Virus record (IMG/VR): IMGVR_UViG_3300046787_000200
Coordinates: 62,001 to 126,000 of that record
Length of the DNA stretch: 64,000 bases
Reading direction: 5' to 3' (one strand)
A model generated the notes under the pieces. The model saw nothing but the letters and a program-made list of their open reading frames with translations. It made no database searches and was not told the origin of the DNA. Each line of letters begins with the position of its first letter. Positions within the stretch are counted from its first letter, which is position 1. Below, piece after piece: positions 1 through 64,000 of the stretch. Both the position numbers and the translations under genes were made by a program.

Positions 1-2
1 AA

Positions 3-563
3 ACCAATTCAGTATTTGACTATTGGAAACACTTTAAAAGTGTACATGTACAAACAAGTATTGATGCTGAAGGTAAAAGAGCAGAATATTGGAGAGACGG
101 TACTGTTTGGGAAGACATACTTACTAATATAAAACTTATTAAAGAAAGCAAAGTTCAATGGTCTATACATAGTGTAATCTCTTGGGCTAATGTTTATAGC
201 TATGTAGAATTAGTTAAAACATTATTACAAGAAAAATTATCACTCGGGTATAATTTTACCATATGGTGCTTAGATGAAAGCCATGAATTTAACTTACAAG
301 AATTACCTGACTTTAAAAAACAAGAAATAGCAAGTATGCTAGATACATTTATTGTAGAGTTAGAAGATGGTAAATTTGGTAGATATTTAGGTGAACCTGT
401 AATAAAAACAAATATAGAAAATATTAAAATGTTTATGTTTGCTAAATCAATACCTATAAATAAAGAAAAATTTGAAAAACATTTCATACTAGATGGTATA
501 AGAAATAAGGATTTCTTTGAGTACTTCCCCGAACATGAAAACATGAGAGAATATATACAATGA
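3..563 (+). CDS. Radical SAM protein, C-terminal part (5' truncated by window edge)
   Basis: Frame open from base 3 (TNSVFDYWKHFKSVHVQTSIDAEGKRAEYWRDG...), with the SID-x-G-x-RAEYWR motif of the downstream paralogues; same frame as ORF 336..563. Confidence 0.85.
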   Translation, partial: TNSVFDYWKHFKSVHVQTSIDAEGKRAEYWRDGTVWEDILTNIKLIKESKVQWSIHSVISWANVYSYVELVKTLLQEKLSLGYNFTIWCLDESHEFNLQELPDFKKQEIASMLDTFIVELEDGKFGRYLGEPVIKTNIENIKMFMFAKSIPINKEKFEKHFILDGIRNKDFFEYFPEHENMREYIQ

Positions 564-1738
564 GTAACACTCTATGCGTATTGCCCTGGATGCATTTAGC
601 CACACACCCAAACGGTGGTGCAAGTCTTTGTTGTCGCAGTAATCACACTGATGCAATTAGTTGGGCAAAGAAAACAGATAGTCACAATCTAGTTATGCTA
701 GATAATGATAGTGTTTCCGATATAATGAACAGCGACAAGTTTGTTGAAGTAAGGCAAGCTATGATTGATGGAAAACGTCCAATTGAATGTGAAGGATGTT
801 GGAGTGATGAAGATAAAGGCATTAAAAGCAAACGACAATATGAGAATGAGCGTTGGGCACACATTATCCCTAAACTTGAAAAATCAGCGAAACTACAAGA
901 CATTAATTTAATATATGTGGAACTACGTTTGGGTAATGTGTGCAACAATGCCTGCTTAACTTGTAACAGTTATAGCAGTACTAAGTGGTATCCAGATGAA
1001 AAGAAGATATCAAATGATTTACCTTGGTTTCAACTACGACCAATGGAAAACTTTAAGTGGTTTGAGAAAGAAGAATTCTACTATGACTTAGCAAACAAAA
1101 GTAAGTCTGTAGAAGAAATCTATATCAACGGTGGCGAACCTACAATGATTAAGGCTCACTTTGAATACTTAAAGCACTTGATTACATTGGGTACAGCACA
1201 GAATGTTCACTTAGTTTATAGTTTGAACATGATGGATATACCAGACAGATTGATTGAGTTGTGGAAAGATTTTAAACAAGTTACAGTTAATGCAAGCATT
1301 GATGATTTAGGTGAACGTAACTATTATATTCGATATCCAAGTAAGTGGGAAGAAACAGTTGCAAGTATAGATAAATTAAATAAACTATCTAATGTCAATT
1401 GGCATGTAACACAAACTGTTAGCATACTAAACATATATCATTTAGCAGAATTTGGACATTGGCTTGAGACAAACTACAACAAGACACCTCATCATAATTA
1501 TGTACTGTACCCTGATTATTTGAGCATTGCGGCATTGCCCGATTATTATAAAGAAGAATTACGTAGTCATTATTCAAATAGATTACATGAATGGCAACGT
1601 AAAGATTTGTTTAATAAATTGCATGAGCCTTACCAACCCGACTTGCTAAAGAAAGCAAAAGAGTTTATACTAGCAGTTGACAAAGCACGTGGATTAGATT
1701 ATAAAAACTATATACCGGAACTAAAAGACATACTATGA
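560..1738 (+). CDS. N-terminal twitch-domain radical SAM protein
   Basis: CVLPW...LCC...CEGC twitch cysteines; CNNACLTC (CX3CX2C); GGEP. Confidence 0.9.
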   Translation: MSNTLCVLPWMHLATHPNGGASLCCRSNHTDAISWAKKTDSHNLVMLDNDSVSDIMNSDKFVEVRQAMIDGKRPIECEGCWSDEDKGIKSKRQYENERWAHIIPKLEKSAKLQDINLIYVELRLGNVCNNACLTCNSYSSTKWYPDEKKISNDLPWFQLRPMENFKWFEKEEFYYDLANKSKSVEEIYINGGEPTMIKAHFEYLKHLITLGTAQNVHLVYSLNMMDIPDRLIELWKDFKQVTVNASIDDLGERNYYIRYPSKWEETVASIDKLNKLSNVNWHVTQTVSILNIYHLAEFGHWLETNYNKTPHHNYVLYPDYLSIAALPDYYKEELRSHYSNRLHEWQRKDLFNKLHEPYQPDLLKKAKEFILAVDKARGLDYKNYIPELKDIL

Positions 1739-3021
1739 TACCAATTATACCAGACAAAATTAAAGACTCATTCTGTTCAGCTAAGTGGCTGATGGCTACT
1801 ATGCACTTTGGTATGGGTGAAAATCATAGTTGCTATCACCCACCTATTCATCGCTGGAACTTAGAAGATGTAAAACGTGATCCTAGTATGCTACATAATA
1901 CACAGCATAAGATTGAACAACGCAGACAGATGATGAATGGCGAGAAGCCAAAAGAATGTTACTATTGCTTTGACATGGAAGCAATCAATCCAGATGTTAT
2001 TAGCGACCGTAAACGTTTCACTAACGAACACTATGCCATTGAACGTAGACAAGAATTGATTGACGCACCGTACAATAAACACGTTAATCCTAGCTATTTA
2101 GAGTTGAGTTTCAGTAATGTATGTAACTTTGGTTGCAGTTATTGCAGTCCAGGACAGTCTAGTAAGTGGGAGAATGAAGTACGTAAGTATGGTAGTTACC
2201 CAGTAGAAGATCCTACTGTACATGCTGATAAGATGCATGATATGCTTCCGGAAGATGATAACCCATACATTGATGCATTCTGGAAGTGGTTACCTGATGC
2301 ATACAAAGACTTGAAGTACTTGCGAATTACAGGTGGTGAGCCATTAGCCACACGTAACTTTATGAAGTTGCTAGACTTTGTTGCAACAAATCATAACCCT
2401 AATCTTACATTAGTTGTTAATACAAACTTGTGTGTACCAGATAAGAACTTAAACATGTTCTTTGAGAAGGCAACAACATTACTAAATGCTAAGACTATTA
2501 AGGGTTTAGAAGTGTATACTAGTATGGATACATGGGGACCTCAAGCAGAATACATACGTGATGGGTTAGATATTACACGTTGGGAAGCAACAGTACGCAA
2601 AGTTAGCACAACGTTTCATGTACCAATTCGTGTGATGGTTACATTCGGATTGATGAGTATCTTTAACTTTCAAACGTTTGCAGAAAAAGTTATTCAGATG
2701 CGCAGTGAAGGTATCGATATTATGTTTAATATTGCTAGACTAGTTGATCCTAAACAGTTTGACTTACGTATATTACCTGACTATTGTGATAAGTATTTTA
2801 CTAAGATGAATACGTTTATTGTTGATAACGGTCAAATTGCGAATGTAGAACGTGAAACATGGCAAATGGTTTATGACTTTTGGAAAGCACGACATGAAAC
2901 TATGACAACCGAAGACCGTGAATGGAGAAGAACTCAGTTTGCTAAATTTATTAGTGAGTATGATAAACGTAGGGATAAGAGTTTTGAAGAAAACTTTCCG
3001 GAGATATCAGGTTGGATTTAA
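1735..3021 (+). CDS. N-terminal twitch-domain radical SAM protein
   Basis: CSAKW...SCYHPP...CYYC; CNFGCSYC; GGEP. Confidence 0.9.
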   Translation: MIPIIPDKIKDSFCSAKWLMATMHFGMGENHSCYHPPIHRWNLEDVKRDPSMLHNTQHKIEQRRQMMNGEKPKECYYCFDMEAINPDVISDRKRFTNEHYAIERRQELIDAPYNKHVNPSYLELSFSNVCNFGCSYCSPGQSSKWENEVRKYGSYPVEDPTVHADKMHDMLPEDDNPYIDAFWKWLPDAYKDLKYLRITGGEPLATRNFMKLLDFVATNHNPNLTLVVNTNLCVPDKNLNMFFEKATTLLNAKTIKGLEVYTSMDTWGPQAEYIRDGLDITRWEATVRKVSTTFHVPIRVMVTFGLMSIFNFQTFAEKVIQMRSEGIDIMFNIARLVDPKQFDLRILPDYCDKYFTKMNTFIVDNGQIANVERETWQMVYDFWKARHETMTTEDREWRRTQFAKFISEYDKRRDKSFEENFPEISGWI

Positions 3022-4202
3022 GTAAATATAAAAATTGTAGAGCACATAAGCAATGGATTTTCATAAGCAATAATCCTAAACCTTATAGACCTTGTTGTTG
3101 GTTTCGTACGGATATCACGGCTGAATCATATGAGGAATATTACAGTAAACTAGAAACATTAGACATAGAAAAGAATTGTCAATACTGTATTAAAATGGAA
3201 GAACAGGATGGAGGAGAGTGGAGTCCTAGAACACTCTTTGAAAGCCAGACACCTGAAGATACTTTTGTAATTACAGCTAGTATCGATAATGTTTGTAACT
3301 TAAAATGTGTCACTTGTAATCCAATCAATAGTACTCAAATAGCAGCCGAGCTAGAACCAAAAGATATACATGCTAAATGGCTTAAAAAAAGATATCTAAA
3401 AGTGTCAAACCAATCAGCATCTAAAGTTGAGTTTATACAAGAAGCCGTGTCAACTAATAATTTTGATAATATCAAAGTAGAAATATTAGGTGGTGAGCCA
3501 TTAATTAATCCAAAAGTATTTGAATTATTAGATTGGTTAGCAGAACACCATACAGCAAGTAAAACCTCAGTTGCAATAACTAGTAATGGTACTACATACA
3601 CAGACAAACTACTAACATATATTGATAAATTTAAACGAGTGGGAGTTCAATTTAGTATTGATGGCACTGGAAAACATTTTGAATATTTACGATTCAATTC
3701 AGTAGAAGATACAATGAATGAAAACATCGATACGTTTTACAATAACGGATTACCTATCAGTTTTAATTTCACAATATCATGGATGAATATGCTGAATTTT
3801 GCAGACACATACAATTGGATGCAAAATAAATATCCAAAATTAAACACAATATTAATAACTAAATTAGAAAAACCTGATGGATATTGCGTAGAAGTATTAC
3901 CTAAATATGTTAGACAAGCAATATATGAATCAGAACTTAAACGGTTCGATAAACCTATAAATGACATATTTGCAAATTCAATAAATTTATACAAACAACA
4001 TACTACTATTGGCGGAACAGATGACTTTAACATGCCGATGTTATTGAACGGTGTTAGCAGTATGTTTGAGTTAGACATAAAACGTAAAGCAGATCACTAC
4101 CCAATATTCAAAAAAGAATATGATTTAATTATGAGCTATATGTCACCTGAACAAACACAGTTATTAACTGATACTATTTTAAAATATAGGAATTCACTGT
4201 GA
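3012..4202 (+). CDS. Radical SAM protein with short N-terminal twitch domain
   Basis: PYRPCCWF...CQYC; CNLKCVTC; GGEP; TTG start overlapping upstream gene. Confidence 0.88.
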   Translation: MDLSKYKNCRAHKQWIFISNNPKPYRPCCWFRTDITAESYEEYYSKLETLDIEKNCQYCIKMEEQDGGEWSPRTLFESQTPEDTFVITASIDNVCNLKCVTCNPINSTQIAAELEPKDIHAKWLKKRYLKVSNQSASKVEFIQEAVSTNNFDNIKVEILGGEPLINPKVFELLDWLAEHHTASKTSVAITSNGTTYTDKLLTYIDKFKRVGVQFSIDGTGKHFEYLRFNSVEDTMNENIDTFYNNGLPISFNFTISWMNMLNFADTYNWMQNKYPKLNTILITKLEKPDGYCVEVLPKYVRQAIYESELKRFDKPINDIFANSINLYKQHTTIGGTDDFNMPMLLNGVSSMFELDIKRKADHYPIFKKEYDLIMSYMSPEQTQLLTDTILKYRNSL

Positions 4203-4246
4203 ATGGTATACGGAACTAAATAAAAAGATCCCGTAATATTATCACA

Positions 4247-5536
4247 ATGTCTATATTAGAAAAAGCCTCTACCAGTAAAACCTTTTGCATATACCCATGG
4301 ATACATCAGTATGTAGGCCCTAAAGGTGACGTTAAACCATGTTGTTTATTCAACCCTAATAAAGATGGTATAGGTAGTCTTAAAGAAAATACGCTTAAAG
4401 AAATATGGAACAATGACGCAACAAAACAAATGCGTTTAGATATGCTTAACGGAGTCACCATAAAAGGCTGTGAAAAATGTGACAGTCGTGAGGGTATTAT
4501 TGCTGTTCACCGTGATGAAGCAAATAACAATTGGTACTATCAATCTAAAGATATATTAGAACAAACCAATGAAGATGGATCATTGCCCACACATCAATTA
4601 AAATATATTGATGCAAGATTCAATAATCTATGCAATTTTAGATGTAGAACATGTGGCCCTAGATTTAGCACATCATGGAATGAAGATTATCAAGCATTAC
4701 GATCTCCGAATTCGATGAATGAGTTTCCTAAAACACTTATTTTTCCCGGTAACACTAAAGATCAATTATTAGATGAGATATTAGAGCATTTACCTTATGT
4801 CAATCGTATCTACTTTGCAGGTGGTGAACCGCTCATGCAAGCAGAACACTATATAATGTTAGAAAAGCTATTAGAGTTAAAAAATGATGGTATAATTAAT
4901 AAGATGCCAATCATTGTTTATAGTACTAATTTCAGCACATTGCGATTGGGTAATAGATCAATTATTGATTTATGGAAACACTTCCCTACATTGATTCTCA
5001 ATTTAAGTATTGATGGTAGCTATGAACGTGCAGAATATTGGCGTAAAGGTACAGATTGGCAAGCAATTGTTGATAATTTAAAAGAAGTAAAAAACAATAT
5101 ATCACATGCTCAAATTAATATTAATTACACATTGTCATGGGTTAATGCATTTAATTTAACAGAATTGCATAAAGAATGGGTAACACTAGATTATATAAAT
5201 CCAAATAAAATAAATGTCAATTGTTTGGATGACCCGTCGTTTTATTCTTTGAAGTCTATTCCAACATGGAAGAAACAAAGTATTGAACAAAACTTTTTAC
5301 AGCATATTGAATGGTTAAAAAATAATAGACCTAATATGAATAGAAGAATCTATGATAAGACAATTAAGCAATTTACAGATGCAATTAGTTTTATGAATAG
5401 TTATGATTCTGGTAATGACTTTATTCATAAAAGAGAATTTAATGAAATGAATGGGCAATATGACAGAATACGTAACGAAGATTTTTTAAAGGTATTCACA
5501 GAACATATTGACATGCAACAATTTATACAAAAATAA
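4247..5536 (+). CDS. N-terminal twitch-domain radical SAM protein
   Basis: CIYPW...VKPCC...CEKC; CNFRCRTC; GGEP. Confidence 0.9.
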   Translation: MSILEKASTSKTFCIYPWIHQYVGPKGDVKPCCLFNPNKDGIGSLKENTLKEIWNNDATKQMRLDMLNGVTIKGCEKCDSREGIIAVHRDEANNNWYYQSKDILEQTNEDGSLPTHQLKYIDARFNNLCNFRCRTCGPRFSTSWNEDYQALRSPNSMNEFPKTLIFPGNTKDQLLDEILEHLPYVNRIYFAGGEPLMQAEHYIMLEKLLELKNDGIINKMPIIVYSTNFSTLRLGNRSIIDLWKHFPTLILNLSIDGSYERAEYWRKGTDWQAIVDNLKEVKNNISHAQININYTLSWVNAFNLTELHKEWVTLDYINPNKINVNCLDDPSFYSLKSIPTWKKQSIEQNFLQHIEWLKNNRPNMNRRIYDKTIKQFTDAISFMNSYDSGNDFIHKREFNEMNGQYDRIRNEDFLKVFTEHIDMQQFIQK

Positions 5537-5548
5537 CGAGAGACATTA

Positions 5549-6730
5549 ATGGATTTAACACCTTACAAAAATTGCCTAGCATTAAAAAATAGTATTTTTA
5601 TTGCCAACGAAGAAAAGCCATATCGCCCATGTTGTTGGTTTAAAACATATATAGATGCAACAGATGTTGATGACTATAAAAAACAGTTAAGTGAATTAGA
5701 TTTGGAATACAACTGTGATTATTGTATTAAACAAGATCAAGGTGGGCAATATAGCTATAGACAAATGTTTGGTGATCCAAACGAGATGGTTATCACGGCT
5801 TCATTTGATAACATATGCAATTTAAAATGTGTCACTTGCACACCAAATAACAGTACACAAATCCTTGCAGAAAGATTTAAGTTTGATGAAAAAGTTGAAG
5901 CAGAATATGCTAGAAAGTATATCACTGAGGTAGTAGCTAAACAAGCACCTAAGAAAATCGACTTTATAAAAACAACACTAGCAAATGCTAGTTTTAACAG
6001 ATTGCGATTTGATATATTAGGTGGTGAACCATTGATTAACCCAGCCATCTTTGAATTTATGGATTGGTTATCAGATCAACCTTATGCACATAAAACAACA
6101 GTGGCGATTACTACTAATGGAACCACTTACACCGACAAGCTAATTAAGTACCTTAATAAGTTTCAACGTGTGGGAGTGCAAACTAGTATAGATGGTATAG
6201 AAGAAGAATTTGAATATTTACGTTATGGATCATCATTTGAAAATTTAGAACAAGTATGTAATAAATTCTATGCATTGAAAAAACAATATTCTAATTTTGG
6301 TATGGGAACTCATTACACATTATCATGGATGAATTGTTTAAACTTTGCAGAATATTTTAATTGGTCACAAACTAACTACCCTGATATTGAAATTTATGTA
6401 AGTAAGTTACAAAGTCCTGATCATTATTCTATTGAATTATTGTCATTAGAAATGCGAACGCAAATATATAATGAAACAATGAGAAAGATACACACTCCTG
6501 TAAATGCATATTATGAGAAAGCTTTGTTCTTATATAAAGAACATATGTTATCTACAGCGTATGATGAATATAACGAAAAATTATTACAGCACGGCATGTC
6601 TACACTAAACGTTATTGATTATAGACGTAATGCCGATCATAGAAAGATAATTAAAAACTTTGTTAACTTTTTGTCATTAAATAAGAAAAATCCATGGTTC
6701 AACTATGTCATGGATAAAAACCCTAAATAA
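5549..6730 (+). CDS. Radical SAM protein, paralogue of 3012..4202
   Basis: PYRPCCWF...CDYC; CNLKCVTC; GGEPLINP. Confidence 0.88.
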   Translation: MDLTPYKNCLALKNSIFIANEEKPYRPCCWFKTYIDATDVDDYKKQLSELDLEYNCDYCIKQDQGGQYSYRQMFGDPNEMVITASFDNICNLKCVTCTPNNSTQILAERFKFDEKVEAEYARKYITEVVAKQAPKKIDFIKTTLANASFNRLRFDILGGEPLINPAIFEFMDWLSDQPYAHKTTVAITTNGTTYTDKLIKYLNKFQRVGVQTSIDGIEEEFEYLRYGSSFENLEQVCNKFYALKKQYSNFGMGTHYTLSWMNCLNFAEYFNWSQTNYPDIEIYVSKLQSPDHYSIELLSLEMRTQIYNETMRKIHTPVNAYYEKALFLYKEHMLSTAYDEYNEKLLQHGMSTLNVIDYRRNADHRKIIKNFVNFLSLNKKNPWFNYVMDKNPK

Positions 6731-6739
6731 GAAACGAAT

Positions 6740-8056
6740 ATGATAGATAAAAAAATTGAAGATTTATCACCACATTTTTGCAGTGTGCCGTGGCTGCAAA
6801 TACACACTGAACCCAACGGGAAGGTATTTCCCTGTTGCTATTATAGCTTTGATGCAAAGCATGATTTGGGTAATTGGAATAAAGAAAAGCTATCTGACAT
6901 TTTCAATAGTACTAAATGGAATCAACTACGCAAAGATTTCTTAGATGGTAAGAAACCAGACCAATGCACACGTTGTTGGAAAGAAGAAGATTCAGGTTCA
7001 ACTAGTATGCGTCAACGTTTCAATGAAAGATATAGCGATTTCCCTGACTATACAAATCAGAATGGTTACAATAAACTAAAAGATATTATTACATATACCA
7101 ATGATGATGGGTCAGTCGGTGATATAAAATTGGCAACGATTGATTTAATCTTTAACAACTTGTGTAATCTCAAGTGCAGAACATGTGGTCCTGGATTAAG
7201 TACTGGTTGGATCCCTGACCAGATTAAACTAGGTAGATATCAGATTAACCCTACATCATTGATAACAAATGACGGTGTGTTGCATATGCAAGAGGATTTG
7301 GATTATCTGATTGATATGATAGATCCATACACAGAAATACATTTTAGTGGTGGTGAGCCGATGATGCAAGAGGAACACTATCTATTCTTAAAGTTATTAG
7401 TTGAGAAGGGTAAAACTAAAACTAAAATAAGATATAATACTAACCTTACAGTTTATACACTTAAAGACTATAACGCATTTGAAATGTTAAAGCACTTTGA
7501 TAATGTTTTCATTGTGGGTAGTATTGATGCAATGGGTAGTGAAGGTGAATATATACGTAAAGGATTTGATTGGGAGTTAGCTAAAAAGTGGATAGAGACT
7601 GCCAAAGAATATCTACCTAAAGCAGATTATGGAATCAGTGCTGTGTTCAGTTTATTGAACTGTTATGGATCCGTTGACCTACATAGATATATGTGTGAAA
7701 GTGACACGTTCAAAAGACCTGACGGTAGACAATTTGGATTCTATTTAAATACATTACATGCTCCATCACAGTTAAGAACTAAAATATTACCACCTAGCGT
7801 AAAATTAGAAGTAACAGAAAAGATTAATAAGCATTTAGAGTGGTTAGCAGAAACACAAGAACGTGATTTCAACTATGATGTAACAGTAGCACATTGGAAA
7901 GATGCAATTCAGTTTATGAATAGTGAAGATGAGAGTAAGCAATTACCAAGATTTTATGCGGAAACTGAATTGCTAGATGACATTAGAAAAGAAAAATTTA
8001 GTGATGTGTTCCCTTATTTAGATTCAAAAATTAAAGAGTTTTTAGCAAATGAATAA
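6740..8056 (+). CDS. N-terminal twitch-domain radical SAM protein
   Basis: CSVPW...FPCC...CTRC; CNLKCRTC; GGEP. Confidence 0.9.
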   Translation: MIDKKIEDLSPHFCSVPWLQIHTEPNGKVFPCCYYSFDAKHDLGNWNKEKLSDIFNSTKWNQLRKDFLDGKKPDQCTRCWKEEDSGSTSMRQRFNERYSDFPDYTNQNGYNKLKDIITYTNDDGSVGDIKLATIDLIFNNLCNLKCRTCGPGLSTGWIPDQIKLGRYQINPTSLITNDGVLHMQEDLDYLIDMIDPYTEIHFSGGEPMMQEEHYLFLKLLVEKGKTKTKIRYNTNLTVYTLKDYNAFEMLKHFDNVFIVGSIDAMGSEGEYIRKGFDWELAKKWIETAKEYLPKADYGISAVFSLLNCYGSVDLHRYMCESDTFKRPDGRQFGFYLNTLHAPSQLRTKILPPSVKLEVTEKINKHLEWLAETQERDFNYDVTVAHWKDAIQFMNSEDESKQLPRFYAETELLDDIRKEKFSDVFPYLDSKIKEFLANE

Positions 8057-9362
8057 TAATTTTAATCCAGTCGAACTAGCAAAGAACAGTAAAACATTTT
8101 GTATTTTTCCATGGATACAACAATATGTTGGTCCACCCGGTGATGTTAAACCATGCTGTGTATATGACAACAAAGATGAGATAGGTAACTTAAAAGAAAA
8201 CACATTAGCAGAAATTTGGAACAACGATAAGACTAAACAGATGCGTTTGAATTTTCTGAATGGAATAGAAGAACCGGGATGTAGTATTTGCAACAGACGA
8301 GCAGAACTGGGTCATGCACATAAGAATGAATATAATAGAATATTCTTTGATTCTGATGCAGAAATTCAGAAAATAGTAGCAAGTACAAATATAGATGGAT
8401 CACTCGATGAACATAAACTTTACTATATTGATGTACGTTATAATAACTTATGTAACTTAAGTTGCCGTAGTTGTGCTCCGCACTTTAGTACTAGCTGGGT
8501 ATTGGATCATAGAAAGTTGTACAATATACAACATAAAAGAGATAAAGATGATGGATTTCAATTTCCGGGCAAGACTGAAGAACAAGCATTAGAAGAAATA
8601 TTACCGCATTTGGCTACTGCAAAGATGATTTATTTTGCAGGTGGAGAACCATTAATGCAAAAAGAACATTATGAAGTTCTTAATAAGTTGATAGAGTTGG
8701 GTAATACTGATTTAGAAATACGTTATAATACAAACTTCAGCAATCTTAAATTGAAAAAATATGATAACGTAATTGAATATTGGAAGAAGTTTTCTAATGT
8801 GCATGTATATGCTAGTTTAGACGGTAGTCATGCGAAAGGTGAATATTGGCGTAATGGTATAAATTGGGACCAAGTAGTAGAAAACCGTAAACAAATGATG
8901 AAAGAATGTCCGCATGTTAATTTTATGATTTCATATACATTGAGTTGGCCTAATGCATTGAACTTAGTAGAGTTCCACAGAGAATGGGCTGATTTGGGCT
9001 ATTTGAAACCAGAACACATGTTAGTAAACCCATTAGATACACCATCATATTATTGTTTGAAGAATATTCCTGATTGGAAGAAACGTGAAATAGAAGAAGC
9101 GTTGCAGAAAAACATAGCATGGTTGAAATCTTTTGGACAACCTTTTGGAATCATAAGTATGTATGAAACTGCAATTAAGTTTATGTGGGATGATACCGGA
9201 AAATATAGTTATGGTGTTGATGAAAGCTTGAAAGAGTTTAACAAAATAACTACAAAGTTAGATGATATACGCAATCAAAATTTCTATACAGTATATCCAG
9301 AACACATAAACATTAAAAATTATTTGACACAAAACAATTTAAATGTTGAGTTTAATTATTAA
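8049..9362 (+). CDS. N-terminal twitch-domain radical SAM protein, paralogue of 4247..5536
   Basis: SKTFCIFPW...VKPCC...CSIC; CNLSCRSC; GGEP. Confidence 0.9.
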   Translation: MNNNFNPVELAKNSKTFCIFPWIQQYVGPPGDVKPCCVYDNKDEIGNLKENTLAEIWNNDKTKQMRLNFLNGIEEPGCSICNRRAELGHAHKNEYNRIFFDSDAEIQKIVASTNIDGSLDEHKLYYIDVRYNNLCNLSCRSCAPHFSTSWVLDHRKLYNIQHKRDKDDGFQFPGKTEEQALEEILPHLATAKMIYFAGGEPLMQKEHYEVLNKLIELGNTDLEIRYNTNFSNLKLKKYDNVIEYWKKFSNVHVYASLDGSHAKGEYWRNGINWDQVVENRKQMMKECPHVNFMISYTLSWPNALNLVEFHREWADLGYLKPEHMLVNPLDTPSYYCLKNIPDWKKREIEEALQKNIAWLKSFGQPFGIISMYETAIKFMWDDTGKYSYGVDESLKEFNKITTKLDDIRNQNFYTVYPEHINIKNYLTQNNLNVEFNY

Positions 9363-10615
9363 TGGATGAAAAGAAGCTATTTAAAATAAGAGATGAGACT
9401 AGTCCAACTATGTGTTTGGCTAAGTTCCATGAGGCTAGTATTTGGGTTTACTCAGGTAAGATAGCCAGCTGTCACTACACTCCGTTCATACAAGTAGGTA
9501 ATACAGTAGATACATTCTACAATCCTACTGAAAAACGTGAACAACAAAAACGTATGCTTGCAGGAGAACAACCACCTGCATGTGATAGTTGCTGGCGTTA
9601 TGAGAACTTAGGATTGCGTAGTGATAGAACACGTAAGAGCTTGAGCTTCAAGGATCACTTATCAGCAGAAGATTATAAGAATCCTAACTATGTATTCAAA
9701 CCAAAAGCATTAGAGTTAGCTTTTCAAAATACATGTAACTTAGCATGTAGCTACTGTAGTCCACAATTCAGTACAAGCTGGATGAATGATATCAGAGTAA
9801 ATGGTGTTTATCAACAAATCGTTACAGATGATCGTAGACATTATCAAAAAGATATCAATGAAATCAATGAGATGATTGACCCTCCTGACATGACATTGTT
9901 CTGGGAATGGTTTGAAACTGTTGCAACTAGTTTAGAATCTATCCGTGTTTCGGGCGGAGAGCCACTAATGCATGAAGAAGTTTTTCGTGTGTTTGAGATG
10001 ATGACAGAGATGAACCCTAACATTGAATGCGTGATACACAGCAACCTCTGTCAAAAGCCAGTAGTTATGGATAGATTCTTTGATAAGATTAGTGGCTTAA
10101 CTAACTTGCGTATGAACATTAGTAATGAATCTGCAGGTGAAACAGCAGAATTTATACGTGAGGGTATGGTATATACTGAATGGTTAGAAAATATTGAACG
10201 ATTGGCTAATAGTACAGTAAGAGAATTTAGTGTAAGCACAACAGTTAGTGCAATTGCATTACAATCATTAGATCAAATGTATTTGGATATTATTGCTATT
10301 CGTAATCGTAGTAAAGTAAAGCCATATATATCTATCAATATGGTTGATAAGCCAGACTTTCAGGGCTTTGCTTGTTTAACTAGAAGTGAACGTGATTTCT
10401 ATATTGATAAATATACCAAGTTCTATGAATCAATTAACCATGAATTGTTACCAGTTGAACATGAACACTGTGCTAGATTGTTAAAGTTCTTAGATGAAGG
10501 GTTTGTTAAAGAAACACAACCTCAATTGCGTAAAGACAGTGATATCTTTTTTGAACAATATACTAAACGTAGAAACAAGCCAGACAATTTGGCAAAATAT
10601 ATAGGATTAAAATAA
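9362..10615 (+). CDS. N-terminal twitch-domain radical SAM protein
   Basis: CLAKF...SCHYTP...CDSC; CNLACSYC; GGEP. Confidence 0.88.
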   Translation: MDEKKLFKIRDETSPTMCLAKFHEASIWVYSGKIASCHYTPFIQVGNTVDTFYNPTEKREQQKRMLAGEQPPACDSCWRYENLGLRSDRTRKSLSFKDHLSAEDYKNPNYVFKPKALELAFQNTCNLACSYCSPQFSTSWMNDIRVNGVYQQIVTDDRRHYQKDINEINEMIDPPDMTLFWEWFETVATSLESIRVSGGEPLMHEEVFRVFEMMTEMNPNIECVIHSNLCQKPVVMDRFFDKISGLTNLRMNISNESAGETAEFIREGMVYTEWLENIERLANSTVREFSVSTTVSAIALQSLDQMYLDIIAIRNRSKVKPYISINMVDKPDFQGFACLTRSERDFYIDKYTKFYESINHELLPVEHEHCARLLKFLDEGFVKETQPQLRKDSDIFFEQYTKRRNKPDNLAKYIGLK

Positions 10616-11787
10616 TGGAAGAACAGATGTATGATATAAATTGTGTGACGAGATTGCACATTGAGTTATCAAGTAGATGTAATGCTAGTTGCCCTGCATG
10701 TAGTAGAAATCATAGCGGTGGCCCTGTTGCAGAAGATTTAGAACTTACTGAGTTATCAATCGATGATATCAAACGTATGGTTCCAGTAGAGATTGCACGA
10801 AATATAAAAAGTATTAATTACTGTGGCAATGTTGGTGATCCAGGTATGGCACCTGATCTATTAGAAATCATACAATATTTTAGAGAACATTCACCTAAGG
10901 TCGTACAACAAATTAGAACAAACGGTGGAATGCGCAACCCTGAGTATTGGACTAAGTTGGGTAATTTCTTTGCAAGACAAGCAGATCCCAATAATAAGTT
11001 CTTATTTAACATGGCAGGGGTAGTGTTTAGTGTTGATGGATTAGAAGATACTAATCACATTTATCGCAGAGGTGTTAAATGGGAAAAGTTAATTGCTAAC
11101 ATGAGAGCATATAGTGCTACCGGTGCATATGCTATATGGGAGTGGTTGATATTTGAGCACAATCAACATCAAGTTGAAGAAGCAAGAGCATTAGCAAAAG
11201 AATTAAATTTTCAGTTTATTGTTAAGAATCCACTAGGATTCGGTGAATATGATGGTAAAGTTAAGGGCTTATCTGTGTATAACAAAGAAGGTGCGTATGA
11301 GTACTCTATTTGGCCTGCTAATCACAAAGGTCCCAAAGAAGGACCAAACTTTGGTGAGAAAGTAGATTTCACTAAAATGATTAAAACGATTCCTATCATA
11401 AATGAATTCAGTAAAGAATTAGAAAAAACTTCTACAATAAAATGTAAGTCAATTGAACGTAAAGAATCACAAGAAGTTTATATCTCTGCTACTGGATACA
11501 TGCTACCATGTTGTTTCTTGGGAGGTGTATTTGGACAATTTAATAGTTCTTATAGTAGATATCAATTTAATACAATGATTAATGATTATGGATTGGATGT
11601 GTTTAATTTAAACAAACGTTCAATGTTAGAGATAATTAAAGGTCCTGAATTTTCAAAATTCTTTTTAGATGGTTGGAAAGCAGATACGATTGAGAATGGT
11701 AAATTGTTATTTTGTTTAGAAACATGCGGAAATCAATCTGCTATGGATAAATTATATAGAACTAAGATGATAGAGGTATCAAAATGA
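10615..11787 (+). CDS. Radical SAM protein with C-terminal SPASM/twitch cysteines
   Basis: N-terminal CNASCPAC; CGNVGDP in place of GGEP; C-terminal IKC...LPCC...CLETC. Confidence 0.88.
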   Translation: MEEQMYDINCVTRLHIELSSRCNASCPACSRNHSGGPVAEDLELTELSIDDIKRMVPVEIARNIKSINYCGNVGDPGMAPDLLEIIQYFREHSPKVVQQIRTNGGMRNPEYWTKLGNFFARQADPNNKFLFNMAGVVFSVDGLEDTNHIYRRGVKWEKLIANMRAYSATGAYAIWEWLIFEHNQHQVEEARALAKELNFQFIVKNPLGFGEYDGKVKGLSVYNKEGAYEYSIWPANHKGPKEGPNFGEKVDFTKMIKTIPIINEFSKELEKTSTIKCKSIERKESQEVYISATGYMLPCCFLGGVFGQFNSSYSRYQFNTMINDYGLDVFNLNKRSMLEIIKGPEFSKFFLDGWKADTIENGKLLFCLETCGNQSAMDKLYRTKMIEVSK

Positions 11788-12533
11788 GAATAGGTGTATT
11801 TGGTGATAGTTTCGCAGATAGAAACCCATACAATCCAGAAAGTCCCTTTAAGGAAGATGAATCATGGATGAAATGTATGGAAGATTCAGGACATGAAATT
11901 ACTACGTATGGGAAAACTGGTACTTCAACATGGTATTCGTTTCAACAATTCTTAGCACACCATGATCAATTTGATCATGTTATATTCTGTTATTCATCAA
12001 TGCATAGAATACATCATTTGCCAGAAGGACTTGAAGATTTAAGTTTCTTGACCACACCCGATCAACTTTATGAATTGAGAAAAAATAAAAACTTAACTCA
12101 ACGACAAGAATTGGATATAGTAAGAATACTTACAGGTCACGTACCTAACATTAGTACTACGTTTGACTTGTTTGTTAAGCAACATATATTTGATGAAGTT
12201 AATAATCTATGTAGAAATAAAAACATCAAGTTAGTTAATCTACTAACATTTGATGATAGAAAAGAAAAAAATTATTCTATTGACCTAGCGTTAAGAGCAG
12301 GTGATTGTTTATATAACTTATTTGAAGTAAGTCGTAGAGAATTACCTAGTATGGATAGAGTAGATAACAGATGGTGTCATTTATCACACGAATTAAATCT
12401 ATCATTGTCTGTACTATTAAGTCAATCTCTTAACAGTAAAGAATTACGCATTTTAGATTTACGCAAACATCCGGAATTTAATAAAGTTAACTATGATATC
12501 ACCTTGAGGTATATGAATGAGCCAACTACGTAA
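11784..12533 (+). CDS. SGNH/GDSL-like hydrolase or acyltransferase
   Basis: N-terminal FGDSF and late R-x-CH motif. Confidence 0.65.
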   Translation: MRIGVFGDSFADRNPYNPESPFKEDESWMKCMEDSGHEITTYGKTGTSTWYSFQQFLAHHDQFDHVIFCYSSMHRIHHLPEGLEDLSFLTTPDQLYELRKNKNLTQRQELDIVRILTGHVPNISTTFDLFVKQHIFDEVNNLCRNKNIKLVNLLTFDDRKEKNYSIDLALRAGDCLYNLFEVSRRELPSMDRVDNRWCHLSHELNLSLSVLLSQSLNSKELRILDLRKHPEFNKVNYDITLRYMNEPTT

Positions 12534-13263
12534 GATTATCACTTTGGGTGATAGTTTTACGTTTGGACATGGGTGTGCAGACCGTGAATATTACTATGAC
12601 CATGATACTAAAACATTCATAGGTGATCATAGACCTTTTAAAGAAAATATTCCTAGTCAATATTGTTGGCCTACTTTACTTCAGCAACATATGCATGAGG
12701 TTGAAGTTATTAATTTATCGCAACCGGCAAATTCCAATCAGGGACTATTCCGTAACTTATTAACCTATTGTGAAACCAACACAATTAATGAAGGTGATAT
12801 TATCATCTTTAACGGATCATTCCCGGGTAGGATAGACATTGCATCAGGTGCTCGTCCTGAAGTTACTGTTCCTTGGGTCATGGGTTGGGATCACCAATCA
12901 CAAATGGAAAATGAAATTGAATACAATGTTGCTAAAAAAATGTACATAACACATTTATTCAATGATTCAATAGGATATACACAATCATTGTCATCAGTAT
13001 TAGCAACACATGCATTTGCTACAATGTATAAAGCAAAGTATATTTGGTCATTGCCCAATCATGTTTATCCAAAAGAAGTTCTGGATAAACTAAAACCAAT
13101 TAATCATTTACGAATAACAGACTTATGTAAATATGATTTTTCTGGCACTAACACATATGATTTTAACAAAACTTGTTTTGCTCCCGATTATCACGTGAAT
13201 AATTTGGGACATTCTATATACTTGCAAAAACAAATAATCCCCGTCATACAATCCCTTCTATAA
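12517..13263 (+). CDS. SGNH/GDSL-like hydrolase
   Basis: GDSFTFG, NLS-x-P-x-x-SN, DYHVNNLGH. Confidence 0.75.
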   Translation: MSQLRKIITLGDSFTFGHGCADREYYYDHDTKTFIGDHRPFKENIPSQYCWPTLLQQHMHEVEVINLSQPANSNQGLFRNLLTYCETNTINEGDIIIFNGSFPGRIDIASGARPEVTVPWVMGWDHQSQMENEIEYNVAKKMYITHLFNDSIGYTQSLSSVLATHAFATMYKAKYIWSLPNHVYPKEVLDKLKPINHLRITDLCKYDFSGTNTYDFNKTCFAPDYHVNNLGHSIYLQKQIIPVIQSLL

Positions 13264-13271
13264 ATATCGTA

Positions 13272-14621
13272 ATGAATAATAATGAACAAATAGACAATCC
13301 AGACTCTGAATTCGTTGAAAAGAAAGTATTTCCCATACAAAACGAAGCCGCATGCTTGTACAAATGGGCATGGAGTACTATTTTCTTAAGCAGAGGTACA
13401 ACATCAAGTTGCCATAGAGGTCGTCATTGGAGATTGACTGAGGATAACTTCATGGATTTTCATAACCATCACGGTAAATTAGCCGACAGAGAAAAAATGT
13501 CGAGTGGGGAATGGCCTGGTAATGGTTGTGAGTACTGTAGAGATATAGAAAAAGCAGGTGGAACTAGTGATAGATCAGGATTTGTAAATGAATCAATAGA
13601 ACTATTACCACCTGAGTTTGAAGGATATGTACAGCGTATATATGAATATGATACTATCCCGTTAAAAGTAAGTCCTACACTATTAGAAGTTTATTTTAAC
13701 AATGTATGTAATCAATCATGTGTCTATTGCACTCCTGGATTTAGTAGTCAGATTGAACAAGAGGTTCGCAAATACGGGCCTAGCAAGTATAATGAAGATT
13801 ACAGCACATGGCGTCCTGATTCAAAATACGAATTGTATAAAGAAAAGTTTTGGGAATGGATGGCAAAGAATAGTGAGCATGTACAGATATTACAAGTATT
13901 AGGCGGTGAGCCACTATATCAAAAAGAGTTTGAACAATGTTTAGATTTCTTTGACAAGAACCCTAGACCTAATTTAGTATACCGTTCATTTAGTAATCTA
14001 AAACACGATCCTGAAAAGTTTAAAGCAAAGATACAGCGAGTACAAAACTTGATTGATCAAGGTAAATTAAAACGTATGGAAGTTGTATGTAGCATTGATT
14101 GCTGGGGTCCGGAAATTGAATATGTACGTGATGGCTTGATACTAGCCGAATGGGAAGAAAACATGAACACATTGTTAACGACTCCTGGTATGGGAGTATT
14201 AGTTCATGCTACACTTACTGCATTAACGTTGCCTACATTGAATCAATTGATAGAGAAAACAAATGAATGGCGTAAGATAAAAGATACAGTAGGTATCAAT
14301 TGGAATACAGTTGTTAGACCATCAACATTCAATCCATATAATTTTGGTAAATATTTGGCACCGTTTATTGATAGATCGATTGATGCATTAAATTACTATA
14401 GTAACCATGTAGAGAAAGAAAAGTTACAGACACACTTACGTGGTATACAACAACAGTTATTAACTACACCCGCAAATAAAAAAGAAGTTAATGACTTTGC
14501 TAACTTCTTAGATGATATAGACAAACGTAGAAATAGAGATTGGCGAACATTATTTCCGCAAATTGTAGATATTGTAAATATTATAAACAAAGAGGAACCA
14601 GACTATGTTCAAGTGGATTAA
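13272..14621 (+). CDS. N-terminal twitch-domain radical SAM protein
   Basis: CLYKW...SCHRG...CEYC; CNQSCVYC; GGEP; TATAAATA 5 nt upstream. Confidence 0.88.
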   Translation: MNNNEQIDNPDSEFVEKKVFPIQNEAACLYKWAWSTIFLSRGTTSSCHRGRHWRLTEDNFMDFHNHHGKLADREKMSSGEWPGNGCEYCRDIEKAGGTSDRSGFVNESIELLPPEFEGYVQRIYEYDTIPLKVSPTLLEVYFNNVCNQSCVYCTPGFSSQIEQEVRKYGPSKYNEDYSTWRPDSKYELYKEKFWEWMAKNSEHVQILQVLGGEPLYQKEFEQCLDFFDKNPRPNLVYRSFSNLKHDPEKFKAKIQRVQNLIDQGKLKRMEVVCSIDCWGPEIEYVRDGLILAEWEENMNTLLTTPGMGVLVHATLTALTLPTLNQLIEKTNEWRKIKDTVGINWNTVVRPSTFNPYNFGKYLAPFIDRSIDALNYYSNHVEKEKLQTHLRGIQQQLLTTPANKKEVNDFANFLDDIDKRRNRDWRTLFPQIVDIVNIINKEEPDYVQVD

Positions 14622-14709
14622 AAACTTATATCACAGCATAAAATCAGAGTTACGTTATCGTAAACGATTAAAAGAATTAAAGAAACGTGACCCATTTATA
14701 TACAAATGA
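14605..14709 (+). CDS. 34-aa basic micro-protein MFKWIKNLYHSIKSELRYRKRLKELKKRDPFIYK (not in ORF track)
   Basis: AGAGGA SD upstream; fills the gap between genes; ATGA overlap with next gene. Confidence 0.7.
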   Translation: MFKWIKNLYHSIKSELRYRKRLKELKKRDPFIYK

Positions 14710-15518
14710 TTCCGCTGAATAATTTATTGGACTCACAAGACTTTAGTGAGGTAATTCCGTATACAAAAGTCGAGCATAAAACATTATCAATTGATGCATA
14801 TACTACTGATTTTGCATCATTTGATGATATGAAATATGCTGAGTACTGGCAAGGAGAGCAGTTCAATTATTTTTATAATAGATATGGATTCAGAGATATT
14901 GATGTTATCCCTGAATCCATAGACATAGGTGCATTTGGTTGTAGCTTCACTGCCGGGTTAGGATTACCGGAACATATGCTTTGGCATAAACTGTTAGGCA
15001 CCTCATCATACAATTTTGGTGTGTCGGGTGCTAGTACTAAATCAGTGTTTGATTTGTTTTTAATAACATCTAAACATGTTAAAATGAAAAATGCTATATT
15101 TTTACTACCAAGTTTAAATAGAGTTCAAATTGCGGCGACAAATCCATTATTGTCCAGAATATCTTATTTGTCAATTGTCCCTTCGCATAAAAGTGAATTA
15201 GCATTAGTACATGGGGTTGATAGTGAGTTGGTATACAAAGTATTACCGGAAGAAGAACAGATAAAAAACTTTAGAAACGATGCATACATCATAGATCATA
15301 TAGCAAAAGAACGTGGTATTAATGTATATCTGTCTACTTGGGACAGTCTTACATATGAAGTATTGGCACAATTAAAATTTACACATTGTACTGTATTGCC
15401 AGTATGGGGTTCTCTCTCACAGGAACAAGCAGAATCAGATTTAGCTAGAGATAAAAAACATCCGGGGCCAATACATCATCAGCAATGGGTTGACAAAATT
15501 AAACATTTAATAAAATGA
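14706..15518 (+). CDS. SGNH-like protein
   Basis: NRYGFRD, FGCSFTAG, NFGVSGAS, ARDKKHPG. Confidence 0.7.
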   Translation: MIPLNNLLDSQDFSEVIPYTKVEHKTLSIDAYTTDFASFDDMKYAEYWQGEQFNYFYNRYGFRDIDVIPESIDIGAFGCSFTAGLGLPEHMLWHKLLGTSSYNFGVSGASTKSVFDLFLITSKHVKMKNAIFLLPSLNRVQIAATNPLLSRISYLSIVPSHKSELALVHGVDSELVYKVLPEEEQIKNFRNDAYIIDHIAKERGINVYLSTWDSLTYEVLAQLKFTHCTVLPVWGSLSQEQAESDLARDKKHPGPIHHQQWVDKIKHLIK

Positions 15519-17020
15519 ACTACATAGGAATATCAGCCGGATTCCATGATGCGGCATTATCAGTTATTGACGATAGTGGCAATATATTATTTGCTGGACA
15601 TAGTGAACGTTATAATAAACAGAAACATACAAAACACTTATCAATTGGTATAGTTGAAGATGCATTATCGTATTGCAATAGCAGAGATATACAGATTCAT
15701 TACTATGAACGCCCGTGGATGAAGTTTCTACGACAAGTTCGTTCAGGTGAAAAGCCTAAGTTATCTAGTCTATTGCTTAAAGAAACAATTGGTACTGGAT
15801 TACTACACAAACTACAAGATGGCCGTGGGGGTAAAGTACATACTCACAATCATCATTTAAGTCATGCGGCTGCAGGGTTTCAAACAAGTCCATATGATGA
15901 TGCTACAGTAGTTGTTATTGATGCTATTGGTGAGTTCGACACTATCAGTATTTGGAACGCATACTATGACAAGAACGGTGTAGCACAATACAAAAAACTA
16001 TGGGGACAGAAGTACCCAGATAGCATTGGCTTATTCTATTCGGCAATGACAGAACGAGTGGGTTTGCGACCATTAGATGAAGAATACATTTTGATGGGCA
16101 TGGCGGCATATGGTAAGTCAAACCTAAAACAAGAATTAAAAGAAATGTCCGATACATTAATACGATCATATAAAGATATTACTTTTAAAGACAATCTACA
16201 TACGGGTGTGTCAGATGATTTGCTTAAAGATACAGACCATATGGATATTGCTTGTAGTACACAATTGATCGCAGAACAATTGATTGCATCTGTTATCAGT
16301 AGAGCAAAAAGTTTAAGTAATAGTAAGAACTTAGTATATGGTGGTGGCGTAGCATTAAATTGTTTAGCAAATAGATTATTAGGAAACTTTTATGACAACA
16401 TTTGGATTATGCCTAATCCTGGCGATGCTGGTTCTAGTCTTGGAGCGGCTTGTCTTGGTTATGGCAAACGTATTAACTGGACTGATGCTTACCTTGGTCA
16501 TAATATTCTTGGTCAGTATCCTGTCAATCAGTTATTGGATCATCTTACTACCACTGGCATTGTTGGTGTGGCTAATGGTCGTGCTGAGTTCGGACCTAGA
16601 GCCCTTGGACATAGAAGCCTACTTGCAGACCCAAGAGGAACAGAAATAAAGGATAAAGTAAATGAAATTAAACGTAGGCAAAAGTTTAGACCCTTTGCGC
16701 CAGTCATTCTGGAGGAGTATGCTGATATGTATTTTGATATGCCTCGTGGCTTCAGTAACAGTAGGTATATGCAAGTCATCGCTCGTTGCAGGCATCCTGA
16801 CTTATTTCCTGCTATCGTTCATAATGATGGTACTAGTAGGGTACAGACTGTGCCAAGGGATGGCTCCGGAATACGAGGACTATTAGAGAAATGGTATGTA
16901 TTGACAGGTTGCCCGATGTTGCTTAATACTAGCTTAAACATACGAGGCGAGCCAATGGTAAATGACCGAAACGATGCAGATCGCTTTGAAATAATGTATA
17001 ATGTAAAAGTTATATCATAA
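15515..17020 (+). CDS. Carbamoyltransferase (NodU/CmcH/TobZ family)
   Basis: GFHDAA, HHLSHAAA, GGVALNC, PGDAG, EFGPRALGHRSLLADPR, RPFAP, LLNTSLN. Confidence 0.95.
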   Translation: MNYIGISAGFHDAALSVIDDSGNILFAGHSERYNKQKHTKHLSIGIVEDALSYCNSRDIQIHYYERPWMKFLRQVRSGEKPKLSSLLLKETIGTGLLHKLQDGRGGKVHTHNHHLSHAAAGFQTSPYDDATVVVIDAIGEFDTISIWNAYYDKNGVAQYKKLWGQKYPDSIGLFYSAMTERVGLRPLDEEYILMGMAAYGKSNLKQELKEMSDTLIRSYKDITFKDNLHTGVSDDLLKDTDHMDIACSTQLIAEQLIASVISRAKSLSNSKNLVYGGGVALNCLANRLLGNFYDNIWIMPNPGDAGSSLGAACLGYGKRINWTDAYLGHNILGQYPVNQLLDHLTTTGIVGVANGRAEFGPRALGHRSLLADPRGTEIKDKVNEIKRRQKFRPFAPVILEEYADMYFDMPRGFSNSRYMQVIARCRHPDLFPAIVHNDGTSRVQTVPRDGSGIRGLLEKWYVLTGCPMLLNTSLNIRGEPMVNDRNDADRFEIMYNVKVIS

Positions 17021-17028
17021 GTATATGT

Positions 17029-20000
17029 ATGTTAAGAGATGTATTTTATTTCGGAGATAAACCCAACGTTCACCCAAGAGAAAAGTTTGCAGTAGATTTA
17101 GCTGATGCTAAACGACAGTCAACCACTGAGCACTTTTGGATAATTAACGAACATTGTAATTATAAAGATTTTGATTGGGACTGGGACTTTGATTTCCTAC
17201 CCGATGAAGATGTGTGGGCAGAAGAACACAACAATGTTTGGCCTAGCCCCTATCAGAAAGATAGTGGCACTTGGTTATGCAATGCAGACAATGATGAACC
17301 ACTAACAATCTATCGTGCAGACGTAGATCCTATTCCATTAAAAGATGAAGTAACAAGTAACTGGAAGATCATTGAATATATTGAAAAAGATAAATTTGAT
17401 TTTAAATGGCATCCAGACCCAACTGACCCTCCCTACATATATGTATTTGGTAATGAATGGTATCCCGGGACTATTATGCCCACAGTTGAATATCATGTTG
17501 AAGGTGCAACAGAACGTAAATATGTAACTGATCAAATAGCTCAACTATTACCAATGCCAATGTTGTTCAATATCATATATGAACCGGCGGAGTTTGATTA
17601 TAGTTGGAGACCAGACCCTACAGCACCACCTTATATCTATGTATTTGGTAACAATCAATATCCTGCAAGTGTGATGCCAACGGTTGAGTTTCATGTTGAA
17701 GGTGCAACAGAACGTAAGTTTATTGAAAATATTGTTCCTAAGTTGGCAGCAAGACCTGCAGAATTTGATGTATTAGAAGATATAGATCAGTCATCATTTG
17801 ATTTTAGTTGGGTCCCTGATCCTACTGCGCCTCCTTATATATATGCTTGGGGTAATCAATGGAACAAGCCAGAAGATAAAATTAGTGTTCAGTATGTAGC
17901 AGAAGGTGCGACAGAATACAAATACATGGATGCACGTACTAAACGTAAGGAGTCAATGAATAATTGGAACATACCACCTAATATGTTTCAAAATAAGTTT
18001 GATTTTAGTTGGGAACCTAGTCCGGCTGATCTACCGTTCATATATCAATTTGGTACTCAATGGCAAAAAACACATGGTCCTCAATATATTGTAGAAGGCG
18101 CTACCGAGATAAAATATGTTGACGTATTAAAAGCAGAAGTTGTATGTACTGAGTTTGAAAATTGGCAAGTACCTAGAAACATTGACCAATCTAAGTTTGA
18201 TTTTAGTTGGCATCCCGATAGCACAGAAGAACCATACATCTATCAATTTCCTGATCAGTGGACCAGAACCGGTGGACCTAGATATGTCGTACCCGGCGCA
18301 ACTGAAATCAAGTACATAGATGTGCAGACAGCAACAGCTAAACATGACAAGACACACTGGGTTATACCTGATGATATTGATGTTAGTGAGTTTGATTTTA
18401 GTTGGCACCCCGACATAGATCACGCACCATTGATATATCAATTTGGAACTCAGTGGCAACGAACTAGTGGACCTAAGTTTTATGCAGTCGGTTGCACAGA
18501 AGATAGTGATATACAATATGTTGACATTATCAAAGCTAAAGCTTTGCCTAATAAAGAATTATGGCAAACATTAATCTCAGTAGATAATTTTGATTATAGC
18601 TGGCATCCAGATGAAACTGAAGAACCCTACATATATGTTTTTGGCAATCAATGGAATCGTGCTGAAGTAGAACCTACATTAATATATGAGATGCCTGGAG
18701 CAACACATAAAAAGTATATTAATGACATTGGTATTAAAGCATCTGCATATGCTGAAGGTTGGGAAACAATTGAAGATATTGAATCATTTGATTACAGTTG
18801 GAGACCTGATCCAGGGGATCCCGCATACATATATGTATTTGGTAATAAGCAATATGATGGCACAATTATGCCCACAGTTAAATTACATATCAAAGACGCT
18901 ACACAAGAAAAGTTTGTTGATGATATTGTTGCAACATTGGCACAACGTCCCGATCTATTTAAAAACACAGAACTAATCAAAGACTTTGACTATTCATGGA
19001 GACCAAACCCTAAAGACCCACCGTATGTATATCAGTTCGGGACACAATGGGCTAAAACACATGGACCTCAGTTTATTATACCTGAAGCTATTGAGACAAA
19101 ATTTATTAACTATCCAGTTGCAACAATATTGCCTGATATGACACACTGGGAAATACCAGAGAATGTTGATGTTACTAAGTTTGATTTTAGCTGGCACCCA
19201 GATGGTACTGCACCCGCATACATCTATCAATTTGGCACACTGCTTGATGATAAAGATGGTCCTAGATATATTACACCTGATAATGATGGTATAGTTGTTA
19301 ATTTAGAGCGTAAAGAAATCATATTAGAAGAATTGATATTCCCTAAGTACAATATAAAGACCACACTAGAAGATTTAATAAACGAACATGAAGGTGAAAT
19401 CTTTTGGGCTATCAACCCTGAACTTGACTACTCAAACTTTGATTTCAAGTGGGTACCTGATAAACAAAATGTCTATCACATTAATGCATTCGGTAGTAAA
19501 GATAATATCAACACACAGACTTATTTTGTCAATGGTAAAATGTGGCAGAAAGGCTACCGTGATATTAATTACGTTGAAGATAAAGTAATTGATGTTAGAA
19601 CTAAAATTGATATGTTCTTTGTTGACAGAGGTAATAGTCAATCACAAGAACGATTCAATAAGCTAAAGGCAAAGTTTGATAACATCACTAAAACACGATA
19701 CTTGAACAGTTGGGTTGATACAATTAATCGGTGTATTACTAAGTCAAGTACAAACTTGTGCTGGATATTGAACAGTGAGCTTGACTATGATGATTTTGAG
19801 TTTGATTACTATCCTAGTCCATGGCAAATGCGCATGGTTCATGTGTTCGGTACTCAGTGGAGTCATTGGGGCACAACGTTTATGGTTAACAAACATAGCT
19901 TCAGTGAAGATACAAAATATGTTAAAGTTATTGAACATTTAAGTAATCTTAACTTTGTCAAACGTAAGACTGCTAAAGCAACTAATTGTTTGTATGACAT

Positions 20001-21312
20001 ATATTTGATAGACCATGGAAATGAGTTACCAAAAGACATTAAAGGACATAATTATACTACGGTCAAATATGAACGTAGTTACTTAAACACATTTAAGAAT
20101 TTAGTAAAGACTTTACCGGACAAGAAAGAACATTATATTTGGATATGCAGTAGCGTATGTGATTATGAAAACTTTGATTTTGGTTATATTTGTGATCCAT
20201 ATGCCAAAGATCAATTACATGTATTCCCAAGCGACAAACAAAAGTTTGGAGATACTTTCCTAATTGATGTAAATAAGTTACGCACATTAATTGATGATAT
20301 GATTATGTTGGAAGATTATGAGAAGGTCAACTATAATCAACATCAAAGGGCGAAACGTTTACCTGCCCCTATTATTATTACGAAAGAAGATACACATGTT
20401 AACGATATTCATACTGACTTTGATTGGCCTTACGCTACGTTTGTCACGGAAGACAATAAAGAAATACAAGTAACAGATGTAGAACCAATGAGTTTATGGA
20501 CACCTGATAGTAAAAATATTATTATTACTAGTACCGGTGCAACACGAATCATTGTACCTAAAGAAGCAAAAGATTATGTAGAGAATGAGTTGTATGATTA
20601 TCCATACATCAGCCGTAGTAAATCTCTAGTTAAATCTCAGCCACTGGATATAGTCTTCCTAAGCAACGGTGAAACTGGTGCTGACGAGAACTACGAACAT
20701 TTACTGAAAGTGACTACGGGATTAAAGAATAGAGTTGTGCGTGTAGATGGCGTTAATGGTCGTGTACAAGCCTATCATGCGGCAGCAGAAGCAAGTAACA
20801 CGCCATGGATGTTCACCGTGTTTGCTAAGTTACGTGTTGATGATAAATTTGATTGGTCATGGCAACCTGATAGACTACAAGTACCCAAGCATTATATCTT
20901 TAATGCAACAAACCCTGTCAATGGATTAGAGTATGGTCACCAAGCTATGATTGCTTATAACAAGAAGATTACATTAGCTAATACTGGTAGAGGGCTTGAC
21001 TTCACATTAGATGACGAACATGAAGTTGTTGAAATGAATAGCGGTATAGCTATGTACAATACAGATGCCTGGAGTACATGGCGTACTGCATTTAGAGAAG
21101 CACTAAAACTAAGAGCCGATACTAGCCAAGCAAGTAAAGATAGATTAGATGCATGGTTAAATAAAGGCGAAGGGAACTTTGCCCAATATAGTTGTGAAGG
21201 TGCGCAACATGCTATAGAATACTATGAATCAGTTAATGGTGATTTAGATAAATTACGTCTAAGTTATGATTGGCCTTGGTTGAAAGAGTATTTTAATAAT
21301 AAATACAATTGA
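17029..21312 (+). CDS. 1427-aa protein with internal tandem repeats and C-terminal glycosyltransferase(GT-A)-like domains
   Basis: About 10 FD(F/Y)SWxPDx4PYIYxFG repeats; C-terminal DIVFLSNGE...RVDGVNG...YHAAA...WRTAFRE. Confidence 0.75.
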   Translation: MLRDVFYFGDKPNVHPREKFAVDLADAKRQSTTEHFWIINEHCNYKDFDWDWDFDFLPDEDVWAEEHNNVWPSPYQKDSGTWLCNADNDEPLTIYRADVDPIPLKDEVTSNWKIIEYIEKDKFDFKWHPDPTDPPYIYVFGNEWYPGTIMPTVEYHVEGATERKYVTDQIAQLLPMPMLFNIIYEPAEFDYSWRPDPTAPPYIYVFGNNQYPASVMPTVEFHVEGATERKFIENIVPKLAARPAEFDVLEDIDQSSFDFSWVPDPTAPPYIYAWGNQWNKPEDKISVQYVAEGATEYKYMDARTKRKESMNNWNIPPNMFQNKFDFSWEPSPADLPFIYQFGTQWQKTHGPQYIVEGATEIKYVDVLKAEVVCTEFENWQVPRNIDQSKFDFSWHPDSTEEPYIYQFPDQWTRTGGPRYVVPGATEIKYIDVQTATAKHDKTHWVIPDDIDVSEFDFSWHPDIDHAPLIYQFGTQWQRTSGPKFYAVGCTEDSDIQYVDIIKAKALPNKELWQTLISVDNFDYSWHPDETEEPYIYVFGNQWNRAEVEPTLIYEMPGATHKKYINDIGIKASAYAEGWETIEDIESFDYSWRPDPGDPAYIYVFGNKQYDGTIMPTVKLHIKDATQEKFVDDIVATLAQRPDLFKNTELIKDFDYSWRPNPKDPPYVYQFGTQWAKTHGPQFIIPEAIETKFINYPVATILPDMTHWEIPENVDVTKFDFSWHPDGTAPAYIYQFGTLLDDKDGPRYITPDNDGIVVNLERKEIILEELIFPKYNIKTTLEDLINEHEGEIFWAINPELDYSNFDFKWVPDKQNVYHINAFGSKDNINTQTYFVNGKMWQKGYRDINYVEDKVIDVRTKIDMFFVDRGNSQSQERFNKLKAKFDNITKTRYLNSWVDTINRCITKSSTNLCWILNSELDYDDFEFDYYPSPWQMRMVHVFGTQWSHWGTTFMVNKHSFSEDTKYVKVIEHLSNLNFVKRKTAKATNCLYDIYLIDHGNELPKDIKGHNYTTVKYERSYLNTFKNLVKTLPDKKEHYIWICSSVCDYENFDFGYICDPYAKDQLHVFPSDKQKFGDTFLIDVNKLRTLIDDMIMLEDYEKVNYNQHQRAKRLPAPIIITKEDTHVNDIHTDFDWPYATFVTEDNKEIQVTDVEPMSLWTPDSKNIIITSTGATRIIVPKEAKDYVENELYDYPYISRSKSLVKSQPLDIVFLSNGETGADENYEHLLKVTTGLKNRVVRVDGVNGRVQAYHAAAEASNTPWMFTVFAKLRVDDKFDWSWQPDRLQVPKHYIFNATNPVNGLEYGHQAMIAYNKKITLANTGRGLDFTLDDEHEVVEMNSGIAMYNTDAWSTWRTAFREALKLRADTSQASKDRLDAWLNKGEGNFAQYSCEGAQHAIEYYESVNGDLDKLRLSYDWPWLKEYFNNKYN
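17395..19290 (+). repeat. Ten diverged ~60-70 aa protein repeats
   Basis: Recurrent FD(F/Y)SW(H/R)PD, P(Y/F)IY(V/Q)FG, GATE-x-K(Y/F); recurrent ttgattttagttgg at DNA level. Confidence 0.9.
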
Positions 21313-21648
21313 AGTTATTGCTGTATGAAGCAAAGAGAAAAGTGTCTTGGACGGGGGTGCGAATCCCCCCAGGTCCACCATAAAACACATTAAGCCTGGG
21401 TTGCCGGGTCAGTAGACATGCAGGGTTACCTTGCGTCACTTCTGAAAAATAGTGTGTTTTATGATGGGCCTGACCTAGATTCGACAGGGCAACAAGTAAA
21501 TTAGTGGACAGCTCGGCAACGCAGAAGCCGTCAGGGTTGGGGGTTCCCGACTATAGAAGCACAAAAGTAAACGCAAACGACTCACAGTTCGCATTAGCAG
21601 CCTAAACGCCGCTTAGGGTAAGACATACCTCGTAACAGAAAATCAGAT
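21311..21648 (+). ncRNA. ssrA: Circularly permuted (two-piece) tmRNA; tag peptide ANDSQFALAA
   Basis: Acceptor piece first (T-arm GGGGG-TGCGAAT-CCCCC, CAGGTCC-ACCA ending 21380), intervening segment 21381-21465, then 5' end GGGCCTG at 21466 (G3.U70 Ala identity), GATTCGAC, tag frame 21573-21605; outer ends approximate. Confidence 0.92.
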
Positions 21649-21649
21649 G

Positions 21650-21674
21650 GGGCACTTAGGTGCCCTTTTCTTTT
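21650..21674 (+). terminator. Intrinsic terminator after tmRNA
   Basis: GGGCAC-TTAG-GTGCCC followed by TTTTCTTTT. Confidence 0.85.
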
Positions 21675-21701
21675 GCTATCATACAAGTTGTGATATATAA
21701 T
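21673..21701 (+). promoter_or_regulatory. Sigma70-type promoter of the tRNA
   Basis: TTGCTA-17 nt-TATAAT ending 10 nt before the tRNA. Confidence 0.7.
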
Positions 21702-21711
21702 AGATACAAAT

Positions 21712-21786
21712 GCGATTGATACTCGGTGGACGAGAAGGAGCCTCTAAAACTCTGATTTGCGGGTTCGATTCCCGTCAATCGCACCA
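21712..21786 (+). tRNA. Amber suppressor tRNA (anticodon CTA at 21744-21746)
   Basis: Acceptor GCGATTG/CAATCGC + ACCA; D-stem CTCG/CGAG; anticodon arm GGAGC-CTCTAAA-ACTCT (one C.A mismatch); T-arm GCGGG-TTCGATT-CCCGT. Confidence 0.88.
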
Positions 21787-21919
21787 GAGCAGAGGTTTAT
21801 CTATTGAAACCAGTATGAGTCGCTAAGGTAGTATACTAACCCTTAGGGCAAGCAACAGTATTAAATATACAGTAGATGACGGCCGAGAATAGAACGGCAA
21901 CTTTTTAAAGGAAAATAAA

Positions 21920-22492
21920 ATGGCATAGATTGAATATGGTTGTAAAGATGTAGTCTTTCACTTTAACAAAAAACATTTAGAAGACGAGACCGTACCAATG
22001 TGGGTCTTAAAAACACATGGTGAAACTTTTTACGTGAATCATGTTCATTGTAAAATGCCTTGGGATACAAAAGAAACTCCGGACAATACGCACACTAAAG
22101 GCTCTATCAAAATCAAGGAATGTCTCCTTACGATTGACGATGAGAATAATGCGACAATAGATAAACTGTCTGTATACGATAAGATTCGATTACGCAATCA
22201 ACGATTGGGTATCACACGAATTATGTTCAAGCCTGGCAGTCAAATGCATAGAGCATTACAGAACAAAGAGTTTAAGCACAGTTCTTTCAAAGTTATTGCA
22301 GGTGCATGTACAACTACATTCTTTGTTTGTGATATGCTAGTAAAATCTGAGGTTACATTTGCTTCATTGAAGTATGATGACTTTAGAATTTTATCACCCA
22401 ATGAAGGATATTATAAAGAATATGATAGTGTAAAAGATGGAAGGATTCAAGCAAATTATAGTGATCCGGACACCCCATATGAGTATTCTTAA
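21920..22492 (+). CDS. Hypothetical protein (190 codons) with in-frame TAG at codon 3; ORF track starts it at internal ATG 21998
   Basis: AAGGA SD then ATG GCA TAG ATT GAA TAT..., in frame with 21998 (78 nt, no other stop); ATG 21998 lacks a comparable SD. Confidence 0.7.
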
Positions 22493-22507
22493 CCAAAATA
22501 CAGTAAA

Positions 22508-22530
22508 AACATGTGATTTCAGTCACATTT
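22508..22530. promoter_or_regulatory. CRP-like binding site
   Basis: aacaTGTGAtttcagTCACAttt upstream of TTGACA(22547)-18 nt-TATACT(22571). Confidence 0.55.
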
Positions 22531-22610
22531 GCGTAAAATATGAATATTGACAAGTATGCCTCATATGATATATACTTATTCAGTTATTTTTATATATAAA
22601 AGGAAAATTT

Positions 22611-23513
22611 ATGACAACAACAATTACAATTAAAGACAAGCCAGTTAACACTACATATCAAAACGTTACAGGTTTGACAGGTGGTACAGGAACTGGTGCA
22701 GTTTTTGACGTAGTAAAAGAAAACGGTGTTTACACTGCAAGCTTAGACAGTCTAGCCGCAAGTGCTGGTTCTGGTTATGCCGCAGGTGATACTATCACTA
22801 TTTTGGGCTCTGCACTTGGTGGCGTGAACGTAACAAACAACTTGATCCTAACTGTTGCAACAGTTGGTGCCGCAGGTAAGATTGCTACATTCGGTGCTGT
22901 TGGTACAGGTCGTGTAGGTGATGGCACAGTTGACATTCAAGTTGATGTTACCGGCACTGCCGACGTTGACACATACACACTAAATGGCGCAAGCACAGAC
23001 TTCACACTTACTAAAACCGCAGACAAAATTACAGCCACAAGCACAGTCGCAACTAATGTTACATTTACATTAGCAGACCACGAGCGTGTTGTATTTGACA
23101 ACAAAGGTATTGCATTTGATGCCTCAGGTAAAGCAGGTGATGTTTATGCATTACTAGCTGCCGCACTTGGCACAGCAGATGTTACTAATGCATATAAAGG
23201 TATTGGTATCTATCTTGCAGATGCAGGTTGGACTAACAAAGAATTAGCAACAGCGTTGTTAGCTACTGACACTTACAAAACTGATGCCGGTGGTGTAAGT
23301 GATGAGACATTTATCAAACACGTTTACAAAAACGTATTTGGTACTGATGCTACATTGACACAAGTTACTGAATACACAACTTGGATGCACAATAGCAATC
23401 TAAGTCAAGCAGATGTTTTAGTAGCCGCAAGTGAGTTGGCTGCATTTGAAACTACAATCGGTTTGACTGGGTTAGCAACAACTGGTATTGAATATACCCC
23501 ATTCGTTGCTTAA
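22611..23513 (+). CDS. Thr/Ala/Gly-rich surface-layer-like protein with DUF4214-like C-terminus
   Basis: ERVVFDNKGIAFDASGKAG...FIKHVYKNVFG...SQADVLVAASE; AAGGA SD. Confidence 0.7.
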   Translation: MTTTITIKDKPVNTTYQNVTGLTGGTGTGAVFDVVKENGVYTASLDSLAASAGSGYAAGDTITILGSALGGVNVTNNLILTVATVGAAGKIATFGAVGTGRVGDGTVDIQVDVTGTADVDTYTLNGASTDFTLTKTADKITATSTVATNVTFTLADHERVVFDNKGIAFDASGKAGDVYALLAAALGTADVTNAYKGIGIYLADAGWTNKELATALLATDTYKTDAGGVSDETFIKHVYKNVFGTDATLTQVTEYTTWMHNSNLSQADVLVAASELAAFETTIGLTGLATTGIEYTPFVA

Positions 23514-23531
23514 TTGATTTAAATCAATATA

Positions 23532-23555
23532 GGAAAGGCTCTACGGAGCCTTTCC
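23532..23555 (+). terminator. Terminator-like hairpin
   Basis: GGAAAGGCTC-TACG-GAGCCTTTCC. Confidence 0.65.
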
Positions 23556-23570
23556 CATTATAAATACGTC

Positions 23571-24125
23571 ATGGAAACATTTACTTTAGTACCCGACATA
23601 CTCAACCCAGTAGTTGAATGTCACAATTTAGATTTACCAATTCCTATTAATCCAAATTTTAAAAAGAATGAAGGATATGCTACACAAGATGGTCATAATA
23701 GATTCGTAGCAGACCCATATTCAGATACAGATCAAGTAACAATATATTTTAAAAATATGATGTATGAAAATATAGTTCCTTTATTTTTTCAACATCAAAG
23801 ATTTAATTGGACTTGGCCTATTAAAATGGAAACTTTAATTAAAAACACTGATGTTAGTGTAACACTAATTAAAGATGAGATAGGATTTAATCAAGGTAGA
23901 CATGAAGATCCTAGAAACTTTGTAGCGTCAGGTGTATTACATTTACAAGATTGTGAACAAGGCACAACCTTTGAAAGTGGGTATGTTGCACCTACAAAAA
24001 AATTCTCAGGTGCATTCTGGTCTAATAGTCAATTATCTTATCATTGGGTAGAAAAAGTTACAAGCGAACGAATGGCATACTTAGTGATAGCTCAATGGAA
24101 ATTTTTGCCCTTTTATGTAAAGTAA
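23571..24125 (+). CDS. Putative 2OG-Fe(II) oxygenase
   Basis: H-x-D (RHED), distal H (SYHWV) and R (SERMAY). Confidence 0.6.
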   Translation: METFTLVPDILNPVVECHNLDLPIPINPNFKKNEGYATQDGHNRFVADPYSDTDQVTIYFKNMMYENIVPLFFQHQRFNWTWPIKMETLIKNTDVSVTLIKDEIGFNQGRHEDPRNFVASGVLHLQDCEQGTTFESGYVAPTKKFSGAFWSNSQLSYHWVEKVTSERMAYLVIAQWKFLPFYVK

Positions 24126-24248
24126 TAATACATTTAGCGCAATTAGACATATGTTATTGCTCAAACAGTCTTTTTATTTGCAAGACAATCTTCGTGTTAA
24201 ATATTAGTCTAGCCTGAGGAATCAGGTTAATTTTTAAAGGAAAATTAT

Positions 24249-25133
24249 ATGAAGAAAATCGCAATAGCGACATTATTAGTTGCATCAACAATGGTAGCAA
24301 CTGCACAAGTTAGATTAACAGGTAAAGTTAGCGAGTTCGTTGACAATACTAAAACAGGTGCAGTAAGCAAGACCAGTCTAGTAGCAGATCCAACAAGTAA
24401 CATTACCTTCTCAGCAACTGAAAAGATTATTGGTACTTTGACAGCTAATGTAGTACTAGATACAAGTTTAGCGGCTAATGATCCTATCGGTGGTGCTGAT
24501 ACTAAATTGGGCAATCGTCAATCTACAATTGGCTTGTCTAGTAAAGTTGGTAGCATTGACCTAGGTCGTAATCTACACAGTCATTTCTTAGCAATTACTA
24601 ACAATGATGCATTCGGCACATTGTATGGTTCTATTGCAGGTGATGTACATAATGTGCGTGGTGTTCGTGTCAGTAATGGTACGTTCCTTGCATTGAAGCC
24701 TATTATGGGCGTAACTGCAACTTATGACCGCACACACAATGGTGTAGGAACTGAAGCATCTAGTTACAGCGCAAGCGCATCAATGTTTGGTGTTAATGCA
24801 ACTGTTGCACAATTCACACAAGGTATTGAGAAAAGTACAGTGATTGGTGCAAGTGCAAAACTAGGTACTGCTAAAGTATTTTACACACATAGTGATGACA
24901 AAGGTGTAGTAGCAAGCACAGGTGATCTAGTCGGTGTAAGTCAACAATTTGGTGCAGTAACGGCAAAAGCAAGTTATGGTAAAACCAATACTGATGTTAA
25001 GGCTTACGCATTAGGTGCTGATTATAATTTGAGCAAGCGTACTATTGTTGGAGCAACATATCGTAATGTTGACGCAGTAGGTACAGCAAGTGATATTAAA
25101 CAAGTTGGAGTTGGTGTAACACACCGCTTCTAA
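24249..25133 (+). CDS. Gram-negative porin (betaproteobacterial type)
   Basis: Signal peptide; NRQSTIGL, IDLGR, ADYNLSKRT, C-terminal VGVTHRF. Confidence 0.88.
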   Translation: MKKIAIATLLVASTMVATAQVRLTGKVSEFVDNTKTGAVSKTSLVADPTSNITFSATEKIIGTLTANVVLDTSLAANDPIGGADTKLGNRQSTIGLSSKVGSIDLGRNLHSHFLAITNNDAFGTLYGSIAGDVHNVRGVRVSNGTFLALKPIMGVTATYDRTHNGVGTEASSYSASASMFGVNATVAQFTQGIEKSTVIGASAKLGTAKVFYTHSDDKGVVASTGDLVGVSQQFGAVTAKASYGKTNTDVKAYALGADYNLSKRTIVGATYRNVDAVGTASDIKQVGVGVTHRF

Positions 25134-25151
25134 TCTCAATGAGATAGAAAC

Positions 25152-25175
25152 AAAAGGCTCTTCGGAGCCTTTTTT
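25152..25175 (+). terminator. Intrinsic terminator after porin
   Basis: AAAAGGCTC-TTCG-GAGCCTTTTTT. Confidence 0.85.
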
Positions 25176-25211
25176 GTTGACATAAATACCATAACATGTT
25201 ACATTAACGAT

Positions 25212-25466
25212 ATGAAAATAGAACGTGCAATCGATTGGAATCAAGTTAGCGTTGAGTTAGCTACTCAAATGAATGGCATTGGCTACAACCCCGATTTAGT
25301 TCGAATGCATTTGAACATTGGTAAAATGGTAAGTGAGTTAAGCAAACTTGAAGTCAACTTGCGCAGAACAGGCAAGTTTGAAATGCTTGATGACAGAGTA
25401 GCCGAAATCAATAAAGCAATCAATCACTTTGAGAAGCTACTATTGATGGCTAATCTAATGAAGTAA
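25212..25466 (+). CDS. Hypothetical protein (probably leaderless)
   Basis: ORF; TTGACA(25177)-17-TACATT ends 6 nt before ATG. Confidence 0.7.
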   Translation: MKIERAIDWNQVSVELATQMNGIGYNPDLVRMHLNIGKMVSELSKLEVNLRRTGKFEMLDDRVAEINKAINHFEKLLLMANLMK

Positions 25467-25467
25467 T

Positions 25468-25496
25468 TTGACAATAAATCATTTTGGGTCTATAAT
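25468..25496 (+). promoter_or_regulatory. Phage early promoter (TTGACAATAAAT class)
   Basis: TTGACA-17-TATAAT. Confidence 0.85.
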
Positions 25497-25523
25497 AGTC
25501 TTTCACTTAACTAAGGACCTATT

Positions 25524-25820
25524 ATGAAAATAGCAAATTATGTATTGAAGTACACAAGATCAGTCGATGGACCACTAATGATCCCTAAGAAAAAGATTGA
25601 TAGTACAATGAAATGGGTAGAGTACAGTTTAGACATTGTAGATATGCAGAAAATGCTTATGGGAACACGTGATCTAAAAGACAAATATCAATTGATGGAC
25701 CTTTTAGAAATTGCAGAGCGTAAGAAAAAATGGCACTATCGCCAAGAAAACTTTAACGTGAGTAGGGCCAGCACTCTCTTGCAAGCTATGCTCAGTAGAG
25801 CTTACAAGCGCATTGCTTAA
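25524..25820 (+). CDS. Hypothetical protein
   Basis: ORF with AAGGA SD downstream of promoter. Confidence 0.75.
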   Translation: MKIANYVLKYTRSVDGPLMIPKKKIDSTMKWVEYSLDIVDMQKMLMGTRDLKDKYQLMDLLEIAERKKKWHYRQENFNVSRASTLLQAMLSRAYKRIA

Positions 25821-25822
25821 AT

Positions 25823-25953
25823 TTGACAATAAATCAATAACGTGATACAATACTTGTATTGAAGCTAGAAAACTGACTAGTTAATCAAATGGGTAGTTGT
25901 TGTAAATAAACAACAACACAAAATTTGACAATAAATCAGTTTTCTACTATACT
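25823..25953 (+). promoter_or_regulatory. Two tandem early promoters
   Basis: TTGACA(25823)-17-TACAAT and TTGACA(25925)-17-TATACT, both with ATAAATC spacer start. Confidence 0.8.
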
Positions 25954-25984
25954 TCATATATCAAATTTTTAACAGGAGCATCTA

Positions 25985-27085
25985 ATGGCATCAGTATCAG
26001 ACAATCTGACAATCACATCAGTACAAACCCGCAAAGCTATTCTTAAAGCTTTTAAAGCAAAACGTCCCGTATTCTTGTGGGGCCCGCCCGGTATCGGTAA
26101 ATCAGAAGTTGTGCAGGAAGTTGCTGACGAACTTCAAGGTCATGTGATTGATTTGCGTATGGCACAGATGGAGCCGACTGATATTCGCGGTATCCCTTAC
26201 TTCAACAAAGATATCAATAAGATGGATTGGGCGGCACCGGTTGATTTGCCTAGTGAAGAACTTGCAAGTCAGTACCCGATTGTTGTATTGTTCTTGGATG
26301 AAATGAACAGTGCGCCCCCAGCTGTACAGGCTGCAGGCTATCAGTTGATTTTGAATCGCCGTGTAGGTAAGTATGTATTGCCCGATAACGTTGTTATCGT
26401 TGCGGCTGGTAACCGTGATAGCGACAAAGGTGTTACATATCGTATGCCGATGCCCCTCGCTAATCGTTTCTTGCACTTGGAAATGCGAGCCGATTTTACT
26501 GCATGGCAGAACTGGGCTGTGAACAAAGGTATTCACAAAGACGTTGTGGGTTACTTGTCATTCGCTAAACAAGATTTGTATGAGTTTGATAGTAAATCAA
26601 GTTCACGTGCGTTCGCTACACCGCGTTCATGGTGTTTCGTTAGTGACTTGTTGAATGATGAAGATGACACAGATTCAGATACATTGTTCAACTTGATCAG
26701 TGGTGCAGTTGGTGAAGGTCTTGCTGTTAAGTTTGCGGCACACCGCAAAGTTGCAGGTAAGATGCCCGACCCGGCAGATATCTTGTCAGGTAAAGTTAAG
26801 GACCTTGCAGTTAAGGAAATCTCTGCAATGTATTCATTGACAATTTCAATGTGTTATGAATTGCGTGATGCACTTGAAACTAATAAAGTTGAAAGCAAGA
26901 AATTCCATGAAATGGCTGATAACTTCTTCAACTACATTATGACTAACTTTGAGACTGAGTTGGTTGTGATGGGTGCTAAGATTGCGCTTAAGACATACAA
27001 GTTGCCGATTGAGCCAAGTCAGTTGAAAAACTTTGACGAGTTTCATAAGAAATACGGCAAGTATATTGTTCAAGCAGGTGAGTAA
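25985..27085 (+). CDS. MoxR-family AAA+ ATPase
   Basis: GPPGIGKS Walker A, LFLDEMN Walker B, AAGNR, LANRF, TPRSW. Confidence 0.9.
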   Translation: MASVSDNLTITSVQTRKAILKAFKAKRPVFLWGPPGIGKSEVVQEVADELQGHVIDLRMAQMEPTDIRGIPYFNKDINKMDWAAPVDLPSEELASQYPIVVLFLDEMNSAPPAVQAAGYQLILNRRVGKYVLPDNVVIVAAGNRDSDKGVTYRMPMPLANRFLHLEMRADFTAWQNWAVNKGIHKDVVGYLSFAKQDLYEFDSKSSSRAFATPRSWCFVSDLLNDEDDTDSDTLFNLISGAVGEGLAVKFAAHRKVAGKMPDPADILSGKVKDLAVKEISAMYSLTISMCYELRDALETNKVESKKFHEMADNFFNYIMTNFETELVVMGAKIALKTYKLPIEPSQLKNFDEFHKKYGKYIVQAGE

Positions 27086-27128
27086 TTCGAAGGGTGCTAG
27101 TCACCCTTCTTTTTAATAAGGAAATAAA

Positions 27129-27281
27129 ATGAGTGGTAAGAAATATTTTTATGCATTGGGACAAAGTGCCCGGGCCAAAGGAATGACAAAGGACCAAGGC
27201 ATGGCCCTGTACTCAATTGAGTCCGCACAGGATTACGCACGTATTGCATTTGATGCAGGATATCGTGGACTGTCAATTTGA
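27129..27281 (+). CDS. 50-aa hypothetical protein (not in ORF track)
   Basis: AAGGA SD, MSGKKYFYALGQSARAKG...GYRGLSI. Confidence 0.6.
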   Translation: MSGKKYFYALGQSARAKGMTKDQGMALYSIESAQDYARIAFDAGYRGLSI

Positions 27282-27306
27282 CAATAAATCATATATGTGC
27301 TATAAT
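27278..27306 (+). promoter_or_regulatory. Phage early promoter
   Basis: TTGACA-ATAAATC...-TATAAT, 17-nt spacer. Confidence 0.85.
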
Positions 27307-27332
27307 ACACACATATTCAGTAAAGGAACAAC

Positions 27333-28610
27333 ATGAGCGAAGTTCTCTCTCCCAGTAAAAAACGTAGTCGTAGCAAGAAGTTTGAAAATCTTGTAGGTCC
27401 GACAGATAAAAAAGTTGACTTTGATGCACGTGAGCGATTGGTCACTGCCCGTATCGGTCTACTATTGCGTCATTCATTCTTTGGTAATCTTGCAACACGT
27501 ATGCAATTGATTAATGCCGATGAATGGTGTAGTACTGCCGCAACTGACGGCCAGAAGTTCTATTATAATAGTCGCTTCATTATGATGTTGAAGCCTAAAG
27601 AAGTTGAATTCTTGGTAGGTCATGAAGTGTTACACGTGGTGTATGATCACATGGGCCGACGTGATAATCGTGACCCTGAAATCTGGAACATTGCTGATGA
27701 CTATGCAGTTAATGCAGATTTGAAACGTCACAAAGTAGGTCAATTCATTACATCGGTACCTTGCTTGTATGAAACAAAGTATGATGGCAAAGCCGCAGAA
27801 GCAATCTATGATGACTTGATGAAGAATGTTCAAAAGATTGACATTAATTCATTGATTGATCAAATGCTTGATGATCACCTCGATGGTGAAGGTGATGACG
27901 GTGAGGGTGATGGTGAGGGAAATCAAAAGGGTAAAGGTCGTCCCAAGATGACACCTGAAGAACGTGAGCGAGTTCGTCAGGAAGTTAAGCAGGCTATTAT
28001 CAATGCCGCACAAAGTGCAGAAGCAGGTCAATTGCCCTTGGGTGTTGAGCGTTTGATTCGTCAACATACTAACCCTGTGATGCCCTGGCGTGAATTGATT
28101 CAAACGAATTTGACAAGTGCTATTCGTTCAGATTACAGTTGGATGCGCCCCTCACGTAGAGGTTGGCATATGGATGCAATTATGCCTGGTATGAATCCCG
28201 GTGAAGAAATTGATGTTGTTGTATCAATCGATATGTCAGGCTCTATCAGTAACAAACAAGCACAACAGTTCTTGGGTGAGATTGGTGGCATGATGGATTC
28301 GTTTGATGGTTACAAGGTCCATGTATTCTGTTTTGATACTGACACTTACAATCCGAAAGATTTCAGTAGCGAGAATATGGAATTGATTGAAGAATATGAG
28401 CCGATGGGCGGTGGCGGTACTGACTTTGATTGTATCTTCAAGTACTTGAAAGATAATGCTATTGATCCGAAACGATTGATTGTGTTTACAGATGGCTATC
28501 CCTGCGGTAGTTGGGGTGACCCAGACTATTGTGATACTACTTGGATCATTCACGGTGACCCTAATCCGAATCCCCCATTCGGTACATTTGCACTATATGA
28601 CGAGAAGTGA
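27333..28610 (+). CDS. Metallopeptidase-like plus vWA domain protein (DUF2201-like), MoxR partner
   Basis: TAATDG, HEVLH (HExxH), DMSGS MIDAS, GGGGTDF, FTDGY. Confidence 0.88.
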   Translation: MSEVLSPSKKRSRSKKFENLVGPTDKKVDFDARERLVTARIGLLLRHSFFGNLATRMQLINADEWCSTAATDGQKFYYNSRFIMMLKPKEVEFLVGHEVLHVVYDHMGRRDNRDPEIWNIADDYAVNADLKRHKVGQFITSVPCLYETKYDGKAAEAIYDDLMKNVQKIDINSLIDQMLDDHLDGEGDDGEGDGEGNQKGKGRPKMTPEERERVRQEVKQAIINAAQSAEAGQLPLGVERLIRQHTNPVMPWRELIQTNLTSAIRSDYSWMRPSRRGWHMDAIMPGMNPGEEIDVVVSIDMSGSISNKQAQQFLGEIGGMMDSFDGYKVHVFCFDTDTYNPKDFSSENMELIEEYEPMGGGGTDFDCIFKYLKDNAIDPKRLIVFTDGYPCGSWGDPDYCDTTWIIHGDPNPNPPFGTFALYDEK

Positions 28611-28613
28611 TAT

Positions 28614-28724
28614 ATGAGCTGGTTAGATTACATTATAGTTTCATTAATTGGACTAGGATTGATTTGGCTGTTCTTCATTATCGTTATAAAGTTTTTTGGG
28701 ATGATGAAAGACGTAGATGATTAA
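28614..28724 (+). CDS. 36-aa membrane micro-protein (not in ORF track)
   Basis: MSWLDYIIVSLIGLGLIWLFFIIVIKFFG...; fills intergenic gap. Confidence 0.55.
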   Translation: MSWLDYIIVSLIGLGLIWLFFIIVIKFFGMMKDVDD

Positions 28725-28959
28725 ATCTAGTGAGGAAATAATCATCTACGAAAGTCCCGATGGTGGTAAGACGGTCTACTCACGTAAGAGTGGATCGGCT
28801 GACAGAACACTAATTAAAGAAGATACTTCACAAAATTACATTACTAAATGGTATGAGTGGAAAGAGATTCTTAAACTAGCAGAAACAGAACCTTCATTAG
28901 CAAACGCAATTAGTAAAGCAGAGATGTTATATGTCATCCTCAAGAAAGAAGAAAAATAA
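28717..28959 (+). CDS. Hypothetical protein
   Basis: ORF, IYESPDGGKTVYSR motif. Confidence 0.7.
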   Translation: MIKSSEEIIIYESPDGGKTVYSRKSGSADRTLIKEDTSQNYITKWYEWKEILKLAETEPSLANAISKAEMLYVILKKEEK

Positions 28960-29305
28960 ACACTATCTAGCAATGTGGGACTCACAAGGTCTTGAGTGCC
29001 TGTATGATGTTGACCTACATATGAATAGGTATGATGAATGGGAAAAACTAAAAGTTGTTGCTATTCTTAAAGAAGAAAAACTCCCGGCAAAGCCACCTAG
29101 TATTCCATTGCAACATATGATATTACGAGCAAGGGTGAATAGTCAACGATGCTACGAGATTTATGAATTCACTAGCACAATGGGATATAAAGAACTTACT
29201 GAAGTGTTTAATGATTATCCTCAACCCATTGTAGAATGGATTAGAGAGAACGGTAAAAAAGTTTATAGCGACTATGTTAAACAAGATAGAAAGATGATTG
29301 TATGA
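28931..29305 (+). CDS. Hypothetical protein
   Basis: ORF in overlapping gene string. Confidence 0.7.
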   Translation: MSSSRKKKNKHYLAMWDSQGLECLYDVDLHMNRYDEWEKLKVVAILKEEKLPAKPPSIPLQHMILRARVNSQRCYEIYEFTSTMGYKELTEVFNDYPQPIVEWIRENGKKVYSDYVKQDRKMIV

Positions 29306-29727
29306 AGTATATAGGTACTAGTCTAGGTGGTTGTTTGAAAAGTCTCATGGCAGGTGAAGTGTCCATCGATGAGGTTATGTTCATTGTGACACGCACAATG
29401 TGCCCTACATTTGACAAATATATTGATGTAGTTAAGCAATACTATGCAGAAGGTAATCTATATGCACGTAAGCCATCGCAATATGATTTGAGTGAATCAT
29501 CACTGGATGATGTAATTGAGATGGCTAGTAGATTATATTATTTGGGTAAGATTCATCAGCCAAGAGTTTTTGTTGAAGAAGGTGGGTTTGGTGTTGCATA
29601 TCAGCATCCTACTGAATATGGTAATAGTTTGTGGATGCAAGTAGTACCCACTAATACTAACACTACACCTGCAGTAGTCGAAGCTTATGAAAAATATAAA
29701 TTGTTGGATGCGTTGACACGTGACTGA
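29302..29727 (+). CDS. Hypothetical protein
   Basis: ATGA-coupled ORF. Confidence 0.75.
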   Translation: MKYIGTSLGGCLKSLMAGEVSIDEVMFIVTRTMCPTFDKYIDVVKQYYAEGNLYARKPSQYDLSESSLDDVIEMASRLYYLGKIHQPRVFVEEGGFGVAYQHPTEYGNSLWMQVVPTNTNTTPAVVEAYEKYKLLDALTRD

Positions 29728-29965
29728 ATATAATATTGATCCCTACATTTGGTTTGCAAATAGAGAAGTAGAATTCTTACCTAAACATTTTGTATTATCT
29801 AATACCCCATTGTCAATGGATTCCAAGCAATGGGTTTTAGATAAACTAAAAGGTAGATTTTGCGTAGTTCAAACCACTGAGTTTTTTATAATAGATTATT
29901 GTTTGGGTAAGATTGCATTTGAAGATCCTTCTGAAGCAACTTTTTATGAATTAAAATGGTCATGA
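29720..29965 (+). CDS. Small protein of the 'F-x-L(K/R)W' C-terminus family
   Basis: Ends FEDPSEATFYELKWS like the array at 61-64 kb. Confidence 0.7.
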   Translation: MTEYNIDPYIWFANREVEFLPKHFVLSNTPLSMDSKQWVLDKLKGRFCVVQTTEFFIIDYCLGKIAFEDPSEATFYELKWS

Positions 29966-31158
29966 CAAAATTACGTATTCTATTATCCTCAATACTATTT
30001 GTATTAGTAGGATGCGGCGGGGGCGGAACAACTCAACCAGAAGTTACACCCAAACCTACATCGCAGTTTGAAACACCTGTTGTTATACCTACAGACAAAT
30101 TTAGGTTAGCAAAAATTGATTATAGATATGATACACCTAAAAATCAAGTTGATATTAATGGTAATCATACTACTTCATTTGAATCTGTAAAATCTACAAT
30201 TGACAATATTAAGCAGATAGGGTTTAATGGAGTAATTTTTCTACTACAAACGCCAGTAGATAAGAATACAGGTGTTGTAATTACTGATAAACCTATTCCC
30301 AAAGATACATGGAAGTTAGTTGACTATGCAAAATCTCAAGGTCTAAACGTTTGGCTATCGTTACAAATTGTAGATAGTGTTACAGATGTATTATTGACTC
30401 CTAATTTCAATCTTTATACTGAACAATATATGTTTAACAACATTATTGAATATCAACGAAAAATTGCAACAACGGCAGAACAATATAAAGTACAAGGTAT
30501 TTTTATTAGTGAAGGTAATTATAATTTAGAGTCATATGAACATTTGTTTTATTGGCAACAACTAATTACTGAAATTAGAAAAGTCTATTCAGGTAAACTA
30601 TCCTACGCCACTCATATGATGATGCCAACTAGTATTTGGAATCATGTTGATTATGCTAGCATTAATTTAAATGAAACATTGTCTAAGACTCCAAATTACG
30701 ATTTAAAAACTATTATAAATTTTTATTTCAATGATGCGTATAGTAAGAACCAAGTACAATTAATTAAGAACTTCCATATGGTATATGGTAAGAAGTTTAT
30801 ATTGATGACAATGCCTACTATTACTGATATGGGAGTAGGTCACGTCCCTTCTACATTTTGGGAAAATGTAATGAACAATGTTTGGACTGCTATATACACT
30901 CCTCAAACTGACAAGCAAATGCAATTATTGAAAATTCGTGCATTCGTAGAAGTAATTAATAAACATTTGATTGATGTAGTTGATGGTGTAGGGTTTGGTG
31001 AATTTGATCCATGGCTACAGCATGTGAATTTTAGTAAGCAAGGTACCGGAATATATCACTACTATTGCTGTGGCTTTGATCTAACTACTAATGTAGATGC
31101 CCAAAAAACAATCAATTCGTATTTTAGTAAACCATGGGGACATTATACAGTCCAATAA
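29962..31158 (+). CDS. Lipoprotein with glycoside hydrolase-like TIM barrel (GH113-like)
   Basis: Lipobox LVGC-GGGG; YWQQLITEIRKVYSGKLSYA...IWNHVDY. Confidence 0.6.
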   Translation: MTKLRILLSSILFVLVGCGGGGTTQPEVTPKPTSQFETPVVIPTDKFRLAKIDYRYDTPKNQVDINGNHTTSFESVKSTIDNIKQIGFNGVIFLLQTPVDKNTGVVITDKPIPKDTWKLVDYAKSQGLNVWLSLQIVDSVTDVLLTPNFNLYTEQYMFNNIIEYQRKIATTAEQYKVQGIFISEGNYNLESYEHLFYWQQLITEIRKVYSGKLSYATHMMMPTSIWNHVDYASINLNETLSKTPNYDLKTIINFYFNDAYSKNQVQLIKNFHMVYGKKFILMTMPTITDMGVGHVPSTFWENVMNNVWTAIYTPQTDKQMQLLKIRAFVEVINKHLIDVVDGVGFGEFDPWLQHVNFSKQGTGIYHYYCCGFDLTTNVDAQKTINSYFSKPWGHYTVQ

Positions 31159-31219
31159 AAATATTTGACGTAATGATTTTAGTTAAATATGATTAACTTA
31201 TATAAGAGGAGAACACAAT

Positions 31220-31885
31220 ATGAGTTTTACACGACATGTTGGTAAACACGGTGATAGAAAAGTTGCAATAGTATTCAGAGAAGTACCTGGTGAAGCACAC
31301 ATGTGCTTGGTAACATATACTGAGACATTGAATCAACACGTACATGATCCATTAATTAAATGCATTGAATCTGATATCGGTCAGAATAGCGAACATTTAG
31401 CCGATGCATTGAATAGAACATACGCTAAAGATGGTAGACCAATCCTACAAGTATTGCACCTAGAAGGTCAATTAAAGAAAGTTCAAACAAGTCAAATTGT
31501 TATGACACCTTCGCCAAATCAAACGATTCGTTTAGATGAATTGAATAAGATTTTAGATGAGATGCAACAAGGTGAAAGTGCTGTTAAACGTCTACAAGAA
31601 CTAGATGATAGCCGAGGATTACAAGATCCGGCTGATGTAGTCCGTAGAATGCGTGGAAATCAGAATCCAGTCACACCTACTGGTGATTTGCTAGGTGACC
31701 AAGCACTTGCTAAACAACGTATCGATCAGGCACAAAAGATGGAACGTGAAGCTAAAGGCTTAATGGCTGAAGCACAACGTCTAATGGATGAAGCTAAATC
31801 ATTAGATCCATCAGTGGCCCCTGCTCCGGCAGTAGAAGTTAAAGCAACAAAAGCTAGAAAAACTAGAGCAAAAGTTAGTGTCTAA
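31220..31885 (+). CDS. Hypothetical protein with coiled-coil C-terminus
   Basis: Long ORF with GAGGAG SD. Confidence 0.8.
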   Translation: MSFTRHVGKHGDRKVAIVFREVPGEAHMCLVTYTETLNQHVHDPLIKCIESDIGQNSEHLADALNRTYAKDGRPILQVLHLEGQLKKVQTSQIVMTPSPNQTIRLDELNKILDEMQQGESAVKRLQELDDSRGLQDPADVVRRMRGNQNPVTPTGDLLGDQALAKQRIDQAQKMEREAKGLMAEAQRLMDEAKSLDPSVAPAPAVEVKATKARKTRAKVSV

Positions 31886-32181
31886 TGTCACCAGAATTTA
31901 TCGAAAAATGGGAACACATCCTTGAAGATGTTGAGAAAAACAAAATCCCTGTACAATTTATTAAAAAGCTAATTATTAAGCTTCAAGGTAAAAAGCAACA
32001 GACTATCAACATTCAAAAGTTTTTAGAACAAGGATTGGACCCAGAACAAATAGAAGATGCGGTTAGTCGCAAGCTAGATGAACTAGATGAATTGATAGTG
32101 AGTGTAGAATTTATTCTCAATGTTCAAAGTATTGCAGACACGGTACAACCAGAGACAGACAGACTATTAGGTAAATTATGA
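31885..32181 (+). CDS. Hypothetical protein
   Basis: TAATG-coupled ORF. Confidence 0.75.
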   Translation: MSPEFIEKWEHILEDVEKNKIPVQFIKKLIIKLQGKKQQTINIQKFLEQGLDPEQIEDAVSRKLDELDELIVSVEFILNVQSIADTVQPETDRLLGKL

Positions 32182-32633
32182 AATTAATTGTAGCGTGTGA
32201 TCCGAAAGGTGGAATAGGCTATGAAAATAAATTGCCCTGGAGTAAAATCGAGGGCGATTTGCCAAGATTCAAAGAATTGACTAACGGCGGTGTTGTAGTA
32301 ATGGGTAGAAACACATGGGAAAGTCTTCCCTTTAAACCCTTACCCAATAGAATAAATTTTATTGTTACTAGCCAAAAGGGAATGTATCCAAGAAGTTGTT
32401 TTACTATTCCTAGCTTAGATTACATTAGTAATTTCAAAAACGCATGGTTAATAGGTGGAGCCAAACTAATCAATAGTAGTTGGGATGTGATAGATGAAAT
32501 ACATCTTACGAAGACATTTACCGAATATACTTGTGATACCTTCATTAATCTGTTACAATTAGAAAATGATTTTACGTGTTGGTTTAAAGAACAACACAAT
32601 GATCATACTTATGAAATTTGGAAAAGAAAATGA
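32178..32633 (+). CDS. folA: Dihydrofolate reductase
   Basis: IGYENKLPW, DLPRFKELT, VMGRNTWESL, PLPNR, IGGA. Confidence 0.95.
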   Translation: MKLIVACDPKGGIGYENKLPWSKIEGDLPRFKELTNGGVVVMGRNTWESLPFKPLPNRINFIVTSQKGMYPRSCFTIPSLDYISNFKNAWLIGGAKLINSSWDVIDEIHLTKTFTEYTCDTFINLLQLENDFTCWFKEQHNDHTYEIWKRK

Positions 32634-33204
32634 AAGCATACAGTGTTCCGGGACTGTCACAAACTATTGAGCTTGATATTATAAGTAATTGGGCAAAAGA
32701 TGTACCTGCTAATGGTGTAATTGTTGAAGTAGGATCATTGTTCGGTAGAACTTCAGTTGCGTTCGCTGAAGGAGCAGATCCATCAGTTACAATCTATTGT
32801 ATAGATTACTTTGATGAGGTTTGGTCTAGCGATACAACTGACTTACATCCAAAAGGAGTTTTTGAAAAAGGCACAGTATTTCACCGAGGTGATGAATTTA
32901 AAAAATATACTAGTGAGTATAAAAATATAATTCAACTGACTAATAAAAAACTTGTTTACCCGTACGACAAAGAACCAATAGATTTATTTTTTTAGATGCT
33001 ACTCATATGAATCCAAATGATATGCATAATTTGATTTACTTTAAAAAGTTTTTTAAAAAAAATACTTTAATTTGTGGACATGATTATAGTCATAAGTTTT
33101 TTCCTGACGTTGTTAGAAATGTACATATACTAGAATCATTGTATAAAACTAAAGCAAAATTGTATGAACGATCATCTCTATGGTCTATAAGGATACCTGA
33201 ATGA
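32630..33204 (+). pseudogene. Class I SAM methyltransferase split by a -1 frameshift at T7 run (32987-32993)
   Basis: VEVGSLFGRT and CIDYF in first ORF; a -1 shift restores IDLFFLDATH, continuing to ICGHDY. Confidence 0.8.
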
Positions 33205-34100
33205 AACAATATAAAGAATTATTACAAGATATACTAGATAACGGAGAAATTAAAGATGATAGAACTGGTGTTGGCACTTATAGTGTTTTTGGACGTCATA
33301 TTCGCTTTGATTTGCGTAGGGGCTTTCCCGCAGTCACTACTAAGAAACTTGCTTGGAAAGCTTGCGTCGGTGAGCTTCTCTGGTTTATTGAAGGGTCTAG
33401 TGATGAACGTAGATTGGCAGAACTTACCCACGGTACAAGTGAAGGAAAGGTTACTATCTGGACCCCGAATGCACAGGCTCCGTACTGGAAGCCTAAAGCG
33501 AAATTCGAAGGTGATCTTGGCCGTGTATACGGAGTACAATGGCGCCATTGGAACAAAGATACGATTGAGAAAGACATGGGTCCGGCACACAAAGGTGGTA
33601 CACGCCTCGCAGTGGATCGGACGGAAGTCGACCAATTGGCAAATCTCATTAAAGGATTAACTGAAGATCCTAATGGGCGCAGACACATTCTAAGTGCCTG
33701 GAACGTGAGCGAGCTAGACCAAATGGCATTGCCCCCTTGTCACGTTATGAGTCAATTCTATGTTAACAAAAATAAAGAACTATCTTGCCATATGTATCAG
33801 CGTAGTGTTGATGTTTTCTTGGGCTTACCTTTTAACATTGCTTCTTACGCACTACTTACACATCTATTGGCACATCACTGTAATCTGAAAGTAGGTGAAC
33901 TTGTTATTAGTACAGGGGATACACATATCTACCAAGATCACATTGAACAAGTCAAAGAACAATTGCAACGTGAAACTTATCCATTGCCAACGTTAATGTT
34001 GAACGCATCAAAGACTAATATCTTTGAAATGACAATGGCTGATATACATTTGGAAAACTATGAAAGTCATGGACCAATTAAAGCAACTATGGCAGTCTGA
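33201..34100 (+). CDS. thyA: Thymidylate synthase
   Basis: DRTGVGT, ELLWF, YGVQWR, LPPCH, YQRSVDVFLGLPFNIASY, DTHIY. Confidence 0.97.
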   Translation: MKQYKELLQDILDNGEIKDDRTGVGTYSVFGRHIRFDLRRGFPAVTTKKLAWKACVGELLWFIEGSSDERRLAELTHGTSEGKVTIWTPNAQAPYWKPKAKFEGDLGRVYGVQWRHWNKDTIEKDMGPAHKGGTRLAVDRTEVDQLANLIKGLTEDPNGRRHILSAWNVSELDQMALPPCHVMSQFYVNKNKELSCHMYQRSVDVFLGLPFNIASYALLTHLLAHHCNLKVGELVISTGDTHIYQDHIEQVKEQLQRETYPLPTLMLNASKTNIFEMTMADIHLENYESHGPIKATMAV

Positions 34101-34353
34101 TGACGAAGCCAAAACAATCACTTACACAGTTAAAAAACTTAATGTAGGTGATGTTGAAGACCCTGATATTATTGTAGGACAATATATATGGGAGTGGCAA
34201 GAATCTGAAGCAGGTAAATGGATTATGGAAAACTCAAGACCTTTACCTAGTTGGCATCGTAGTATTAATCATGTAACATATGGTTATCAATATGATATCA
34301 GAGCATATCTTACACCTAAACAAATAACTTATTTTGAATTGAAATATAAATGA
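34060..34353 (+). CDS. Hypothetical protein
   Basis: GDVEDPD...GKWIMENS; ends YFELKYK. Confidence 0.7.
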   Translation: MKVMDQLKQLWQSDDEAKTITYTVKKLNVGDVEDPDIIVGQYIWEWQESEAGKWIMENSRPLPSWHRSINHVTYGYQYDIRAYLTPKQITYFELKYK

Positions 34354-35315
34354 ACATTCTAGTAACAGGCGGTCTCGGCCTTATCGGACATCATGTAGTT
34401 AATAAATTAGAATCATTGGGACACGATGTTGTAGTCACTGATACTCGTACTACTTATGGAATTATTCCACAAGATGAGATTGATTATCTAATGTCCGAGC
34501 GTATTAAGAAAATTAAAACTAAACACATATACAATATCGATATCAGTAATGCAGATAGTATTGATTGGTTGATACAAAAACATCAACCTGCAATCGTTAT
34601 TCACATGGCTAGTTTTCCCCGTCAGAAAGTTGTCAATGCTAATCCAGCAATGGGTGCAAGAACAATGATGGAAGGCTTGATGAACCTATGTGAATCAGCT
34701 AAGAAACACAACGTGTGTAAGTTCTTGTATATCAGTAGTTCAATGGTGTATGGTGACTTTACTGACGATGTAACAGAAGATTACAACTGCAAACCGCAAG
34801 GTCAATACGGTATTATGAAACTATCCGGTGAGCATATTGTTAAAGATTATAGCCGTCGTAATTGCTTCAGTCATACTATCATTCGTCCAAGTGCTGTGTA
34901 TGGTCCATTAGATGTTGAGGATCGTGTTATTGCTAAGTTCATGTTGACTGCTATGCGTGGTGGAACACTTAAAGTTAATGGCGCAAGTGAAACATTAGAT
35001 TTTACATATGTAGAAGATGCCGCGGATGGTATTGTAGCTGCCGCACTAAGTGACAACACTACTAATAAAACATATAACATTACAAAGAGCCATAGTCGTA
35101 GTTTGTTAGATGCCGCAAACTTAGCAGTTAAGATTGCAGGTAAAGGTAACATCGAAGTCAAAGATAAAGATGCAGACTTCCCTAGTCGCGGTGCATTGAA
35201 CATCGATCAGGCACGAAAAGACTTTGGCTACGATCCAAAAGTAGATGTAGAAGAAGGATTTCAAAAGTATTATGACTGGCTCAGCAATTCAACATACTGG
35301 CAGAACAAACTATAA
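34350..35315 (+). CDS. NAD-dependent nucleotide-sugar epimerase/dehydratase
   Basis: TGGLGLIG, SSSMVYG, YGIMK, DFTYVED. Confidence 0.92.
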   Translation: MNILVTGGLGLIGHHVVNKLESLGHDVVVTDTRTTYGIIPQDEIDYLMSERIKKIKTKHIYNIDISNADSIDWLIQKHQPAIVIHMASFPRQKVVNANPAMGARTMMEGLMNLCESAKKHNVCKFLYISSSMVYGDFTDDVTEDYNCKPQGQYGIMKLSGEHIVKDYSRRNCFSHTIIRPSAVYGPLDVEDRVIAKFMLTAMRGGTLKVNGASETLDFTYVEDAADGIVAAALSDNTTNKTYNITKSHSRSLLDAANLAVKIAGKGNIEVKDKDADFPSRGALNIDQARKDFGYDPKVDVEEGFQKYYDWLSNSTYWQNKL

Positions 35316-35499
35316 TCAAGTTTATAGGAAAGTAATAAAATTGCCCTGGAATAAATGGTTTGCGTGGTATCCAGTAAGAGTTCATGGAAAATATACATGG
35401 CTTAAAATTGTGTACCGTCGTAGTCTACTTACATATGTTGATATGGATGATTGGTCACGATATGAGTATGGCACAATATTTGATATAATTAAAGAATGA
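35272..35499 (+). CDS. Hypothetical protein (start uncertain)
   Basis: WNKWFAWYPV...WLK; ATGA overlap with next gene. Confidence 0.6.
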   Translation: MTGSAIQHTGRTNYNQVYRKVIKLPWNKWFAWYPVRVHGKYTWLKIVYRRSLLTYVDMDDWSRYEYGTIFDIIKE

Positions 35500-36560
35500 A
35501 CATTCCACACTTTGGATTAGCAAGACAATATAAGAACATTGGTGAAGAGTTGCTTGATGCAAGTCACCGTGCGCTCAAAGACGGGCAATTGGTAGGTGGG
35601 CATTACACTCGTTCTTTTGAAGAATGGCTAAAGTTTAGAACCACAACAAAGTATGCAGTAACAGTTCATAGTGGTACGCAAGCATTAGAGATTATTGCAC
35701 GATATAAAAAGATTAAGCATAGTCAAACAATGGAAGGTAATCCTAAAGCTAGACTTCCTAATCTTACATACCCTGCGACACTTAACGCATTCTTAACTGC
35801 GGGTTGGGATGTTGAGTTAGGGGATACTGACAAGAATGGTATATTACCTCATCACAACAGAGTCGGGGGCATATATGATTGTGTTGTAGGATTTGCAGGA
35901 TTAAGACCATGGCCTAATACTAACTATTATGACAGTCACGGTGTAATTGTTGACGGTGCACAACATTGGTTAGTGTCTGGCGGCATGGTTGGTAGTGGTA
36001 TGGCAATCAGTTTTGACCCCACAAAGAACTTACCAAGCTCAGGCAACGGTGGTGCTATTGTAACAAATGATCACCACTTGTATATGTTTGCATCTTCATA
36101 TAGAGATAACAACAAGCCATCATTTTATGATGTAGGAACTAATAGTAAAATGAGTGAACAAGATTGTGCTCAAATATTAGTTAGAACAAAGTATCTGGAA
36201 GAATGGCAAAAGCGTAGAAGTGAGATAGCAAAGTATTGGTGTGACGCATTTAGAGACCTGCCATTGACTTGTCTATCTGACACAAAAGACCCACACGCAC
36301 ATCAAAAGTTTGTGATGTATTTACCTGATCGTAATAGCTTACACACGCATTTACTAACTGATGGAATCGATAGTAAGATTCATTATGAATATGTGTTAGG
36401 TGATTTGCCAACCGCACAAGATAGAAACATTAGTAGACCTGATTTGTTAAGTACTAGCGTAATGTTGTCTAGAGGCGCACTAAGTCTCCCCATGTACCCA
36501 GAATTAACCGATATTGAAGTTCAATATATTGCTGATAAGGTTGTAGGGTTTTATAAATAG
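35496..36560 (+). CDS. DegT/DnrJ/EryC1/StrS PLP-dependent sugar aminotransferase
   Basis: SGTQAL, VDGAQ, SFDPTKNL, GNGGAIVTND, LSLPMYP; TAG stop. Confidence 0.92.
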   Translation: MNIPHFGLARQYKNIGEELLDASHRALKDGQLVGGHYTRSFEEWLKFRTTTKYAVTVHSGTQALEIIARYKKIKHSQTMEGNPKARLPNLTYPATLNAFLTAGWDVELGDTDKNGILPHHNRVGGIYDCVVGFAGLRPWPNTNYYDSHGVIVDGAQHWLVSGGMVGSGMAISFDPTKNLPSSGNGGAIVTNDHHLYMFASSYRDNNKPSFYDVGTNSKMSEQDCAQILVRTKYLEEWQKRRSEIAKYWCDAFRDLPLTCLSDTKDPHAHQKFVMYLPDRNSLHTHLLTDGIDSKIHYEYVLGDLPTAQDRNISRPDLLSTSVMLSRGALSLPMYPELTDIEVQYIADKVVGFYK

Positions 36561-36563
36561 TTG

Positions 36564-37553
36564 ATGAAGATATTTCCAATTAAAGTAGAAAAAGCCGTAC
36601 CGACAGATCAAAAGTTTATAGAGTGGAAAATACATAATGTATGTAACCATGATTGTAGTTTTTGCGGTGCAAGACACAAAGATGGTAGCCAGCGCTGGTT
36701 CAGTTTAGAAAAGTATAAAGAATATACCGATAAATTAGTTGAAGCTTGCGGTGATAGTCCTTTCTGGATACAAATCACCGGAGGCGAACCCACATTGTTC
36801 CCTGACTTATTGCCATTACTTGCATATATGAAATCAAAAGGTGCAATGGTAAGTCTAATATCAAATGGATCACGTACTATACGTTGGTGGAAAGAATTAC
36901 AAGAAGCACATATAATTGATTACTTGTTTATAACATACCATAGTGAACAGACTGATAATTATACACATATTAGTGAAATATTAAATTTATTCCATAATGA
37001 ACCAATTGAAGTTGTTTGTTTAGTTACACATTCTATTAATAGTTTAGACAAAGCGTTTGAAGCTAGGGATTATTTAATGAATAACACCGGAGCTATAGTT
37101 ACTCTTAAATCAATGGTTTTTGGTGACTTTGACATTTATGAATTATATAGCAAAGAACAAATAACTAAACTAAAGCAAAACAATTGGGTATATGGTAATT
37201 TGAGAAATACAAAAAAACTATCCACATTGCCTATCAAATATAAAATAAATCACGCACTTAAAGTAACCTACAATAAAGATAACTTGTCACTAACAGTTGA
37301 TCCTCAATTGTTGATGAAGAAAAAACAAAATAAGTTTTTAGGTTGGGAATGTGCTATTGGCAATCATAACATGCGTATAGACCATGATGTAATATATCGA
37401 GGTGTATGCGAAGTTGGTGGACAGAAAAATTTGAATGATCCTAGTATTCAATTTGCAGATGATTATATAACCTGTACTAGCACTCAATGTTTTTGTGGTA
37501 CTGATATGATTGCACCTAAAATATTACCTGAGAATTTATACCCAAATGATTAA
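36564..37553 (+). CDS. Radical SAM protein with C-terminal Cys cluster
   Basis: CNHDCSFC, GGEPT, ISNGSR, C-terminal CAIG...C...CFC. Confidence 0.88.
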   Translation: MKIFPIKVEKAVPTDQKFIEWKIHNVCNHDCSFCGARHKDGSQRWFSLEKYKEYTDKLVEACGDSPFWIQITGGEPTLFPDLLPLLAYMKSKGAMVSLISNGSRTIRWWKELQEAHIIDYLFITYHSEQTDNYTHISEILNLFHNEPIEVVCLVTHSINSLDKAFEARDYLMNNTGAIVTLKSMVFGDFDIYELYSKEQITKLKQNNWVYGNLRNTKKLSTLPIKYKINHALKVTYNKDNLSLTVDPQLLMKKKQNKFLGWECAIGNHNMRIDHDVIYRGVCEVGGQKNLNDPSIQFADDYITCTSTQCFCGTDMIAPKILPENLYPND

Positions 37554-38514
37554 GATACCTATAAAACTTGAACGAGCAGACTCGCCGGAATTCAGAGTTA
37601 TTGAATGGAAAATCCATAACGTATGCAACTATAATTGTAGTTTTTGCTTTGATGACAATAAAGACGGTAGTGTTAGGTGGCTATCGTTAGATGAATATAA
37701 ATCTCAATTTGATAAATTATACTCAATATGTGATGGAATGCCCTATTGGGTGCAGATCACGGGCGGTGAACCAACACTATATCCGCAACTAATAGAGTTG
37801 TTAACTTACATTAAATCAAAAGGTGCATATACTAGTATAATAAGCAACGGAGCCAGAACTATCAGATGGTGGAAAGAGTTAAGAGAAAGTAATGTATTAG
37901 ACGTATTATACCTCACTCATCATTCAGAACAAAAAGGTGACCATATACACAATGCAGAAGTAATGAATTTGTTTTTAGATTCAACGACTGAAACCATTTG
38001 TGTAGTAACGCATGTATTAGACACGTTGGATAGTGCTATTGAATCGTATGATTATTTGGTTGAAAATACCGGATCAGTAATTTCATTGAAAGCTATGATT
38101 ATTAAAGAATATGATATTAACTTAGCATATACTGCTTCTCAACAAGAAAAAATAAAAAACTCTACGATGACAGTAGGTAAATTAAGACCTAATAAAATAC
38201 CTACACCTATCCCCGAAAAACTGCATATTTGGCACACATTCTTAAAAGTAGAATACAATGACGGTACTGTCGAGGAAATGAGAGCGCAGATGTTTTTAAA
38301 GAACAATAGACCTAAGTTTAAAAACTGGAAATGTGCTAACGGCAAGTATTACATAAAAATTGAAGGTAATACTGTACTGCGTGGTGTTTGTGGGGAAGGA
38401 CCAGTGGCAAACATAAATGATACTGATTTGAAGTTTCAAACTGATTATGTAACTTGTACATATGATATGTGTTATTGCAGGTCTGATTTAGCATCACCTA
38501 AATATATGGAATAA
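37546..38514 (+). CDS. Radical SAM protein, tandem paralogue of 36564..37553
   Basis: IEWKIHNVCNYNCSFC, GGEPT, RTIRWWKEL, CYC. Confidence 0.88.
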   Translation: MIKIPIKLERADSPEFRVIEWKIHNVCNYNCSFCFDDNKDGSVRWLSLDEYKSQFDKLYSICDGMPYWVQITGGEPTLYPQLIELLTYIKSKGAYTSIISNGARTIRWWKELRESNVLDVLYLTHHSEQKGDHIHNAEVMNLFLDSTTETICVVTHVLDTLDSAIESYDYLVENTGSVISLKAMIIKEYDINLAYTASQQEKIKNSTMTVGKLRPNKIPTPIPEKLHIWHTFLKVEYNDGTVEEMRAQMFLKNNRPKFKNWKCANGKYYIKIEGNTVLRGVCGEGPVANINDTDLKFQTDYVTCTYDMCYCRSDLASPKYME

Positions 38515-38522
38515 ATAACGTT

Positions 38523-38981
38523 ATGTGGATACTATCAATACTACCCGAAGCCGCAATACATACAATCTTTGGATTGGGTATTTTGGGCACAATAGCAGGA
38601 TTCGTCCTAGGATTCATTCCTTTCATCAAAGCATACAGATTAGCGATACAAGTTATCAGCTTAGTAGTGCTAGTTCTTGGTGTCTACCTTGAGGGGGGAT
38701 TAGCTGACTATAAAGAGTGGGAACTTAAAGTCAAAGAGATGGAAGCTAAAGTTGCACAAGCTGAAGCTAAATCAGCTAATGTAAATACTGAAATACAAGA
38801 AAAGGTCGTAGAAAAGACCAAAGTTGTCCGTGAAAAGGGACGCACCATCGTTCAGTACGTTGATAAAGAAATCGTCAAAAAAGAAGAAATTATCAAATAT
38901 ATTGAAAATTGTCCAGTACCTAAGGACATTATTGATATACATAATCAAGCCGCTGAATTGAACAAAGGAGCAACAAAATGA
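38523..38981 (+). CDS. Putative inner-membrane spanin (Rz-like)
   Basis: N-terminal TM segments, coiled coil, C-terminal Cys; overlaps lipoprotein gene. Confidence 0.6.
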   Translation: MWILSILPEAAIHTIFGLGILGTIAGFVLGFIPFIKAYRLAIQVISLVVLVLGVYLEGGLADYKEWELKVKEMEAKVAQAEAKSANVNTEIQEKVVEKTKVVREKGRTIVQYVDKEIVKKEEIIKYIENCPVPKDIIDIHNQAAELNKGATK

Positions 38982-39241
38982 GATATCTCTTAATTGCTCT
39001 ATTATTAGCAGGATGCTCAACAACTGTTCCTGTTACTCAAAAGTTCCCCAATGCTACTCCTGAACTAATGAAAAAATGTGAAGACCTTAAAAAGATTGAA
39101 GGTGACAAAGTAGCCATTACTGAAATGATGAAAGTAGTTGTTCATAACTATTCATTGTATTGGGAATGCAGTGCTAAAGTAGATGGTTGGCAAGACTGGT
39201 ATAACGCACAGAAGAAGATTTATGATGATATCTCAAAATAA
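38978..39241 (+). CDS. Putative outer-membrane spanin lipoprotein (Rz1-like)
   Basis: Lipobox LLAGC, Pro-containing linker, two Cys. Confidence 0.62.
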   Translation: MRYLLIALLLAGCSTTVPVTQKFPNATPELMKKCEDLKKIEGDKVAITEMMKVVVHNYSLYWECSAKVDGWQDWYNAQKKIYDDISK

Positions 39242-39497
39242 TAGCATATTATTAGCAATTTGTTTATTATTGACGGGCTGTGCAACAGTAGATAACTATC
39301 CAGTGTATGTAGAAGCACAAAAGTCATTAAGCCGTGATGCTACTGTAGCAGAAGCGGCACGTATTGCAGCCTTAACTGAAATGGTTAAAAGTTCTGACAA
39401 TGAAGTAAAGATACAAGCAATTAGAGCATTACAAGAAATCCAGCGTAGTAAGCGTCCAATTATCATACAGCAACCCAAAGGTATGTTCGGTAACTGA
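39222..39497 (+). CDS. Small lipoprotein
   Basis: Lipobox LLTGC. Confidence 0.6.
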   Translation: MMISQNNSILLAICLLLTGCATVDNYPVYVEAQKSLSRDATVAEAARIAALTEMVKSSDNEVKIQAIRALQEIQRSKRPIIIQQPKGMFGN

Positions 39498-39521
39498 TAA
39501 ATACTATATCTAGGAATTAAA

Positions 39522-40340
39522 ATGACACAAGAAGTTATCGATACAGGCGAATTACCGAACGACGGTTCCGGTGATCCGTTACGTTTAGCCTTCGACAAAA
39601 TTAACAACAATTTTGCTAACTTATTCACTACATTAGGTGCTAATGTAGAGTTGATTGATTCCTCACAATTTCCTGAACCTACTCCTACTAATAGCGGAAC
39701 GCAGAACATATTAAATATTGGTCAAGTAGTTTTTAACACCAATATTATTTCAGATCCTACTCCAGTAGAACCTCAACTACTTTCATTTAGCACTACTGAA
39801 GGCCCGTACGGTGCACAAGAATACATTAATCTTGGTGTAACACCCAATGATGGTTTAGGTGACCCATTAAGAACAGCTTTCAATAAGATTAACAATAACT
39901 TTAGTAATCTGTTCTTTACTACAGTTAATACAAGTAACATTTACACTAGCGGTTTAACTGCAGGACAAGTAATTTACGAGTATCCAGCAAATGCATTTAC
40001 ACAAGGGTCGTTCCAAATTCGTTCTAGTGATCCTGGAACCCCTGATAGTCAAAGCATTACTATATCTGCACAACTAACTAACAATAATGAAGCAGTAAAG
40101 TTTACTGGTTATGCTATGACGTTTGAAGGTAACGCATTAACAAGATATGATATGGATGTTAGTAGTGGTAACGTTAGGATTTTAGCTAATCCAATAGCTA
40201 ATACATACATATTACACTTTATCGCATCACAAGTTACATTCATAGGTGAGATTACACCGGGCGTTGATATTGGACTTGATGGCTATGTTGACTCAGTATT
40301 GGGCACACAGAATGATGATATTTTGACGACTGAGAATTAA
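39522..40340 (+). CDS. Baseplate/tail structural protein with duplicated T4 gp9/gp10-like N-terminal motif
   Basis: NDGSGDPLRLAFDKINNNF and NDGLGDPLRTAFNKINNNF; late promoter GATAAATA at 39496. Confidence 0.75.
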   Translation: MTQEVIDTGELPNDGSGDPLRLAFDKINNNFANLFTTLGANVELIDSSQFPEPTPTNSGTQNILNIGQVVFNTNIISDPTPVEPQLLSFSTTEGPYGAQEYINLGVTPNDGLGDPLRTAFNKINNNFSNLFFTTVNTSNIYTSGLTAGQVIYEYPANAFTQGSFQIRSSDPGTPDSQSITISAQLTNNNEAVKFTGYAMTFEGNALTRYDMDVSSGNVRILANPIANTYILHFIASQVTFIGEITPGVDIGLDGYVDSVLGTQNDDILTTEN

Positions 40341-40341
40341 T

Positions 40342-40743
40342 ATGAGAGCTAAAGAGTTTATAGTTGAGCAAAAGTTAGATGATGCACATGATGGCTTGGC
40401 CATTGTTGCAAAATCATTGCCCAATACATTTATTATACCTGATTTAAAGAACCAAGACTTTTATCAGTTATATCGCTTTGGCGTAGCTATGGCAGCAGTA
40501 CGTGGCGAAAGCGGTCATGACGGAGTTCAAAATGGATTTGAACCTGAATTTCAAGCTGAGTCTGATTGGGGAGAACATCAGATTGTTAGTTCAATGGATC
40601 CTGAAGTAGGGCAATTAATTGACAAAGCATTAAACAAAATAGGTAAGTCAGGTAAAAAAGCCGTTAGTACTCCAACTAGTGATGAGATGGATGATACAGT
40701 AATTAAATCACCTATTAAAGCGTTCAAAGGATATAAACGATGA
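40342..40743 (+). CDS. Putative internal head protein
   Basis: N-terminal MRAKEFIVE; C-terminal FKGYKR. Confidence 0.55.
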   Translation: MRAKEFIVEQKLDDAHDGLAIVAKSLPNTFIIPDLKNQDFYQLYRFGVAMAAVRGESGHDGVQNGFEPEFQAESDWGEHQIVSSMDPEVGQLIDKALNKIGKSGKKAVSTPTSDEMDDTVIKSPIKAFKGYKR

Positions 40744-41108
40744 GAGCAACAGAGTTTGTATTTGAAAATAAAAAAGGTAAAATAACCAAGAGACAACAGC
40801 AACCTACTCGTGGTTTGAATATCTTTGCTGACAATCAGTTTGACCGCACATATGATTTGAATCGTGTAATGATGGCAGTTGCTTGTAGCGACGGTGTAAA
40901 TCCTATTGAAATGGATGCTGAAAGTTGGGTTGGTAAGAACAATACAGCACATCCTTATACAAAAGAAGAACAAGCTATGCTTAAGTTGGCATATAAAGCT
41001 GCCGGCATCACTTATAAAGATTTAAACAAAGGTGATCTAAATAGCCAAGAATTAGAATCAACTAATACACAAAGCACAATAAAGCCTTTCAAGGGCTACA
41101 AAAAATAA
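40740..41108 (+). CDS. Putative internal head protein, paralogue of the previous gene
   Basis: N-terminal MRATEFVFE; C-terminal FKGYKK. Confidence 0.55.
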   Translation: MRATEFVFENKKGKITKRQQQPTRGLNIFADNQFDRTYDLNRVMMAVACSDGVNPIEMDAESWVGKNNTAHPYTKEEQAMLKLAYKAAGITYKDLNKGDLNSQELESTNTQSTIKPFKGYKK

Positions 41109-41160
41109 TTTCATCATTGATATAGAGAATAAGTAATTATATCAAATTACAGGATTCTCA

Positions 41161-41850
41161 ATGATAGATATTAACAACACTTTAGATTTAATCAAATTAA
41201 AATTTTATAATGAATGGCTTTATACCGCTCATATTTACGATGAGGGCACAAGCCAAATGCATGAAAATCTCACTAGAGAAATTGTAAAAAAATATATCGA
41301 TCCGATCAATTTACCAAAGAATTATAAAATCTTAGATTTGGGTTGCGGACCTGGTTACTTCTTAGATGAGATGAAACAACGTGAATATACAGATGTTACC
41401 GGAGTTACATTAAGTCCCGGTGATATTAAGATTTGTGAAGATAAAGGTCATAAAATTGCAAAATATGATTTAAGTTTCTTGCCACAAAAAGACGGATACT
41501 TTGATGAAAGTGTTGACTTTATCTTTTTACGTCATGCACTAGAACATAGTCCATATCCTATCTTTAGCTTAATGGAATATAATCGTGTATTGAAACAAGG
41601 TGGTAAAATGTACATAGAAGTACCAGCTCCGAATTGTGAAAGAATGCACGAATACAATTTGAATCATTACAGTATTTTGGGTGAAAATCAATTGGCAGCA
41701 TTACTAACACGTTGTGGTTTTGATATTGATTATTTTAACAACTTAGATTTTGATATCGAAATTCCCGGTGAAGAGAGTGAAAAGAAAACAGTTAAAGAAA
41801 AATATTTTTGTATTTTAGTAACTAAACAAAGACCATTAGATATTAAATGA
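41161..41850 (+). CDS. Class I SAM-dependent methyltransferase
   Basis: ILDLGCGPG, DFIFLRHALEH, RVLKQGG. Confidence 0.9.
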   Translation: MIDINNTLDLIKLKFYNEWLYTAHIYDEGTSQMHENLTREIVKKYIDPINLPKNYKILDLGCGPGYFLDEMKQREYTDVTGVTLSPGDIKICEDKGHKIAKYDLSFLPQKDGYFDESVDFIFLRHALEHSPYPIFSLMEYNRVLKQGGKMYIEVPAPNCERMHEYNLNHYSILGENQLAALLTRCGFDIDYFNNLDFDIEIPGEESEKKTVKEKYFCILVTKQRPLDIK

Positions 41851-42566
41851 CGGGTAAAAAAAGATTCTTAATGCATTACCCGGTTGGTGCAAGAGGTGAT
41901 TTTTTATGTACCCTACTATGCGATGACAAGTACGGTATTAATGGAACGTTCTATTCTCTTCCGCCACCGGATAAAAGAGTAGTTAAAGTCCATAATATCA
42001 ATAATGGGGTAATTTCAACTATTGATACTTTTCCTGAGCAAGTAAAAGACTTCACTGAATTATTTGAATTAGCAGATGCACATGAATTAATTAAAATAAA
42101 AATAGTGGCAAAAACAATTGAAGAAAAGCTAGACATAGCTTACTTTGGTTGGATTAAAAGTATATTTTATGGTATTGATAGAGCCAGACCGTATATTACA
42201 GTAGAGAAAAGAGACATTCCTAATCACCAAGAAGAACTAAAAAAACAAGCAGTATATTTAGTTACTACTGCTCTTACTGGAATTGATCAAACTCAAAAAG
42301 AAGATGCAGGTTATGAAGAAAAGTATAATTATATTGTCAATTTTAATGACCTGTTCAACATCGAATTCTTAAAAGAAATATTTGAAAAAGTAAATAATAA
42401 GCCTCTACCACTGGTATATATTCCCAGACTTAAAGCTAATATATCAATACAGAATAGGTTAAGCGAATCTGAGAATTATAAGTATTTTAAAGAAATGATA
42501 TTAAGGCATCAGCAGATACATGAGCATTATTGTGCCATCGACAATCTGATACAACAAATAAAATAA
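41847..42566 (+). CDS. Hypothetical protein
   Basis: ATGA-coupled long ORF. Confidence 0.75.
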   Translation: MTGKKRFLMHYPVGARGDFLCTLLCDDKYGINGTFYSLPPPDKRVVKVHNINNGVISTIDTFPEQVKDFTELFELADAHELIKIKIVAKTIEEKLDIAYFGWIKSIFYGIDRARPYITVEKRDIPNHQEELKKQAVYLVTTALTGIDQTQKEDAGYEEKYNYIVNFNDLFNIEFLKEIFEKVNNKPLPLVYIPRLKANISIQNRLSESENYKYFKEMILRHQQIHEHYCAIDNLIQQIK

Positions 42567-42605
42567 AATAAAACGATAAATACTCACTAACAGTGAGTAT
42601 TTTTT

Positions 42606-44087
42606 ATGGCCTATCCAGAACCAACAGAAGTTTCCCCGTGGTATTTACGCAATATTACGCAAGCATTAGCACTAGATAGTGTTACAGGCAATGTATATGT
42701 TCGCACCGACTCAAATGTTACAGTAGGAAATCTTACAGTAGGCAATGTAGGTATTACTAGCCTAGGTAATGTAGATATTTCAGGTAATACTTTACCAATC
42801 ACCGGTAATATTACAATAGACCCTGGTCAAACAATTGAAGTCACGCAGGGCACAGATCCTTGGGTGGTATCAGGCAATGTAAATGCCACATTATCGGGTA
42901 CTCCGCAAGTAGAAATTACCGGTTATAACTTAGATGCGTTTGCTAGGTTGCGTGTATCTAATCCCTATACATTCTTTGACTCGGCATTGACCGGTGAGCG
43001 TAGATATGATTGGTCAAGTGCTACTGCCACCAGCGGTACTGTAACTTTTGATTACAACGCTAATGTTAGAAATTTAAATGTAACTGCGGCCAGTGGCAGT
43101 GAAGTTATCCGTGAAAGTATTTGGTGCTTCCCTTATCAAGCAGGTAAGAGCTTGTTAGTAATGTCAAGTTTCATTATGAGTCCTGCTAAAACAGGATTAA
43201 GACAACGAGTTGGATACTTTGGCGCAAGCAACGGTGTATACTTTGAGCAAGCAAATAGCACAAAGAATATGGTTATCCGTTCAAGTAGTTCAGGAAGTCT
43301 AGTTGAAGATAGAGTAGCACAGATTGATTGGAATACAGATAAATTAAACGGTACTGGACCATCAGGTATAACACTTGATACTACCGCTACACAGATTTTC
43401 TGGTGCGACATTGAATGGCTAGGTGTAGGTACAGTTCGTTGTGGATTTGTTATTGACGGTCAATTCATCACTTGTCATACATTTAATCACGCCAATGACC
43501 CAACATATACCACAACATATATGGGTTCTGCGACATTACCTTGTAGATATGAGATAACTAATACGGGCGCCACCTCAGGGGCAAGTACGATGCAACAAAT
43601 ATGTACTACTGTCATTAGTGAGGGTGGTTACAATATGCCTGCATTTACGAATACTGCAGGTACTGGAATTTCTACAGTAAGATTAACGACCGGAGGGACA
43701 TATTATCCTATCGTTAGTATTAGACTAAACAGTTCATATCTGAATAGTATTGTAAAAGTAAATCAAATTGATATTTTAAGTCCATCAGTAAATTATTATC
43801 GTTGGGAATTATTACGCAATGCTACATTAACCGGTGCAACTTGGACTGACACTTCATCTACTGTGAGAGTGGATGTTGATACTGCTGCCACTGCAGTAAC
43901 AGGTGGTACTCCTATGCAAAGTGGTTTTGCAAGTTCTAGGGAAAATGCAACATTACAAGCAGAAAACATTTATGCACAGTTAGGAAGAACGCTCGCCGGT
44001 GTTAGTGATACTTACACACTGGTAATTACAGCCGCATCAAACAACGCAGATGTACTAGCACAAATGGGTTGGCAAGAAATACTGTAA
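42606..44087 (+). CDS. Putative virion structural (beta-rich) protein
   Basis: Thr/Gly/Ser rich; DAFARLRVSNP, YQAGKS, EWLGVG, C-terminal WQE; late promoter upstream. Confidence 0.65.
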   Translation: MAYPEPTEVSPWYLRNITQALALDSVTGNVYVRTDSNVTVGNLTVGNVGITSLGNVDISGNTLPITGNITIDPGQTIEVTQGTDPWVVSGNVNATLSGTPQVEITGYNLDAFARLRVSNPYTFFDSALTGERRYDWSSATATSGTVTFDYNANVRNLNVTAASGSEVIRESIWCFPYQAGKSLLVMSSFIMSPAKTGLRQRVGYFGASNGVYFEQANSTKNMVIRSSSSGSLVEDRVAQIDWNTDKLNGTGPSGITLDTTATQIFWCDIEWLGVGTVRCGFVIDGQFITCHTFNHANDPTYTTTYMGSATLPCRYEITNTGATSGASTMQQICTTVISEGGYNMPAFTNTAGTGISTVRLTTGGTYYPIVSIRLNSSYLNSIVKVNQIDILSPSVNYYRWELLRNATLTGATWTDTSSTVRVDVDTAATAVTGGTPMQSGFASSRENATLQAENIYAQLGRTLAGVSDTYTLVITAASNNADVLAQMGWQEIL

Positions 44088-44115
44088 AGTTATTTTTACC
44101 CAATAAATACTCACT

Positions 44116-45675
44116 ATGAGTAAGCCATTAAGCAACGCACCGTCATTAGTAAAGAATCCTTATACTAAAACAGTTTTCAAAACTGATAAAGAACTACAGG
44201 ATTTTATTAAATGCTGTGACCCAGATACAGGTTATCTATATTTTATGGATAACTTCTTCTACATACAACACCCTACAAAAGGTAGTATGTTGTACCACCC
44301 ATGGCCCTATCAGCAACGGTTGATTGATACATATCATAGATATCGTTATAGTATCTCATTGATGCCTCGACAATCAGGTAAATCAACTTCAGCCGCAGGT
44401 TATTTACTTTGGTACGCAATGTTTGTTCCCGATTCAACTATCTTAGTTGCGGCACACAAATACACAGGTGCTCAGGAGATTATGCAACGTATTCGTTATG
44501 CATATGAAAACTGCCCCGATCATATTAAAGCAGGTGTAACAACATACAACAAAGGTTCATTAGACTTTGAGAACGGTAGTCGTATTGTTTCAGCAACAAC
44601 TACTGAAAATACAGGTCGTGGTATGTCTATTACACTATTGTACCTTGACGAGTTTGCATTTGTTAGACCAAGTATCGCTAAAGAATTCTGGACAGCGATT
44701 ACACCTACACTATCAACTGGTGGTAAAGCGATTATCACAAGTACTCCTAACTCAGACGAAGATCAATTCGCACTGATTTGGAAAGGTGCTAACAAGACTG
44801 AAGATGAGTTTGGTAACACAACAGAACTAGGTGTTAATGGTTTCCGTTCTTACAGAGCATACTGGAATGAACAACCGGGAAGAGATGAGCAATGGGCTAA
44901 AGAGATGAAAGCTCAGTTGGGTGAGGATCGTTTCAACCGAGAGATTGGTTGTGAGTTCATTATTGCTGACGAAACATTAATCAATCCAAACACATTGATT
45001 ATGATGGAAGGCACAGAACCAGTAAGTCGTCAAGGTCAGGTCAGATGGTATCAGACACCTAAGAAGGGCAATATCTATTGTGTAGGCCTAGACCCAAGTC
45101 TTGGTACAGGAGGTGATCCGGCTGCTATTCAAATATTTGAAGCTAATACAACTACACAAGTAGGTGAGTGGAAACATAACAAAACAGACATTCCTAGTCA
45201 GGTTAAACTAATAGCACAGATTAACAAGTATATCGCAGAATGCACCGGGGAACCTAATAATATCTATTACAGTATTGAATGTAATGGCATCGGGGAAGCC
45301 GCTATTGTATCATTAAATGAATACGGGGAATCTAATATCCCGGGTATCTTTATCAGCGAAGCAGGTAAAGGACGTAAAGGATTCAATACAACTAATAAGA
45401 GTAAGCTAGCAAGTTGTGCTAAGTTCAAAACATTAGTTGAAAGTAAGAAAATGACTGTAAATAGTCGTAGTCTTATCAGTGAATTAAAAGCTTTTGTAGC
45501 ACATGGTGGTAGTTATGCCGCTAAGATTGGGGACACTGACGATTTGATTATGGCCAGCTTATTAGTAACACGTATGTTACAGCAATTAAGTGACTATCAT
45601 TATGATTTAGAGAATCAAATCAGAGATCACAACGAAGTTATAATGCCTTTGCCGTTCTATGCGGTCATGGGTTAA
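44116..45675 (+). CDS. Terminase large subunit (T4 gp17-like)
   Basis: PRQSGKS Walker A, LYLDEFAF Walker B, TSTPN, GLDPS and DDLIMA nuclease motifs. Confidence 0.95.
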   Translation: MSKPLSNAPSLVKNPYTKTVFKTDKELQDFIKCCDPDTGYLYFMDNFFYIQHPTKGSMLYHPWPYQQRLIDTYHRYRYSISLMPRQSGKSTSAAGYLLWYAMFVPDSTILVAAHKYTGAQEIMQRIRYAYENCPDHIKAGVTTYNKGSLDFENGSRIVSATTTENTGRGMSITLLYLDEFAFVRPSIAKEFWTAITPTLSTGGKAIITSTPNSDEDQFALIWKGANKTEDEFGNTTELGVNGFRSYRAYWNEQPGRDEQWAKEMKAQLGEDRFNREIGCEFIIADETLINPNTLIMMEGTEPVSRQGQVRWYQTPKKGNIYCVGLDPSLGTGGDPAAIQIFEANTTTQVGEWKHNKTDIPSQVKLIAQINKYIAECTGEPNNIYYSIECNGIGEAAIVSLNEYGESNIPGIFISEAGKGRKGFNTTNKSKLASCAKFKTLVESKKMTVNSRSLISELKAFVAHGGSYAAKIGDTDDLIMASLLVTRMLQQLSDYHYDLENQIRDHNEVIMPLPFYAVMG

Positions 45676-45696
45676 ACCAAATTTGATAAATACATT

Positions 45697-47310
45697 ATGC
45701 CAAAAAATTCAGAATCATTAAACCGCTCGTTATTCGATCTTTTACACAGTAAAGGGTTCGATCCTACTATGCTTGACACCTCAGGTAAGGAAATTCCTAC
45801 CCCAGAAGAAGCAGAAGTATTTCAATTTAATTTCGTTAAAGATGGAGAAAATTACGGAAAAGTAACTATCTCTGTTGACGGATTACACAAACTAGTCATT
45901 TACTTTAGTGATGATATAGCAAATAGTGAAAAAGAAGAAAGTCACGGTGAAGATGAATCTTGGTATAAAGTTTTAAATCAATTGAAACGTTTTGCACAAC
46001 GATATCAATTGAGTTTTGAATTACGCAATGTTGATAACTTAAAACATGACATGGCAAAAAGGGAATATATGAAAAAGCAAGAAAGAATATCTGAAGGTTA
46101 CTACCCAATGGGTAAAAAAGCAAGCTACAATGATGCAGTGCCAAATGTAAAAATTGTATTACAGCACACTCGCCAAATTGAAGAAGGTGAGCAACGTTAT
46201 CGTAATATTGCTAAAATCTTCTTAGAGAATAGTGAAGGTGAAAGATTCTTAGCTCCAACTATCAAGCCAGGTATTGCACGTGTGTATGGTCGATTGATTG
46301 CTGAAGGTGATAAGCCCCACGGTGATCGTTGGAATCACGTTACTAGCTTAGTAGAAGAATATCAAAAGATGGGCGCATTCGTTCGTGCTACCCGTAATGG
46401 TCAGTTCAATGAATCAGCACAGCGTTTGGTTAATGAAGGTGTTAACCACTATCAATCACTACGTGAAACATTGAGCAAGATGACTGGTCATCGTGGTTAC
46501 AATACATATTTTGAAAGCTGGACACCATCATTGATGGAAGAAGAATCTGAAGAAACAAATTTAAATGAGTTGTTTGTGCAAGAAACATTAGATCCACGTA
46601 TTGAAAGTGTAATGCCAATACTATCTAAGCTACAAAAGAAAGTAGCAGAGATGAAAGAAGTAGGTGAGTTAAGTGAGTGGGCCGATAGTTTATTAGAAGC
46701 TCCTGGAGCTGAGACATTAAAGCATAATGATGATACAGAAGAAGGTAATCTAAAAGCATTTGACTTAGCTGAAGATGAAGCAGATTTAGAACCAGCCATT
46801 GATGAGTTAGATGAAAATTTCTTTGACAAAATTAAACAAGGAGCTAAGAAACTTGATAGATTAGTAACTGGTGGTGATAAAGAAGATTTATTGAAGAAGT
46901 TACAACAAGATGCAGGTGTTCCAGCTTCAGCACAACACGGTAAGCCAAATATGGCAAAGCCAAATGAAAAAGAAGTAGACGAAAGCGCATTACAAGCATA
47001 CTTGGGTGACAAGAAGTATGGTAAAGATGGTATGGATGCATTACGTAAAGCAGGACAAGAACACGCTAGCGAAAAGAAAATGCAAAACATTCGTGCCAAG
47101 TATAGTAAAAAAGAAGAAGTTGCAGAAGATGAATTTGCCGGCGACTTTAAAACTGGTCCTGCCGGACAATGGCGTAATAAAGGGCCTAAAGCAAATAAGC
47201 CTGCTAAAGTAGGTGACTTGGTTGGTGCAAGCGAGAGTATTGAATCAGATAGTAATGTAGTTGAAGGTCAAGAAGACCTAAATGCTATTAAGCGTTTATT
47301 GGGTAAGTAA
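45697..47310 (+). CDS. Acidic late protein, possibly head-associated
   Basis: Long ORF after terminase, GATAAATA 4 nt upstream, many (I/L/V)-x-E sites. Confidence 0.7.
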   Translation: MPKNSESLNRSLFDLLHSKGFDPTMLDTSGKEIPTPEEAEVFQFNFVKDGENYGKVTISVDGLHKLVIYFSDDIANSEKEESHGEDESWYKVLNQLKRFAQRYQLSFELRNVDNLKHDMAKREYMKKQERISEGYYPMGKKASYNDAVPNVKIVLQHTRQIEEGEQRYRNIAKIFLENSEGERFLAPTIKPGIARVYGRLIAEGDKPHGDRWNHVTSLVEEYQKMGAFVRATRNGQFNESAQRLVNEGVNHYQSLRETLSKMTGHRGYNTYFESWTPSLMEEESEETNLNELFVQETLDPRIESVMPILSKLQKKVAEMKEVGELSEWADSLLEAPGAETLKHNDDTEEGNLKAFDLAEDEADLEPAIDELDENFFDKIKQGAKKLDRLVTGGDKEDLLKKLQQDAGVPASAQHGKPNMAKPNEKEVDESALQAYLGDKKYGKDGMDALRKAGQEHASEKKMQNIRAKYSKKEEVAEDEFAGDFKTGPAGQWRNKGPKANKPAKVGDLVGASESIESDSNVVEGQEDLNAIKRLLGK

Positions 47311-48720
47311 ATGAAAATATCAGCGTTGTTAAGAGAAGCACAAAAAGGCCCTACATTATCCTTAGATCAGGATTTAATGCAGAGAGCTATGTTAAGGTTC
47401 CCTGGCTATGATAGCCAACAGGCACTATCATTATACATAGCTGATAAGGCTTCTCAACAACAAAAAACTGATGCGGCACAAAACAATTTAATCACTAAAC
47501 AACAAAACGCTATATCATCCTTGGGTCAAGAATTACAAAATTATGAAGCACAAGCACAAGAGACTGACCGTGAAGTTGAAAGATTAAAACAACTAAGTGG
47601 TGCATTGACAACTGGTAGTGCTGATAGACAACAGAAGGCTAAAGTAAGTGCTGATGAGTTAGAGAAGCTACAGAAAGATTTAGAAGCACTGAAGACTAAA
47701 CCAAACTTAGATCCAGAAAAATATAAAGAGATTGAACAACAGATTACTGCTTTGGCTAATAGTGCCGGCGCAGAAGATGAAGATGTTAAGAAATTACAAA
47801 ATTTAGTTAATAATATACAAACTAAAGCAACTATTAACTACGATGATGTATCTGCCCAACTTGCAAAGACACAACAAGATTTAGCAAGTAAAGAAGAAAG
47901 ATTTTCAAAATACATAAGAAAGACTGGCGAGAAAGCAAGAACCAGTTCTGAAGAAATTAAAAAGTATTCTGATATAGTTAATGGTTACAAAAAAGATATT
48001 GAAAACTTTGATAAGTTCATGGCCAGTGAAAAGGATAATATTATTACCTTACGTGGTGAAATTCAACAGCAAGCACAAGAGATTGAAGATATGGCTAGTG
48101 AGTTAGCAAGCAGTATTGGATTTGTAAAACCTTTACTTAAAAATAAGTCTGCTACTATGGCAAAAAATGCAATCGACAATGCAAAAAATTCAGCTACAGA
48201 CGCAACATCAAATGTGCCACAACGACAACTACCTGATATTGAATATGATGATACTGAAGATTTAGAGCCAGAATTGTTTGGCGACGAAGATCAGGAAGAT
48301 GAAACTAAGGTTAACTATAGATATGAAAGCAAAATAGTTGAGCAAACTAATCGTCCGGTAGGTCCTGTACTAGACCATGATCCAAATACAGAAGAATGGT
48401 TAACTAAACACTTGCCAATAATGGTAAGAGACTTTAAAAAACTATTTGCATTAGCGTTAGTTAAGAAAAACCCAACATATAATGATCACCAAATTGCATA
48501 TGCAATTGAAGATATGATAGACATTTTATTTAGCCATGAAGAAAATCCTATATCCAAAGCAACAATGAATGGATTTTATAGTTTGGTTAAAACTAATTTA
48601 TTCCAGCAAGCACCAGAAACATCTACCCTACATATGAAACAAAATAGATTGTTCACCGAGAGTTTAGATAAAACATATTCACGTATGTTGGACAAAATCA
48701 TTGGCTTACCCTACATTTAA
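47311..48720 (+). CDS. Long coiled-coil protein
   Basis: Q/E/K-rich heptads; N-terminal MKISALLRE. Confidence 0.75.
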   Translation: MKISALLREAQKGPTLSLDQDLMQRAMLRFPGYDSQQALSLYIADKASQQQKTDAAQNNLITKQQNAISSLGQELQNYEAQAQETDREVERLKQLSGALTTGSADRQQKAKVSADELEKLQKDLEALKTKPNLDPEKYKEIEQQITALANSAGAEDEDVKKLQNLVNNIQTKATINYDDVSAQLAKTQQDLASKEERFSKYIRKTGEKARTSSEEIKKYSDIVNGYKKDIENFDKFMASEKDNIITLRGEIQQQAQEIEDMASELASSIGFVKPLLKNKSATMAKNAIDNAKNSATDATSNVPQRQLPDIEYDDTEDLEPELFGDEDQEDETKVNYRYESKIVEQTNRPVGPVLDHDPNTEEWLTKHLPIMVRDFKKLFALALVKKNPTYNDHQIAYAIEDMIDILFSHEENPISKATMNGFYSLVKTNLFQQAPETSTLHMKQNRLFTESLDKTYSRMLDKIIGLPYI

Positions 48721-48776
48721 AAGGGTTAAAAACCCATAGAAAAAAATGTGTTTACCCACAAACGGGATAAATACTA

Positions 48777-48805
48777 TTGACATTCAGAGATAGTCTTGCT
48801 ATACT
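48777..48805 (+). promoter_or_regulatory. Sigma70-type promoter of SSB gene, overlapped by inverted repeat
   Basis: TTGACA-17-TATACT; AGAGATAGT...ACTATCTCT; GATAAATA late box at 48766. Confidence 0.75.
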
Positions 48806-48882
48806 ATCTCTAATGTTAGTCACTAATAGGTAGTGGCGAATATTAAAAACGAGACCATCTCAATTTATAAGGAAATAAAATC

Positions 48883-49887
48883 ATGGCATCATTAGCAGAC
48901 ATTCGTGCCCGTATCGCGGCACAAGACAACAAAGCAAACAACAAGGGTACACAAACCCAATCAGATAACTCTATCTACCCCCATTGGAACATTGACGAAG
49001 GCACAACAGCTACTGTTCGTTTCTTGCCTGACGCAAATGGTAACAACACATTCTTCTGGGTAGAACGTCAACTTATTAAGTTGCCATTCAATGGTGTCAA
49101 GGGTGATCCTAACGTAAAACAAACTATCGTTCAAGTTCCATGTATTGAAATGTATGGCACTGGCGAGACATGTCCTATCTTGGCAGAAGTTCGTCCTTGG
49201 TATAAAGACGAAACATTGAAAGAAATGGCAAACAAGTATTGGAAGAAGCGTAGTTATATCTTCCAAGGTTTTGTTCGTCAGAACCCACTAGGTGATGACA
49301 AAGTTCCAGCGAATCCGATTCGCAGATTTGTTATCAGTTCACAGATTTTCAATGTTATTAAATCTAGTTTGATGGATCCAGAAATGGAAGAATTGCCAAC
49401 AGATTACTTGCATGGTGTTGACTTCAACATTAAGAAAACAAGTAAAGGTGGCTATGCTGATTATTCAACTAGTAACTGGGCACGTAAAGAAAGTGCATTA
49501 ACAGAGACAGAACAAGCCGCAATTGAAGCACATGGTTTGTTTAATCTTTCTGACTTCTTGCCTAAGAAACCAGGTGAAGCAGAATTGCGTATCATCAAAG
49601 AAATGTTTGAAGCATCAGTAGATGGTCAACCTTTCGACAATGAACGTTGGGGAGCATATTATCGTCCATATGGATTAGAAGCACCTGCAGGAGCGACAGC
49701 GGAAAAACAAACAGTGTCTGCTGGAACCAGCACCCCCGCGACAGCACCCGTAGCAGAGACTTCAGCACCGTGGGAAGATGAGCCTGCAACTACAACTGCA
49801 CCTGTTCAAGTCCCAACAGCTAGTCCATCAAGCGACAAAGCACAAGACATTCTAGCAATGATTCGTGCTAGACAAAACAAGTCTTAA
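48883..49887 (+). CDS. Single-stranded DNA-binding protein (T4 gp32-like)
   Basis: VRFLPD, PC...CPI, DFNIKKTSKGGYADYSTS; followed by UvsX/UvsY. Confidence 0.88.
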   Translation: MASLADIRARIAAQDNKANNKGTQTQSDNSIYPHWNIDEGTTATVRFLPDANGNNTFFWVERQLIKLPFNGVKGDPNVKQTIVQVPCIEMYGTGETCPILAEVRPWYKDETLKEMANKYWKKRSYIFQGFVRQNPLGDDKVPANPIRRFVISSQIFNVIKSSLMDPEMEELPTDYLHGVDFNIKKTSKGGYADYSTSNWARKESALTETEQAAIEAHGLFNLSDFLPKKPGEAELRIIKEMFEASVDGQPFDNERWGAYYRPYGLEAPAGATAEKQTVSAGTSTPATAPVAETSAPWEDEPATTTAPVQVPTASPSSDKAQDILAMIRARQNKS

Positions 49888-49926
49888 TAGGTGATGGGGC
49901 TTCGGCCCCTTCCTAAGGAGAACTAC

Positions 49927-50160
49927 ATGACACTACCAGACGAACGCTACCGTGCCCTAAAACAGGGCAAGAAGTTGTTGGAAGAATTATGCGATCCAGG
50001 CAAAACACCTCGTGTTCCTAGTTTAATTAGAGATAGAGCAAGGACCGCATTACGACATTTCCCTAACGATTGGGAAATTGATATGTTAACAGACAAATGT
50101 CCAGATATGCTAGACAAACAACCGTTTAGTGTATATAATAACGGCATACACAAACAATAA
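49927..50160 (+). CDS. Hypothetical protein
   Basis: AAGGAG SD, MTLPDERYRAL...LRHFP. Confidence 0.75.
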   Translation: MTLPDERYRALKQGKKLLEELCDPGKTPRVPSLIRDRARTALRHFPNDWEIDMLTDKCPDMLDKQPFSVYNNGIHKQ

Positions 50161-50168
50161 GGATTATA

Positions 50169-51236
50169 ATGGCAAAACCATTCGACATTAGTAAATTTAG
50201 AAAAGATATTACAAAAAGTATTGATGGTCTATCAATCGGATTTAATGATCCGACGGATTGGATCTCGACAGGAAATTATGCTCTCAATTACCTCATTAGT
50301 GGTGATTTTAATAAAGGCGTTCCTCTTGGTAAAGTTACTGTCTTTGCCGGAGAGTCAGGTGCAGGAAAATCATTCATCTGCTCAGGAAACCTTGTTAGAC
50401 ACGCACAAGAACAAGGAATCTTTGTAGTCTTAATTGACACAGAGAACGCACTAGATGAAGCGTGGCTACACGCACTCGGTGTATCTACTGACGAAGATAA
50501 ACTATTGAAGTTGAATATGGCTATGATTGATGATGTAGCTAAAACAATTTCAGAGTTTATGAAGTCATACAAAGTATTGCCTGAAACAGACAAGCCGAAA
50601 GTTCTTTTCGTCTTAGATAGTTTAGGTATGCTATTGACACCTACTGACGTTAATCAGTTTGAAGCAGGTGATATGAAAGGTGATATGGGTCGTAAGCCTA
50701 AAGCACTAACAGCACTTGTTCGTAACTGTGTTAATATGTTCGGTAGTCACAATGTTGGATTAGTCGCAACTAATCACACATATGCTTCACAAGATATGTT
50801 TGACCCAGATGATAAAATCAGTGGTGGTCAAGGTTTCGTTTACGCATCAAGTATTGTAGTTGCGATGAAGAAACTGAAACTTAAAGAAGATGAAGATGGT
50901 AATAAGATTAGTGATGTGCGAGGTATTCGTGCGGCATGTAAGATTATGAAAACTCGTTATGCAAAACCATTTGAATCTGTACAAGTTAAGATCCCTTATG
51001 AAACAGGTATGAGCCCTTACTCAGGTATGCTAGATATGATTGAGAAGGCTGAACTTGTTAAGAAAGAAGGTAACTCATTAGTCTATACAACACTTGATGG
51101 AGAAATTATTAAGAAGTTTCGTAAAGCATGGGAATCAAATACTGACGGTTGCTTAGATAAAGTAATGAGTGAGTATGGACAAAAGGCAACAACAAAGATA
51201 AGTAATGTAACACCGGAGGAGGATGTTACAGAATGA
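50169..51236 (+). CDS. uvsX: RecA-like recombinase (UvsX)
   Basis: ISTGNYALN, GESGAGKS, IDTENALD, LDSLG, SGGQG. Confidence 0.93.
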   Translation: MAKPFDISKFRKDITKSIDGLSIGFNDPTDWISTGNYALNYLISGDFNKGVPLGKVTVFAGESGAGKSFICSGNLVRHAQEQGIFVVLIDTENALDEAWLHALGVSTDEDKLLKLNMAMIDDVAKTISEFMKSYKVLPETDKPKVLFVLDSLGMLLTPTDVNQFEAGDMKGDMGRKPKALTALVRNCVNMFGSHNVGLVATNHTYASQDMFDPDDKISGGQGFVYASSIVVAMKKLKLKEDEDGNKISDVRGIRAACKIMKTRYAKPFESVQVKIPYETGMSPYSGMLDMIEKAELVKKEGNSLVYTTLDGEIIKKFRKAWESNTDGCLDKVMSEYGQKATTKISNVTPEEDVTE

Positions 51237-51484
51237 GTTTAAATTTTGTTGCTGAAGTATGGGACGCTATGCGTTCCCATATTGATTTCAATGAGCGTAG
51301 TGATGCTGCCGACACATTGATTAATCTGTTGATTGATAACAATTATGAAACAGAAGATATCAAAGATGCTTTCAGGGGTGACAAGGAAGTGCTTAGTGCA
51401 TTGAAAGGTTACGCTGAACAACATGATGTTGAAGATGACTATGAAGAATATGATGACGATAACGACACAGACGAATGGGATTAA
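51233..51484 (+). CDS. Acidic hypothetical protein
   Basis: ATGA-coupled ORF. Confidence 0.75.
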   Translation: MSLNFVAEVWDAMRSHIDFNERSDAADTLINLLIDNNYETEDIKDAFRGDKEVLSALKGYAEQHDVEDDYEEYDDDNDTDEWD

Positions 51485-51946
51485 ATGTCAAATTGGTACA
51501 CACGAGTATCGCAAAATTTGGGTGTAATACCCGATTTCATATTGCACTTTGAAACTGAATTAGTATCTGCAAAACAAGAGGTAAAGGTATACGGTAATGT
51601 TGAAAAGAACATTGCCGCTATTCCGGGCGTTACCGAACATCGTTTCAATCAACTACAAGAGATAGAAGCAGTATTGAACTATCTCAATATTAAATTAAGG
51701 CAAATTCGCCGAAAACATTTTCAAAAATACCTAGAGGCGTATAATAGAGCTTTAACAAGCCGTGATGCTGAAAAGTATGTTGATGGTGAAGATGAAGTAG
51801 TTGATTTTGAAACACTTATCAATGAAGTGGCATTGTTAAGAAATAAGTGGTTGGGCATTATGAAGGGTCTTGAAGCTAAACAATGGCAGATGGGTCACAT
51901 CGTAAGATTACGCACAGCTGGTATGGAAGATATCACAATAGGATAA
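51485..51946 (+). CDS. uvsY: Recombination mediator (UvsY-like)
   Basis: Helical protein, AEKYVDGE...KGLEAKQWQMGHIVRLRTAG, downstream of uvsX. Confidence 0.7.
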   Translation: MSNWYTRVSQNLGVIPDFILHFETELVSAKQEVKVYGNVEKNIAAIPGVTEHRFNQLQEIEAVLNYLNIKLRQIRRKHFQKYLEAYNRALTSRDAEKYVDGEDEVVDFETLINEVALLRNKWLGIMKGLEAKQWQMGHIVRLRTAGMEDITIG

Positions 51947-51948
51947 AA

Positions 51949-52770
51949 ATGTCAAATTATACAAACCCTTGGCAAATAGGTGCCGCTAGCGCAATTGCCG
52001 GCTCTGCTATGAATCTACAAGCCGCAAGCCAGAATACAATTTCATTAAGTAGTTTAAATTCCGCCGGCGGCATTGACTTTGATTGGAACCATCTAACTAA
52101 CGGATTGAATTCTAATGTTAAGAAATATGAAGTATATGAAATCAGCCAAGACCTATTAGCATTAAGCGTATGCTGGGCACGATATCGAAAAGTTAGAAAT
52201 GAACCTGGTATACACCCTACTATCACTAAGTTATTGGATAGTGAGTTGTTTCGTTTAGTAACGGCTGAAGATATCGAACAAGCAAACATCATCCGTGATT
52301 ACTATAGTAAGAAAATCATGGTATGGAAGCTTAAGAACATTACACTTACTGCTTTCCGTGAAGATTTAAATACATTTGTGCATAGTGATGGTAAAACATT
52401 TAAAGAGTCTATGTTGCCATTGGTATATCGTTTGCCTGAGTTTTACGAGTATGATGTTGAGTTTGAACAAATGTTATTTGATTATAATAAAGAAGTTAAA
52501 CGACACGATGCTCAATTTGTAACTGATTCTAAGCAATTGAAATTCGTAAAACAACTTTCAGTTAATACTAAACGACAGAAGCGAAAAGAATATTGGTTCA
52601 GTGATACACATAACAACTTAGTTACGTTTAGTATTGAAACTCATAATTCACTAGTTTCGTTGTTAGACATGACATTGAAAAATAATGACATTAATGTAAT
52701 CGGTAGATACAAAAAATCTATGCGTGATGGTAATGAATATTTAAAAGTTGAGAAGTTTAGTTTTGTTTAA
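51949..52770 (+). CDS. Hypothetical protein
   Basis: Long ORF; start re-set to ATG 51949 after AGGA. Confidence 0.75.
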   Translation: MSNYTNPWQIGAASAIAGSAMNLQAASQNTISLSSLNSAGGIDFDWNHLTNGLNSNVKKYEVYEISQDLLALSVCWARYRKVRNEPGIHPTITKLLDSELFRLVTAEDIEQANIIRDYYSKKIMVWKLKNITLTAFREDLNTFVHSDGKTFKESMLPLVYRLPEFYEYDVEFEQMLFDYNKEVKRHDAQFVTDSKQLKFVKQLSVNTKRQKRKEYWFSDTHNNLVTFSIETHNSLVSLLDMTLKNNDINVIGRYKKSMRDGNEYLKVEKFSFV

Positions 52771-52796
52771 ATACATGCTAAAGTTTAAAGGAAAAA

Positions 52797-53717
52797 ATGA
52801 AAATATTATTGACAGGTAGTTCTGGTTTTATTGGATCTCACCTTACTCCATTGTTAGAAAAAACACATGAGCTATATCACTTGAAAAGTGATTTATTAAA
52901 TCATAAGCAAGTGCAGGAAGAAGTTGCATCGATATCACCTGATATCATTATACACTTGGCGGCTCGTACTGAAGTTGAACAAAGCTTTTATGAACAACTT
53001 ACGTTTAGTGAAATCAATTATGTAGGTACAGTCAATTTGATTGAATCGGCAGCAAAAGTAAAGAATCTTAAGAATTTTGTTTTTGCTAGTACTATGGAAG
53101 TATATGGTTGGCAACCTATTAGTGATATTGTTAAAGCCGGAAATATACCTGACTTTATTGCATTCGATGAAAACACACAACCTAATCCTAACGCACCATA
53201 TGCAGTTGCAAAATATGCATGTGAAAAGTATTTAGAATATGCACATCGTTGTTATAATCTACCATTTACTGCTATTAGACAAACTAATGCATATGGTAGA
53301 GTAGATAATGATTTCTTTGTAACAGAACAAATCATTACACAAATGATTAAAAATCCTAACGAGATTAACTTAGGTTACGGAGAACCATATCGTAATTTCA
53401 TATTCATTGATGATTTATTGAAAGCTTGGATTACTGTTATTGAGAATCCTGATATTGTTCAAGGTAAGATTTTCACTATTGGTCCTGATAATCCTATTAA
53501 GATTAAAGATTATACTAACAAGATTGCACAGAAACTAAATTGGAATGGTGTTATTAATTGGAATACTAAACCACATCGTCCTGGTGAAATATATTGGTTG
53601 AATAGTAATCATAATTTAATCACATCTATTACTGGCTGGAAACCTGCAGTTAGTTTAGATGATGGATTAGATATAACGATTGATATATGGAAAAAGAATT
53701 TACTTAATAGGAAATAA
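52797..53717 (+). CDS. NAD-dependent nucleotide-sugar epimerase/dehydratase
   Basis: TGSSGFIG, HLAA, ASTMEVYG, PYAVAK, RNFIFIDD. Confidence 0.92.
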   Translation: MKILLTGSSGFIGSHLTPLLEKTHELYHLKSDLLNHKQVQEEVASISPDIIIHLAARTEVEQSFYEQLTFSEINYVGTVNLIESAAKVKNLKNFVFASTMEVYGWQPISDIVKAGNIPDFIAFDENTQPNPNAPYAVAKYACEKYLEYAHRCYNLPFTAIRQTNAYGRVDNDFFVTEQIITQMIKNPNEINLGYGEPYRNFIFIDDLLKAWITVIENPDIVQGKIFTIGPDNPIKIKDYTNKIAQKLNWNGVINWNTKPHRPGEIYWLNSNHNLITSITGWKPAVSLDDGLDITIDIWKKNLLNRK

Positions 53718-54986
53718 TTTCTTATCTCTGAACTCATGCCAAAAATTACTACGCATTTTTTTATTAGCATAAAACGAACTTAATAATTCATAGTTATGCG
53801 TAGTAATAGTCATTGATTTATAGAAAAGTGTTTTCTTCTTTTTCTCATCCCATTCACTTATTTCTTTGCATAATTCTACTACTTTGATTAATCGTTCTAT
53901 TGGATCTTTAATATCATCGTAGCTTTCATCATAAAAATCACTAAATGTTTTGTAACCCATATTACGTAGATTTTCTAATGTTTTATATGGACCTACTACA
54001 ATAAATGGTTGTCTATGAACCATAGGTTTAAATATTTTTTCAGTATTAAAAATCTCACCTACATTAGTTTCGGTTACTACACTTATTAAACTACTTTGAT
54101 AATATGAATCAATTGGTCCATATAATAATGCCATTACTGACGATTCTTTGAATTCATCCAATTCTAATGGTAATGTAGATTCAATTTCATCTATGTAAGA
54201 ATCATTGATATTGTATTTTTCAATTAATTTAGGATCAAGTAAATCTCTTAAAACATTTTCTGATGGTAATCCTGATTGTTTATTTAAAGTAAAATAACTG
54301 TCATCTATTAAGTTAAATTTATTCCATAATAAAAATAAATTAACACGTTGCCATCTATGAACTCTGTTTAAACATAAAAAAGTTTTTTCTATTTTAGAAT
54401 AATCTATATTTTTTGGTAATGCTATATTTTCTTTAGAATTTTTAAATTCATAAATATGTCTACTCGCCATCCATTCAAAATATTCTAAACATGATATATT
54501 CATACCTTTATTTAAAGGGATACTATGTCTAAAACAATAATCATTATATTGGTCATTACCATTAGTATTACCGGTTTGTAATATAACTTTATTAAGTGGA
54601 ATCTTTTTCGAATATACATATCGATGAATGGTTTGAATTACATGATCGGTAATAGCACACTCATTACCTAAATCTAAAAATAAATATCCATTTCTACCGC
54701 ATATACTATTATAAACATTAAGTGATATTGAAGTAGATGCTAAAATATCAATTTCCGGATTCATTGGCCACTCATTTGGACCCAAAGATATTCTTATTGG
54801 ATATATGAATAAATCATTATCATTTAGTGTTAATGTAGGGACACAATCATACCCACCTACTTTATTAAAAAATTCATAAGTACCATTATCTATTTCTAAT
54901 TCGGATAATGGTCTATTAAAGTTTTGATTGTTGACTAACGGAAAAGTGGGTGAAAAGTAGTCAAAAGCAACAAGGATTCTGTTCAT
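53700..54986 (-). CDS. Hypothetical protein, possibly glycosyltransferase-like; only convincing minus-strand gene
   Basis: 428 aa; FLCLNR, SVVTET, TEKIFKPM...PFIVVG, GYKTF...DESYD; CATAAATA 6 nt upstream on minus strand. Confidence 0.75.
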   Translation of the reverse strand: MNRILVAFDYFSPTFPLVNNQNFNRPLSELEIDNGTYEFFNKVGGYDCVPTLTLNDNDLFIYPIRISLGPNEWPMNPEIDILASTSISLNVYNSICGRNGYLFLDLGNECAITDHVIQTIHRYVYSKKIPLNKVILQTGNTNGNDQYNDYCFRHSIPLNKGMNISCLEYFEWMASRHIYEFKNSKENIALPKNIDYSKIEKTFLCLNRVHRWQRVNLFLLWNKFNLIDDSYFTLNKQSGLPSENVLRDLLDPKLIEKYNINDSYIDEIESTLPLELDEFKESSVMALLYGPIDSYYQSSLISVVTETNVGEIFNTEKIFKPMVHRQPFIVVGPYKTLENLRNMGYKTFSDFYDESYDDIKDPIERLIKVVELCKEISEWDEKKKKTLFYKSMTITTHNYELLSSFYANKKMRSNFWHEFRDKKLFPIK

Positions 54987-55013
54987 AATTTTTATTTATG
55001 TTTGGGTCAAAGG

Positions 55014-55042
55014 TTGACAATAAATCAGTTTGGGCGTACAAT
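55014..55042 (+). promoter_or_regulatory. Phage early promoter
   Basis: TTGACA-ATAAATC...-TACAAT, 17-nt spacer. Confidence 0.8.
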
Positions 55043-55073
55043 ACATGTATTGAATCAATTAAAGGAGATTGCG

Positions 55074-55316
55074 ATGAAAGTTCTTTACACTAGCCCGTTT
55101 TCTAAGTATACAGATGGCACTTATCGTAAGTTTATGATTCCGGTAAAAGCATTGTCAACATATGCAAAACGTGATGCCGCACTTATCCAAATGTCTGCAT
55201 TAGGCGGAATCCATGCTCAACCCACTAAAGAATTCATGTCACTCCGCAAAGTTATGATGACAGCCAAGCGTAAGATTGAGCGTGAGGGTTGGTTTAGTGA
55301 GCCAGTTTTTGACTAA
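55074..55316 (+). CDS. Hypothetical early protein
   Basis: AAGGAG SD before ATG 55074. Confidence 0.72.
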   Translation: MKVLYTSPFSKYTDGTYRKFMIPVKALSTYAKRDAALIQMSALGGIHAQPTKEFMSLRKVMMTAKRKIEREGWFSEPVFD

Positions 55317-55319
55317 AAT

Positions 55320-55348
55320 TTGACAATAAATGGACATTGTGCTATAAT
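55320..55348 (+). promoter_or_regulatory. Phage early promoter
   Basis: TTGACA-ATAAATG...-TATAAT. Confidence 0.85.
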
Positions 55349-55379
55349 AGAATCTTAAACAGTCAACTAAAGGAATCAA

Positions 55380-55562
55380 ATGATTACAACTATTGCTGAA
55401 TTTATTCAAAAATGTGAAGTGTCTACGAACGATCAAATTTATGATATGTTTGAATTTAATTGTTCTGATGAAGTTAGGGCTGATGTTTATTTCTGGGCCA
55501 ACCCCGCAAGCTCGGAACCATTCCGTAGTGCTATGTATAATCTTGGCTTTACTGAATATTGA
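55380..55562 (+). CDS. Hypothetical early protein
   Basis: AAGGA SD, own promoter. Confidence 0.7.
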   Translation: MITTIAEFIQKCEVSTNDQIYDMFEFNCSDEVRADVYFWANPASSEPFRSAMYNLGFTEY

Positions 55563-55587
55563 CAATAAATGGCATTCGTGCTATAAT
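55559..55587 (+). promoter_or_regulatory. Phage early promoter
   Basis: TTGACA-ATAAATG...-TATAAT. Confidence 0.85.
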
Positions 55588-55621
55588 ACTTGTATTGATT
55601 GATTAACACACAGGAGCAACT

Positions 55622-56653
55622 ATGTCTACAATTCGCATTTTGTCAGGTTCTTATCGTAAACAACCTGTAGTCAATACAGAGTTCACACTGGTCAAGGGTT
55701 TTCAGACCGGTGCTAAAGGTGGTTATGTGACTGTTAAAAATGACGGTCAATTCGCAATCAACATTCCTGAAGTTAAGGTCCTTGTTGATAGTATCAATGA
55801 TATTGAATTTTTGAATGGAGAACAAGTGGTAGCTAATACAGTAGAGTTTAAAAAAGAAGTAGTGAAAGAAACAGAAACAGAAACAGAAGCAATGGACCGT
55901 ATTGCAACACGTTTCGAGGTCCTCGATGAAATGTCACGTGCATGTATTAACGGTGACATTCGTGCTATGATTGTTTCAGGTCCACCCGGTGTCGGCAAGT
56001 CACACGGTGTTGAAACACAAATGGAGAAGGCAAGCATGTTTGACAAGCTTGCGGGTAAGAAAGTTCGCTTTCAAATTGTTAAAGGTGCGATGACTGCATT
56101 GGGTTTGTATGCACAATTGTACAAATATTCTGACAGTAAGAATGTATTGATTTTTGATGACTGCGATTCAGTTTTTACTGATGACTTGAGTTTGAACATT
56201 CTCAAGGCAGCACTTGATTCAGGTAAGACACGTAGAATTTGCTGGAACTCTGATTCACGTTTGTTGCGTGAAGAAGGTATCCCGAATACTTTCAACTTCA
56301 ATGGTAGTGCTATCTTTATCACTAACTTGAAATTCGGTAACTTGAAGTCTAAGAAGTTGCAGGATCACTTGGAAGCATTGCAGTCACGGTGTCACTTCTT
56401 GGACCTGACTATTGATGGTGATCGGGATAAGATGTTGCGCATCAAGCAAGTTCACCGTGATGCTGATGGTGGTTTGTTTAAAGACTATGATTTCACTGAA
56501 GAACAAGCACAAACTGTAATTGACTTCATGTGGGACAATCATACTAAATTGCGTGAAGTGTCCTTGCGTATGTGTTTGAAGATTGCAGACTTGGTTAAGA
56601 TCAGTCCCAGTAACTGGCAGAATCTTGCTAAGACAACTTGCATGAAGGCTTAA
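55622..56653 (+). CDS. AAA-family P-loop ATPase
   Basis: GPPGVGKS, LIFDDCD, IFITN, ALQSRC. Confidence 0.85.
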   Translation: MSTIRILSGSYRKQPVVNTEFTLVKGFQTGAKGGYVTVKNDGQFAINIPEVKVLVDSINDIEFLNGEQVVANTVEFKKEVVKETETETEAMDRIATRFEVLDEMSRACINGDIRAMIVSGPPGVGKSHGVETQMEKASMFDKLAGKKVRFQIVKGAMTALGLYAQLYKYSDSKNVLIFDDCDSVFTDDLSLNILKAALDSGKTRRICWNSDSRLLREEGIPNTFNFNGSAIFITNLKFGNLKSKKLQDHLEALQSRCHFLDLTIDGDRDKMLRIKQVHRDADGGLFKDYDFTEEQAQTVIDFMWDNHTKLREVSLRMCLKIADLVKISPSNWQNLAKTTCMKA

Positions 56654-56654
56654 T

Positions 56655-56810
56655 ATGACAGGCGTGTTTAGTTGTATTATCAGCCTTGCAATTGCTAACT
56701 TCGGCATTGCGGCTTTGCATAGTGTGCCACATTATCAAAGTGCCCTAGGTACAACTTGGAGCCAAGCATTTGCTGTATTGATCTATTATTTCATCTGGGT
56801 CAAGGAATAA
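56655..56810 (+). CDS. 51-aa hydrophobic protein (not in ORF track)
   Basis: MTGVFSCIISLAIANFGIAAL...AVLIYYFIWVKE. Confidence 0.5.
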   Translation: MTGVFSCIISLAIANFGIAALHSVPHYQSALGTTWSQAFAVLIYYFIWVKE

Positions 56811-56855
56811 CCCCTGCAGTGTGCGTAGAGGCAATGTCAATAAGTCCTCTTCGAT

Positions 56856-56876
56856 AAAGGAGCAATGCTCCTTTTA
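56856..56876 (+). terminator. Terminator hairpin
   Basis: AAAGGAGC-AAT-GCTCCTTTT. Confidence 0.7.
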
Positions 56877-56919
56877 CCATTATGATTGTAAATAATAATC
56901 GAACGTGATATAATAAACG

Positions 56920-57924
56920 ATGGATTTTAAGACACTTGAAGATGTAGGAACGTTTATGCTTGTCAATATACGACTAAGCAGGTATGACCTACAATTCGTT
57001 AATAACTTAACTAATATGATTGGTGTAAGAAATACAATTACTACTAATCAGGATAATCTCTTTAGACGGGTCGCATTAAAATATCGTAGGCAATTTACTC
57101 AACAAAAATTTGATATTGATACTTTACTATTATTACCTTGGACATGTAACGTAATAGAAAGTTCACCTCAATATACAAATGCATCTATCTCAATCATAGG
57201 GGATAAGATAATCTTTAGATCACCTTTCAATAAAAGCTTTTTAAACGCATTGAAAAAGAATCCAATCTATTCAATGGAATGGCATAAAGATAAACGTCAA
57301 TATGAAATCATATACGGTCCTACAACATTGAAAATGTTAATTACTTTAAGTGCGGATCACTTTGAAGTAATAGATTATTGCCCTATTACTAAAAATATTA
57401 TCAATAGTCTTAGCGAATTTGAAACAGTTAAATATTGGAAGCCGACACTTGTATGTAACAATGGTTACTTCTACATAGCCTCACTCAACGAAATATTATA
57501 CGAAACTATTAAAGATATTCCAGTAACCAACGATTTAACAATGGTTGCAGATTATGTTCAGTATGGAATTGAAGTAAGTGAATCTGTTATTGAGCACTTT
57601 TTTGATATAGAAAATCCAATGAAGATAACTCTTGCATGTAGTTATCGGGTTGAATGTGAAATTAGAGATTTAAATTCTGCTATTGAATGGTTACGTGAAC
57701 TTGGATGCGATAGTGTTACTACACATCTTTCAAAAAATACAACATTATCTAGTTTAGTGGAACAACACGATGTTGCTATGATTAAAGACCAATCAAACTT
57801 GCTATCATACAATAAACCTGTTATGATTCATTATAGGAATTATAGCTATATGGATCAGCCAGCCGGCTTATTTAAAATTATAAAATGCGTGAATTCAGAA
57901 CCCATCAATCTAGGAGATAAATGA
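56920..57924 (+). CDS. Hypothetical protein, possible HARP-like domain
   Basis: IIFRSPFNKSFLNALKK...WHKDKRQYEI; coupled to helicase gene. Confidence 0.65.
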   Translation: MDFKTLEDVGTFMLVNIRLSRYDLQFVNNLTNMIGVRNTITTNQDNLFRRVALKYRRQFTQQKFDIDTLLLLPWTCNVIESSPQYTNASISIIGDKIIFRSPFNKSFLNALKKNPIYSMEWHKDKRQYEIIYGPTTLKMLITLSADHFEVIDYCPITKNIINSLSEFETVKYWKPTLVCNNGYFYIASLNEILYETIKDIPVTNDLTMVADYVQYGIEVSESVIEHFFDIENPMKITLACSYRVECEIRDLNSAIEWLRELGCDSVTTHLSKNTTLSSLVEQHDVAMIKDQSNLLSYNKPVMIHYRNYSYMDQPAGLFKIIKCVNSEPINLGDK

Positions 57925-59372
57925 AACAATGTAAGATTATCGTTAAAGATGAAGTTAACGTCAAAATAGAAGGACTTGAGCTATCAGAGCGAAAAGCACT
58001 GATGAAACTTTTTGAGTATGAAGTTCCAGGTGCACGTTATTTACCTGCAGTCAGACTAGGTAGATGGAATGGTAAAGTAAGTTATTTTAGTTTAGGTGGT
58101 TCAAGTTACATTAACTTGTTACCTGAAATCATTCCTGTATTAGACAATGCAGGTTATGATATTGAACTAGAAGATACTAGAGATTATACAACTACATTTG
58201 AATTTGCTGAAGTGTCCGAGGCAACGTTTGCACATAAGAATTGGCCTAAAGGTCATCCTAAAGAAGGACAGCCGGTAGAACTACGTGACTATCAAATCAA
58301 TATTGTTAATAACTTCTTAAAGAATCCGCAATCACTACAAGAAATTGCAACTGGTGCAGGTAAAACATTAATGACAGCCGCACTGAGTTATAGTGTAGAG
58401 AACTATGGTCGTAGCATTGTTATTGTCCCGAACAAAAGTCTAGTAACACAAACTGAGGCTGACTATATTAATCTAGGATTAGATGTTGGTGTATACTTTG
58501 GTGATCGTAAAGAATACAATAAGACACATACTATTTGCACTTGGCAAAGCCTTAACAATATGCTTAAGAAAACAAAAGCAGGTGAAGCAGATATTATGGA
58601 CTTCATTGAAGGTGTAGTATGTGTAATGGTAGATGAAGTGCATATGGCTAAAGCTGATGCATTAAAAACATTGCTTACAAGTGTATTTGCTAAAGTTCCA
58701 ATTCGTTGGGGACTTACAGGAACTATCCCTAAAGCTAAATTTGAAGCTCAATCATTGTTTGTAAGTCTTGGTCCTGTTATCAGTAAGTTATCAGCAAGTG
58801 AACTACAAGATCAGGGTGTGTTGGCACAATGTCACGTAAACATTGTTCAATTAAAAGATGAAGTTGAATTCACTAATTATCAAAGTGAACTAAAACACTT
58901 ATTAGAAGATACTCATAGACTTGATGCTATCGCTGAATTGATATTAAAGATTAAAGAGAGTGGCAATGTATTGATTCTAGTTGATAGAGTGAATGCAGGT
59001 AAGGAACTGATTAGTAGATTACCGGATAGTGTGTTCGTTAGTGGTGCTACTAATATGACTGACAGGAAAGAAGAATATGATGAAGTTGCTACTAGCACGA
59101 ACAAAATTATTGTTGCGACTTATGGTGTTGCGGCTGTTGGCATTAACATACCTCGTATTTTTAATCTGGTTCTCATTGAACCTGGAAAATCCTTCGTCCG
59201 TGTTATCCAAAGTATCGGTCGAGGAATTCGTAAGGCAGAAGATAAAGACTTTGTTCAAATCTGGGATGTAACCAGCAGTTGTAAGTTTGCCAAACGACAC
59301 TTAACACAACGTAAGGCTTTTTACAAAGAAGCTAATTACCCGTTTGACTTAGAAAAGTTGACATACAGATAA
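57921..59372 (+). CDS. uvsW: Superfamily 2 helicase (UvsW-like)
   Basis: LRDYQ, ATGAGKT, DEVH, GLTGT, QSIGRGIR. Confidence 0.92.
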   Translation: MKQCKIIVKDEVNVKIEGLELSERKALMKLFEYEVPGARYLPAVRLGRWNGKVSYFSLGGSSYINLLPEIIPVLDNAGYDIELEDTRDYTTTFEFAEVSEATFAHKNWPKGHPKEGQPVELRDYQINIVNNFLKNPQSLQEIATGAGKTLMTAALSYSVENYGRSIVIVPNKSLVTQTEADYINLGLDVGVYFGDRKEYNKTHTICTWQSLNNMLKKTKAGEADIMDFIEGVVCVMVDEVHMAKADALKTLLTSVFAKVPIRWGLTGTIPKAKFEAQSLFVSLGPVISKLSASELQDQGVLAQCHVNIVQLKDEVEFTNYQSELKHLLEDTHRLDAIAELILKIKESGNVLILVDRVNAGKELISRLPDSVFVSGATNMTDRKEEYDEVATSTNKIIVATYGVAAVGINIPRIFNLVLIEPGKSFVRVIQSIGRGIRKAEDKDFVQIWDVTSSCKFAKRHLTQRKAFYKEANYPFDLEKLTYR

Positions 59373-59392
59373 GAAAGTGTTATAATACTATT

Positions 59393-59893
59393 ATGCGAAT
59401 ATTAACCTTAGACAACGAATTCTATAACTTAGAAACACTCCCCGAAGAAATTGATGACCTGCGTTTTGCTATATTAGATAACTCTAATCCTAGCAATGTA
59501 GATTATCATTATATCCCACTTATCTTTTTAGAGAGTTTTAACAGCCCTGCACTTGTATTGAAGATCGGTAATCAAACTATTAAGATGCCCATTGACTGGC
59601 AGATACTTATAGGTGAACAAGAGCATGGAGATTTAGAAACGTTACCTCTTACAAGTATTAATGATAGAGGTTTCAATGCATTTGAATTTAATCCACTAAC
59701 AGCATTCAGCCCGAGTTTTGTACCTATTGAGATTGTAGACATTTACCACGATGTAACATGGTATGCACCAAGATTGAAGAACGGACAGTTCTTATGTGTA
59801 CCGATTGATGATGGTCCTAAACCACGATGTGTATATTTTGTAAAAGAGATTAGTCGTAACTGTGAGATTGTAGATTATAGTCAGGCATTCTAA
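59393..59893 (+). CDS. Hypothetical protein (probably leaderless)
   Basis: TTGACA(59358)-17-TATAAT ends 6 nt before ATG. Confidence 0.8.
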   Translation: MRILTLDNEFYNLETLPEEIDDLRFAILDNSNPSNVDYHYIPLIFLESFNSPALVLKIGNQTIKMPIDWQILIGEQEHGDLETLPLTSINDRGFNAFEFNPLTAFSPSFVPIEIVDIYHDVTWYAPRLKNGQFLCVPIDDGPKPRCVYFVKEISRNCEIVDYSQAF

Positions 59894-60486
59894 TGGCAAC
59901 AAAGAAACAAGCAATACCACAAGATGAAAAGTTAGAGAACCAAGACTTTAACATGTTTGAAGCATTATCGGCTTTGGACAAGAAAGACTATGGTTACTAT
60001 GATAGACTTACACCTGAACAACAACGTAAATTTGTGCCATTCATGTTAATTAAGTGGTTAAGTTATGTTAAAGGTTCAGGTGATATTGCTGGTTATTATG
60101 TAATGAGTACTGAGTACAATGCTAATAAGTATTTCTTTAATGAAAGTGTCGGTAAGCATCCTAAACTACAATGGTACATGTTATGCGCAAGTAGTCCTGG
60201 ATTAGGTAAGCAGTTTCATCAGTGGTTACCGCAGATTAAAGAACGTGTAAGCTTATTGAAAGAACCAGCTGTATTAAAAGACACAAAAGAATATTTTACA
60301 AAGATATATCCCAAAGCAAATGTTGAAGATATCACAGAATATTCGAAACAATTTGTGCAAGAACAGAAAAAGAAAATGCATCTTGCAGAAATTTATCCCC
60401 ATTTAAAAATAGCAGACATAGAAGTACTAAGCCAAACGGTTACAGATGAAGATATCTCTCAATACGAAAAAGACAGAGGCAACTGA
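59893..60486 (+). CDS. Hypothetical protein, possibly clamp-loader small subunit (gp62-like)
   Basis: FVPFMLIKWLS...N...LQWYML pattern; replication context. Confidence 0.45.
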   Translation: MATKKQAIPQDEKLENQDFNMFEALSALDKKDYGYYDRLTPEQQRKFVPFMLIKWLSYVKGSGDIAGYYVMSTEYNANKYFFNESVGKHPKLQWYMLCASSPGLGKQFHQWLPQIKERVSLLKEPAVLKDTKEYFTKIYPKANVEDITEYSKQFVQEQKKKMHLAEIYPHLKIADIEVLSQTVTDEDISQYEKDRGN

Positions 60487-61168
60487 TAAGCCAACTAAGT
60501 TTGGTTGTGAGTTTTGCAATAGAGAATTCATGCGTGAATCTACTATGGCTAAACACCTATGTGAAAATAAACAACGTTTTTTGAACAAAGACCTACAAGG
60601 TAATCGTATTGGATTTCAAGCTTGGCTACAATTTTACAAAAAAAACACATCAAGCAAAAAGAATAAAACATATGATGAGTTTATTCGTAGCGCATATTAT
60701 ACTGCTTTTGTAAAGTTTGGCACACATTGCGCTGATATCAATGCTATTAATATTAGCCGATATGTTGATTGGTTGTTGAAGAATCAAATACGTATTGATA
60801 CCTGGACTACTGATAGTGTTTACACAAAATACTTAATTGAATATCTACGTGTGGAAGATCCGTTAGATGCAATTGCACGTAGTGTCCAAACTACTATTGA
60901 TTTAGCAGAAATTGAAGGCATATTACCTAGAGATTATTTGCGTTACGGTAATACAAATAAGATATGTCATAATATTACTAATGGTAAACTTAGTCCTTGG
61001 ATGTTATATCAGAGTGACAGTGGTGTAAAGTTTTTAGATAATTTAAATGAATCACAAGTAAAATTGGTTATTGATTACATCAACCCAGAGTTATGGAAGA
61101 TCAAATTTAACCGTGAATCAGAAAATGTGAAACAAGTTAAGGAATTATTGAATGCAGGCGGGTACTAG
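60446..61168 (+). CDS. Zinc-finger-containing hypothetical protein
   Basis: CEFC-x12-HLC; TAG stop. Confidence 0.75.
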   Translation: MKISLNTKKTEATDKPTKFGCEFCNREFMRESTMAKHLCENKQRFLNKDLQGNRIGFQAWLQFYKKNTSSKKNKTYDEFIRSAYYTAFVKFGTHCADINAINISRYVDWLLKNQIRIDTWTTDSVYTKYLIEYLRVEDPLDAIARSVQTTIDLAEIEGILPRDYLRYGNTNKICHNITNGKLSPWMLYQSDSGVKFLDNLNESQVKLVIDYINPELWKIKFNRESENVKQVKELLNAGGY

Positions 61169-61349
61169 AGTTCGTATACCATGGCAAGCAAATCACGGCA
61201 TACCTACATGGAATGAAACATGTGCTTGGGCAATAGAACAGTTTGGATTATCTGGTGATAGATATGTTACAAACGCAACTGAAGATTATTTGGATTTCTA
61301 TTTTGTAGATGAGCGTGATGCTATCATCTTTGAGTTAGCACGGGGTTGA
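61152..61349 (+). CDS. Small 'LRW-family' protein
   Basis: CAWAIEQFG...FYFVDERDAIIFEL. Confidence 0.7.
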   Translation: MQAGTRVRIPWQANHGIPTWNETCAWAIEQFGLSGDRYVTNATEDYLDFYFVDERDAIIFELARG

Positions 61350-61350
61350 A

Positions 61351-61566
61351 GTGCAACAGGTAAAACTATATATTAATGTAACCAGAACATTAGAAATAGT
61401 ATACGAACTAAAGCAAATGGGTTGGATTATGGGTACAGACTTTGACTTTGCCTATTATAAGTCTGAATGGGATAGTTTTGGGCATGAACCTCCCAGTCAA
61501 CAATATACTATGTTTACCTTTTACAACGATAGTAATGCCAGTTACTTTACATTAAAGTGGGGATGA
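61351..61566 (+). CDS. Small 'LRW-family' protein
   Basis: Ends ASYFTLKWG. Confidence 0.7.
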   Translation: MQQVKLYINVTRTLEIVYELKQMGWIMGTDFDFAYYKSEWDSFGHEPPSQQYTMFTFYNDSNASYFTLKWG

Positions 61567-61579
61567 TGTATAATATACT

Positions 61580-62008
61580 ATGTTATACAGATTTATACAT
61601 AGGCTAAAAGCCCGTATTAGAAAATATCGGGCAGAACGAAAACTTGAAAAAAGTGGGTGTTCATCTTGGTATATGTACCGTCGTAAGTTTGATACTGCTT
61701 ATAATATTCGTGCTAATAAAATAAATGATTGTTATCACGGATACAAGTTTATTCATTCTATAACCGATCATAGTCATTATGCTTATCAGTTTCTTTACTA
61801 TTATGATTGGCACATACAACGATTTGGTTATGATGAGATGGTTGATTGGTGTAATGAAAATCTAAAACATAAACATCGTTTTGATTTTCATCGTGTGATT
61901 AACTATCAAGGTGGGTGGGAAATTAATGAACTTGGTGGTAGTGATTATTTGTTTGTTGCGTTCGAAGATGAGAAAGATTACATTCATTATATGTTGAGGT
62001 GGTCGTGA
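61580..62008 (+). CDS. 'LRW-family' protein
   Basis: DWCNEN...FEDEKDYIHYMLRWS; TTTACA-17-TATAAT 5 nt upstream. Confidence 0.75.
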   Translation: MLYRFIHRLKARIRKYRAERKLEKSGCSSWYMYRRKFDTAYNIRANKINDCYHGYKFIHSITDHSHYAYQFLYYYDWHIQRFGYDEMVDWCNENLKHKHRFDFHRVINYQGGWEINELGGSDYLFVAFEDEKDYIHYMLRWS

Positions 62009-62193
62009 AACTTACCCCCAAACACGGCTACGGGCCAAACTGCTATACTGTGGCTACAACTTCAGAATGGTATGACATTGTTATTTGGATGTTGGAAAAT
62101 GAAGTGGATCACTGGCATGTGTCTACTGGTCCCGAAGGCTATGGATTTCAAGTAAAATCAAAGGTTGAATGGTTTTTGTTGAGGTGGAGTTAA
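62005..62193 (+). CDS. Small 'LRW-family' protein
   Basis: GTG start after GAGGTGG; ends WFLLRWS. Confidence 0.7.
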   Translation: MKLTPKHGYGPNCYTVATTSEWYDIVIWMLENEVDHWHVSTGPEGYGFQVKSKVEWFLLRWS

Positions 62194-62429
62194 TGGATTT
62201 AGATACGGTAAAACGAATAGCATATAAGTGGTCCACTGAAAATAGTAATCTCAAACCAATGATTGGTGACGCAAGAGTTATTACCGGTGATTATATAGTT
62301 GACTCAAGGATATATCATTTTGAAAAAGCTAGTGGTATAGAATTAGATGTTTCCGGACTTAATCTCATAACAGGATATAAAATAGTTGATGAAGAAAAGT
62401 TTGCTTGGTGTGTATTGAGGTATAGTTGA
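62193..62429 (+). CDS. Small 'LRW-family' protein
   Basis: TAATG coupling; ends DEEKFAWCVLRYS. Confidence 0.7.
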   Translation: MDLDTVKRIAYKWSTENSNLKPMIGDARVITGDYIVDSRIYHFEKASGIELDVSGLNLITGYKIVDEEKFAWCVLRYS

Positions 62430-62746
62430 TGCGTAAATTCATACATCGTATCTGGTGGAAACTTATGCCTGGCACAATCATTAAAGTGAAATGGCCTAAA
62501 GGTAAGATTACAGTAGATCATAATGATTCGAGATGGTGTGATCTTGGTGGTGCAGTATGGATAGAGTTTGAAAGCGCGGATCCAAACGATCACTATCGTC
62601 CATGGATGGAAGCAAATGTAGGTCGTCAGAATTGGGATTGGAGTTGGGATATGCGAGACAATGATGTTGCTGAAAATGTATTGTCTATCAAGTTTCGTAA
62701 AGGTAAAGAACAATATGCTTCAATGGTGGCACTAAAATGGATGTAA
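62429..62746 (+). CDS. Small 'LRW-family' protein
   Basis: TGATG coupling; ends MVALKWM. Confidence 0.7.
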   Translation: MRKFIHRIWWKLMPGTIIKVKWPKGKITVDHNDSRWCDLGGAVWIEFESADPNDHYRPWMEANVGRQNWDWSWDMRDNDVAENVLSIKFRKGKEQYASMVALKWM

Positions 62747-62928
62747 AAGTGTTTAGTTTACCCGGTGGAATAGACGGCTGGGATCAAGTTGTAGAACGGA
62801 TTACTTGGTGTAGAGAACAGTTTGGTGAACGAACATTTGCAGGTCCTTGGGAATATAATGCAGTTAGTCATATGATTATTGTGCGTGAAGAAAAGAATAT
62901 TATGTTGTATATGTTGAGGTGGTTATGA
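62737..62928 (+). CDS. Small 'LRW-family' protein
   Basis: TWCREQFG...LYMLRWL. Confidence 0.7.
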   Translation: MDVKVFSLPGGIDGWDQVVERITWCREQFGERTFAGPWEYNAVSHMIIVREEKNIMLYMLRWL

Positions 62929-63137
62929 AAGAGTTTCCATACACTGTAACTACTAAGAAACTCAAGCACGAGGCCGAACAATGGTGCACCAAGAATATTG
63001 GGGAACGATGGTTTGCTGTGGGGAGAAAGACAGGCAATTGGACATGCTTTTGGGCAGGAAGAGATGATCCTAAAAGTTATCGCTGGCACTTTAAAAATGA
63101 AAAAGATGCTGTTATGTTTTCGTTGAGGTGGTTATGA
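62925..63137 (+). CDS. Small 'LRW-family' protein
   Basis: QWCTKNIG...FKNEKDAVMFSLRWL. Confidence 0.72.
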   Translation: MKEFPYTVTTKKLKHEAEQWCTKNIGERWFAVGRKTGNWTCFWAGRDDPKSYRWHFKNEKDAVMFSLRWL

Positions 63138-63340
63138 TAAAGAAACAATATCATAGGCATCCAACGTCAGTAGGTTATTTCAGTAACTTTATCAGAATGA
63201 ATGACCCCGAAGGTGTCATTGAAGATGAACTGAAGAAATACAATGCCTCAGTTGGTAAAAGCAAGAATAAAAACTATAAACTGAATGTTAAGTGGCACGA
63301 TGAAAAATTATATATGTTGTTTGTATTGAGGTATCAATGA
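63134..63340 (+). CDS. Small 'LRW-family' protein
   Basis: Ends DEKLYMLFVLRYQ. Confidence 0.7.
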   Translation: MIKKQYHRHPTSVGYFSNFIRMNDPEGVIEDELKKYNASVGKSKNKNYKLNVKWHDEKLYMLFVLRYQ

Positions 63341-63546
63341 GAGAACTAAAGAAAGAACTGTGGCCCCACAAGGTAGAGCTTGATTTGGATCAAAGTCAGC
63401 AAAAGATTGTGGAAATAGAAACTTGGCTGGGCGAACATTATGGTATTTATAAAGGTCGCTGGAATCAGGTCAACCATTATGACCATACTACATTTTATTT
63501 CCGTTCAGGCAGTGATGCTACTATGTTTAGTTTGAGGTGGCAATGA
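63337..63546 (+). CDS. Small 'LRW-family' protein
   Basis: TWLGEHYG...DATMFSLRWQ. Confidence 0.72.
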   Translation: MRELKKELWPHKVELDLDQSQQKIVEIETWLGEHYGIYKGRWNQVNHYDHTTFYFRSGSDATMFSLRWQ

Positions 63547-63794
63547 CTATTACTAGTTCAATGTTACAACATCTTAATGTTAAGGTACCAAAGTTATACA
63601 AAGTTGTATATGCTAAAACAATAGACGGCGTTCAAGCACAATGGCAAGTAAGTTATAAAGATTATATTGTAAATGAATGGCTTAAGGAAAACTGCGAATA
63701 TCCTTACTATCATAGTCCCGGATATCTTACAGAAAAGTTTATTGAGTTTACAGATGAAAAAGAAGCGTTGTGGTTTAGTTTGAGGTTTGAATGA
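63543..63794 (+). CDS. Small 'LRW-family' protein
   Basis: EWLKENC...DEKEALWFSLRFE. Confidence 0.72.
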   Translation: MTITSSMLQHLNVKVPKLYKVVYAKTIDGVQAQWQVSYKDYIVNEWLKENCEYPYYHSPGYLTEKFIEFTDEKEALWFSLRFE

Positions 63795-64000
63795 TAGTAA
63801 GTGAAGGTAAAATATTCGGTGAAAGATACTATACAGTTGATCCTGAGTTGGTTGACTTCAATGACTTTGATCCAAACTTTTTTCATCAATCCTGGCACGA
63901 TATAGAAATATGGTGTATCAAAACATTTGGATGCACCCCTGCAAATGGTGTTTGGGAACCTCACGGTAGATGGTATATGAACAATAGTAAGTTTTGGTTC
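63791..64000 (+). CDS. Small 'LRW-family' protein, 3' truncated
   Basis: ATGA coupling; MIVSEGK...IWCIKTFG...RWYMNNSKFWF runs off the window. Confidence 0.65.
   Translation, partial: MIVSEGKIFGERYYTVDPELVDFNDFDPNFFHQSWHDIEIWCIKTFGCTPANGVWEPHGRWYMNNSKFWF

What the first reader, a model, noticed from the sequence alone, without database searches (positions are those of the whole stretch)
21298..21674. Phage-encoded circularly permuted two-piece tmRNA
Seen: the CCA-bearing acceptor half precedes the 5' half. The stem GGGCCTG/CAGGTCC has the G3.U70 alanine determinant, helix CAGGGCA/TGTCTTG joins the pieces, and the tag reads ANDSQFALAA-stop. A late-type AATAAATA box (21298) lies upstream and a terminator downstream. 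The T-loop is non-canonical (TGCGAAT). Known: permuted tmRNAs occur in Alphaproteobacteria, some cyanobacteria and a betaproteobacterial lineage; the phage tmRNAs I know of are mostly one-piece. Inference: late-expressed ribosome rescue, perhaps replacing host tmRNA cut by defence nucleases, and possibly an independent permutation event. No smpB is seen in the window.
Basis: partly seen in the sequence, partly recalled or inferred. Interest (0 to 1): 0.8.

Follow-up and report, generated by a model that had tools for sequence, protein, structure and literature searches.

The report
Phage-encoded two-piece tmRNA gene
A large freshwater phage carries an intact gene for a split (two-piece) ribosome-rescue RNA; phage genes of this kind have been reported before, and this one belongs to a widespread family known only from uncultivated phages.

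Summary
ARAGORN and two Rfam models (tmRNA_permuted 112.8 bits, beta_tmRNA 106.1 bits) call a circularly permuted tmRNA at 21313-21675 (+). The window is a jumbo, T4-related phage from freshwater.

The gene is one member of a large family. At least 120 IMG/VR contigs carry the identical 32-nt acceptor half. No cultured phage and no cellular species representative has it, apart from two phage-like MAG contigs. Four results argue for function:
- compensatory changes in the helices that join the two pieces
- synonymous variation in the tag codons
- conservation that stops at the predicted mature ends
- abundant metatranscriptome contigs of both pieces

The odd T-loop (G55) always comes with UAG instead of UGG in the D-loop analogue.

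The promoter lines up with the sigma-70-type promoters of relatives, not their late-type boxes. The RNA types as beta-lineage, so an independent permutation is unlikely. Phage two-piece tmRNAs are already documented (Buchholz 2022), so this is a new member of a known kind.

The most interesting by-product concerns relatives, not this copy. Their excised spacer often holds protein-coding ORFs, including a Pfam Oxidored-like domain.

The parts
21280..21309 (+). Sigma-70-type promoter candidate TTGAAA-18 nt-TACAAT. It lies inside the 3' end of the upstream 1427-aa ORF, whose stop is at 21310-12.
   Evidence: 10 of 12 consensus positions; the -10 hexamer is 5 nt before the conserved TTATTGCTG, the same register as the perfect TTGACA-17-TATAAT promoters of about 30 relatives.
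21298..21305 (+). It overlaps the sigma-70-type promoter and its role is doubtful.
   Evidence: present. (out of register with the TAAATA boxes of relatives). (motif not enriched in the window).
21313..21380 (+). Acceptor piece, about 68 nt. 5' strands of the joining helices at 21320-23, 21330-31 and 21343-49. T-stem 21353-57/21365-69. T-loop 21358-64, with G at position 55 (21359). Acceptor 3' strand 21370-76. A73 at 21377. CCA at 21378-80.
   Evidence: The 5' limit comes from the start of conservation against L035 and from the starts of RNA contigs at 21312-21317.
21381..21465 (+). Intervening spacer, 85 nt, predicted to be excised. Its ends (about 21381-92 and 21450-65) extend the acceptor stem into a 22-bp helix. 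The interior forms hairpins and has no SD/ORF in this copy.
   Evidence: fold. (interior unrelated in the closest relative). (spacer ends pair across the family). (no ORF). (continuous in a DNA run; no RNA contigs laid here).
21466..21675 (+). Coding piece, about 210 nt. Acceptor 5' strand 21466-72. D-loop analogue 21473-84, with UAG at 21476-78. 3' strands of the joining helices at 21485-91, 21504-05 and 21509-12. Hairpin region 21514-52. Then the tag, a helix over the stop codon, and the terminator.
21573..21605 (+). Tag reading frame: GCA resume codon, ANDSQFALAA, TAA stop.
   Evidence: across 66 unique 10-codon tags, third-position synonymous variation at the N, D, F, L and A codons.
21649..21675 (+). 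Intrinsic terminator (GGGGCAC-UUAG-GUGCCC followed by a T run). It is also the 3' hairpin of the beta-type model.

Best explanation
This is a functional ssrA gene of the circularly permuted kind, carried by a jumbo T4-related freshwater phage.

Proposed mechanism:
1. One precursor is transcribed. The most likely promoter is the sigma-70-type one at 21280-21309, read by host RNA polymerase. Transcription ends at the terminator at 21649-75.
2. In the precursor, the acceptor stem and the spacer ends form one long helix.
3. Host RNase P cuts 5' of G21466, and 3'-end enzymes trim back to CCA at 21380. This releases the 85-nt spacer.
4. The roughly 68-nt acceptor piece and the roughly 210-nt coding piece stay together through the acceptor stem and the joining helices.
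5. G3:U70 and A73 direct charging with alanine.
6. With host SmpB and EF-Tu, the RNA enters stalled ribosomes. Translation resumes at GCA 21573, adds ANDSQFALAA and stops. The ribosome is freed and the protein is marked for host proteases.

The likely benefit is added ribosome-rescue capacity during infection.

Shown here: the anatomy, the pairing of the two pieces by covariation, selection on the tag at the peptide level, and transcription of the family in nature.

Inferred: the processing enzymes, alanylation, use of host SmpB, the timing of expression, and the benefit to the phage.
For: Detection:
- ARAGORN and Rfam both call it.

Phage context:
- TerL, a gp32-like SSB, a UvsX-like recombinase, a helicase and gp9/10 are in the window.
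- TerL is about 50% identical to those of jumbo phages.

Family:
- At least 120 IMG/VR contigs carry the identical acceptor half.
- The coding piece always follows the acceptor half, with a spacer of 25-491 nt.

Structure:
- Two-sided compensatory changes occur in six pairs of the helices that join the pieces.
- The T-stem has compensatory variants.
- The spacer ends co-vary: a mean of 9.05 bp against 6.0 in the control, and U at position -1 in 67 of 77.

Coding:
- The tag shows synonymous codon variation, and 63 of 81 tags end in ALAA.

Mature ends:
- Against L035, the two mature pieces are nearly identical while the promoter, the spacer interior and the downstream DNA differ.

Expression:
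- Three metatranscriptomes hold contigs of both pieces, with depth up to about 5900. Contigs spanning the spacer reach only 4.8-22.

T-loop:
- The G55 T-loop also occurs in cellular tmRNAs and is always paired with UAG.
Against: - No SmpB gene was found in the window, although the window is only part of the genome.
- The host is unknown.
- The RNA runs hold relatives, not this phage, and they are assembler contigs. Because the spacer is hypervariable, its absence from the RNA contigs proves little about processing.
- Pseudoknots were not established.
- The distal joining helix has one U-U mismatch (21319:21513).
- No experiment shows alanylation or tagging.
- The sigma-70-type promoter is a 10/12 match with an 18-nt spacer, weaker than the perfect promoters elsewhere in the window.
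Confidence: 0.85

Rival explanations
1. Counter-defence spare part: the phage tmRNA replaces host tmRNA that is cut or inactivated by a host defence nuclease during infection.
For: Only indirect evidence. The family differs from the canonical tmRNA in the T-loop/D-loop analogue (G55 with UAG). It is kept by many unrelated-looking phage contexts.
Against: No defence or anti-defence gene was linked to it. No nuclease that targets tmRNA was identified. The G55/UAG variant also occurs in ordinary cellular tmRNAs. A plain increase in rescue capacity explains the same data.
Confidence: 0.08
2. Selective proteolysis tool: the phage uses its own tmRNA mainly to tag host proteins made from phage-degraded mRNAs, so their amino acids are recycled. 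This was proposed for phage Melnitz (PMC9004378).
For: Tags end in ALAA, the usual protease-recognition ending. A sigma-70-type promoter would allow early expression. The hypothesis comes from the literature.
Against: Sequence alone cannot separate this from general ribosome rescue. Some close relatives use late-type boxes instead, which argues against a strictly early role.
Confidence: 0.15
3. Decoy or inhibitor: the RNA titrates host SmpB or blocks host trans-translation. This was proposed for the tRNA-like-domain-only molecule of mycobacteriophage DS6A (PMC4131195).
For: No phage smpB is in the window, so the RNA must compete for host SmpB.
Against: The whole mRNA-like domain, the resume codon, the tag frame and the stop codon are conserved, with synonymous variation. 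A decoy would not need any of them.
Confidence: 0.04
4. Passenger or remnant: a piece of host ssrA picked up by imprecise excision or kept as an attachment site, with no role in the phage.
For: Temperate phages often integrate into ssrA and carry fragments of it (background in PMC9004378).
Against: The gene is complete. No integrase was seen. It is conserved in hundreds of viral contigs with covariation. Apart from two phage-like MAG contigs, none of the 185,579 species-representative genomes has this acceptor half.
Confidence: 0.02

Closest known systems
Phage-encoded two-piece tmRNAs (OM43 phage Melnitz, Pelagibacter phages HTVC008M and Mosig, Caulobacter phiCbK-like phages, Synechococcus myophages and others; Buchholz et al. 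2022, PMC9004378)
   Same: A permuted ssrA gene in a large, lytic-type aquatic phage, sitting among tRNA genes, with no phage smpB required. ARAGORN detects it as tmRNA*.
   Different: Those described in detail are alpha- or cyano-type, and Melnitz has a glutamine riboswitch. This gene is beta-type, has no riboswitch, carries G55/UAG, and has no relative among 50,697 deposited phage genomes apart from a weak 80-nt match to Xanthomonas phages X1 and BUDD.
Betaproteobacterial two-piece tmRNA (Rfam RF01850; Sharkady and Williams 2004)
   Same: It passes the family's covariance model over its full length (106 bits, and up to 150 bits for relatives). The match includes the joining helices, the hairpin after them, an ANDxxFAxAA-type tag and the 3' hairpins.
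   Different: It is carried by phages, not by a betaproteobacterial chromosome. The T-loop has G55 where the consensus has U55, and the D-loop analogue reads UAG where the consensus has UGG. The spacer is hypervariable, and in relatives it is often protein-coding.
Caulobacter crescentus two-piece tmRNA (Keiler, Shapiro and Williams 2000)
   Same: The same architecture and the same presumed maturation: one precursor cut by tRNA-processing enzymes into an acceptor piece and a coding piece held together by base pairing. In Caulobacter this was shown experimentally (from my own knowledge and).
   Different: It belongs to the alpha lineage and is chromosomal. Function is demonstrated there and only inferred here.
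Xanthomonas phage X1 / BUDD permuted tmRNA (OQ427096, unannotated)
   Same: The only deposited phages with detectable DNA similarity, about 80% over the acceptor piece. ARAGORN and RF04321 (76.6 bits) call a permuted tmRNA there.
   Different: The tag is different (VAANDADYSVARYA). It does not reach the beta_tmRNA gathering score. It is not a member of this family.

Membership tests
tmRNA (SsrA) | tRNA-like domain: 7-bp acceptor stem with G3:U70, discriminator A73, 3' CCA | tested here: met
   21466-72 pairs with 21370-76. G21468 pairs with U21374. A73 is 21377 and CCA is 21378-80.
tmRNA (SsrA) | T-arm: 5-bp stem and a 7-nt T-loop of the UUCRANY type that contacts the D-loop analogue | tested here: met
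   The stem and the loop length are canonical. The loop reads UGCGAAU, with G at position 55. The D-loop analogue has UAG instead of UGG, as in 35 of the 36 cellular G55 tmRNAs whose 5' half could be located. The T-stem shows compensatory variants across the family.
tmRNA (SsrA) | Tag reading frame: Ala resume codon, hydrophobic C-terminus, stop codon | tested here: met
   21573-21605 encodes ANDSQFALAA-stop. Family-wide synonymous variation is present, and 63 of 81 tags end in ALAA.
tmRNA (SsrA) | Long helix (P2) that links the tRNA-like and mRNA-like domains | tested here: met
   Six pairs carry two-sided compensatory changes across 83 unique sequences (the partner coordinates printed there are 1 too high).
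tmRNA (SsrA) | Pseudoknot(s) flanking the tag | tested here: inconclusive
   Only nested hairpins were predicted or modelled. Relatives have alternative short and long versions of the region before the tag. No pseudoknot test was made.
tmRNA (SsrA) | Works with SmpB, is charged with alanine, and tags proteins | not testable with these tools
   No SmpB was found among the 51 Pfam-scanned ORFs of the window. The rest of the genome and the host are unknown.
Permuted (two-piece) tmRNA, Rfam RF04321 | Gene order is acceptor (3') half, then spacer, then 5' half with the tag; score at or above the gathering score | tested here: met
   112.8 bits against 47. ARAGORN calls tmRNA*. The order holds in every relative with enough flanking DNA.
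Permuted (two-piece) tmRNA, Rfam RF04321 | The precursor is cut into two RNAs and the spacer is discarded | tested here: inconclusive
   Conservation stops at the predicted ends. RNA contigs cover the two pieces and not the spacer. However, those runs hold relatives whose spacers differ, and contigs do not map RNA ends.
Beta-type two-piece tmRNA, Rfam RF01850 | Full-length match to the lineage-specific covariance model at or above 84 bits | tested here: met
   106.1 bits over model positions 1-331. 16 of 20 relatives score 88-150 bits.
Beta-type two-piece tmRNA, Rfam RF01850 | Resides in a betaproteobacterial chromosome | tested here: not met
   The context is a phage. Among 185,579 species genomes, the G55 acceptor half occurs only in two phage-like MAG contigs binned as Bacteroidota. 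Caveat: the scan required G55, so a host version with a canonical T-loop would have been missed.
T4-type late promoter | TATAAATA box about 6-8 nt before the transcript start, with no -35 element; the motif is used upstream of late genes in the same genome | tested here: inconclusive
   AATAAATA is a 7/8 match. It is out of register with relatives' TAAATA boxes. The motif is not enriched (5 found, 11.1 expected). No gp55-like factor was seen in the window.

The most novel reading that the evidence does not exclude
This gene may belong to a lineage of beta-type two-piece tmRNAs that is maintained in phages and circulates among freshwater phages independently of the host's own tmRNA type. In this lineage the excised spacer has become an expression slot.

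In many relatives, though not in this copy, the spacer starts with a Shine-Dalgarno sequence and an ATG, and it holds an ORF that fills it. Examples are membrane-like peptides, a GNAT acetyltransferase and a CxxCxxCC protein.

In another common class the spacer encodes a Pfam Oxidored-like domain. The only in-frame start codon for that ORF lies inside the tRNA-like acceptor piece. The tmRNA precursor would then also serve as a messenger RNA.
Probability: 0.3. Interest if true: 0.65.

Novelty: new member of a known kind. Interest (0 to 1): 0.4.

Why it matters
For the window itself, the result is a sound annotation. A jumbo freshwater phage carries an intact two-piece tmRNA, and an amber-suppressor tRNA sits next to it. 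This adds to the evidence that large aquatic phages bring their own translation-maintenance RNAs.

At the family level three points matter:
- The family has hundreds of members in IMG/VR and none among cultured phages. It therefore has no experimental model.
- Its near-invariant acceptor half, with the paired G55/UAG change, is a natural test of the T-loop to D-loop contact in tmRNA.
- Beta-type permuted tmRNAs are recorded in MAGs of many non-proteobacterial phyla and even archaea (tmRNA database, PMC11915505). Binned contigs from phages like this one may account for them.

If the spacer ORFs of relatives are truly expressed, a stable-RNA precursor that doubles as an mRNA would be a new way for phages to pack genes.

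Tried and rejected
- Near and distant DNA searches of deposited phage genomes found no relative except an 80-nt match to Xanthomonas phages X1 and BUDD. Those carry a different permuted tmRNA.
- A plasmid search found nothing.
It showed which cells use G55, but it could not fetch betaproteobacterial two-piece tmRNAs. The direction of transfer between phages and Betaproteobacteria therefore could not be tested by a tree.
- TAG recoding was considered because of the tRNA with a CUA anticodon, and rejected for this window. Stops are TAA 42, TGA 33 and TAG 3. ORFs cover 93% of the + strand under the standard code. The one in-frame TAG junction (36558-60) is followed by a normal ATG start.
- The identity of the suppressor tRNA could not be assigned by similarity to 251 tRNAs from related loci.
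- Host inference from the phage porin failed, because its nearest clusters are themselves viral.
- The two MAG contigs binned as Bacteroidota look phage-like, so they are not evidence for a host.
- A literature search for the tag sequences found nothing.
- The paper that defines the beta lineage (PMC516066) is not held.
- The single-sequence MFE fold mispairs the distal joining helix, so the comparative structure was preferred.
- The metatranscriptome overlay could not fix RNA ends, because only assembler contigs of relatives were available.
Full report
**1. What is there**

- ARAGORN reports a permuted tmRNA (tmRNA*) at 21288-21696 on the + strand, with the tag ANDSQFALAA.
- Rfam gives two matches above gathering score. 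RF04321 tmRNA_permuted scores 112.8 bits against 47. RF01850 beta_tmRNA scores 106.1 bits against 84, over model positions 1-331.

Coordinates in the window:

| Feature | Position |
|---|---|
| Joining-helix 5' strands | 21320-23, 21330-31, 21343-49 |
| T-stem | 21353-57 / 21365-69 |
| T-loop UGCGAAU | 21358-64 |
| Acceptor 3' strand | 21370-76 |
| A73 | 21377 |
| CCA | 21378-80 |
| Spacer | 21381-21465 |
| Acceptor 5' strand | 21466-72 (G21468 pairs with U21374) |
| D-loop analogue | 21473-84 |
| Joining-helix 3' strands | 21485-91, 21504-05, 21509-12 |
| Tag | 21573-21605 |
| Terminator hairpin | 21649-66, then a T run |

The precursor folds with the acceptor stem extended by the spacer ends into a 22-bp helix, 21370-92 / 21450-72. 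The fold's z-score is -3.3.

**2. Context**

The window is phage DNA.
- It encodes a large terminase, a virion protein, a gp32-like SSB, a UvsX-like recombinase, a DnaB-like helicase and a T4 gp9/10-like baseplate protein.
- Nearly all genes are on one strand, and GC content is about 35%.
- TerL is about 50% identical to those of jumbo phages: Phosso, PA5oct, Atu_ph07 and the Rak2-like group.
- No deposited phage is close at the DNA level.
- The same stretch is held by freshwater, lake and estuary metagenomes.
- No SmpB was found among 51 ORFs scanned against Pfam.

**3. A large family**

- The exact 32-nt acceptor half (window:21349-21380) occurs in at least 120 IMG/VR contigs of 4-364 kb.
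- A second scan, anchored on the coding piece, again hit the limit and brought in 82 further loci.
- Wherever enough DNA is present, the coding piece follows the acceptor half. The spacer is 25-491 nt long.
- All twenty relatives tested match RF04321, and sixteen also pass beta_tmRNA at 88-150 bits.
- Only 35 of 122 loci share any protein with the window within their flanks. The gene therefore sits in varied contexts, often among tRNA genes.
- Deposited phage genomes have no member of the family. The only DNA hit is a different permuted tmRNA, unannotated, in Xanthomonas phages X1 and BUDD.
- Among 185,579 species-representative genomes, the phage's acceptor half occurs only in two short MAG contigs. 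Their genes look phage-like.

**4. Evidence that it is functional**

- *The pieces pair.* In 83 unique sequences, six base pairs of the helices that join the two pieces show two-sided compensatory changes. An example is C21321:G21511 changing to U:A in 14 sequences (the partner coordinates printed there are 1 too high).
- *The T-stem co-varies.* The wider sample has compensatory T-stem variants: GGGGG/CCCCC, GCGGG/CCCGC, AGGGG/CCCCT, AGGAG/CTCCT and AAGGG/CCCTT.
- *The tag is under selection as a peptide.* Asn, Asp, Phe, Leu and Ala codons vary at the third position while the residues stay the same. 63 of 81 unique tags end in ALAA.
- *Conservation marks the mature ends.* Against the closest relative, L035, the two mature pieces are almost identical. 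The promoter region, the spacer interior and the downstream DNA are unrelated.
- *The spacer ends form a processing helix.* They pair with each other across 47 distinct end sequences. The mean is 9.05 bp against 6.0 when ends from different spacers are combined. The base before G1 is U in 67 of 77. This fits a substrate for tRNA-type processing.
- *The family is transcribed.* In three metatranscriptomes, contigs at least 85% alike cover 21305-21388 and 21452-21640 and nothing in between. Depth reaches about 5900, while contigs spanning the spacer reach only 4.8-22. A DNA run covers the spacer evenly.

The last point shows transcription of the family. It supports processing only weakly, because those runs hold relatives whose spacers differ.

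**5. The unusual T-loop**

G at position 55 is the norm for the family. The canonical U55 version of the 32-mer occurs in only 3 viral contigs, and those belong to another family.

The same loop occurs in cellular tmRNAs of Elusimicrobia, several candidate-phyla groups, a Nitrospirales MAG and Rhodobacter capsulatus.
- In 35 of the 36 cellular cases where the 5' half could be located, the D-loop analogue reads UAG. The phage family reads UAG as well.
- The Rfam consensus and the U55 phage contigs read UGG.

I read this as covariation of the tertiary 18:55 contact, with A/G replacing G/U. That reading is an inference.

**6. Promoter and timing**

Relatives have one of three things immediately upstream of the conserved 5' end TTATTGCTG:
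- a perfect TTGACA-17-TATAAT promoter, with its -10 hexamer 5 nt before that motif
- a TAAATA box 4 nt before it
- the 3' end of a tRNA gene

The window has TTGAAA-18-TACAAT with its -10 hexamer exactly 5 nt before the motif.

TATAAATA is not enriched in the window (5 found, 11.1 expected). Perfect sigma-70 promoters are strongly enriched (5 found, 0.2 expected).

Expression by host RNA polymerase is therefore the better reading, although a late start cannot be excluded. L035 has nearly the same RNA behind a TAAATA box, so promoter class changes between close relatives.

**7. What is already known**

- Two-piece tmRNAs are established in Alphaproteobacteria, in a betaproteobacterial lineage and in some cyanobacteria.
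- They are also documented in phages. Buchholz et al. (PMC9004378) describe one in OM43 phage Melnitz. In their survey of 18,146 phage genomes, 53 of 133 unique tmRNAs were permuted, and 50 of those came from marine or aquatic phages. Hosts included Caulobacter, Synechococcus, Pelagibacter, Stenotrophomonas, Citrobacter and Cellulophaga.
- Huge phages from metagenomes carry both tmRNAs and SmpB (PMC7162821).
- The 2025 tmRNA database holds 79 phage sequences. It also lists beta-type permuted genes scattered over MAGs of Bacteroidota, Bacillota, Acidobacteriota, Patescibacteria and some archaea, and its authors suspect misbinning (PMC11915505). Binned phage contigs of the present family are a plausible source (inference).

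The finding is therefore a new member of a known kind. An independent permutation event is not supported, because the RNA matches the lineage-specific beta model over its full length.

**8. Seen in relatives: cargo in the spacer**

The window's 85-nt spacer has no ORF. Longer spacers in relatives often do.
- Many begin, right after CCA, with TAAGGA and an ATG at +11 to +14, and they hold an ORF that fills the spacer.
- A sense ORF covers at least 70% of the spacer in 12 of 20 unique spacers of 141-500 nt, and in 12 of 30 of 84-140 nt. On the antisense strand the counts are 1 and 0. Shuffles give 0.1 and 1.1.
- The products include membrane-like peptides of 23-60 aa, a GNAT acetyltransferase (28.5 bits) and a CxxCxxCC protein (26.6 bits). 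Proteins of 100-151 aa that start MRINEI or a close variant match no family.
- At least 18 unique sequences have a 109-115-nt spacer that encodes a Pfam Oxidored-like domain, at 36-45 bits against a cut-off of 24.
- That frame has no start codon inside the spacer. It is continuous with the ATG inside the acceptor piece (window equivalent 21325-27), and three nucleotide-divergent classes keep this arrangement.
- In the window the same frame stops after 22 codons.

The tmRNA database paper mentions only a tRNA gene and a repeat element inside intervening sequences, as isolated cases. I found no report of spacer ORFs, but my literature search was limited.

**9. Verdict**

This is a real and almost certainly functional two-piece tmRNA gene of the beta type, carried by a jumbo freshwater phage.

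The inferences of late expression and independent permutation are not supported, and the defence-related role is untested.

Interest is moderate. The kind is known, but the family is large, has no cultured member and shows some unexpected traits.

Noticed in passing
window 21712-21786 (+), with a promoter-like site at 21673-21701: A tRNA with anticodon CUA, an amber suppressor that ARAGORN labels 'Pyl', lies 36 nt after the tmRNA terminator behind its own TTGCTA-17-TATAAT (Rfam tRNA 35.7 bits). TAG ends only 3 of 78 ORFs in the window, and I saw no sign of TAG recoding. None of the 122 related loci has such a tRNA. Which amino acid it carries could not be assigned.
   Followed up: partly
Related loci, e.g. 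L033, L035, L053, L078, L015, L060 (spacer between the CCA and the GGGCCTG of the tmRNA gene): In relatives, spacers of 84 nt or more often start with TAAGGA and an ATG at +11 to +14, and they hold an ORF that fills the spacer. The products include membrane-like peptides, a GNAT acetyltransferase, a CxxCxxCC protein, and 100-151-aa proteins that start MRINEI or a close variant. These ORFs are far more frequent than on the antisense strand or in shuffles.
   Followed up: partly
L165:240-434(-), L167:7826-8023(+), L170:807-1004(+), L047:1944-2153(+): A common spacer class encodes a Pfam Oxidored-like domain (PF09791, 36-45 bits). The ORF has no start codon in the spacer. It is in frame with the ATG inside the tmRNA acceptor piece, so it runs through the T-arm, the CCA and the spacer, and it ends in the coding piece.
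   Followed up: partly
window 21359 and 21476-78; loci L121-L158, L160-L162: tmRNAs with G at T-loop position 55 have UAG instead of UGG in the D-loop analogue. This holds for the phage family and for cellular tmRNAs of Elusimicrobia, candidate-phyla bacteria and Rhodobacter capsulatus (35 of 36 cellular cases). It looks like covariation of a tertiary contact.
   Followed up: yes
Upstream of the tmRNA in related loci (e.g. L100 and L076 versus L035 and L055): The same RNA gene sits behind perfect sigma-70 promoters in some phages, behind T4-late-like TAAATA boxes in others, and directly after a tRNA gene in others. Promoter class changes even between close relatives.
   Followed up: partly
window 560-14621 (+): About thirteen tandem genes of 250-450 aa. 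Those tested carry radical SAM and SPASM domains. A carbamoyltransferase (15515-17020) and a 1427-aa protein with no family match (17029-21312) follow them. This is an unusually large paralogous array for a phage.
   Followed up: no
window 24249-25133 (+): A phage-encoded Gram-negative porin (Porin_4, E 1e-22). Its nearest protein clusters are themselves viral, so this appears to be a phage porin family. Homologues lie next to the tmRNA in 13 related loci.
   Followed up: partly
window 25468, 27278, 55320, 55559, 59358 (+): Five perfect TTGACA-N16-18-TATAAT promoters (0.2 expected). Four of them share the extended form TTGACAATAAAT...TGCTATAAT. They are probably strong early promoters.
   Followed up: no
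window 35496-36560 and 36561-37553 (+): Two ORFs in the same frame, separated only by a TAG stop at 36558-60. Homologues of the first are present in related loci (L116, L117). The second opens with a CxxxCxxC motif, typical of radical SAM enzymes. It has a normal ATG one codon after the TAG, so I read them as two genes. Readthrough by the neighbouring suppressor tRNA was not excluded.
   Followed up: no
L159 2977-3427 (Xanthomonas phage X1, OQ427096, about 120978-121428): An unannotated permuted tmRNA (tag VAANDADYSVARYA; RF04321 76.6 bits) lies in a gap between hypothetical genes of a deposited 200-kb phage genome.
   Followed up: yes
window about 31220-42566 (+): ThyA (33201-34100) and DHFR (32178-32633) were placed directly. 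Pfam also found sugar-nucleotide enzymes (two epimerase/dehydratase-type proteins, a DegT-type aminotransferase) and a methyltransferase. The batch scan did not show which ORFs these are, so their positions are only roughly known. They could serve DNA or surface-glycan modification.
   Followed up: no
Literature: PMC11915505, Supplementary Table S2: Beta-type permuted tmRNAs are listed in MAGs of Bacteroidota (23), Bacillota (7), Acidobacteriota (5), Patescibacteria (5) and some archaea. The two MAG contigs found here with this family's acceptor half are phage-like. Binned phage contigs may therefore explain part of that scatter.
   Followed up: partly

What the first reader, a model, noticed from the sequence alone, without database searches (positions are those of the whole stretch)
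21673..21786. Amber-suppressor tRNA with its own promoter in a genome that is not recoded
Seen: a full cloverleaf with encoded CCA, anticodon CTA, A73 and a consensus-like sigma70 promoter. Genes in the window are intact under the standard code, and by my count only two normal genes end in TAG (36560, 61168). Known: CUA suppressor tRNAs are typical of TAG-recoded phages. Inference: here suppression would be gene-specific or an early stage of recoding. The charged amino acid cannot be determined from the sequence.
Basis: partly seen in the sequence, partly recalled or inferred. Interest (0 to 1): 0.75.

Follow-up and report, generated by a model that had tools for sequence, protein, structure and literature searches.

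The report
Amber tRNA gates its neighbour gene
A 352-kb freshwater phage carries a real UAG-reading tRNA, and the gene next to it has a strictly conserved UAG at its third codon, so the tRNA and the gene look like a two-part expression switch that recurs in well over a hundred phage contigs and that I did not find described in the literature.

Summary
Window 21712-21786 is a genuine elongator tRNA with anticodon CUA, A73 and encoded CCA, behind a sigma70-like promoter. The genome (a 352,012-bp IMG/VR phage) is not recoded.

The next gene downstream starts SD-ATG-GCA-TAG (TAG at 21926-21928). The 23 codons after the TAG are conserved coding sequence with no start codon of their own. In 152 of 160 related loci (79 distinct sequence contexts) a short variable Met leader is followed by an invariant TAG, never TAA or TGA, usually followed by A.

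A tRNA(CUA) lies within 3 kb in about 80% of those loci, often 20-50 nt upstream on the same transcript. A cultured Rhizobium phage has the same pair.

The gated protein is a phage-only beta-barrel domain ("FHFNK") with no match in any library. In one sub-clade the gate instead sits on a PTH2 peptidyl-tRNA hydrolase placed between the tRNA and the FHFNK gene. In the window's clade a two-piece tmRNA is also linked.

Best reading: a dedicated amber gate that ties synthesis of a translation-surveillance protein to suppressor activity. The inserted amino acid, the protein's function and the direction of any feedback remain unknown.

The parts
21279..21671 (+). Two-piece (permuted) tmRNA gene. Tag reading frame ANDSQFALAA-stop. 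Own promoter-like site at 21280-21309.
   Evidence: Rfam beta_tmRNA 106 bits (gathering 84) and tmRNA_permuted 113 bits (gathering 47). ARAGORN permuted tmRNA. Promoter scan. A permuted tmRNA lies within 3 kb of the gated gene in about 35 of 80 relatives.
21649..21676 (+). Intrinsic terminator hairpin plus T-run that ends the tmRNA transcript. It abuts the -35 hexamer of the tRNA promoter.
   Evidence: Terminator scan: 7-bp stem with 5 GC pairs, followed by TTTCTTTT.
21673..21701 (+). Sigma70-type promoter of the tRNA: TTGCTA, 17 nt, TATAAT. The -10 hexamer ends 10 nt before the tRNA.
   Evidence: In 22 of 42 distinct related tRNA loci a match of at least 9 of 12 is present, and in most of these the -10 hexamer ends 8-9 nt before tRNA position 1.
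21712..21786 (+). Elongator tRNA with anticodon CUA (21744-21746), A73, encoded CCA, C31.A39 mismatch and a 3-bp D stem.
   Evidence: Covariation in 43 homologues. Identical in an independent run.
21908..21912 (+). Shine-Dalgarno AAGGA, 7 nt before the ATG at 21920.
   Evidence: Sequence. In relatives the SD follows the ATG whatever the leader length, not the TAG.
21920..21928 (+). Gate: ATG GCA TAG. This is the start codon, one leader codon and the in-frame amber codon at 21926-21928, followed by A.
   Evidence: TAG is invariant in 80 of 80 close loci and 72 of 80 more distant loci. 79 distinct contexts, with A at +4 in 74.
21929..22168 (+). FHFNK domain, residues 1-80 after the TAG. An eight-stranded all-beta domain; the first strand and the FHFNK motif lie before the first internal Met at 21998.
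   Evidence: tblastn hits start at residue 4-5. Invariant residues in 1-23. Variability by codon position 0.10/0.05/0.37. AF2 pLDDT 96. No PDB or Pfam match.
22169..22492 (+). C-terminal alpha/beta domain and acidic tail of the same protein. Stop codon TAA at 22490-22492.

Best explanation
The tRNA(CUA) and the gene downstream of it form a dedicated amber gate. Host RNA polymerase transcribes the tRNA from its own sigma70-type promoter. In many relatives the gated mRNA is on the same transcript, 20-50 nt behind the CCA end. Ribosomes start at the SD-ATG of the neighbouring gene and meet UAG at codon 3. If RF1 wins, only a dipeptide is released. If the charged phage tRNA wins, the full 189-residue FHFNK protein is made. 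The amount of protein therefore reports how well UAG is being suppressed in that cell. Because the UAG sits in a variable leader outside the conserved domain, any inserted amino acid will do. What the protein does is inferred only from its company. That company is a PTH2 peptidyl-tRNA hydrolase, gated in the same way in one sub-clade, a phage tmRNA, and the tRNA itself. I therefore propose that it acts in translation surveillance (peptidyl-tRNA, termination or ribosome rescue) and that the gate scales it to suppressor activity, in the manner of the in-frame UGA of prfB. Shown here: the tRNA, the conserved TAG, the coding status of the sequence after it, and the linkage. Inferred: that this tRNA reads this TAG, co-transcription, and the whole functional purpose. 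The confidence of 0.7 is for the gate itself (this tRNA reads this TAG to make the full protein). For the surveillance and feedback purpose I would give about 0.3.
For: (1) The 23 codons between the TAG and the first canonical start codon are coding. Homologues align from residue 4-5. Residues I1, E2, C5, D7, V9-K14 are invariant. Third-position variability is 0.37 against 0.10 and 0.05. In the AF2 model these residues form the first strand of the domain.
(2) There is no ATG, GTG or TTG between the TAG and 21998. The SD tracks the upstream ATG through leaders of 1-9 codons.
(3) TAG is present in 80 of 80 and 72 of 80 fetched loci, and in L084, L085, L197 and Rhizobium phage RHph_I1_18. The codon before it takes 18 forms, and the gene's own terminal stop is TAA or TGA, never TAG.
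(4) tRNA(CUA) lies within 3 kb in 61 of 80 and 62 of 72 gated loci, always on the same strand, and as close as 27 nt to the TAG. In another record it lay just outside the fetched flank.
(5) The gate occurs on both sides of the deepest, well-supported split of the family tree.
(6) In TAG-less FHFNK loci and their relatives (nine loci checked) the gene between the tRNA(CUA) and the FHFNK gene is a PTH2 hydrolase with its own TAG at codon 3-5.
(7) TAG-less family members start with Met exactly where the gated ones have TAG. This places the TAG outside the functional domain.
(8) A crude genome-wide scan found no other convincing in-frame TAG.
Against: There is no direct evidence of translation or of charging. 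Six of eight TAG-less FHFNK loci still keep a tRNA(CUA) next door, and four of those six have the gate on the adjacent PTH2 gene. So the tRNA may have clients or roles beyond this one gene. One 93%-complete relative (the record of L070) has the gate but no tRNA(CUA) that my patterns could find. The protein matches nothing known in Pfam, PHROGs, NCBIfam, PADLOC, PDB, AFDB or BFVD, so the proposed surveillance role rests on gene neighbourhood alone. Other conserved neighbours are unrelated to translation: a Zn-ribbon protein, AhpC and CMD. The window's own genome has no PTH2, Pth or SmpB.
Confidence: 0.7

Rival explanations
1. General-purpose suppressor, or the first step towards TAG recoding (the route proposed for gut phages). 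The tRNA was acquired in a low-GC, TAG-poor genome, and the TAG next door is simply the first in-frame stop that became tolerated.
For: Low GC (about 36%) and rare TAG stops fit the proposed path (preprint 10.1101/2021.08.26.457843). The tRNA(CUA) is retained next to TAG-less FHFNK genes.
Against: The same gene at the same position carries the TAG in lineages whose FHFNK domains are only about 50-60% identical and whose tRNA bodies differ. No sense codon ever replaces the TAG in 79 contexts although all neighbouring codons drift. That is purifying selection on the stop itself, not tolerance. No spread of TAG into structural or lysis genes was seen.
Confidence: 0.1
2. Mini-ORF with termination-reinitiation. 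Ribosomes terminate at the TAG and restart at the next codon (ATT) without any tRNA(CUA). The tRNA is linked for another reason.
For: The codon after TAG is ATT in 62 of 79 contexts. AUU is a known rare start codon (own knowledge: infC). In TAG-less relatives the Met start sits at the TAG position.
Against: A coupling stop could be TAA or TGA, yet it is TAG in 79 of 79 contexts while TAG is about 5% of stops genome-wide. The following codon is ATC, ATA, AAT, AAC, GTT, GTC, GTA or CCC in 17 contexts. The amber-specific tRNA is physically attached.
Confidence: 0.07
3. The UAG encodes a special (non-canonical) residue required at that site, as with pyrrolysine.
For: ARAGORN labels the tRNA 'Pyl'. 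There is a dedicated tRNA beside a gene with one UAG.
Against: The tRNA has a canonical T loop, GG in the D loop and a 5-nt variable loop, unlike tRNAPyl. No synthetase or biosynthesis genes recur nearby. The site lies in a variable leader and is replaced by the initiator Met in relatives. The tRNA bodies differ between clades.
Confidence: 0.03
4. Artefact or decay: a sequencing error in the anticodon or the TAG, or a dying gene.
For: None beyond the low Rfam score (35.7 bits) and the odd D arm.
Against: The sequence is identical in independent runs. There is covariation in 43 tRNAs, strong purifying selection on the protein, and 1,889 database clusters of the protein.
Confidence: 0.01

Closest known systems
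Suppressor tRNAs of TAG-recoded (code 15) phages such as crAss-like and Lak phages
   Same: A phage-encoded tRNA(CUA) in a low-GC, TAG-poor genome. In-frame TAG is proposed to regulate expression (PMC9523058 listed).
   Different: In those phages dozens to hundreds of genes, mostly late and lysis genes, carry TAG and the standard code breaks the genome. Here coding density is 93.6% under the standard code and one gene carries one TAG at a fixed site.
prfB (RF2) autoregulation through an early in-frame UGA (own knowledge)
   Same: An early in-frame stop codon makes the yield of a translation factor depend on how that very stop is decoded.
   Different: prfB needs a +1 frameshift and its product is the release factor itself. 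Here the frame continues, a dedicated tRNA reads the stop, and the product's activity is unknown.
Pyrrolysine system: pylT next to genes with a single in-frame UAG (own knowledge)
   Same: A dedicated tRNA(CUA) and a client gene with one conserved UAG in a genome that otherwise uses UAG as a stop.
   Different: No PylRS or pylBCD genes, the tRNA lacks tRNAPyl features, and the UAG lies outside the functional domain.
Synthetic amber-suppression logic gates, e.g. supD tRNA plus an amber-containing T7 RNA polymerase (own knowledge)
   Same: A two-input design: the output protein is made only if both its mRNA and a suppressor tRNA are present.
   Different: This one is natural, compact, often a single tRNA-mRNA transcript, and evolutionarily conserved.
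Orphan suppressor tRNAs reported in standard-code phages (RsoM2USA, Summit, Atu_ph07)
   Same: A CUA or UCA tRNA in a non-recoded phage (PMC9022506 abstract).
   Different: Those reports name no target ('possible target genes ... are not identified'). Here a specific, conserved target is identified.

Membership tests
Elongator tRNA (Rfam RF00005) | Cloverleaf scoring above the family's gathering score | tested here: met
   35.7 bits against 29. ARAGORN.
Elongator tRNA (Rfam RF00005) | Helices supported by compensatory changes in homologues | tested here: met
   16 of 20 pairs have double changes across 43 sequences.
Amber suppressor tRNA | Anticodon CUA in a 7-nt loop with U33 and a purine at position 37 | tested here: met
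   Loop CUCUAAA. CUA is invariant in all homologues.
Amber suppressor tRNA | Aminoacylated, and reads UAG in vivo | not testable with these tools
   Only indirect evidence: a conserved in-frame TAG in the adjacent gene.
tRNA-Pyl | 3-nt variable loop, small D loop without GG, no T-psi-C consensus, pylS nearby | tested here: not met
   5-nt variable loop, GG in the D loop, GTTCGA T loop. No synthetase among recurrent neighbours.
Bacterial initiator tRNA (reading UAG as a start) | 1x72 mismatch and three G-C pairs at the base of the anticodon stem | tested here: not met
   G1-C72 is paired. The anticodon stem is GGAGC/ACUCU with a loop-proximal mismatch.
TAG-recoded (code 15) phage genome | Standard code fragments many genes, with in-frame TAG in many genes | tested here: not met
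   93.6% coding under the standard code. Only one convincing in-frame TAG.
prfB-like autoregulatory in-frame stop | Early in-frame stop conserved in the gene | tested here: met
   TAG at codon 2-10 in 152 of 160 loci.
prfB-like autoregulatory in-frame stop | The gene product itself acts on decoding of that stop | not testable with these tools
   The protein has no known family or fold. Only its neighbourhood (PTH2, tmRNA) points to translation.
Two-piece tmRNA (Rfam RF01850 / RF04321) | Score above gathering, with an alanine-type tag frame ending ..ALAA-stop | tested here: met
   106 and 113 bits. Tag ANDSQFALAA.
PTH2 peptidyl-tRNA hydrolase (gated gene in the sub-clade L131, L143, L149, L161, L192-L196) | Pfam PF01981 above its cut-off | tested here: met
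   27.5-64 bits against a cut-off of 23 for four loci. The window genome itself has none.

The most novel reading that the evidence does not exclude
The tRNA(CUA), the amber-gated FHFNK and PTH2 genes, and (in jumbo phages) the tmRNA form a mobile phage module that deliberately changes how infected cells handle UAG and stalled ribosomes. The gate would be a built-in sensor, so that the clean-up or control protein is made in proportion to suppression. That would be a natural, tRNA-based analogue of the prfB feedback loop, and the FHFNK domain would be a new kind of translation factor.
Probability: 0.3. Interest if true: 0.9.

Novelty: new variant of a known kind. Interest (0 to 1): 0.8.

Why it matters
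Suppressor tRNAs are often annotated in phages that use the standard code, and the reports I read leave their targets unidentified. This finding gives one such tRNA a concrete, conserved client and a testable logic: one tRNA, one UAG, one gene. It also exposes a systematic annotation error. Gene callers either truncate this family at Met24 or translate the TAG as Gln under code 15. It defines a phage-only protein domain with a confident but unmatched fold. It links that domain to peptidyl-tRNA hydrolase and tmRNA, which points to an unexplored way in which phages manage termination and ribosome rescue. The cassette is small (about 0.8 kb) and could serve as a natural part for amber-based gene control. 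A cultured carrier exists for experiments (Rhizobium phage RHph_I1_18).

Tried and rejected
Function of the gated protein. Pfam, PHROGs, NCBIfam and PADLOC gave nothing. A profile search of PDB sequences gave only noise. Foldseek against PDB and AFDB and VIA-align wide gave no match (best Z 3.3). BFVD and the ESM Atlas gave only unnamed phage proteins, some fused to DUF2061. The language-model 'pectate lyase' look-alikes were not borne out by the fold and are rejected.

Complex prediction. It is no evidence either way.

Amino-acid identity. The nearest paralogue among the genome's 34 other tRNAs is only 65-69% identical. The 'Q' at the TAG position in database proteins is a code-15 gene-calling artefact, because the DNA has TAG.

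DegT-TAG-radical-SAM fusion by readthrough (35496-37553). Rejected as programmed, because the stop is TAA in 8 of 21 relatives and the second gene has its own ATG.

Other gated genes. No convincing second gated ORF was found between the tRNA and the FHFNK gene in the window's clade, or elsewhere in the genome. The scans were crude and used no homology.

SmpB, Pth and PTH2 were sought in the genome and not found.

Other searches. P0135 as a query in IMG/VR found nothing. The family is essentially absent from 185,579 prokaryote genomes, with one hit on a MAG contig that looks phage-derived. Six literature searches found no description of this cassette.

Full report
**1. What is at the coordinates**

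The window is bases 62,001-126,000 of a single 352,012-bp IMG/VR virus record rated complete by CheckV. It has about 36% G+C, and 34 further tRNA genes are clustered at 300-315 kb.

ARAGORN finds a 75-nt tRNA with anticodon cta at 21712-21786. Rfam's tRNA model scores it above threshold. Read directly, the tRNA has these features:
- G1-C72, C2-G71 and G3-C70
- A73 and an encoded CCA
- anticodon loop CUCUAAA
- a C31.A39 mismatch at the loop end of the anticodon stem
- an unusual D arm (A8, a 3-bp stem)

It sits directly behind the terminator hairpin of a two-piece tmRNA gene at 21279-21671, whose tag is ANDSQFALAA.

**2. The tRNA is real**

Sixty-two related loci yielded 43 distinct tRNA(CUA) sequences. 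Aligned, they give the cloverleaf, with compensatory changes in 16 of 20 pairs. CUA, U33 and A37 are invariant, and the first three acceptor pairs are invariant apart from one G1-U72. A73 is nearly invariant.

The 31.39 position is usually a mismatch (C.A, C.C or A.C) or a G.U pair.

In 22 of 42 distinct loci a sigma70-type promoter matching at least 9 of 12 positions is present. In most of these its -10 hexamer ends 8-9 nt before tRNA position 1. Transcription would then start at or next to the mature 5' end.

Contigs from independent freshwater and estuary runs carry the tRNA, and X3's piece matches it exactly. No differences are listed at the anticodon in either run.

**3. The genome is not recoded**

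Under the standard code, non-overlapping ORFs of at least 60 aa cover 93.6% of the genome. Stop codons are TAA 262, TGA 148 and TAG 21. Among ORFs of at least 100 aa, TAG ends 9 of 317.

Readthrough of the TAG-ending ORFs adds only 1-65 codons, with one exception. That exception is DegT aminotransferase (35496-36560), whose TAG is in frame with a radical-SAM gene (36561-37553). These are two genes with separate domains, and the second has its own ATG. In relatives the stop is TAG in 13 loci and TAA in 8. It is an ordinary stop.

**4. The missed target**

The next gene downstream starts AAGGA-N7-ATG GCA TAG ATT GAA, with the TAG at 21926-21928. ORF lists begin it at the ATG at 21998. The 23 codons between the TAG and that ATG are nevertheless coding, on four grounds:
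- tblastn hits in three other phages begin at residue 4-5 after the TAG.
- Ten of the first 14 residues are invariant in 52 homologues.
- Nucleotide variability by codon position is 0.10/0.05/0.37, a tighter constraint than in the following 23 codons.
- In AlphaFold models (pLDDT 85.6 for the whole protein, 96.3 for the domain) these residues form the first long strand of the domain.

There is no ATG, GTG or TTG in that stretch. The only start with a Shine-Dalgarno sequence is the ATG two codons before the TAG.

**5. Conservation of the gate**

In 80 of 80 IMG/VR loci encoding close relatives (71-81% identity), the pattern is: SD, ATG, 1-8 variable codons, TAG, then Ile-Glu-Tyr/Phe-Ala-Cys-Lys-Asp. 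Their terminal stops are TAA (49) or TGA (28), never TAG.

A second, more diverse set of 80 loci includes one-domain versions of about 80 aa. It has the gate in 72.

Pooled, there are 79 distinct 24-nt contexts. All have TAG. The preceding codon takes 18 forms. The next base is A in 74 and a purine in 78. From my own knowledge, that context favours suppression over termination.

Further carriers are L084, L085 and L197. The cultured Rhizobium phage RHph_I1_18 is another: there the ORF is unannotated, reads MSEFM-TAG-NESCREVIFHFNK, and is followed 11 nt later by an annotated tRNA(cta).

On a maximum-likelihood tree of the domain, gated genes lie on both sides of the deepest starred split (100/99). 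The open state needs 2-4 changes.

**6. Linkage to the tRNA**

A tRNA(cta) lies within the fetched 3-kb flanks in:
- 61 of 80 set-1 loci
- 62 of 72 gated set-2 loci
- 6 of 8 ungated set-2 loci

It is always on the same strand. Five of the set-1 loci without it are cut off on the upstream side. One further record has it about 2 kb beyond the flank.

The tRNA's CCA end is 27-55 nt from the TAG in several loci. In L047, from a 343-kb relative, the CCA end is 20 nt from the ATG and only the SD lies between. In those cases the mRNA must come from the tRNA's promoter.

In the small-ORF clade the order is reversed, and the ORF's last codons and stop codon overlap the first 15 nt of the tRNA.

The tRNA bodies differ between clades (GCG.., GGC.., GCT.. 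acceptor stems). What is conserved with the gene is the anticodon, not a particular tRNA lineage.

**7. What the protein is**

The family has 171 clusters at 50% identity and 1,889 at 90%. It matches no Pfam, PHROG, NCBIfam or PADLOC family. It is essentially absent from 185,579 prokaryote genomes.

Three architectures occur:
- domain plus an alpha/beta C-domain and an acidic tail, as in the window
- the domain alone
- a helical N-part plus the domain, as in Sinorhizobium phage Phosso and Agrobacterium phage Atu_ph07

The domain model finds nothing in the PDB (best Z 3.3). It matches only unnamed phage proteins in BFVD and the Atlas.

Family members without a TAG begin Met-[Ile/Val/Leu]-Glu. 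Their initiator Met sits exactly where the gated genes have TAG. The TAG therefore lies outside the domain, and the identity of the inserted residue should not matter.

Public protein sets either truncate the protein at Met24 or show 'Q' at the TAG position because a code-15 model was chosen. The DNA has TAG.

**8. A second gated gene**

In the ungated FHFNK loci L131, L149 and L161, the gene directly upstream is a PTH2-type peptidyl-tRNA hydrolase (Pfam PF01981). The same is true in L143, whose FHFNK gene has a TAG at codon 17 instead. Each PTH2 gene has its own TAG at codon 3-5 and a tRNA(cta) just upstream.

Five more loci found with that PTH2 show the same order: tRNA(cta), gated PTH2, open FHFNK gene.

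In Phosso and Atu_ph07 the order is PTH2, an unknown gene, then the FHFNK gene, without a TAG. Atu_ph07's only reported suppressor reads UGA.

The gate thus sits on the first cistron behind the tRNA, and FHFNK keeps company with a peptidyl-tRNA hydrolase. In the window's clade PTH2 is missing, but a permuted tmRNA lies within 3 kb in about 35 of 80 loci. The genome also encodes a 124-aa GGQ (RF-1 domain, ArfB-like) protein among its tRNAs.

**9. Mechanism**

Shown: a real tRNA(CUA), a conserved in-frame UAG followed by translated sequence, physical linkage, and repeated use of the same device on two gene families.

Inferred: the tRNA reads that UAG in competition with RF1, so the protein is made only when, and roughly as much as, the suppressor is active.

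Further inferred, with less support: the products (PTH2 and FHFNK, with tmRNA nearby) deal with peptidyl-tRNA or stalled ribosomes, and the gate matches them to suppression. This resembles the way the in-frame UGA of prfB matches RF2 synthesis to RF2 activity (own knowledge). I cannot tell whether the protein promotes, limits or merely accompanies suppression.

**10. Amino acid**

The tRNA has a short variable loop, so by bacterial rules it is not a class II tRNA (Leu, Ser, Tyr). A73 argues against Gln, Trp and Glu, which use G73 in E. coli. G3-C70 excludes Ala. U35 with A73 would suit LysRS. These statements rest on E. coli identity rules recalled from memory.

No paralogue in the genome is closer than 69%. 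The residue remains undetermined.

**11. Loose ends**

- One 93%-complete relative has the gate but no tRNA(CUA) detectable by two simple patterns.
- The genome-wide search for other in-frame TAGs was crude.
- An RNA-library contig from the source study covers 21932-22082, but DNA carry-over cannot be excluded.
- The complex prediction was not run by the tool.

**12. Verdict**

The finding becomes more interesting than stated, because it is a conserved tRNA-plus-gated-gene cassette with a candidate role in translation surveillance. I found no description of it in six literature searches.

Noticed in passing
window 21279-21671: A two-piece (circularly permuted) tmRNA gene in a phage, with its own promoter-like site, its own terminator and the tag ANDSQFALAA. 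The genome has no SmpB, so it would depend on the host's. RNA-library contigs cover it at high depth, but other organisms' tmRNAs may contribute.
   Followed up: partly
window 35496-37553: DegT aminotransferase ends in TAG exactly in frame with the following radical-SAM gene, and the 6-nt spacing is conserved. With the suppressor present, some fusion protein should be made. Relatives alternate TAG (13) and TAA (8), so it is not required.
   Followed up: yes
window 560-14621: A tandem run of about eleven paralogous genes of 390-450 aa. The three sampled are radical SAM enzymes, two of them with an N-terminal SPASM domain. They are followed by a carbamoyltransferase at 15515-17020. This looks like a large modification or biosynthesis cluster in a phage.
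   Followed up: partly
window 24249-25133: A phage-encoded Gram-negative porin (Porin_4, E 1e-22).
   Followed up: no
window 25985-28610: A MoxR-like AAA ATPase followed by a DUF2201 metallopeptidase/VWA protein. This is a known two-gene pairing, here in a phage.
   Followed up: no
window 17029-21312: A 1,427-aa ORF with no Pfam or PHROG match. Its 3' end overlaps the tmRNA promoter and the start of the tmRNA.
   Followed up: no
G000:C1:312348-312635 (- strand; L191 1411-1785): A 124-aa protein consisting only of the GGQ peptidyl-hydrolase (RF-1) domain, ArfB-like, inside the tRNA array. Together with the tmRNA it gives the phage two ribosome-rescue devices.
   Followed up: partly
L005, L017, L025, L030, L033, L047, L055, L060 and others, upstream of the tRNA: Near-consensus TTGACA-16/17-TATAAT promoters whose -10 hexamer ends 8-9 nt before tRNA position 1. 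The tRNA may be transcribed without a 5' leader and so without needing RNase P.
   Followed up: partly
L088 3226-3240 (also L089, L090, L094, L099-L103): In the one-domain clade the gated ORF's last four codons and its TAA lie inside the first 15 nt of the tRNA(CUA) gene. Cutting out the tRNA would leave the mRNA without a stop codon.
   Followed up: no
P0001-P0120, L084, L085: Public protein sets show 'Q' where the DNA has TAG, because a code-15 model was chosen on short contigs. Other copies are truncated at Met24. The family is therefore systematically mis-annotated.
   Followed up: yes
window 21741 and 21749 (tRNA positions 31 and 39); alignment A3: The loop-proximal pair of the anticodon stem is a mismatch (C.A, C.C, A.C) or G.U in most family members, which gives in effect a 4-bp stem. 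A recent paper links 4-bp anticodon stems to stop-codon reading (PMC13092985, title and abstract only).
   Followed up: partly
L070 (record G001, 330,024 bp, 93% complete): The gate is present (MS-TAG-IEYACKD), but no tRNA(CUA) was found by ARAGORN in the locus or by two patterns in the whole record. A tRNA array with an odd tRNA that ARAGORN could not assign lies just upstream.
   Followed up: partly
L143 3004-3237: An FHFNK gene with a normal Met start but an in-frame TAG at codon 17, inside the domain (..AHITDP-TAG-GIPPW..), next to a gated PTH2 and a tRNA(cta). Here the inserted residue would matter.
   Followed up: no

What the first reader, a model, noticed from the sequence alone, without database searches (positions are those of the whole stretch)
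21908..22492. Amber-gated gene next to its own suppressor tRNA: candidate translational switch
Seen: 133 nt after the CTA tRNA, AAGGAAAATAAA-ATG GCA TAG ATT GAA TAT GGT TGT... stays in frame for 190 codons. The 23 codons between TAG and the track's start (IEYGCKDVVFHFNKKHLEDETVP) look protein-like, and the SD context matches the genes at 22611 and 24249. Inference: full-length protein is made only when the neighbouring tRNA outcompetes RF1. This would be a self-contained tRNA/target module that times expression, senses release-factor or tRNA status, or keeps a toxic product off. Clustering with the tmRNA suggests a dedicated translation-control island. This is my best candidate for an undescribed system.
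Basis: partly seen in the sequence, partly recalled or inferred. Interest (0 to 1): 0.9.

Follow-up and report, generated by a model that had tools for sequence, protein, structure and literature searches.

The report
Amber-gated phage gene with suppressor tRNA
A giant phage carries a tRNA that reads the stop codon UAG right next to a gene whose third codon is UAG; the same pairing recurs in more than a hundred related phages, so the gene probably needs the phage's own tRNA to be made, a natural translational switch I could not find described anywhere.

Summary
A Shine-Dalgarno site, then ATG GCA TAG (21920-21928), then 187 in-frame codons lie 133 nt after a tRNA(CUA).

- The 23 codons between TAG and the first ATG include a motif (FHFNKxHL) invariant in all relatives.
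- All 109 non-identical related phage loci carry a stop-codon gate 1-9 codons after an SD-ATG. It sits on this gene in 97 and on a PTH2 peptidyl-tRNA hydrolase gene just upstream in 12.
- No relative has a sense codon at the gate. The "Q" in database proteins is TAG translated with code 15.
- A same-strand tRNA(CUA) is present in 71 of the 97 loci, as little as 17-37 nt upstream.
- Agrobacterium phage Atu_ph07, whose only suppressor tRNA is UCA, gates its PTH2 with TGA.
- The window otherwise uses the standard code.

Best reading: a co-transcribed suppressor tRNA and stop-gated cargo form a natural AND gate. The cargo belongs to a translation-rescue neighbourhood (PTH2, tmRNA). The protein's function, the inserted amino acid and the purpose of the gate are unknown. 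I found no prior description; three phage papers say their suppressor-tRNA targets were not identified.

The parts
21279..21696 (+). Two-piece (permuted) tmRNA with tag peptide ANDSQFALAA. It sits immediately upstream of the suppressor tRNA.
   Evidence: ARAGORN. Rfam beta_tmRNA 106 bits and tmRNA_permuted 113 bits. A tmRNA lies within 10 kb of the gated gene in 39 of 80 related loci.
21649..21666 (+). Terminator-like hairpin followed by a T-run, closing the tmRNA unit.
   Evidence: Consensus scan.
21673..21701 (+). Promoter-like site (TTGCTA, 17 nt, TATAAT) 10 nt before the tRNA. It is the candidate promoter of the tRNA plus gated-gene unit.
   Evidence: Consensus scan, 10 of 12 matches. This is a pattern match only.
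21712..21786 (+). Suppressor tRNA with anticodon CUA. It is class I, has G1-C72, C2-G71, G3-C70 and A73, encodes its CCA, and has the anticodon loop CUCUAAA.
   Evidence: ARAGORN and Rfam tRNA at 35.7 bits. Fifty distinct family members were found; 11 of 16 stem pairs show compensatory changes, while the first three acceptor pairs and A73 are invariant.
21787..21919 (+). Spacer between the tRNA and the gated ORF. It has no terminator-like site and no significant RNA structure.
   Evidence: Scan. Fold z-score 0.22. In 14 of 68 related loci the spacer is only 17-37 nt, which leaves no room for a separate promoter.
21909..21913 (+). Shine-Dalgarno site (AAGGA) serving the leader ATG.
   Evidence: Sequence. 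An SD-like site lies upstream of the leader ATG in 95 of 97 unique gated loci.
21920..21925 (+). Two-codon leader, ATG GCA (Met-Ala).
   Evidence: Sequence. Among relatives the leader varies in length from 1 to 9 codons and in sequence; it is 2 codons long in 62 of 97.
21926..21928 (+). The gate: an in-frame TAG followed by A at position +4.
   Evidence: TAG is present in 80 of 80 loci and in 97 of 109 unique loci, with the other 12 gated on the upstream PTH2 gene. The +4 base is A in 90 loci and G in 7. In the whole viral collection, 64 matches carry TAG and 0 carry CAG/AAG/GAG before the same 23-mer.
21929..22168 (+). N-terminal all-beta domain of the gated protein (residues 1-80 after the gate). 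It holds the invariant motifs FHFNKxHL, PMW and TKGS, and no start codon precedes FHFNK.
   Evidence: Alignment invariants. Codon table showing conserved amino acids with synonymous variation. AlphaFold model. The domain occurs alone (about 80 aa) in many phages, including Rhizobium phage RHph_I1_18.
22172..22492 (+). C-terminal alpha/beta domain of the gated protein, plus the TAA stop (22490-22492).
   Evidence: Model with mean pLDDT 86. No match in Pfam, PHROGs, NCBIfam, PADLOC or PDB. Not related to PTH2.

Best explanation
This is a natural translational AND gate in a T4-like jumbo phage.

How it works: a phage promoter drives a suppressor tRNA(CUA) and, on the same transcript, an mRNA. Ribosomes start on that mRNA at a strong SD-ATG, add one residue (Ala) and meet UAG at codon 3. 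Without the tRNA, RF1 releases a dipeptide. Nothing useful follows, because the next 23 codons, which include invariant residues of the protein, have no start codon and no SD. With mature, charged tRNA(CUA), the UAG is decoded as an amino acid that has not been determined, and the full-length 189-residue protein is made. Output therefore tracks suppressor activity.

What is gated: the cargo is a phage-only protein of unknown function (an N-terminal beta domain with the FHFNK motif plus an alpha/beta domain). In other lineages it is the partner of a PTH2 peptidyl-tRNA hydrolase, which then carries the gate as the first gene of the operon. A tmRNA is often adjacent.

Shown here: the anatomy, its universality, translation of the post-gate codons, the linkage to the tRNA, and covariation between gate codon and anticodon.

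Inferred: the read-through itself, and co-transcription in this window.

Speculative purpose, roughly 0.3: the gate ties the supply of ribosome-rescue and peptidyl-tRNA-recycling functions to the amount of stop-codon read-through that the suppressor causes in the infected cell. Alternatively it delays those functions until the tRNA is mature, as a feed-forward loop would.
For: - Anatomy in the window.
- Homologues: 928 homologues cover the whole post-gate piece. FHFNKxHL, upstream of the first ATG, is invariant even in distant relatives.
- Translation of the post-gate codons: codons 1-9 after the TAG keep their amino acids while the codons vary, for example AAA/AAG 35:33 and GAT/GAC 42:22.
- Universality of the gate: 80 of 80 and 97 of 109 unique loci have the TAG gate on this gene. 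The other 12 have it on the PTH2 gene upstream.
- No sense codon at the gate: 64 matches with TAG against 0 with CAG/AAG/GAG in the whole viral collection.
- Not a restart: the codon after the gate is ATT, ATC, ACT, GTT, AAA, AAC, GTA, ATA or GTC, so it is not a restart codon.
- Linkage to the tRNA: tRNA(CUA) is in 71 of the 97 loci, always on the same strand, at a median of 649 nt upstream. The spacer is 17-37 nt in 14 loci.
- The tRNA family is under selection.
- Covariation: Atu_ph07 gates PTH2 with TGA and has no in-frame start for 32 codons. Its only suppressor tRNA has anticodon UCA.
- Controls: PTH2 genes of three other jumbo phages start with ordinary ATGs. The window has no other TAG-interrupted gene, and TAG ends 3 of 78 ORFs.
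Against: - There is no experiment. Charging of the tRNA, read-through and the inserted residue are all unshown, and overall similarity does not reveal the tRNA's isotype.
- 26 of the 97 gated loci show no tRNA(CUA) in the DNA held. Flanks are short, and in Atu_ph07 the suppressor lies more than 200 kb from the gate, so distance does not disprove the link, but these loci do not support it either.
- In 58 of the 97 loci an in-frame GTG or TTG lies within the 9 codons after the gate, mostly a GTG at a conserved Val 7-9 codons downstream. It could start a slightly shorter protein. The window has no such codon.
- The TGA/UCA covariation rests on one phage lineage.
- The suppressor would also read through three genuine TAG stops in the window.
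- The protein has no recognisable fold or family, so the purpose of the gate is conjecture.
Confidence: 0.8

Rival explanations
1. A leader mini-ORF with termination and reinitiation. Ribosomes translate Met-Ala, terminate at UAG and restart at the adjacent ATT without any suppressor. The tRNA's proximity is incidental.
For: ATT or ATC follows the TAG in 80 of 97 loci, and AUU is a known rare start codon (general knowledge). The leader resembles a classical regulatory uORF.
Against: The stop is always TAG, never TAA or TGA, except for TGA in the phage with a UCA suppressor. The codon after the gate is ACT, AAA, AAC, GTT, GTA or GTC in 16 loci, and none of these can start translation. The tight same-strand linkage to tRNA(CUA) would be left unexplained.
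Confidence: 0.05
2. The phage uses an alternative genetic code (TAG as a sense codon, code 15 style) across many genes. This gene is just one of many recoded genes, not a dedicated gate.
For: Suppressor tRNAs mark TAG-recoded phages (preprint 10.1101/2021.08.26.457843). Gene callers chose code 15 for short contigs carrying this gene. Only 64 kb of a 352-kb genome was examined.
Against: In the window, standard-code ORFs are dense and 21926 is the only TAG followed by a long ORF with no start codon. TAG ends three genes. A scan of all loci fetched found gated ORFs only in the FHFNK and PTH2 families; the remaining candidates were at the level seen for TAA and TGA.
Confidence: 0.06
3. The SD-ATG-NNN-TAG element acts mainly as a minigene, like the lambda bar minigenes. 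It releases dipeptidyl-tRNA, which sequesters host tRNA or titrates peptidyl-tRNA hydrolase. The downstream protein is a secondary read-through product.
For: The leader is 2 codons long in 62 of 97 loci, as in bar minigenes (general knowledge). The cargo or its neighbour is a peptidyl-tRNA hydrolase in several lineages.
Against: A minigene does not explain the exclusive use of the codon cognate to the phage's suppressor. It also does not explain the strict in-frame continuation into a strongly conserved protein with no start of its own. Leaders of up to 9 codons exist.
Confidence: 0.05
4. A nonsense mutation, pseudogene or assembly error at 21926.
For: A single C-to-T change from CAG would give TAG, and database proteins show Q at that position.
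Against: That Q is TAG in the DNA. TAG is present in every relative between 45% and 100% identity, while the protein is under strong purifying selection.
Confidence: 0.01

Closest known systems
Stop-codon recoding in phages: TAG or TGA read as sense by phage suppressor tRNAs and proposed to regulate late and lytic genes (preprint 10.1101/2021.08.26.457843; PMC9523058)
   Same: A phage-encoded suppressor tRNA decodes in-frame stop codons in phage genes inside a host that uses the standard code, and the dependence is proposed to be regulatory.
   Different: Here a single gene or operon is affected, not dozens of genes. The stop always sits 1-9 codons after the start. The tRNA is adjacent and often co-transcribed. 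TAG remains a genuine terminator elsewhere in the window. The cargo is related to translation rescue, not structural or lysis genes.
Synthetic amber-suppressor AND gate: supD tRNA plus a T7 RNA polymerase gene carrying amber codons (Anderson, Voigt and Arkin 2007; from my own knowledge, not checked here)
   Same: The logic is identical. Output requires both the mRNA and a suppressor tRNA that reads early in-frame amber codons.
   Different: The synthetic gate puts the two inputs under separate promoters. The natural module places the tRNA and the gated mRNA in one unit, which is a feed-forward arrangement rather than a two-input one.
Orphan suppressor tRNAs of standard-code phages: XacN1 (PMC5852040), Atu_ph07 (PMC6102473) and Summit (PMC9022506)
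   Same: These are phages with CUA or UCA suppressor tRNAs and otherwise standard coding. Atu_ph07 is itself a carrier of the module.
   Different: Those papers looked for targets at the ends of genes, or only counted stop codons, and report that no target was identified. The target found here lies at the start of a gene. XacN1 showed no FHFNK homologue by tblastn, so its targets remain open.
Programmed stop-codon read-through such as the Qbeta A1 protein or retroviral gag-pol (general knowledge)
   Same: An in-frame stop is decoded as sense at a controlled frequency.
   Different: Those systems use host near-cognate tRNAs and yield two functional products, a short one and an extended one. Here the pre-stop product is a 1-9-residue peptide, and a dedicated cognate suppressor is encoded alongside.
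Lambda bar minigenes and regulatory leader peptides (general knowledge)
   Same: An SD followed by a very short ORF lies upstream of the regulated sequence, with a possible link to peptidyl-tRNA hydrolase.
   Different: The main ORF has no initiation site of its own and continues in frame with the leader. The choice of stop codon follows the suppressor anticodon.

Membership tests
Alternatively coded (TAG-recoded, code 15 type) phage | A suppressor tRNA cognate to the recoded stop is encoded by the phage. | tested here: met
   tRNA(CUA) at 21712-21786.
Alternatively coded (TAG-recoded, code 15 type) phage | Many genes carry in-frame recoded stops, so standard-code gene calls are fragmented and coding density is low. 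| tested here: not met
   The window has 78 dense standard-code ORFs, and only one TAG is followed by a long ORF with no start codon. In the related loci only the FHFNK and PTH2 families are gated. The remaining roughly 290 kb of the contig was not seen.
Alternatively coded (TAG-recoded, code 15 type) phage | The recoded codon is no longer used as a terminator. | tested here: not met
   TAG ends 3 of 78 ORFs, at 32995, 36560 and 61168.
Functional elongator tRNA (Rfam RF00005) | A cloverleaf scoring above the curated threshold, with stems kept by compensatory changes across relatives. | tested here: met
   35.7 bits against a gathering score of 29. 11 of 16 pairs show changes on both sides among 49 distinct sequences.
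tRNA-Pyl (ARAGORN's label) | The special pylT architecture and an accompanying PylS/PylBCD system. | not tested
   ARAGORN assigns this label from the CUA anticodon. The sequence looks like an ordinary class I tRNA with G1-C72 and A73. No Pyl genes appeared among the 45 window ORFs scanned with Pfam, but not every ORF was scanned.
Initiator tRNA reading UAG as a start | A mismatch at 1-72 and three consecutive G-C pairs at the base of the anticodon stem (bacterial initiator features, general knowledge). | tested here: not met
   G1-C72 is invariant, and the anticodon stem is variable and not G-C rich. The SD tracks the leader ATG, not the TAG.
Leader-peptide / uORF regulation with an independent main ORF | The main ORF has its own start codon and ribosome-binding site. 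| tested here: not met
   There is no ATG/GTG/TTG for 23 codons after the TAG in the window and no SD before ATG 21998. Residues upstream of that ATG are invariant.
Minigene (lambda bar type) | An SD followed by an ORF of 2-3 codons ending in a stop. | tested here: met
   AAGGA, then ATG GCA TAG. The leader is 2 codons long in 62 of 97 loci.
Minigene (lambda bar type) | Causes peptidyl-tRNA drop-off and is toxic when Pth is limiting. | not testable with these tools
   This needs expression in a Pth-limited laboratory strain.
PTH2 peptidyl-tRNA hydrolase (Pfam PF01981), as the identity of the gated protein | Sequence or profile similarity to PTH2. | tested here: not met
   The window protein has no Pfam hit. 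Its C-terminal domain compared with the PTH2 profile by hhalign gives probability 0.9%. No PTH2 is present in the window. PTH2 is a separate, gated partner gene in other lineages.

The most novel reading that the evidence does not exclude
Phages of very different kinds carry a self-contained, portable module. They include T4-like and jumbo phages of Alpha- and probably Betaproteobacteria, and A-rich, SD-poor lineages. The module is a suppressor tRNA co-transcribed with an operon (a PTH2 peptidyl-tRNA hydrolase and/or the FHFNK protein) whose first few codons end in the tRNA's cognate stop codon. It would be a natural feed-forward AND gate that sets translation-rescue capacity according to suppressor activity. 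It would also give the first identified natural targets for the 'orphan' suppressor tRNAs of standard-code phages. The gate codon (UAG or UGA) co-varies with the anticodon (CUA or UCA).
Probability: 0.65. Interest if true: 0.85.

Novelty: new variant of a known kind. Interest (0 to 1): 0.8.

Why it matters
- It answers part of an open question. Several phage genome papers state that the targets of suppressor tRNAs in standard-code phages could not be identified (PMC5852040, PMC6102473, PMC9022506). The target found here lies at the start of a gene, where searches for read-through at gene ends would not look.
- It shows a natural single-operon use of stop-codon suppression as a switch, with the same logic that synthetic biologists built by hand. 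The gated cargo also points to a link between suppression and ribosome rescue (PTH2, tmRNA).
- It exposes systematic annotation errors. The gene is missing or truncated in GenBank records of cultured phages. In protein databases it appears either truncated or with a spurious Gln.
- It can be tested directly, because cultured phages (RHph_I1_18, Phosso, Atu_ph07) carry the module.
- It defines a large, strongly conserved, phage-only protein family that has no known fold relative and a clear genomic association from which to start.

Tried and rejected
- Function of the gated protein. Pfam, PHROGs, NCBIfam, PADLOC and a PDB sequence profile gave nothing. A confident AlphaFold model (mean pLDDT 86) had no significant PDB match (best E-value 0.09). 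In BFVD it matched only uncharacterised phage proteins.
- C-terminal domain as a diverged PTH2: rejected, hhalign probability 0.9%.
- tRNA isotype from similarity to 227 other phage tRNAs: no clear nearest isotype.
- A read-through-stimulating RNA structure around the gate: none, z-score 0.22.
- Other gated gene families, sought downstream of the tRNAs and across all loci: only FHFNK and PTH2 stood out above the level seen for TAA and TGA.
- Gating as a general property of phage PTH2 genes: no. The PTH2 genes of Xoo-sp13, RsoM2USA and RAS14 have ordinary starts.
- Bacterial homologues: only 6 hits among 185,579 species genomes. All are on MAG contigs, and the four that were examined and carry the gate or a tRNA(CUA)/tmRNA look like phage DNA.
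- blastn of the region against cultured phages: only a short hit in the tmRNA acceptor piece.
- Literature: seven searches found no description of a start-proximal suppressor gate (and the papers read).

Full report
**1. The observation**

The window is a stretch of a T4-like jumbo phage. It matches contig IMGVR_UViG_3300046787_000200 (352 kb) exactly. It encodes a T4-type large terminase, gp32, a RecA/UvsX-like protein, gp9/10 and thymidylate synthase.

ARAGORN and Rfam find a two-piece tmRNA at 21279-21696 and a tRNA with anticodon CUA at 21712-21786. After a 133-nt spacer come:
- AAGGA at 21909-21913;
- ATG GCA TAG at 21920-21928;
- 187 open codons ending in TAA at 22490-22492.

The first in-frame ATG/GTG/TTG after the TAG is 23 codons downstream, at 21998, and it has no SD in front of it. 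The SD context of the leader ATG matches that of the neighbouring genes at 22611 and 24249.

**2. Is the stretch after the TAG coding?**

Following the operators' note, I searched only the piece after the stop (21929-22489). It has 928 database relatives, and most cover it end to end.

In an alignment of 49 sequences that includes distant cultured-phage members, F10, H11, F12, N13, K14, H16, L17, P23, M24 and W25 are invariant. Eight of these ten lie upstream of the first ATG.

Across 80 unique sequences in register, the nine codons after the TAG keep their amino acids while the codons vary synonymously. Examples are TAT/TAC 43:14, GCT/GCA/GCG 37:22:5, AAA/AAG 35:33 and GAT/GAC 42:22. This stretch is therefore translated, and the protein cannot start at the MWVLK methionine.

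**3. Is the TAG real and conserved?**

- All 80 of the best viral-contig relatives (63-100% identity) have an SD, an ATG, 1-9 variable codons and a TAG, followed by the conserved I-E-Y/F-A-C-K-D-V-V-FHFNK.
- Database proteins that read MAQIEY... are not evidence for CAG. The contig encoding P0002 reads ATG GCA TAG ATT. The 180-residue calls that begin at an internal GTG also have the TAG upstream. The Q comes from gene calling with a TAG=Gln table.
- A second scan seeded with the short form from a cultured phage added 75 loci.
- After removing identical DNA, 109 loci remain. In 97 the TAG gate sits directly on this gene.
- Across the whole viral collection, the conserved 23-mer after the gate occurs 66 times. 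It is preceded by TAG 64 times and by CAG/AAG/GAG never. Of the two remaining matches, one is an unrelated chance hit and one has the TAG one codon further upstream.

A sequencing error or a pseudogene is excluded.

**4. Link to the tRNA**

- A tRNA(CUA) lies in 69 of the first 80 loci and in 71 of the 97 unique gated loci. It is always on the same strand, at a median of 649 nt upstream. Six of the 11 loci without one in the first set have less than 220 nt of upstream DNA.
- In 14 of 68 loci the tRNA's 3' end is only 17-37 nt from the leader ATG. That leaves room for an SD but not for a promoter, so the tRNA and the gated mRNA must be one transcript there.
- In the window, a promoter-like site (21673-21701) follows the tmRNA terminator and precedes the tRNA. 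No terminator-like site separates the tRNA from the gene.
- The tRNA family has 50 distinct sequences and shows compensatory changes in 11 of 16 stem pairs. G1-C72, C2-G71, G3-C70, A73, CCA and the CUCUAAA loop are fixed. These are functional tRNAs, probably with identity elements in the acceptor stem.
- The tRNA lacks initiator features.
- Overall similarity does not reveal its isotype. "Pyl" is only ARAGORN's name for the anticodon.

**5. Not reinitiation**

The codon after the gate is ATT (70 loci), ATC (10), ACT (4), GTT (4), AAA (3), AAC (2), GTA (2), ATA (1) or GTC (1). It always begins with a purine, and in at least 16 loci it cannot serve as a start codon.

A purine at +4 is the context reported to favour amber suppression in E. 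coli. That point comes from general knowledge and was not tested here.

The stop is never TAA, and it is never TGA except in the case described in section 6.

**6. The gate is modular, and its codon follows the anticodon**

- In one subgroup (at least 11 loci), the tRNA(CUA) is followed 20-190 nt later by ATG, 1-2 codons and TAG, heading a PTH2 peptidyl-tRNA hydrolase (Pfam PF01981, E-value 2e-9). The ungated short FHFNK gene overlaps the end of PTH2.
- In Sinorhizobium phage Phosso and three metagenomic relatives, PTH2 lies two genes upstream of an FHFNK-domain gene and is gated by TAG. GenBank annotates it from an internal ATG, and Pfam coverage then starts at model position 13.
- In Agrobacterium phage Atu_ph07, the orthologous PTH2 is gated by TGA (ATG ATT GGC GAA CAC TTT TGA ATT...). 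It has no in-frame start for 32 codons.
  - The Atu_ph07 paper and its supplement list a single suppressor tRNA, with anticodon UCA, and did not identify its targets.
  - I located that tRNA in the record.
- Rhizobium phage RHph_I1_18 is a 171-kb cultured phage. It has an unannotated short form, MSEFM-TAG-NESCREVIFHFNK..., with a tRNA(CUA) beginning 245 nt after the gate TAG, just past the end of the 76-codon ORF.
- All 12 unique loci that lack a gate on the FHFNK gene have one on the upstream PTH2 gene.
- Controls: the PTH2 genes of three other jumbo phages have ordinary ATG starts.

**7. Not a global code change**

In the window, 21926 is the only + strand TAG followed by a long ORF with no start codon. 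Standard-code ORFs are dense. Stop usage is TAA 42, TGA 33 and TAG 3. Scans of all the loci found no further gated families above the level seen for TAA and TGA. About 290 kb of this genome was not available to me.

**8. What the protein is**

It has no hit in Pfam, PHROGs, NCBIfam, PADLOC or the PDB sequence profile.

The AlphaFold model (mean pLDDT 86) has an all-beta N-terminal domain of about 80 residues and an alpha/beta C-terminal domain. Foldseek finds nothing significant in the PDB, and in BFVD it finds only uncharacterised phage proteins. The C-terminal domain is not a PTH2.

The family is essentially confined to phages. There are only six hits among 185,579 species genomes, all on MAG contigs, and three of them carry a tRNA(CUA), two of those also a tmRNA.

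Its constant companions suggest a role in translation quality control: the suppressor tRNA, PTH2, a tmRNA within 10 kb in 39 of 80 loci, tRNA arrays, and in Atu_ph07 and Phosso RnlA and phosphatases. That role is an inference.

**9. Mechanism and purpose**

The best-supported mechanism is suppressor-dependent decoding of a start-proximal stop codon. It works as an AND gate, or as a feed-forward loop where the tRNA and mRNA are co-transcribed.

Placing the stop at codon 2-10 makes the off-state cheap, because only a tiny peptide is released and no truncated protein is made.

Why rescue-type functions should depend on a suppressor is open. The most economical idea is dosage coupling. A suppressor makes ribosomes run through UAG stops, which creates stalled complexes and peptidyl-tRNA, and the gate scales the cargo to that load. 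A delay timer and a minigene-like action of the leader are alternatives.

**10. What is known, and novelty**

Phage stop-codon recoding with suppressor tRNAs is known and is proposed to regulate late genes. Programmed read-through, leader peptides and a synthetic amber AND gate are also known.

What differs here is a dedicated suppressor paired with a single start-proximal gate on a specific operon, conserved across very different standard-code phages, with the gate codon following the anticodon.

Seven full-text searches found no description of this. The XacN1, Atu_ph07 and Summit papers say that targets were not identified. A review of jumbo-phage genomics notes PTH2 but does not mention suppressors.

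I rate the finding a new variant of a known kind, of high interest. The caveat is that everything rests on comparative sequence evidence.

Noticed in passing
window 539-11787 (also 13203-14621, 36561-37553, 37510-38514): There are nine consecutive paralogous genes of about 400-440 aa. The four I scanned carry Radical_SAM, three of them with SPASM domains. Further radical SAM genes lie elsewhere in the window. This is an unusually large radical-SAM array for a phage.
   Followed up: partly
window 17029-21312: A 1427-aa ORF is built from about 13 repeats of a unit with the motif F-D-[FY]-S-W-x-P-D ... P-Y-I-Y-x-F-G-x-x-W. It has no Pfam or PHROG hit. Its last roughly 30 nt overlap the start of the tmRNA call.
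   Followed up: no
window 24249-25133: A Gram-negative porin gene (Porin_4, E-value 1e-22, weakly PorB-like) sits in a T4-like jumbo phage. Together with the beta-type two-piece tmRNA, it hints at a betaproteobacterial host.
   Followed up: no
window 35496-37553: A DegT-family aminotransferase gene ends in TAG (36558-36560, +4 base T), and the next gene (radical SAM) follows immediately in the same frame. Read-through by the suppressor tRNA would fuse the two proteins. This may be coincidence.
   Followed up: partly
window 21279-21696: The phage encodes a two-piece (permuted) tmRNA with the tag ANDSQFALAA. Related phages carry tmRNAs with tags of very different length, from 10 to about 30 residues.
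   Followed up: partly
L086 3974-4219 (Rhizobium phage RHph_I1_18, MN988519); L087 2887-3378 (Phosso, PV764938); L085 2935-3381 (Atu_ph07, MF403008): GenBank annotation misses the gated short gene in RHph_I1_18. It starts the PTH2 genes of Phosso and Atu_ph07 at an internal ATG, downstream of conserved PTH2 residues.
   Followed up: yes
L134 5565-6250; L124 5349-6600: Locus L134 has two gates in a row, on PTH2 and on the FHFNK gene. Locus L124 has a gated PTH2-like gene, and its FHFNK gene starts with an ATG exactly at the gate position. No tRNA(CUA) lies within 6 kb in L124.
   Followed up: partly
proteins P0001-P0120: Public protein collections hold this family in two wrong forms. One has a Gln at the gate, from code-15 gene calling on short contigs. 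The other is truncated at an internal GTG or ATG.
   Followed up: yes
L173 35714-35788 (Atu_ph07): The opal suppressor tRNA(UCA) of Atu_ph07 has a different acceptor stem (GGGAGTG...) from the GCG... CUA family. The two suppressors are therefore probably not simple anticodon variants of one another. It lies more than 200 kb from the TGA-gated PTH2 gene.
   Followed up: partly
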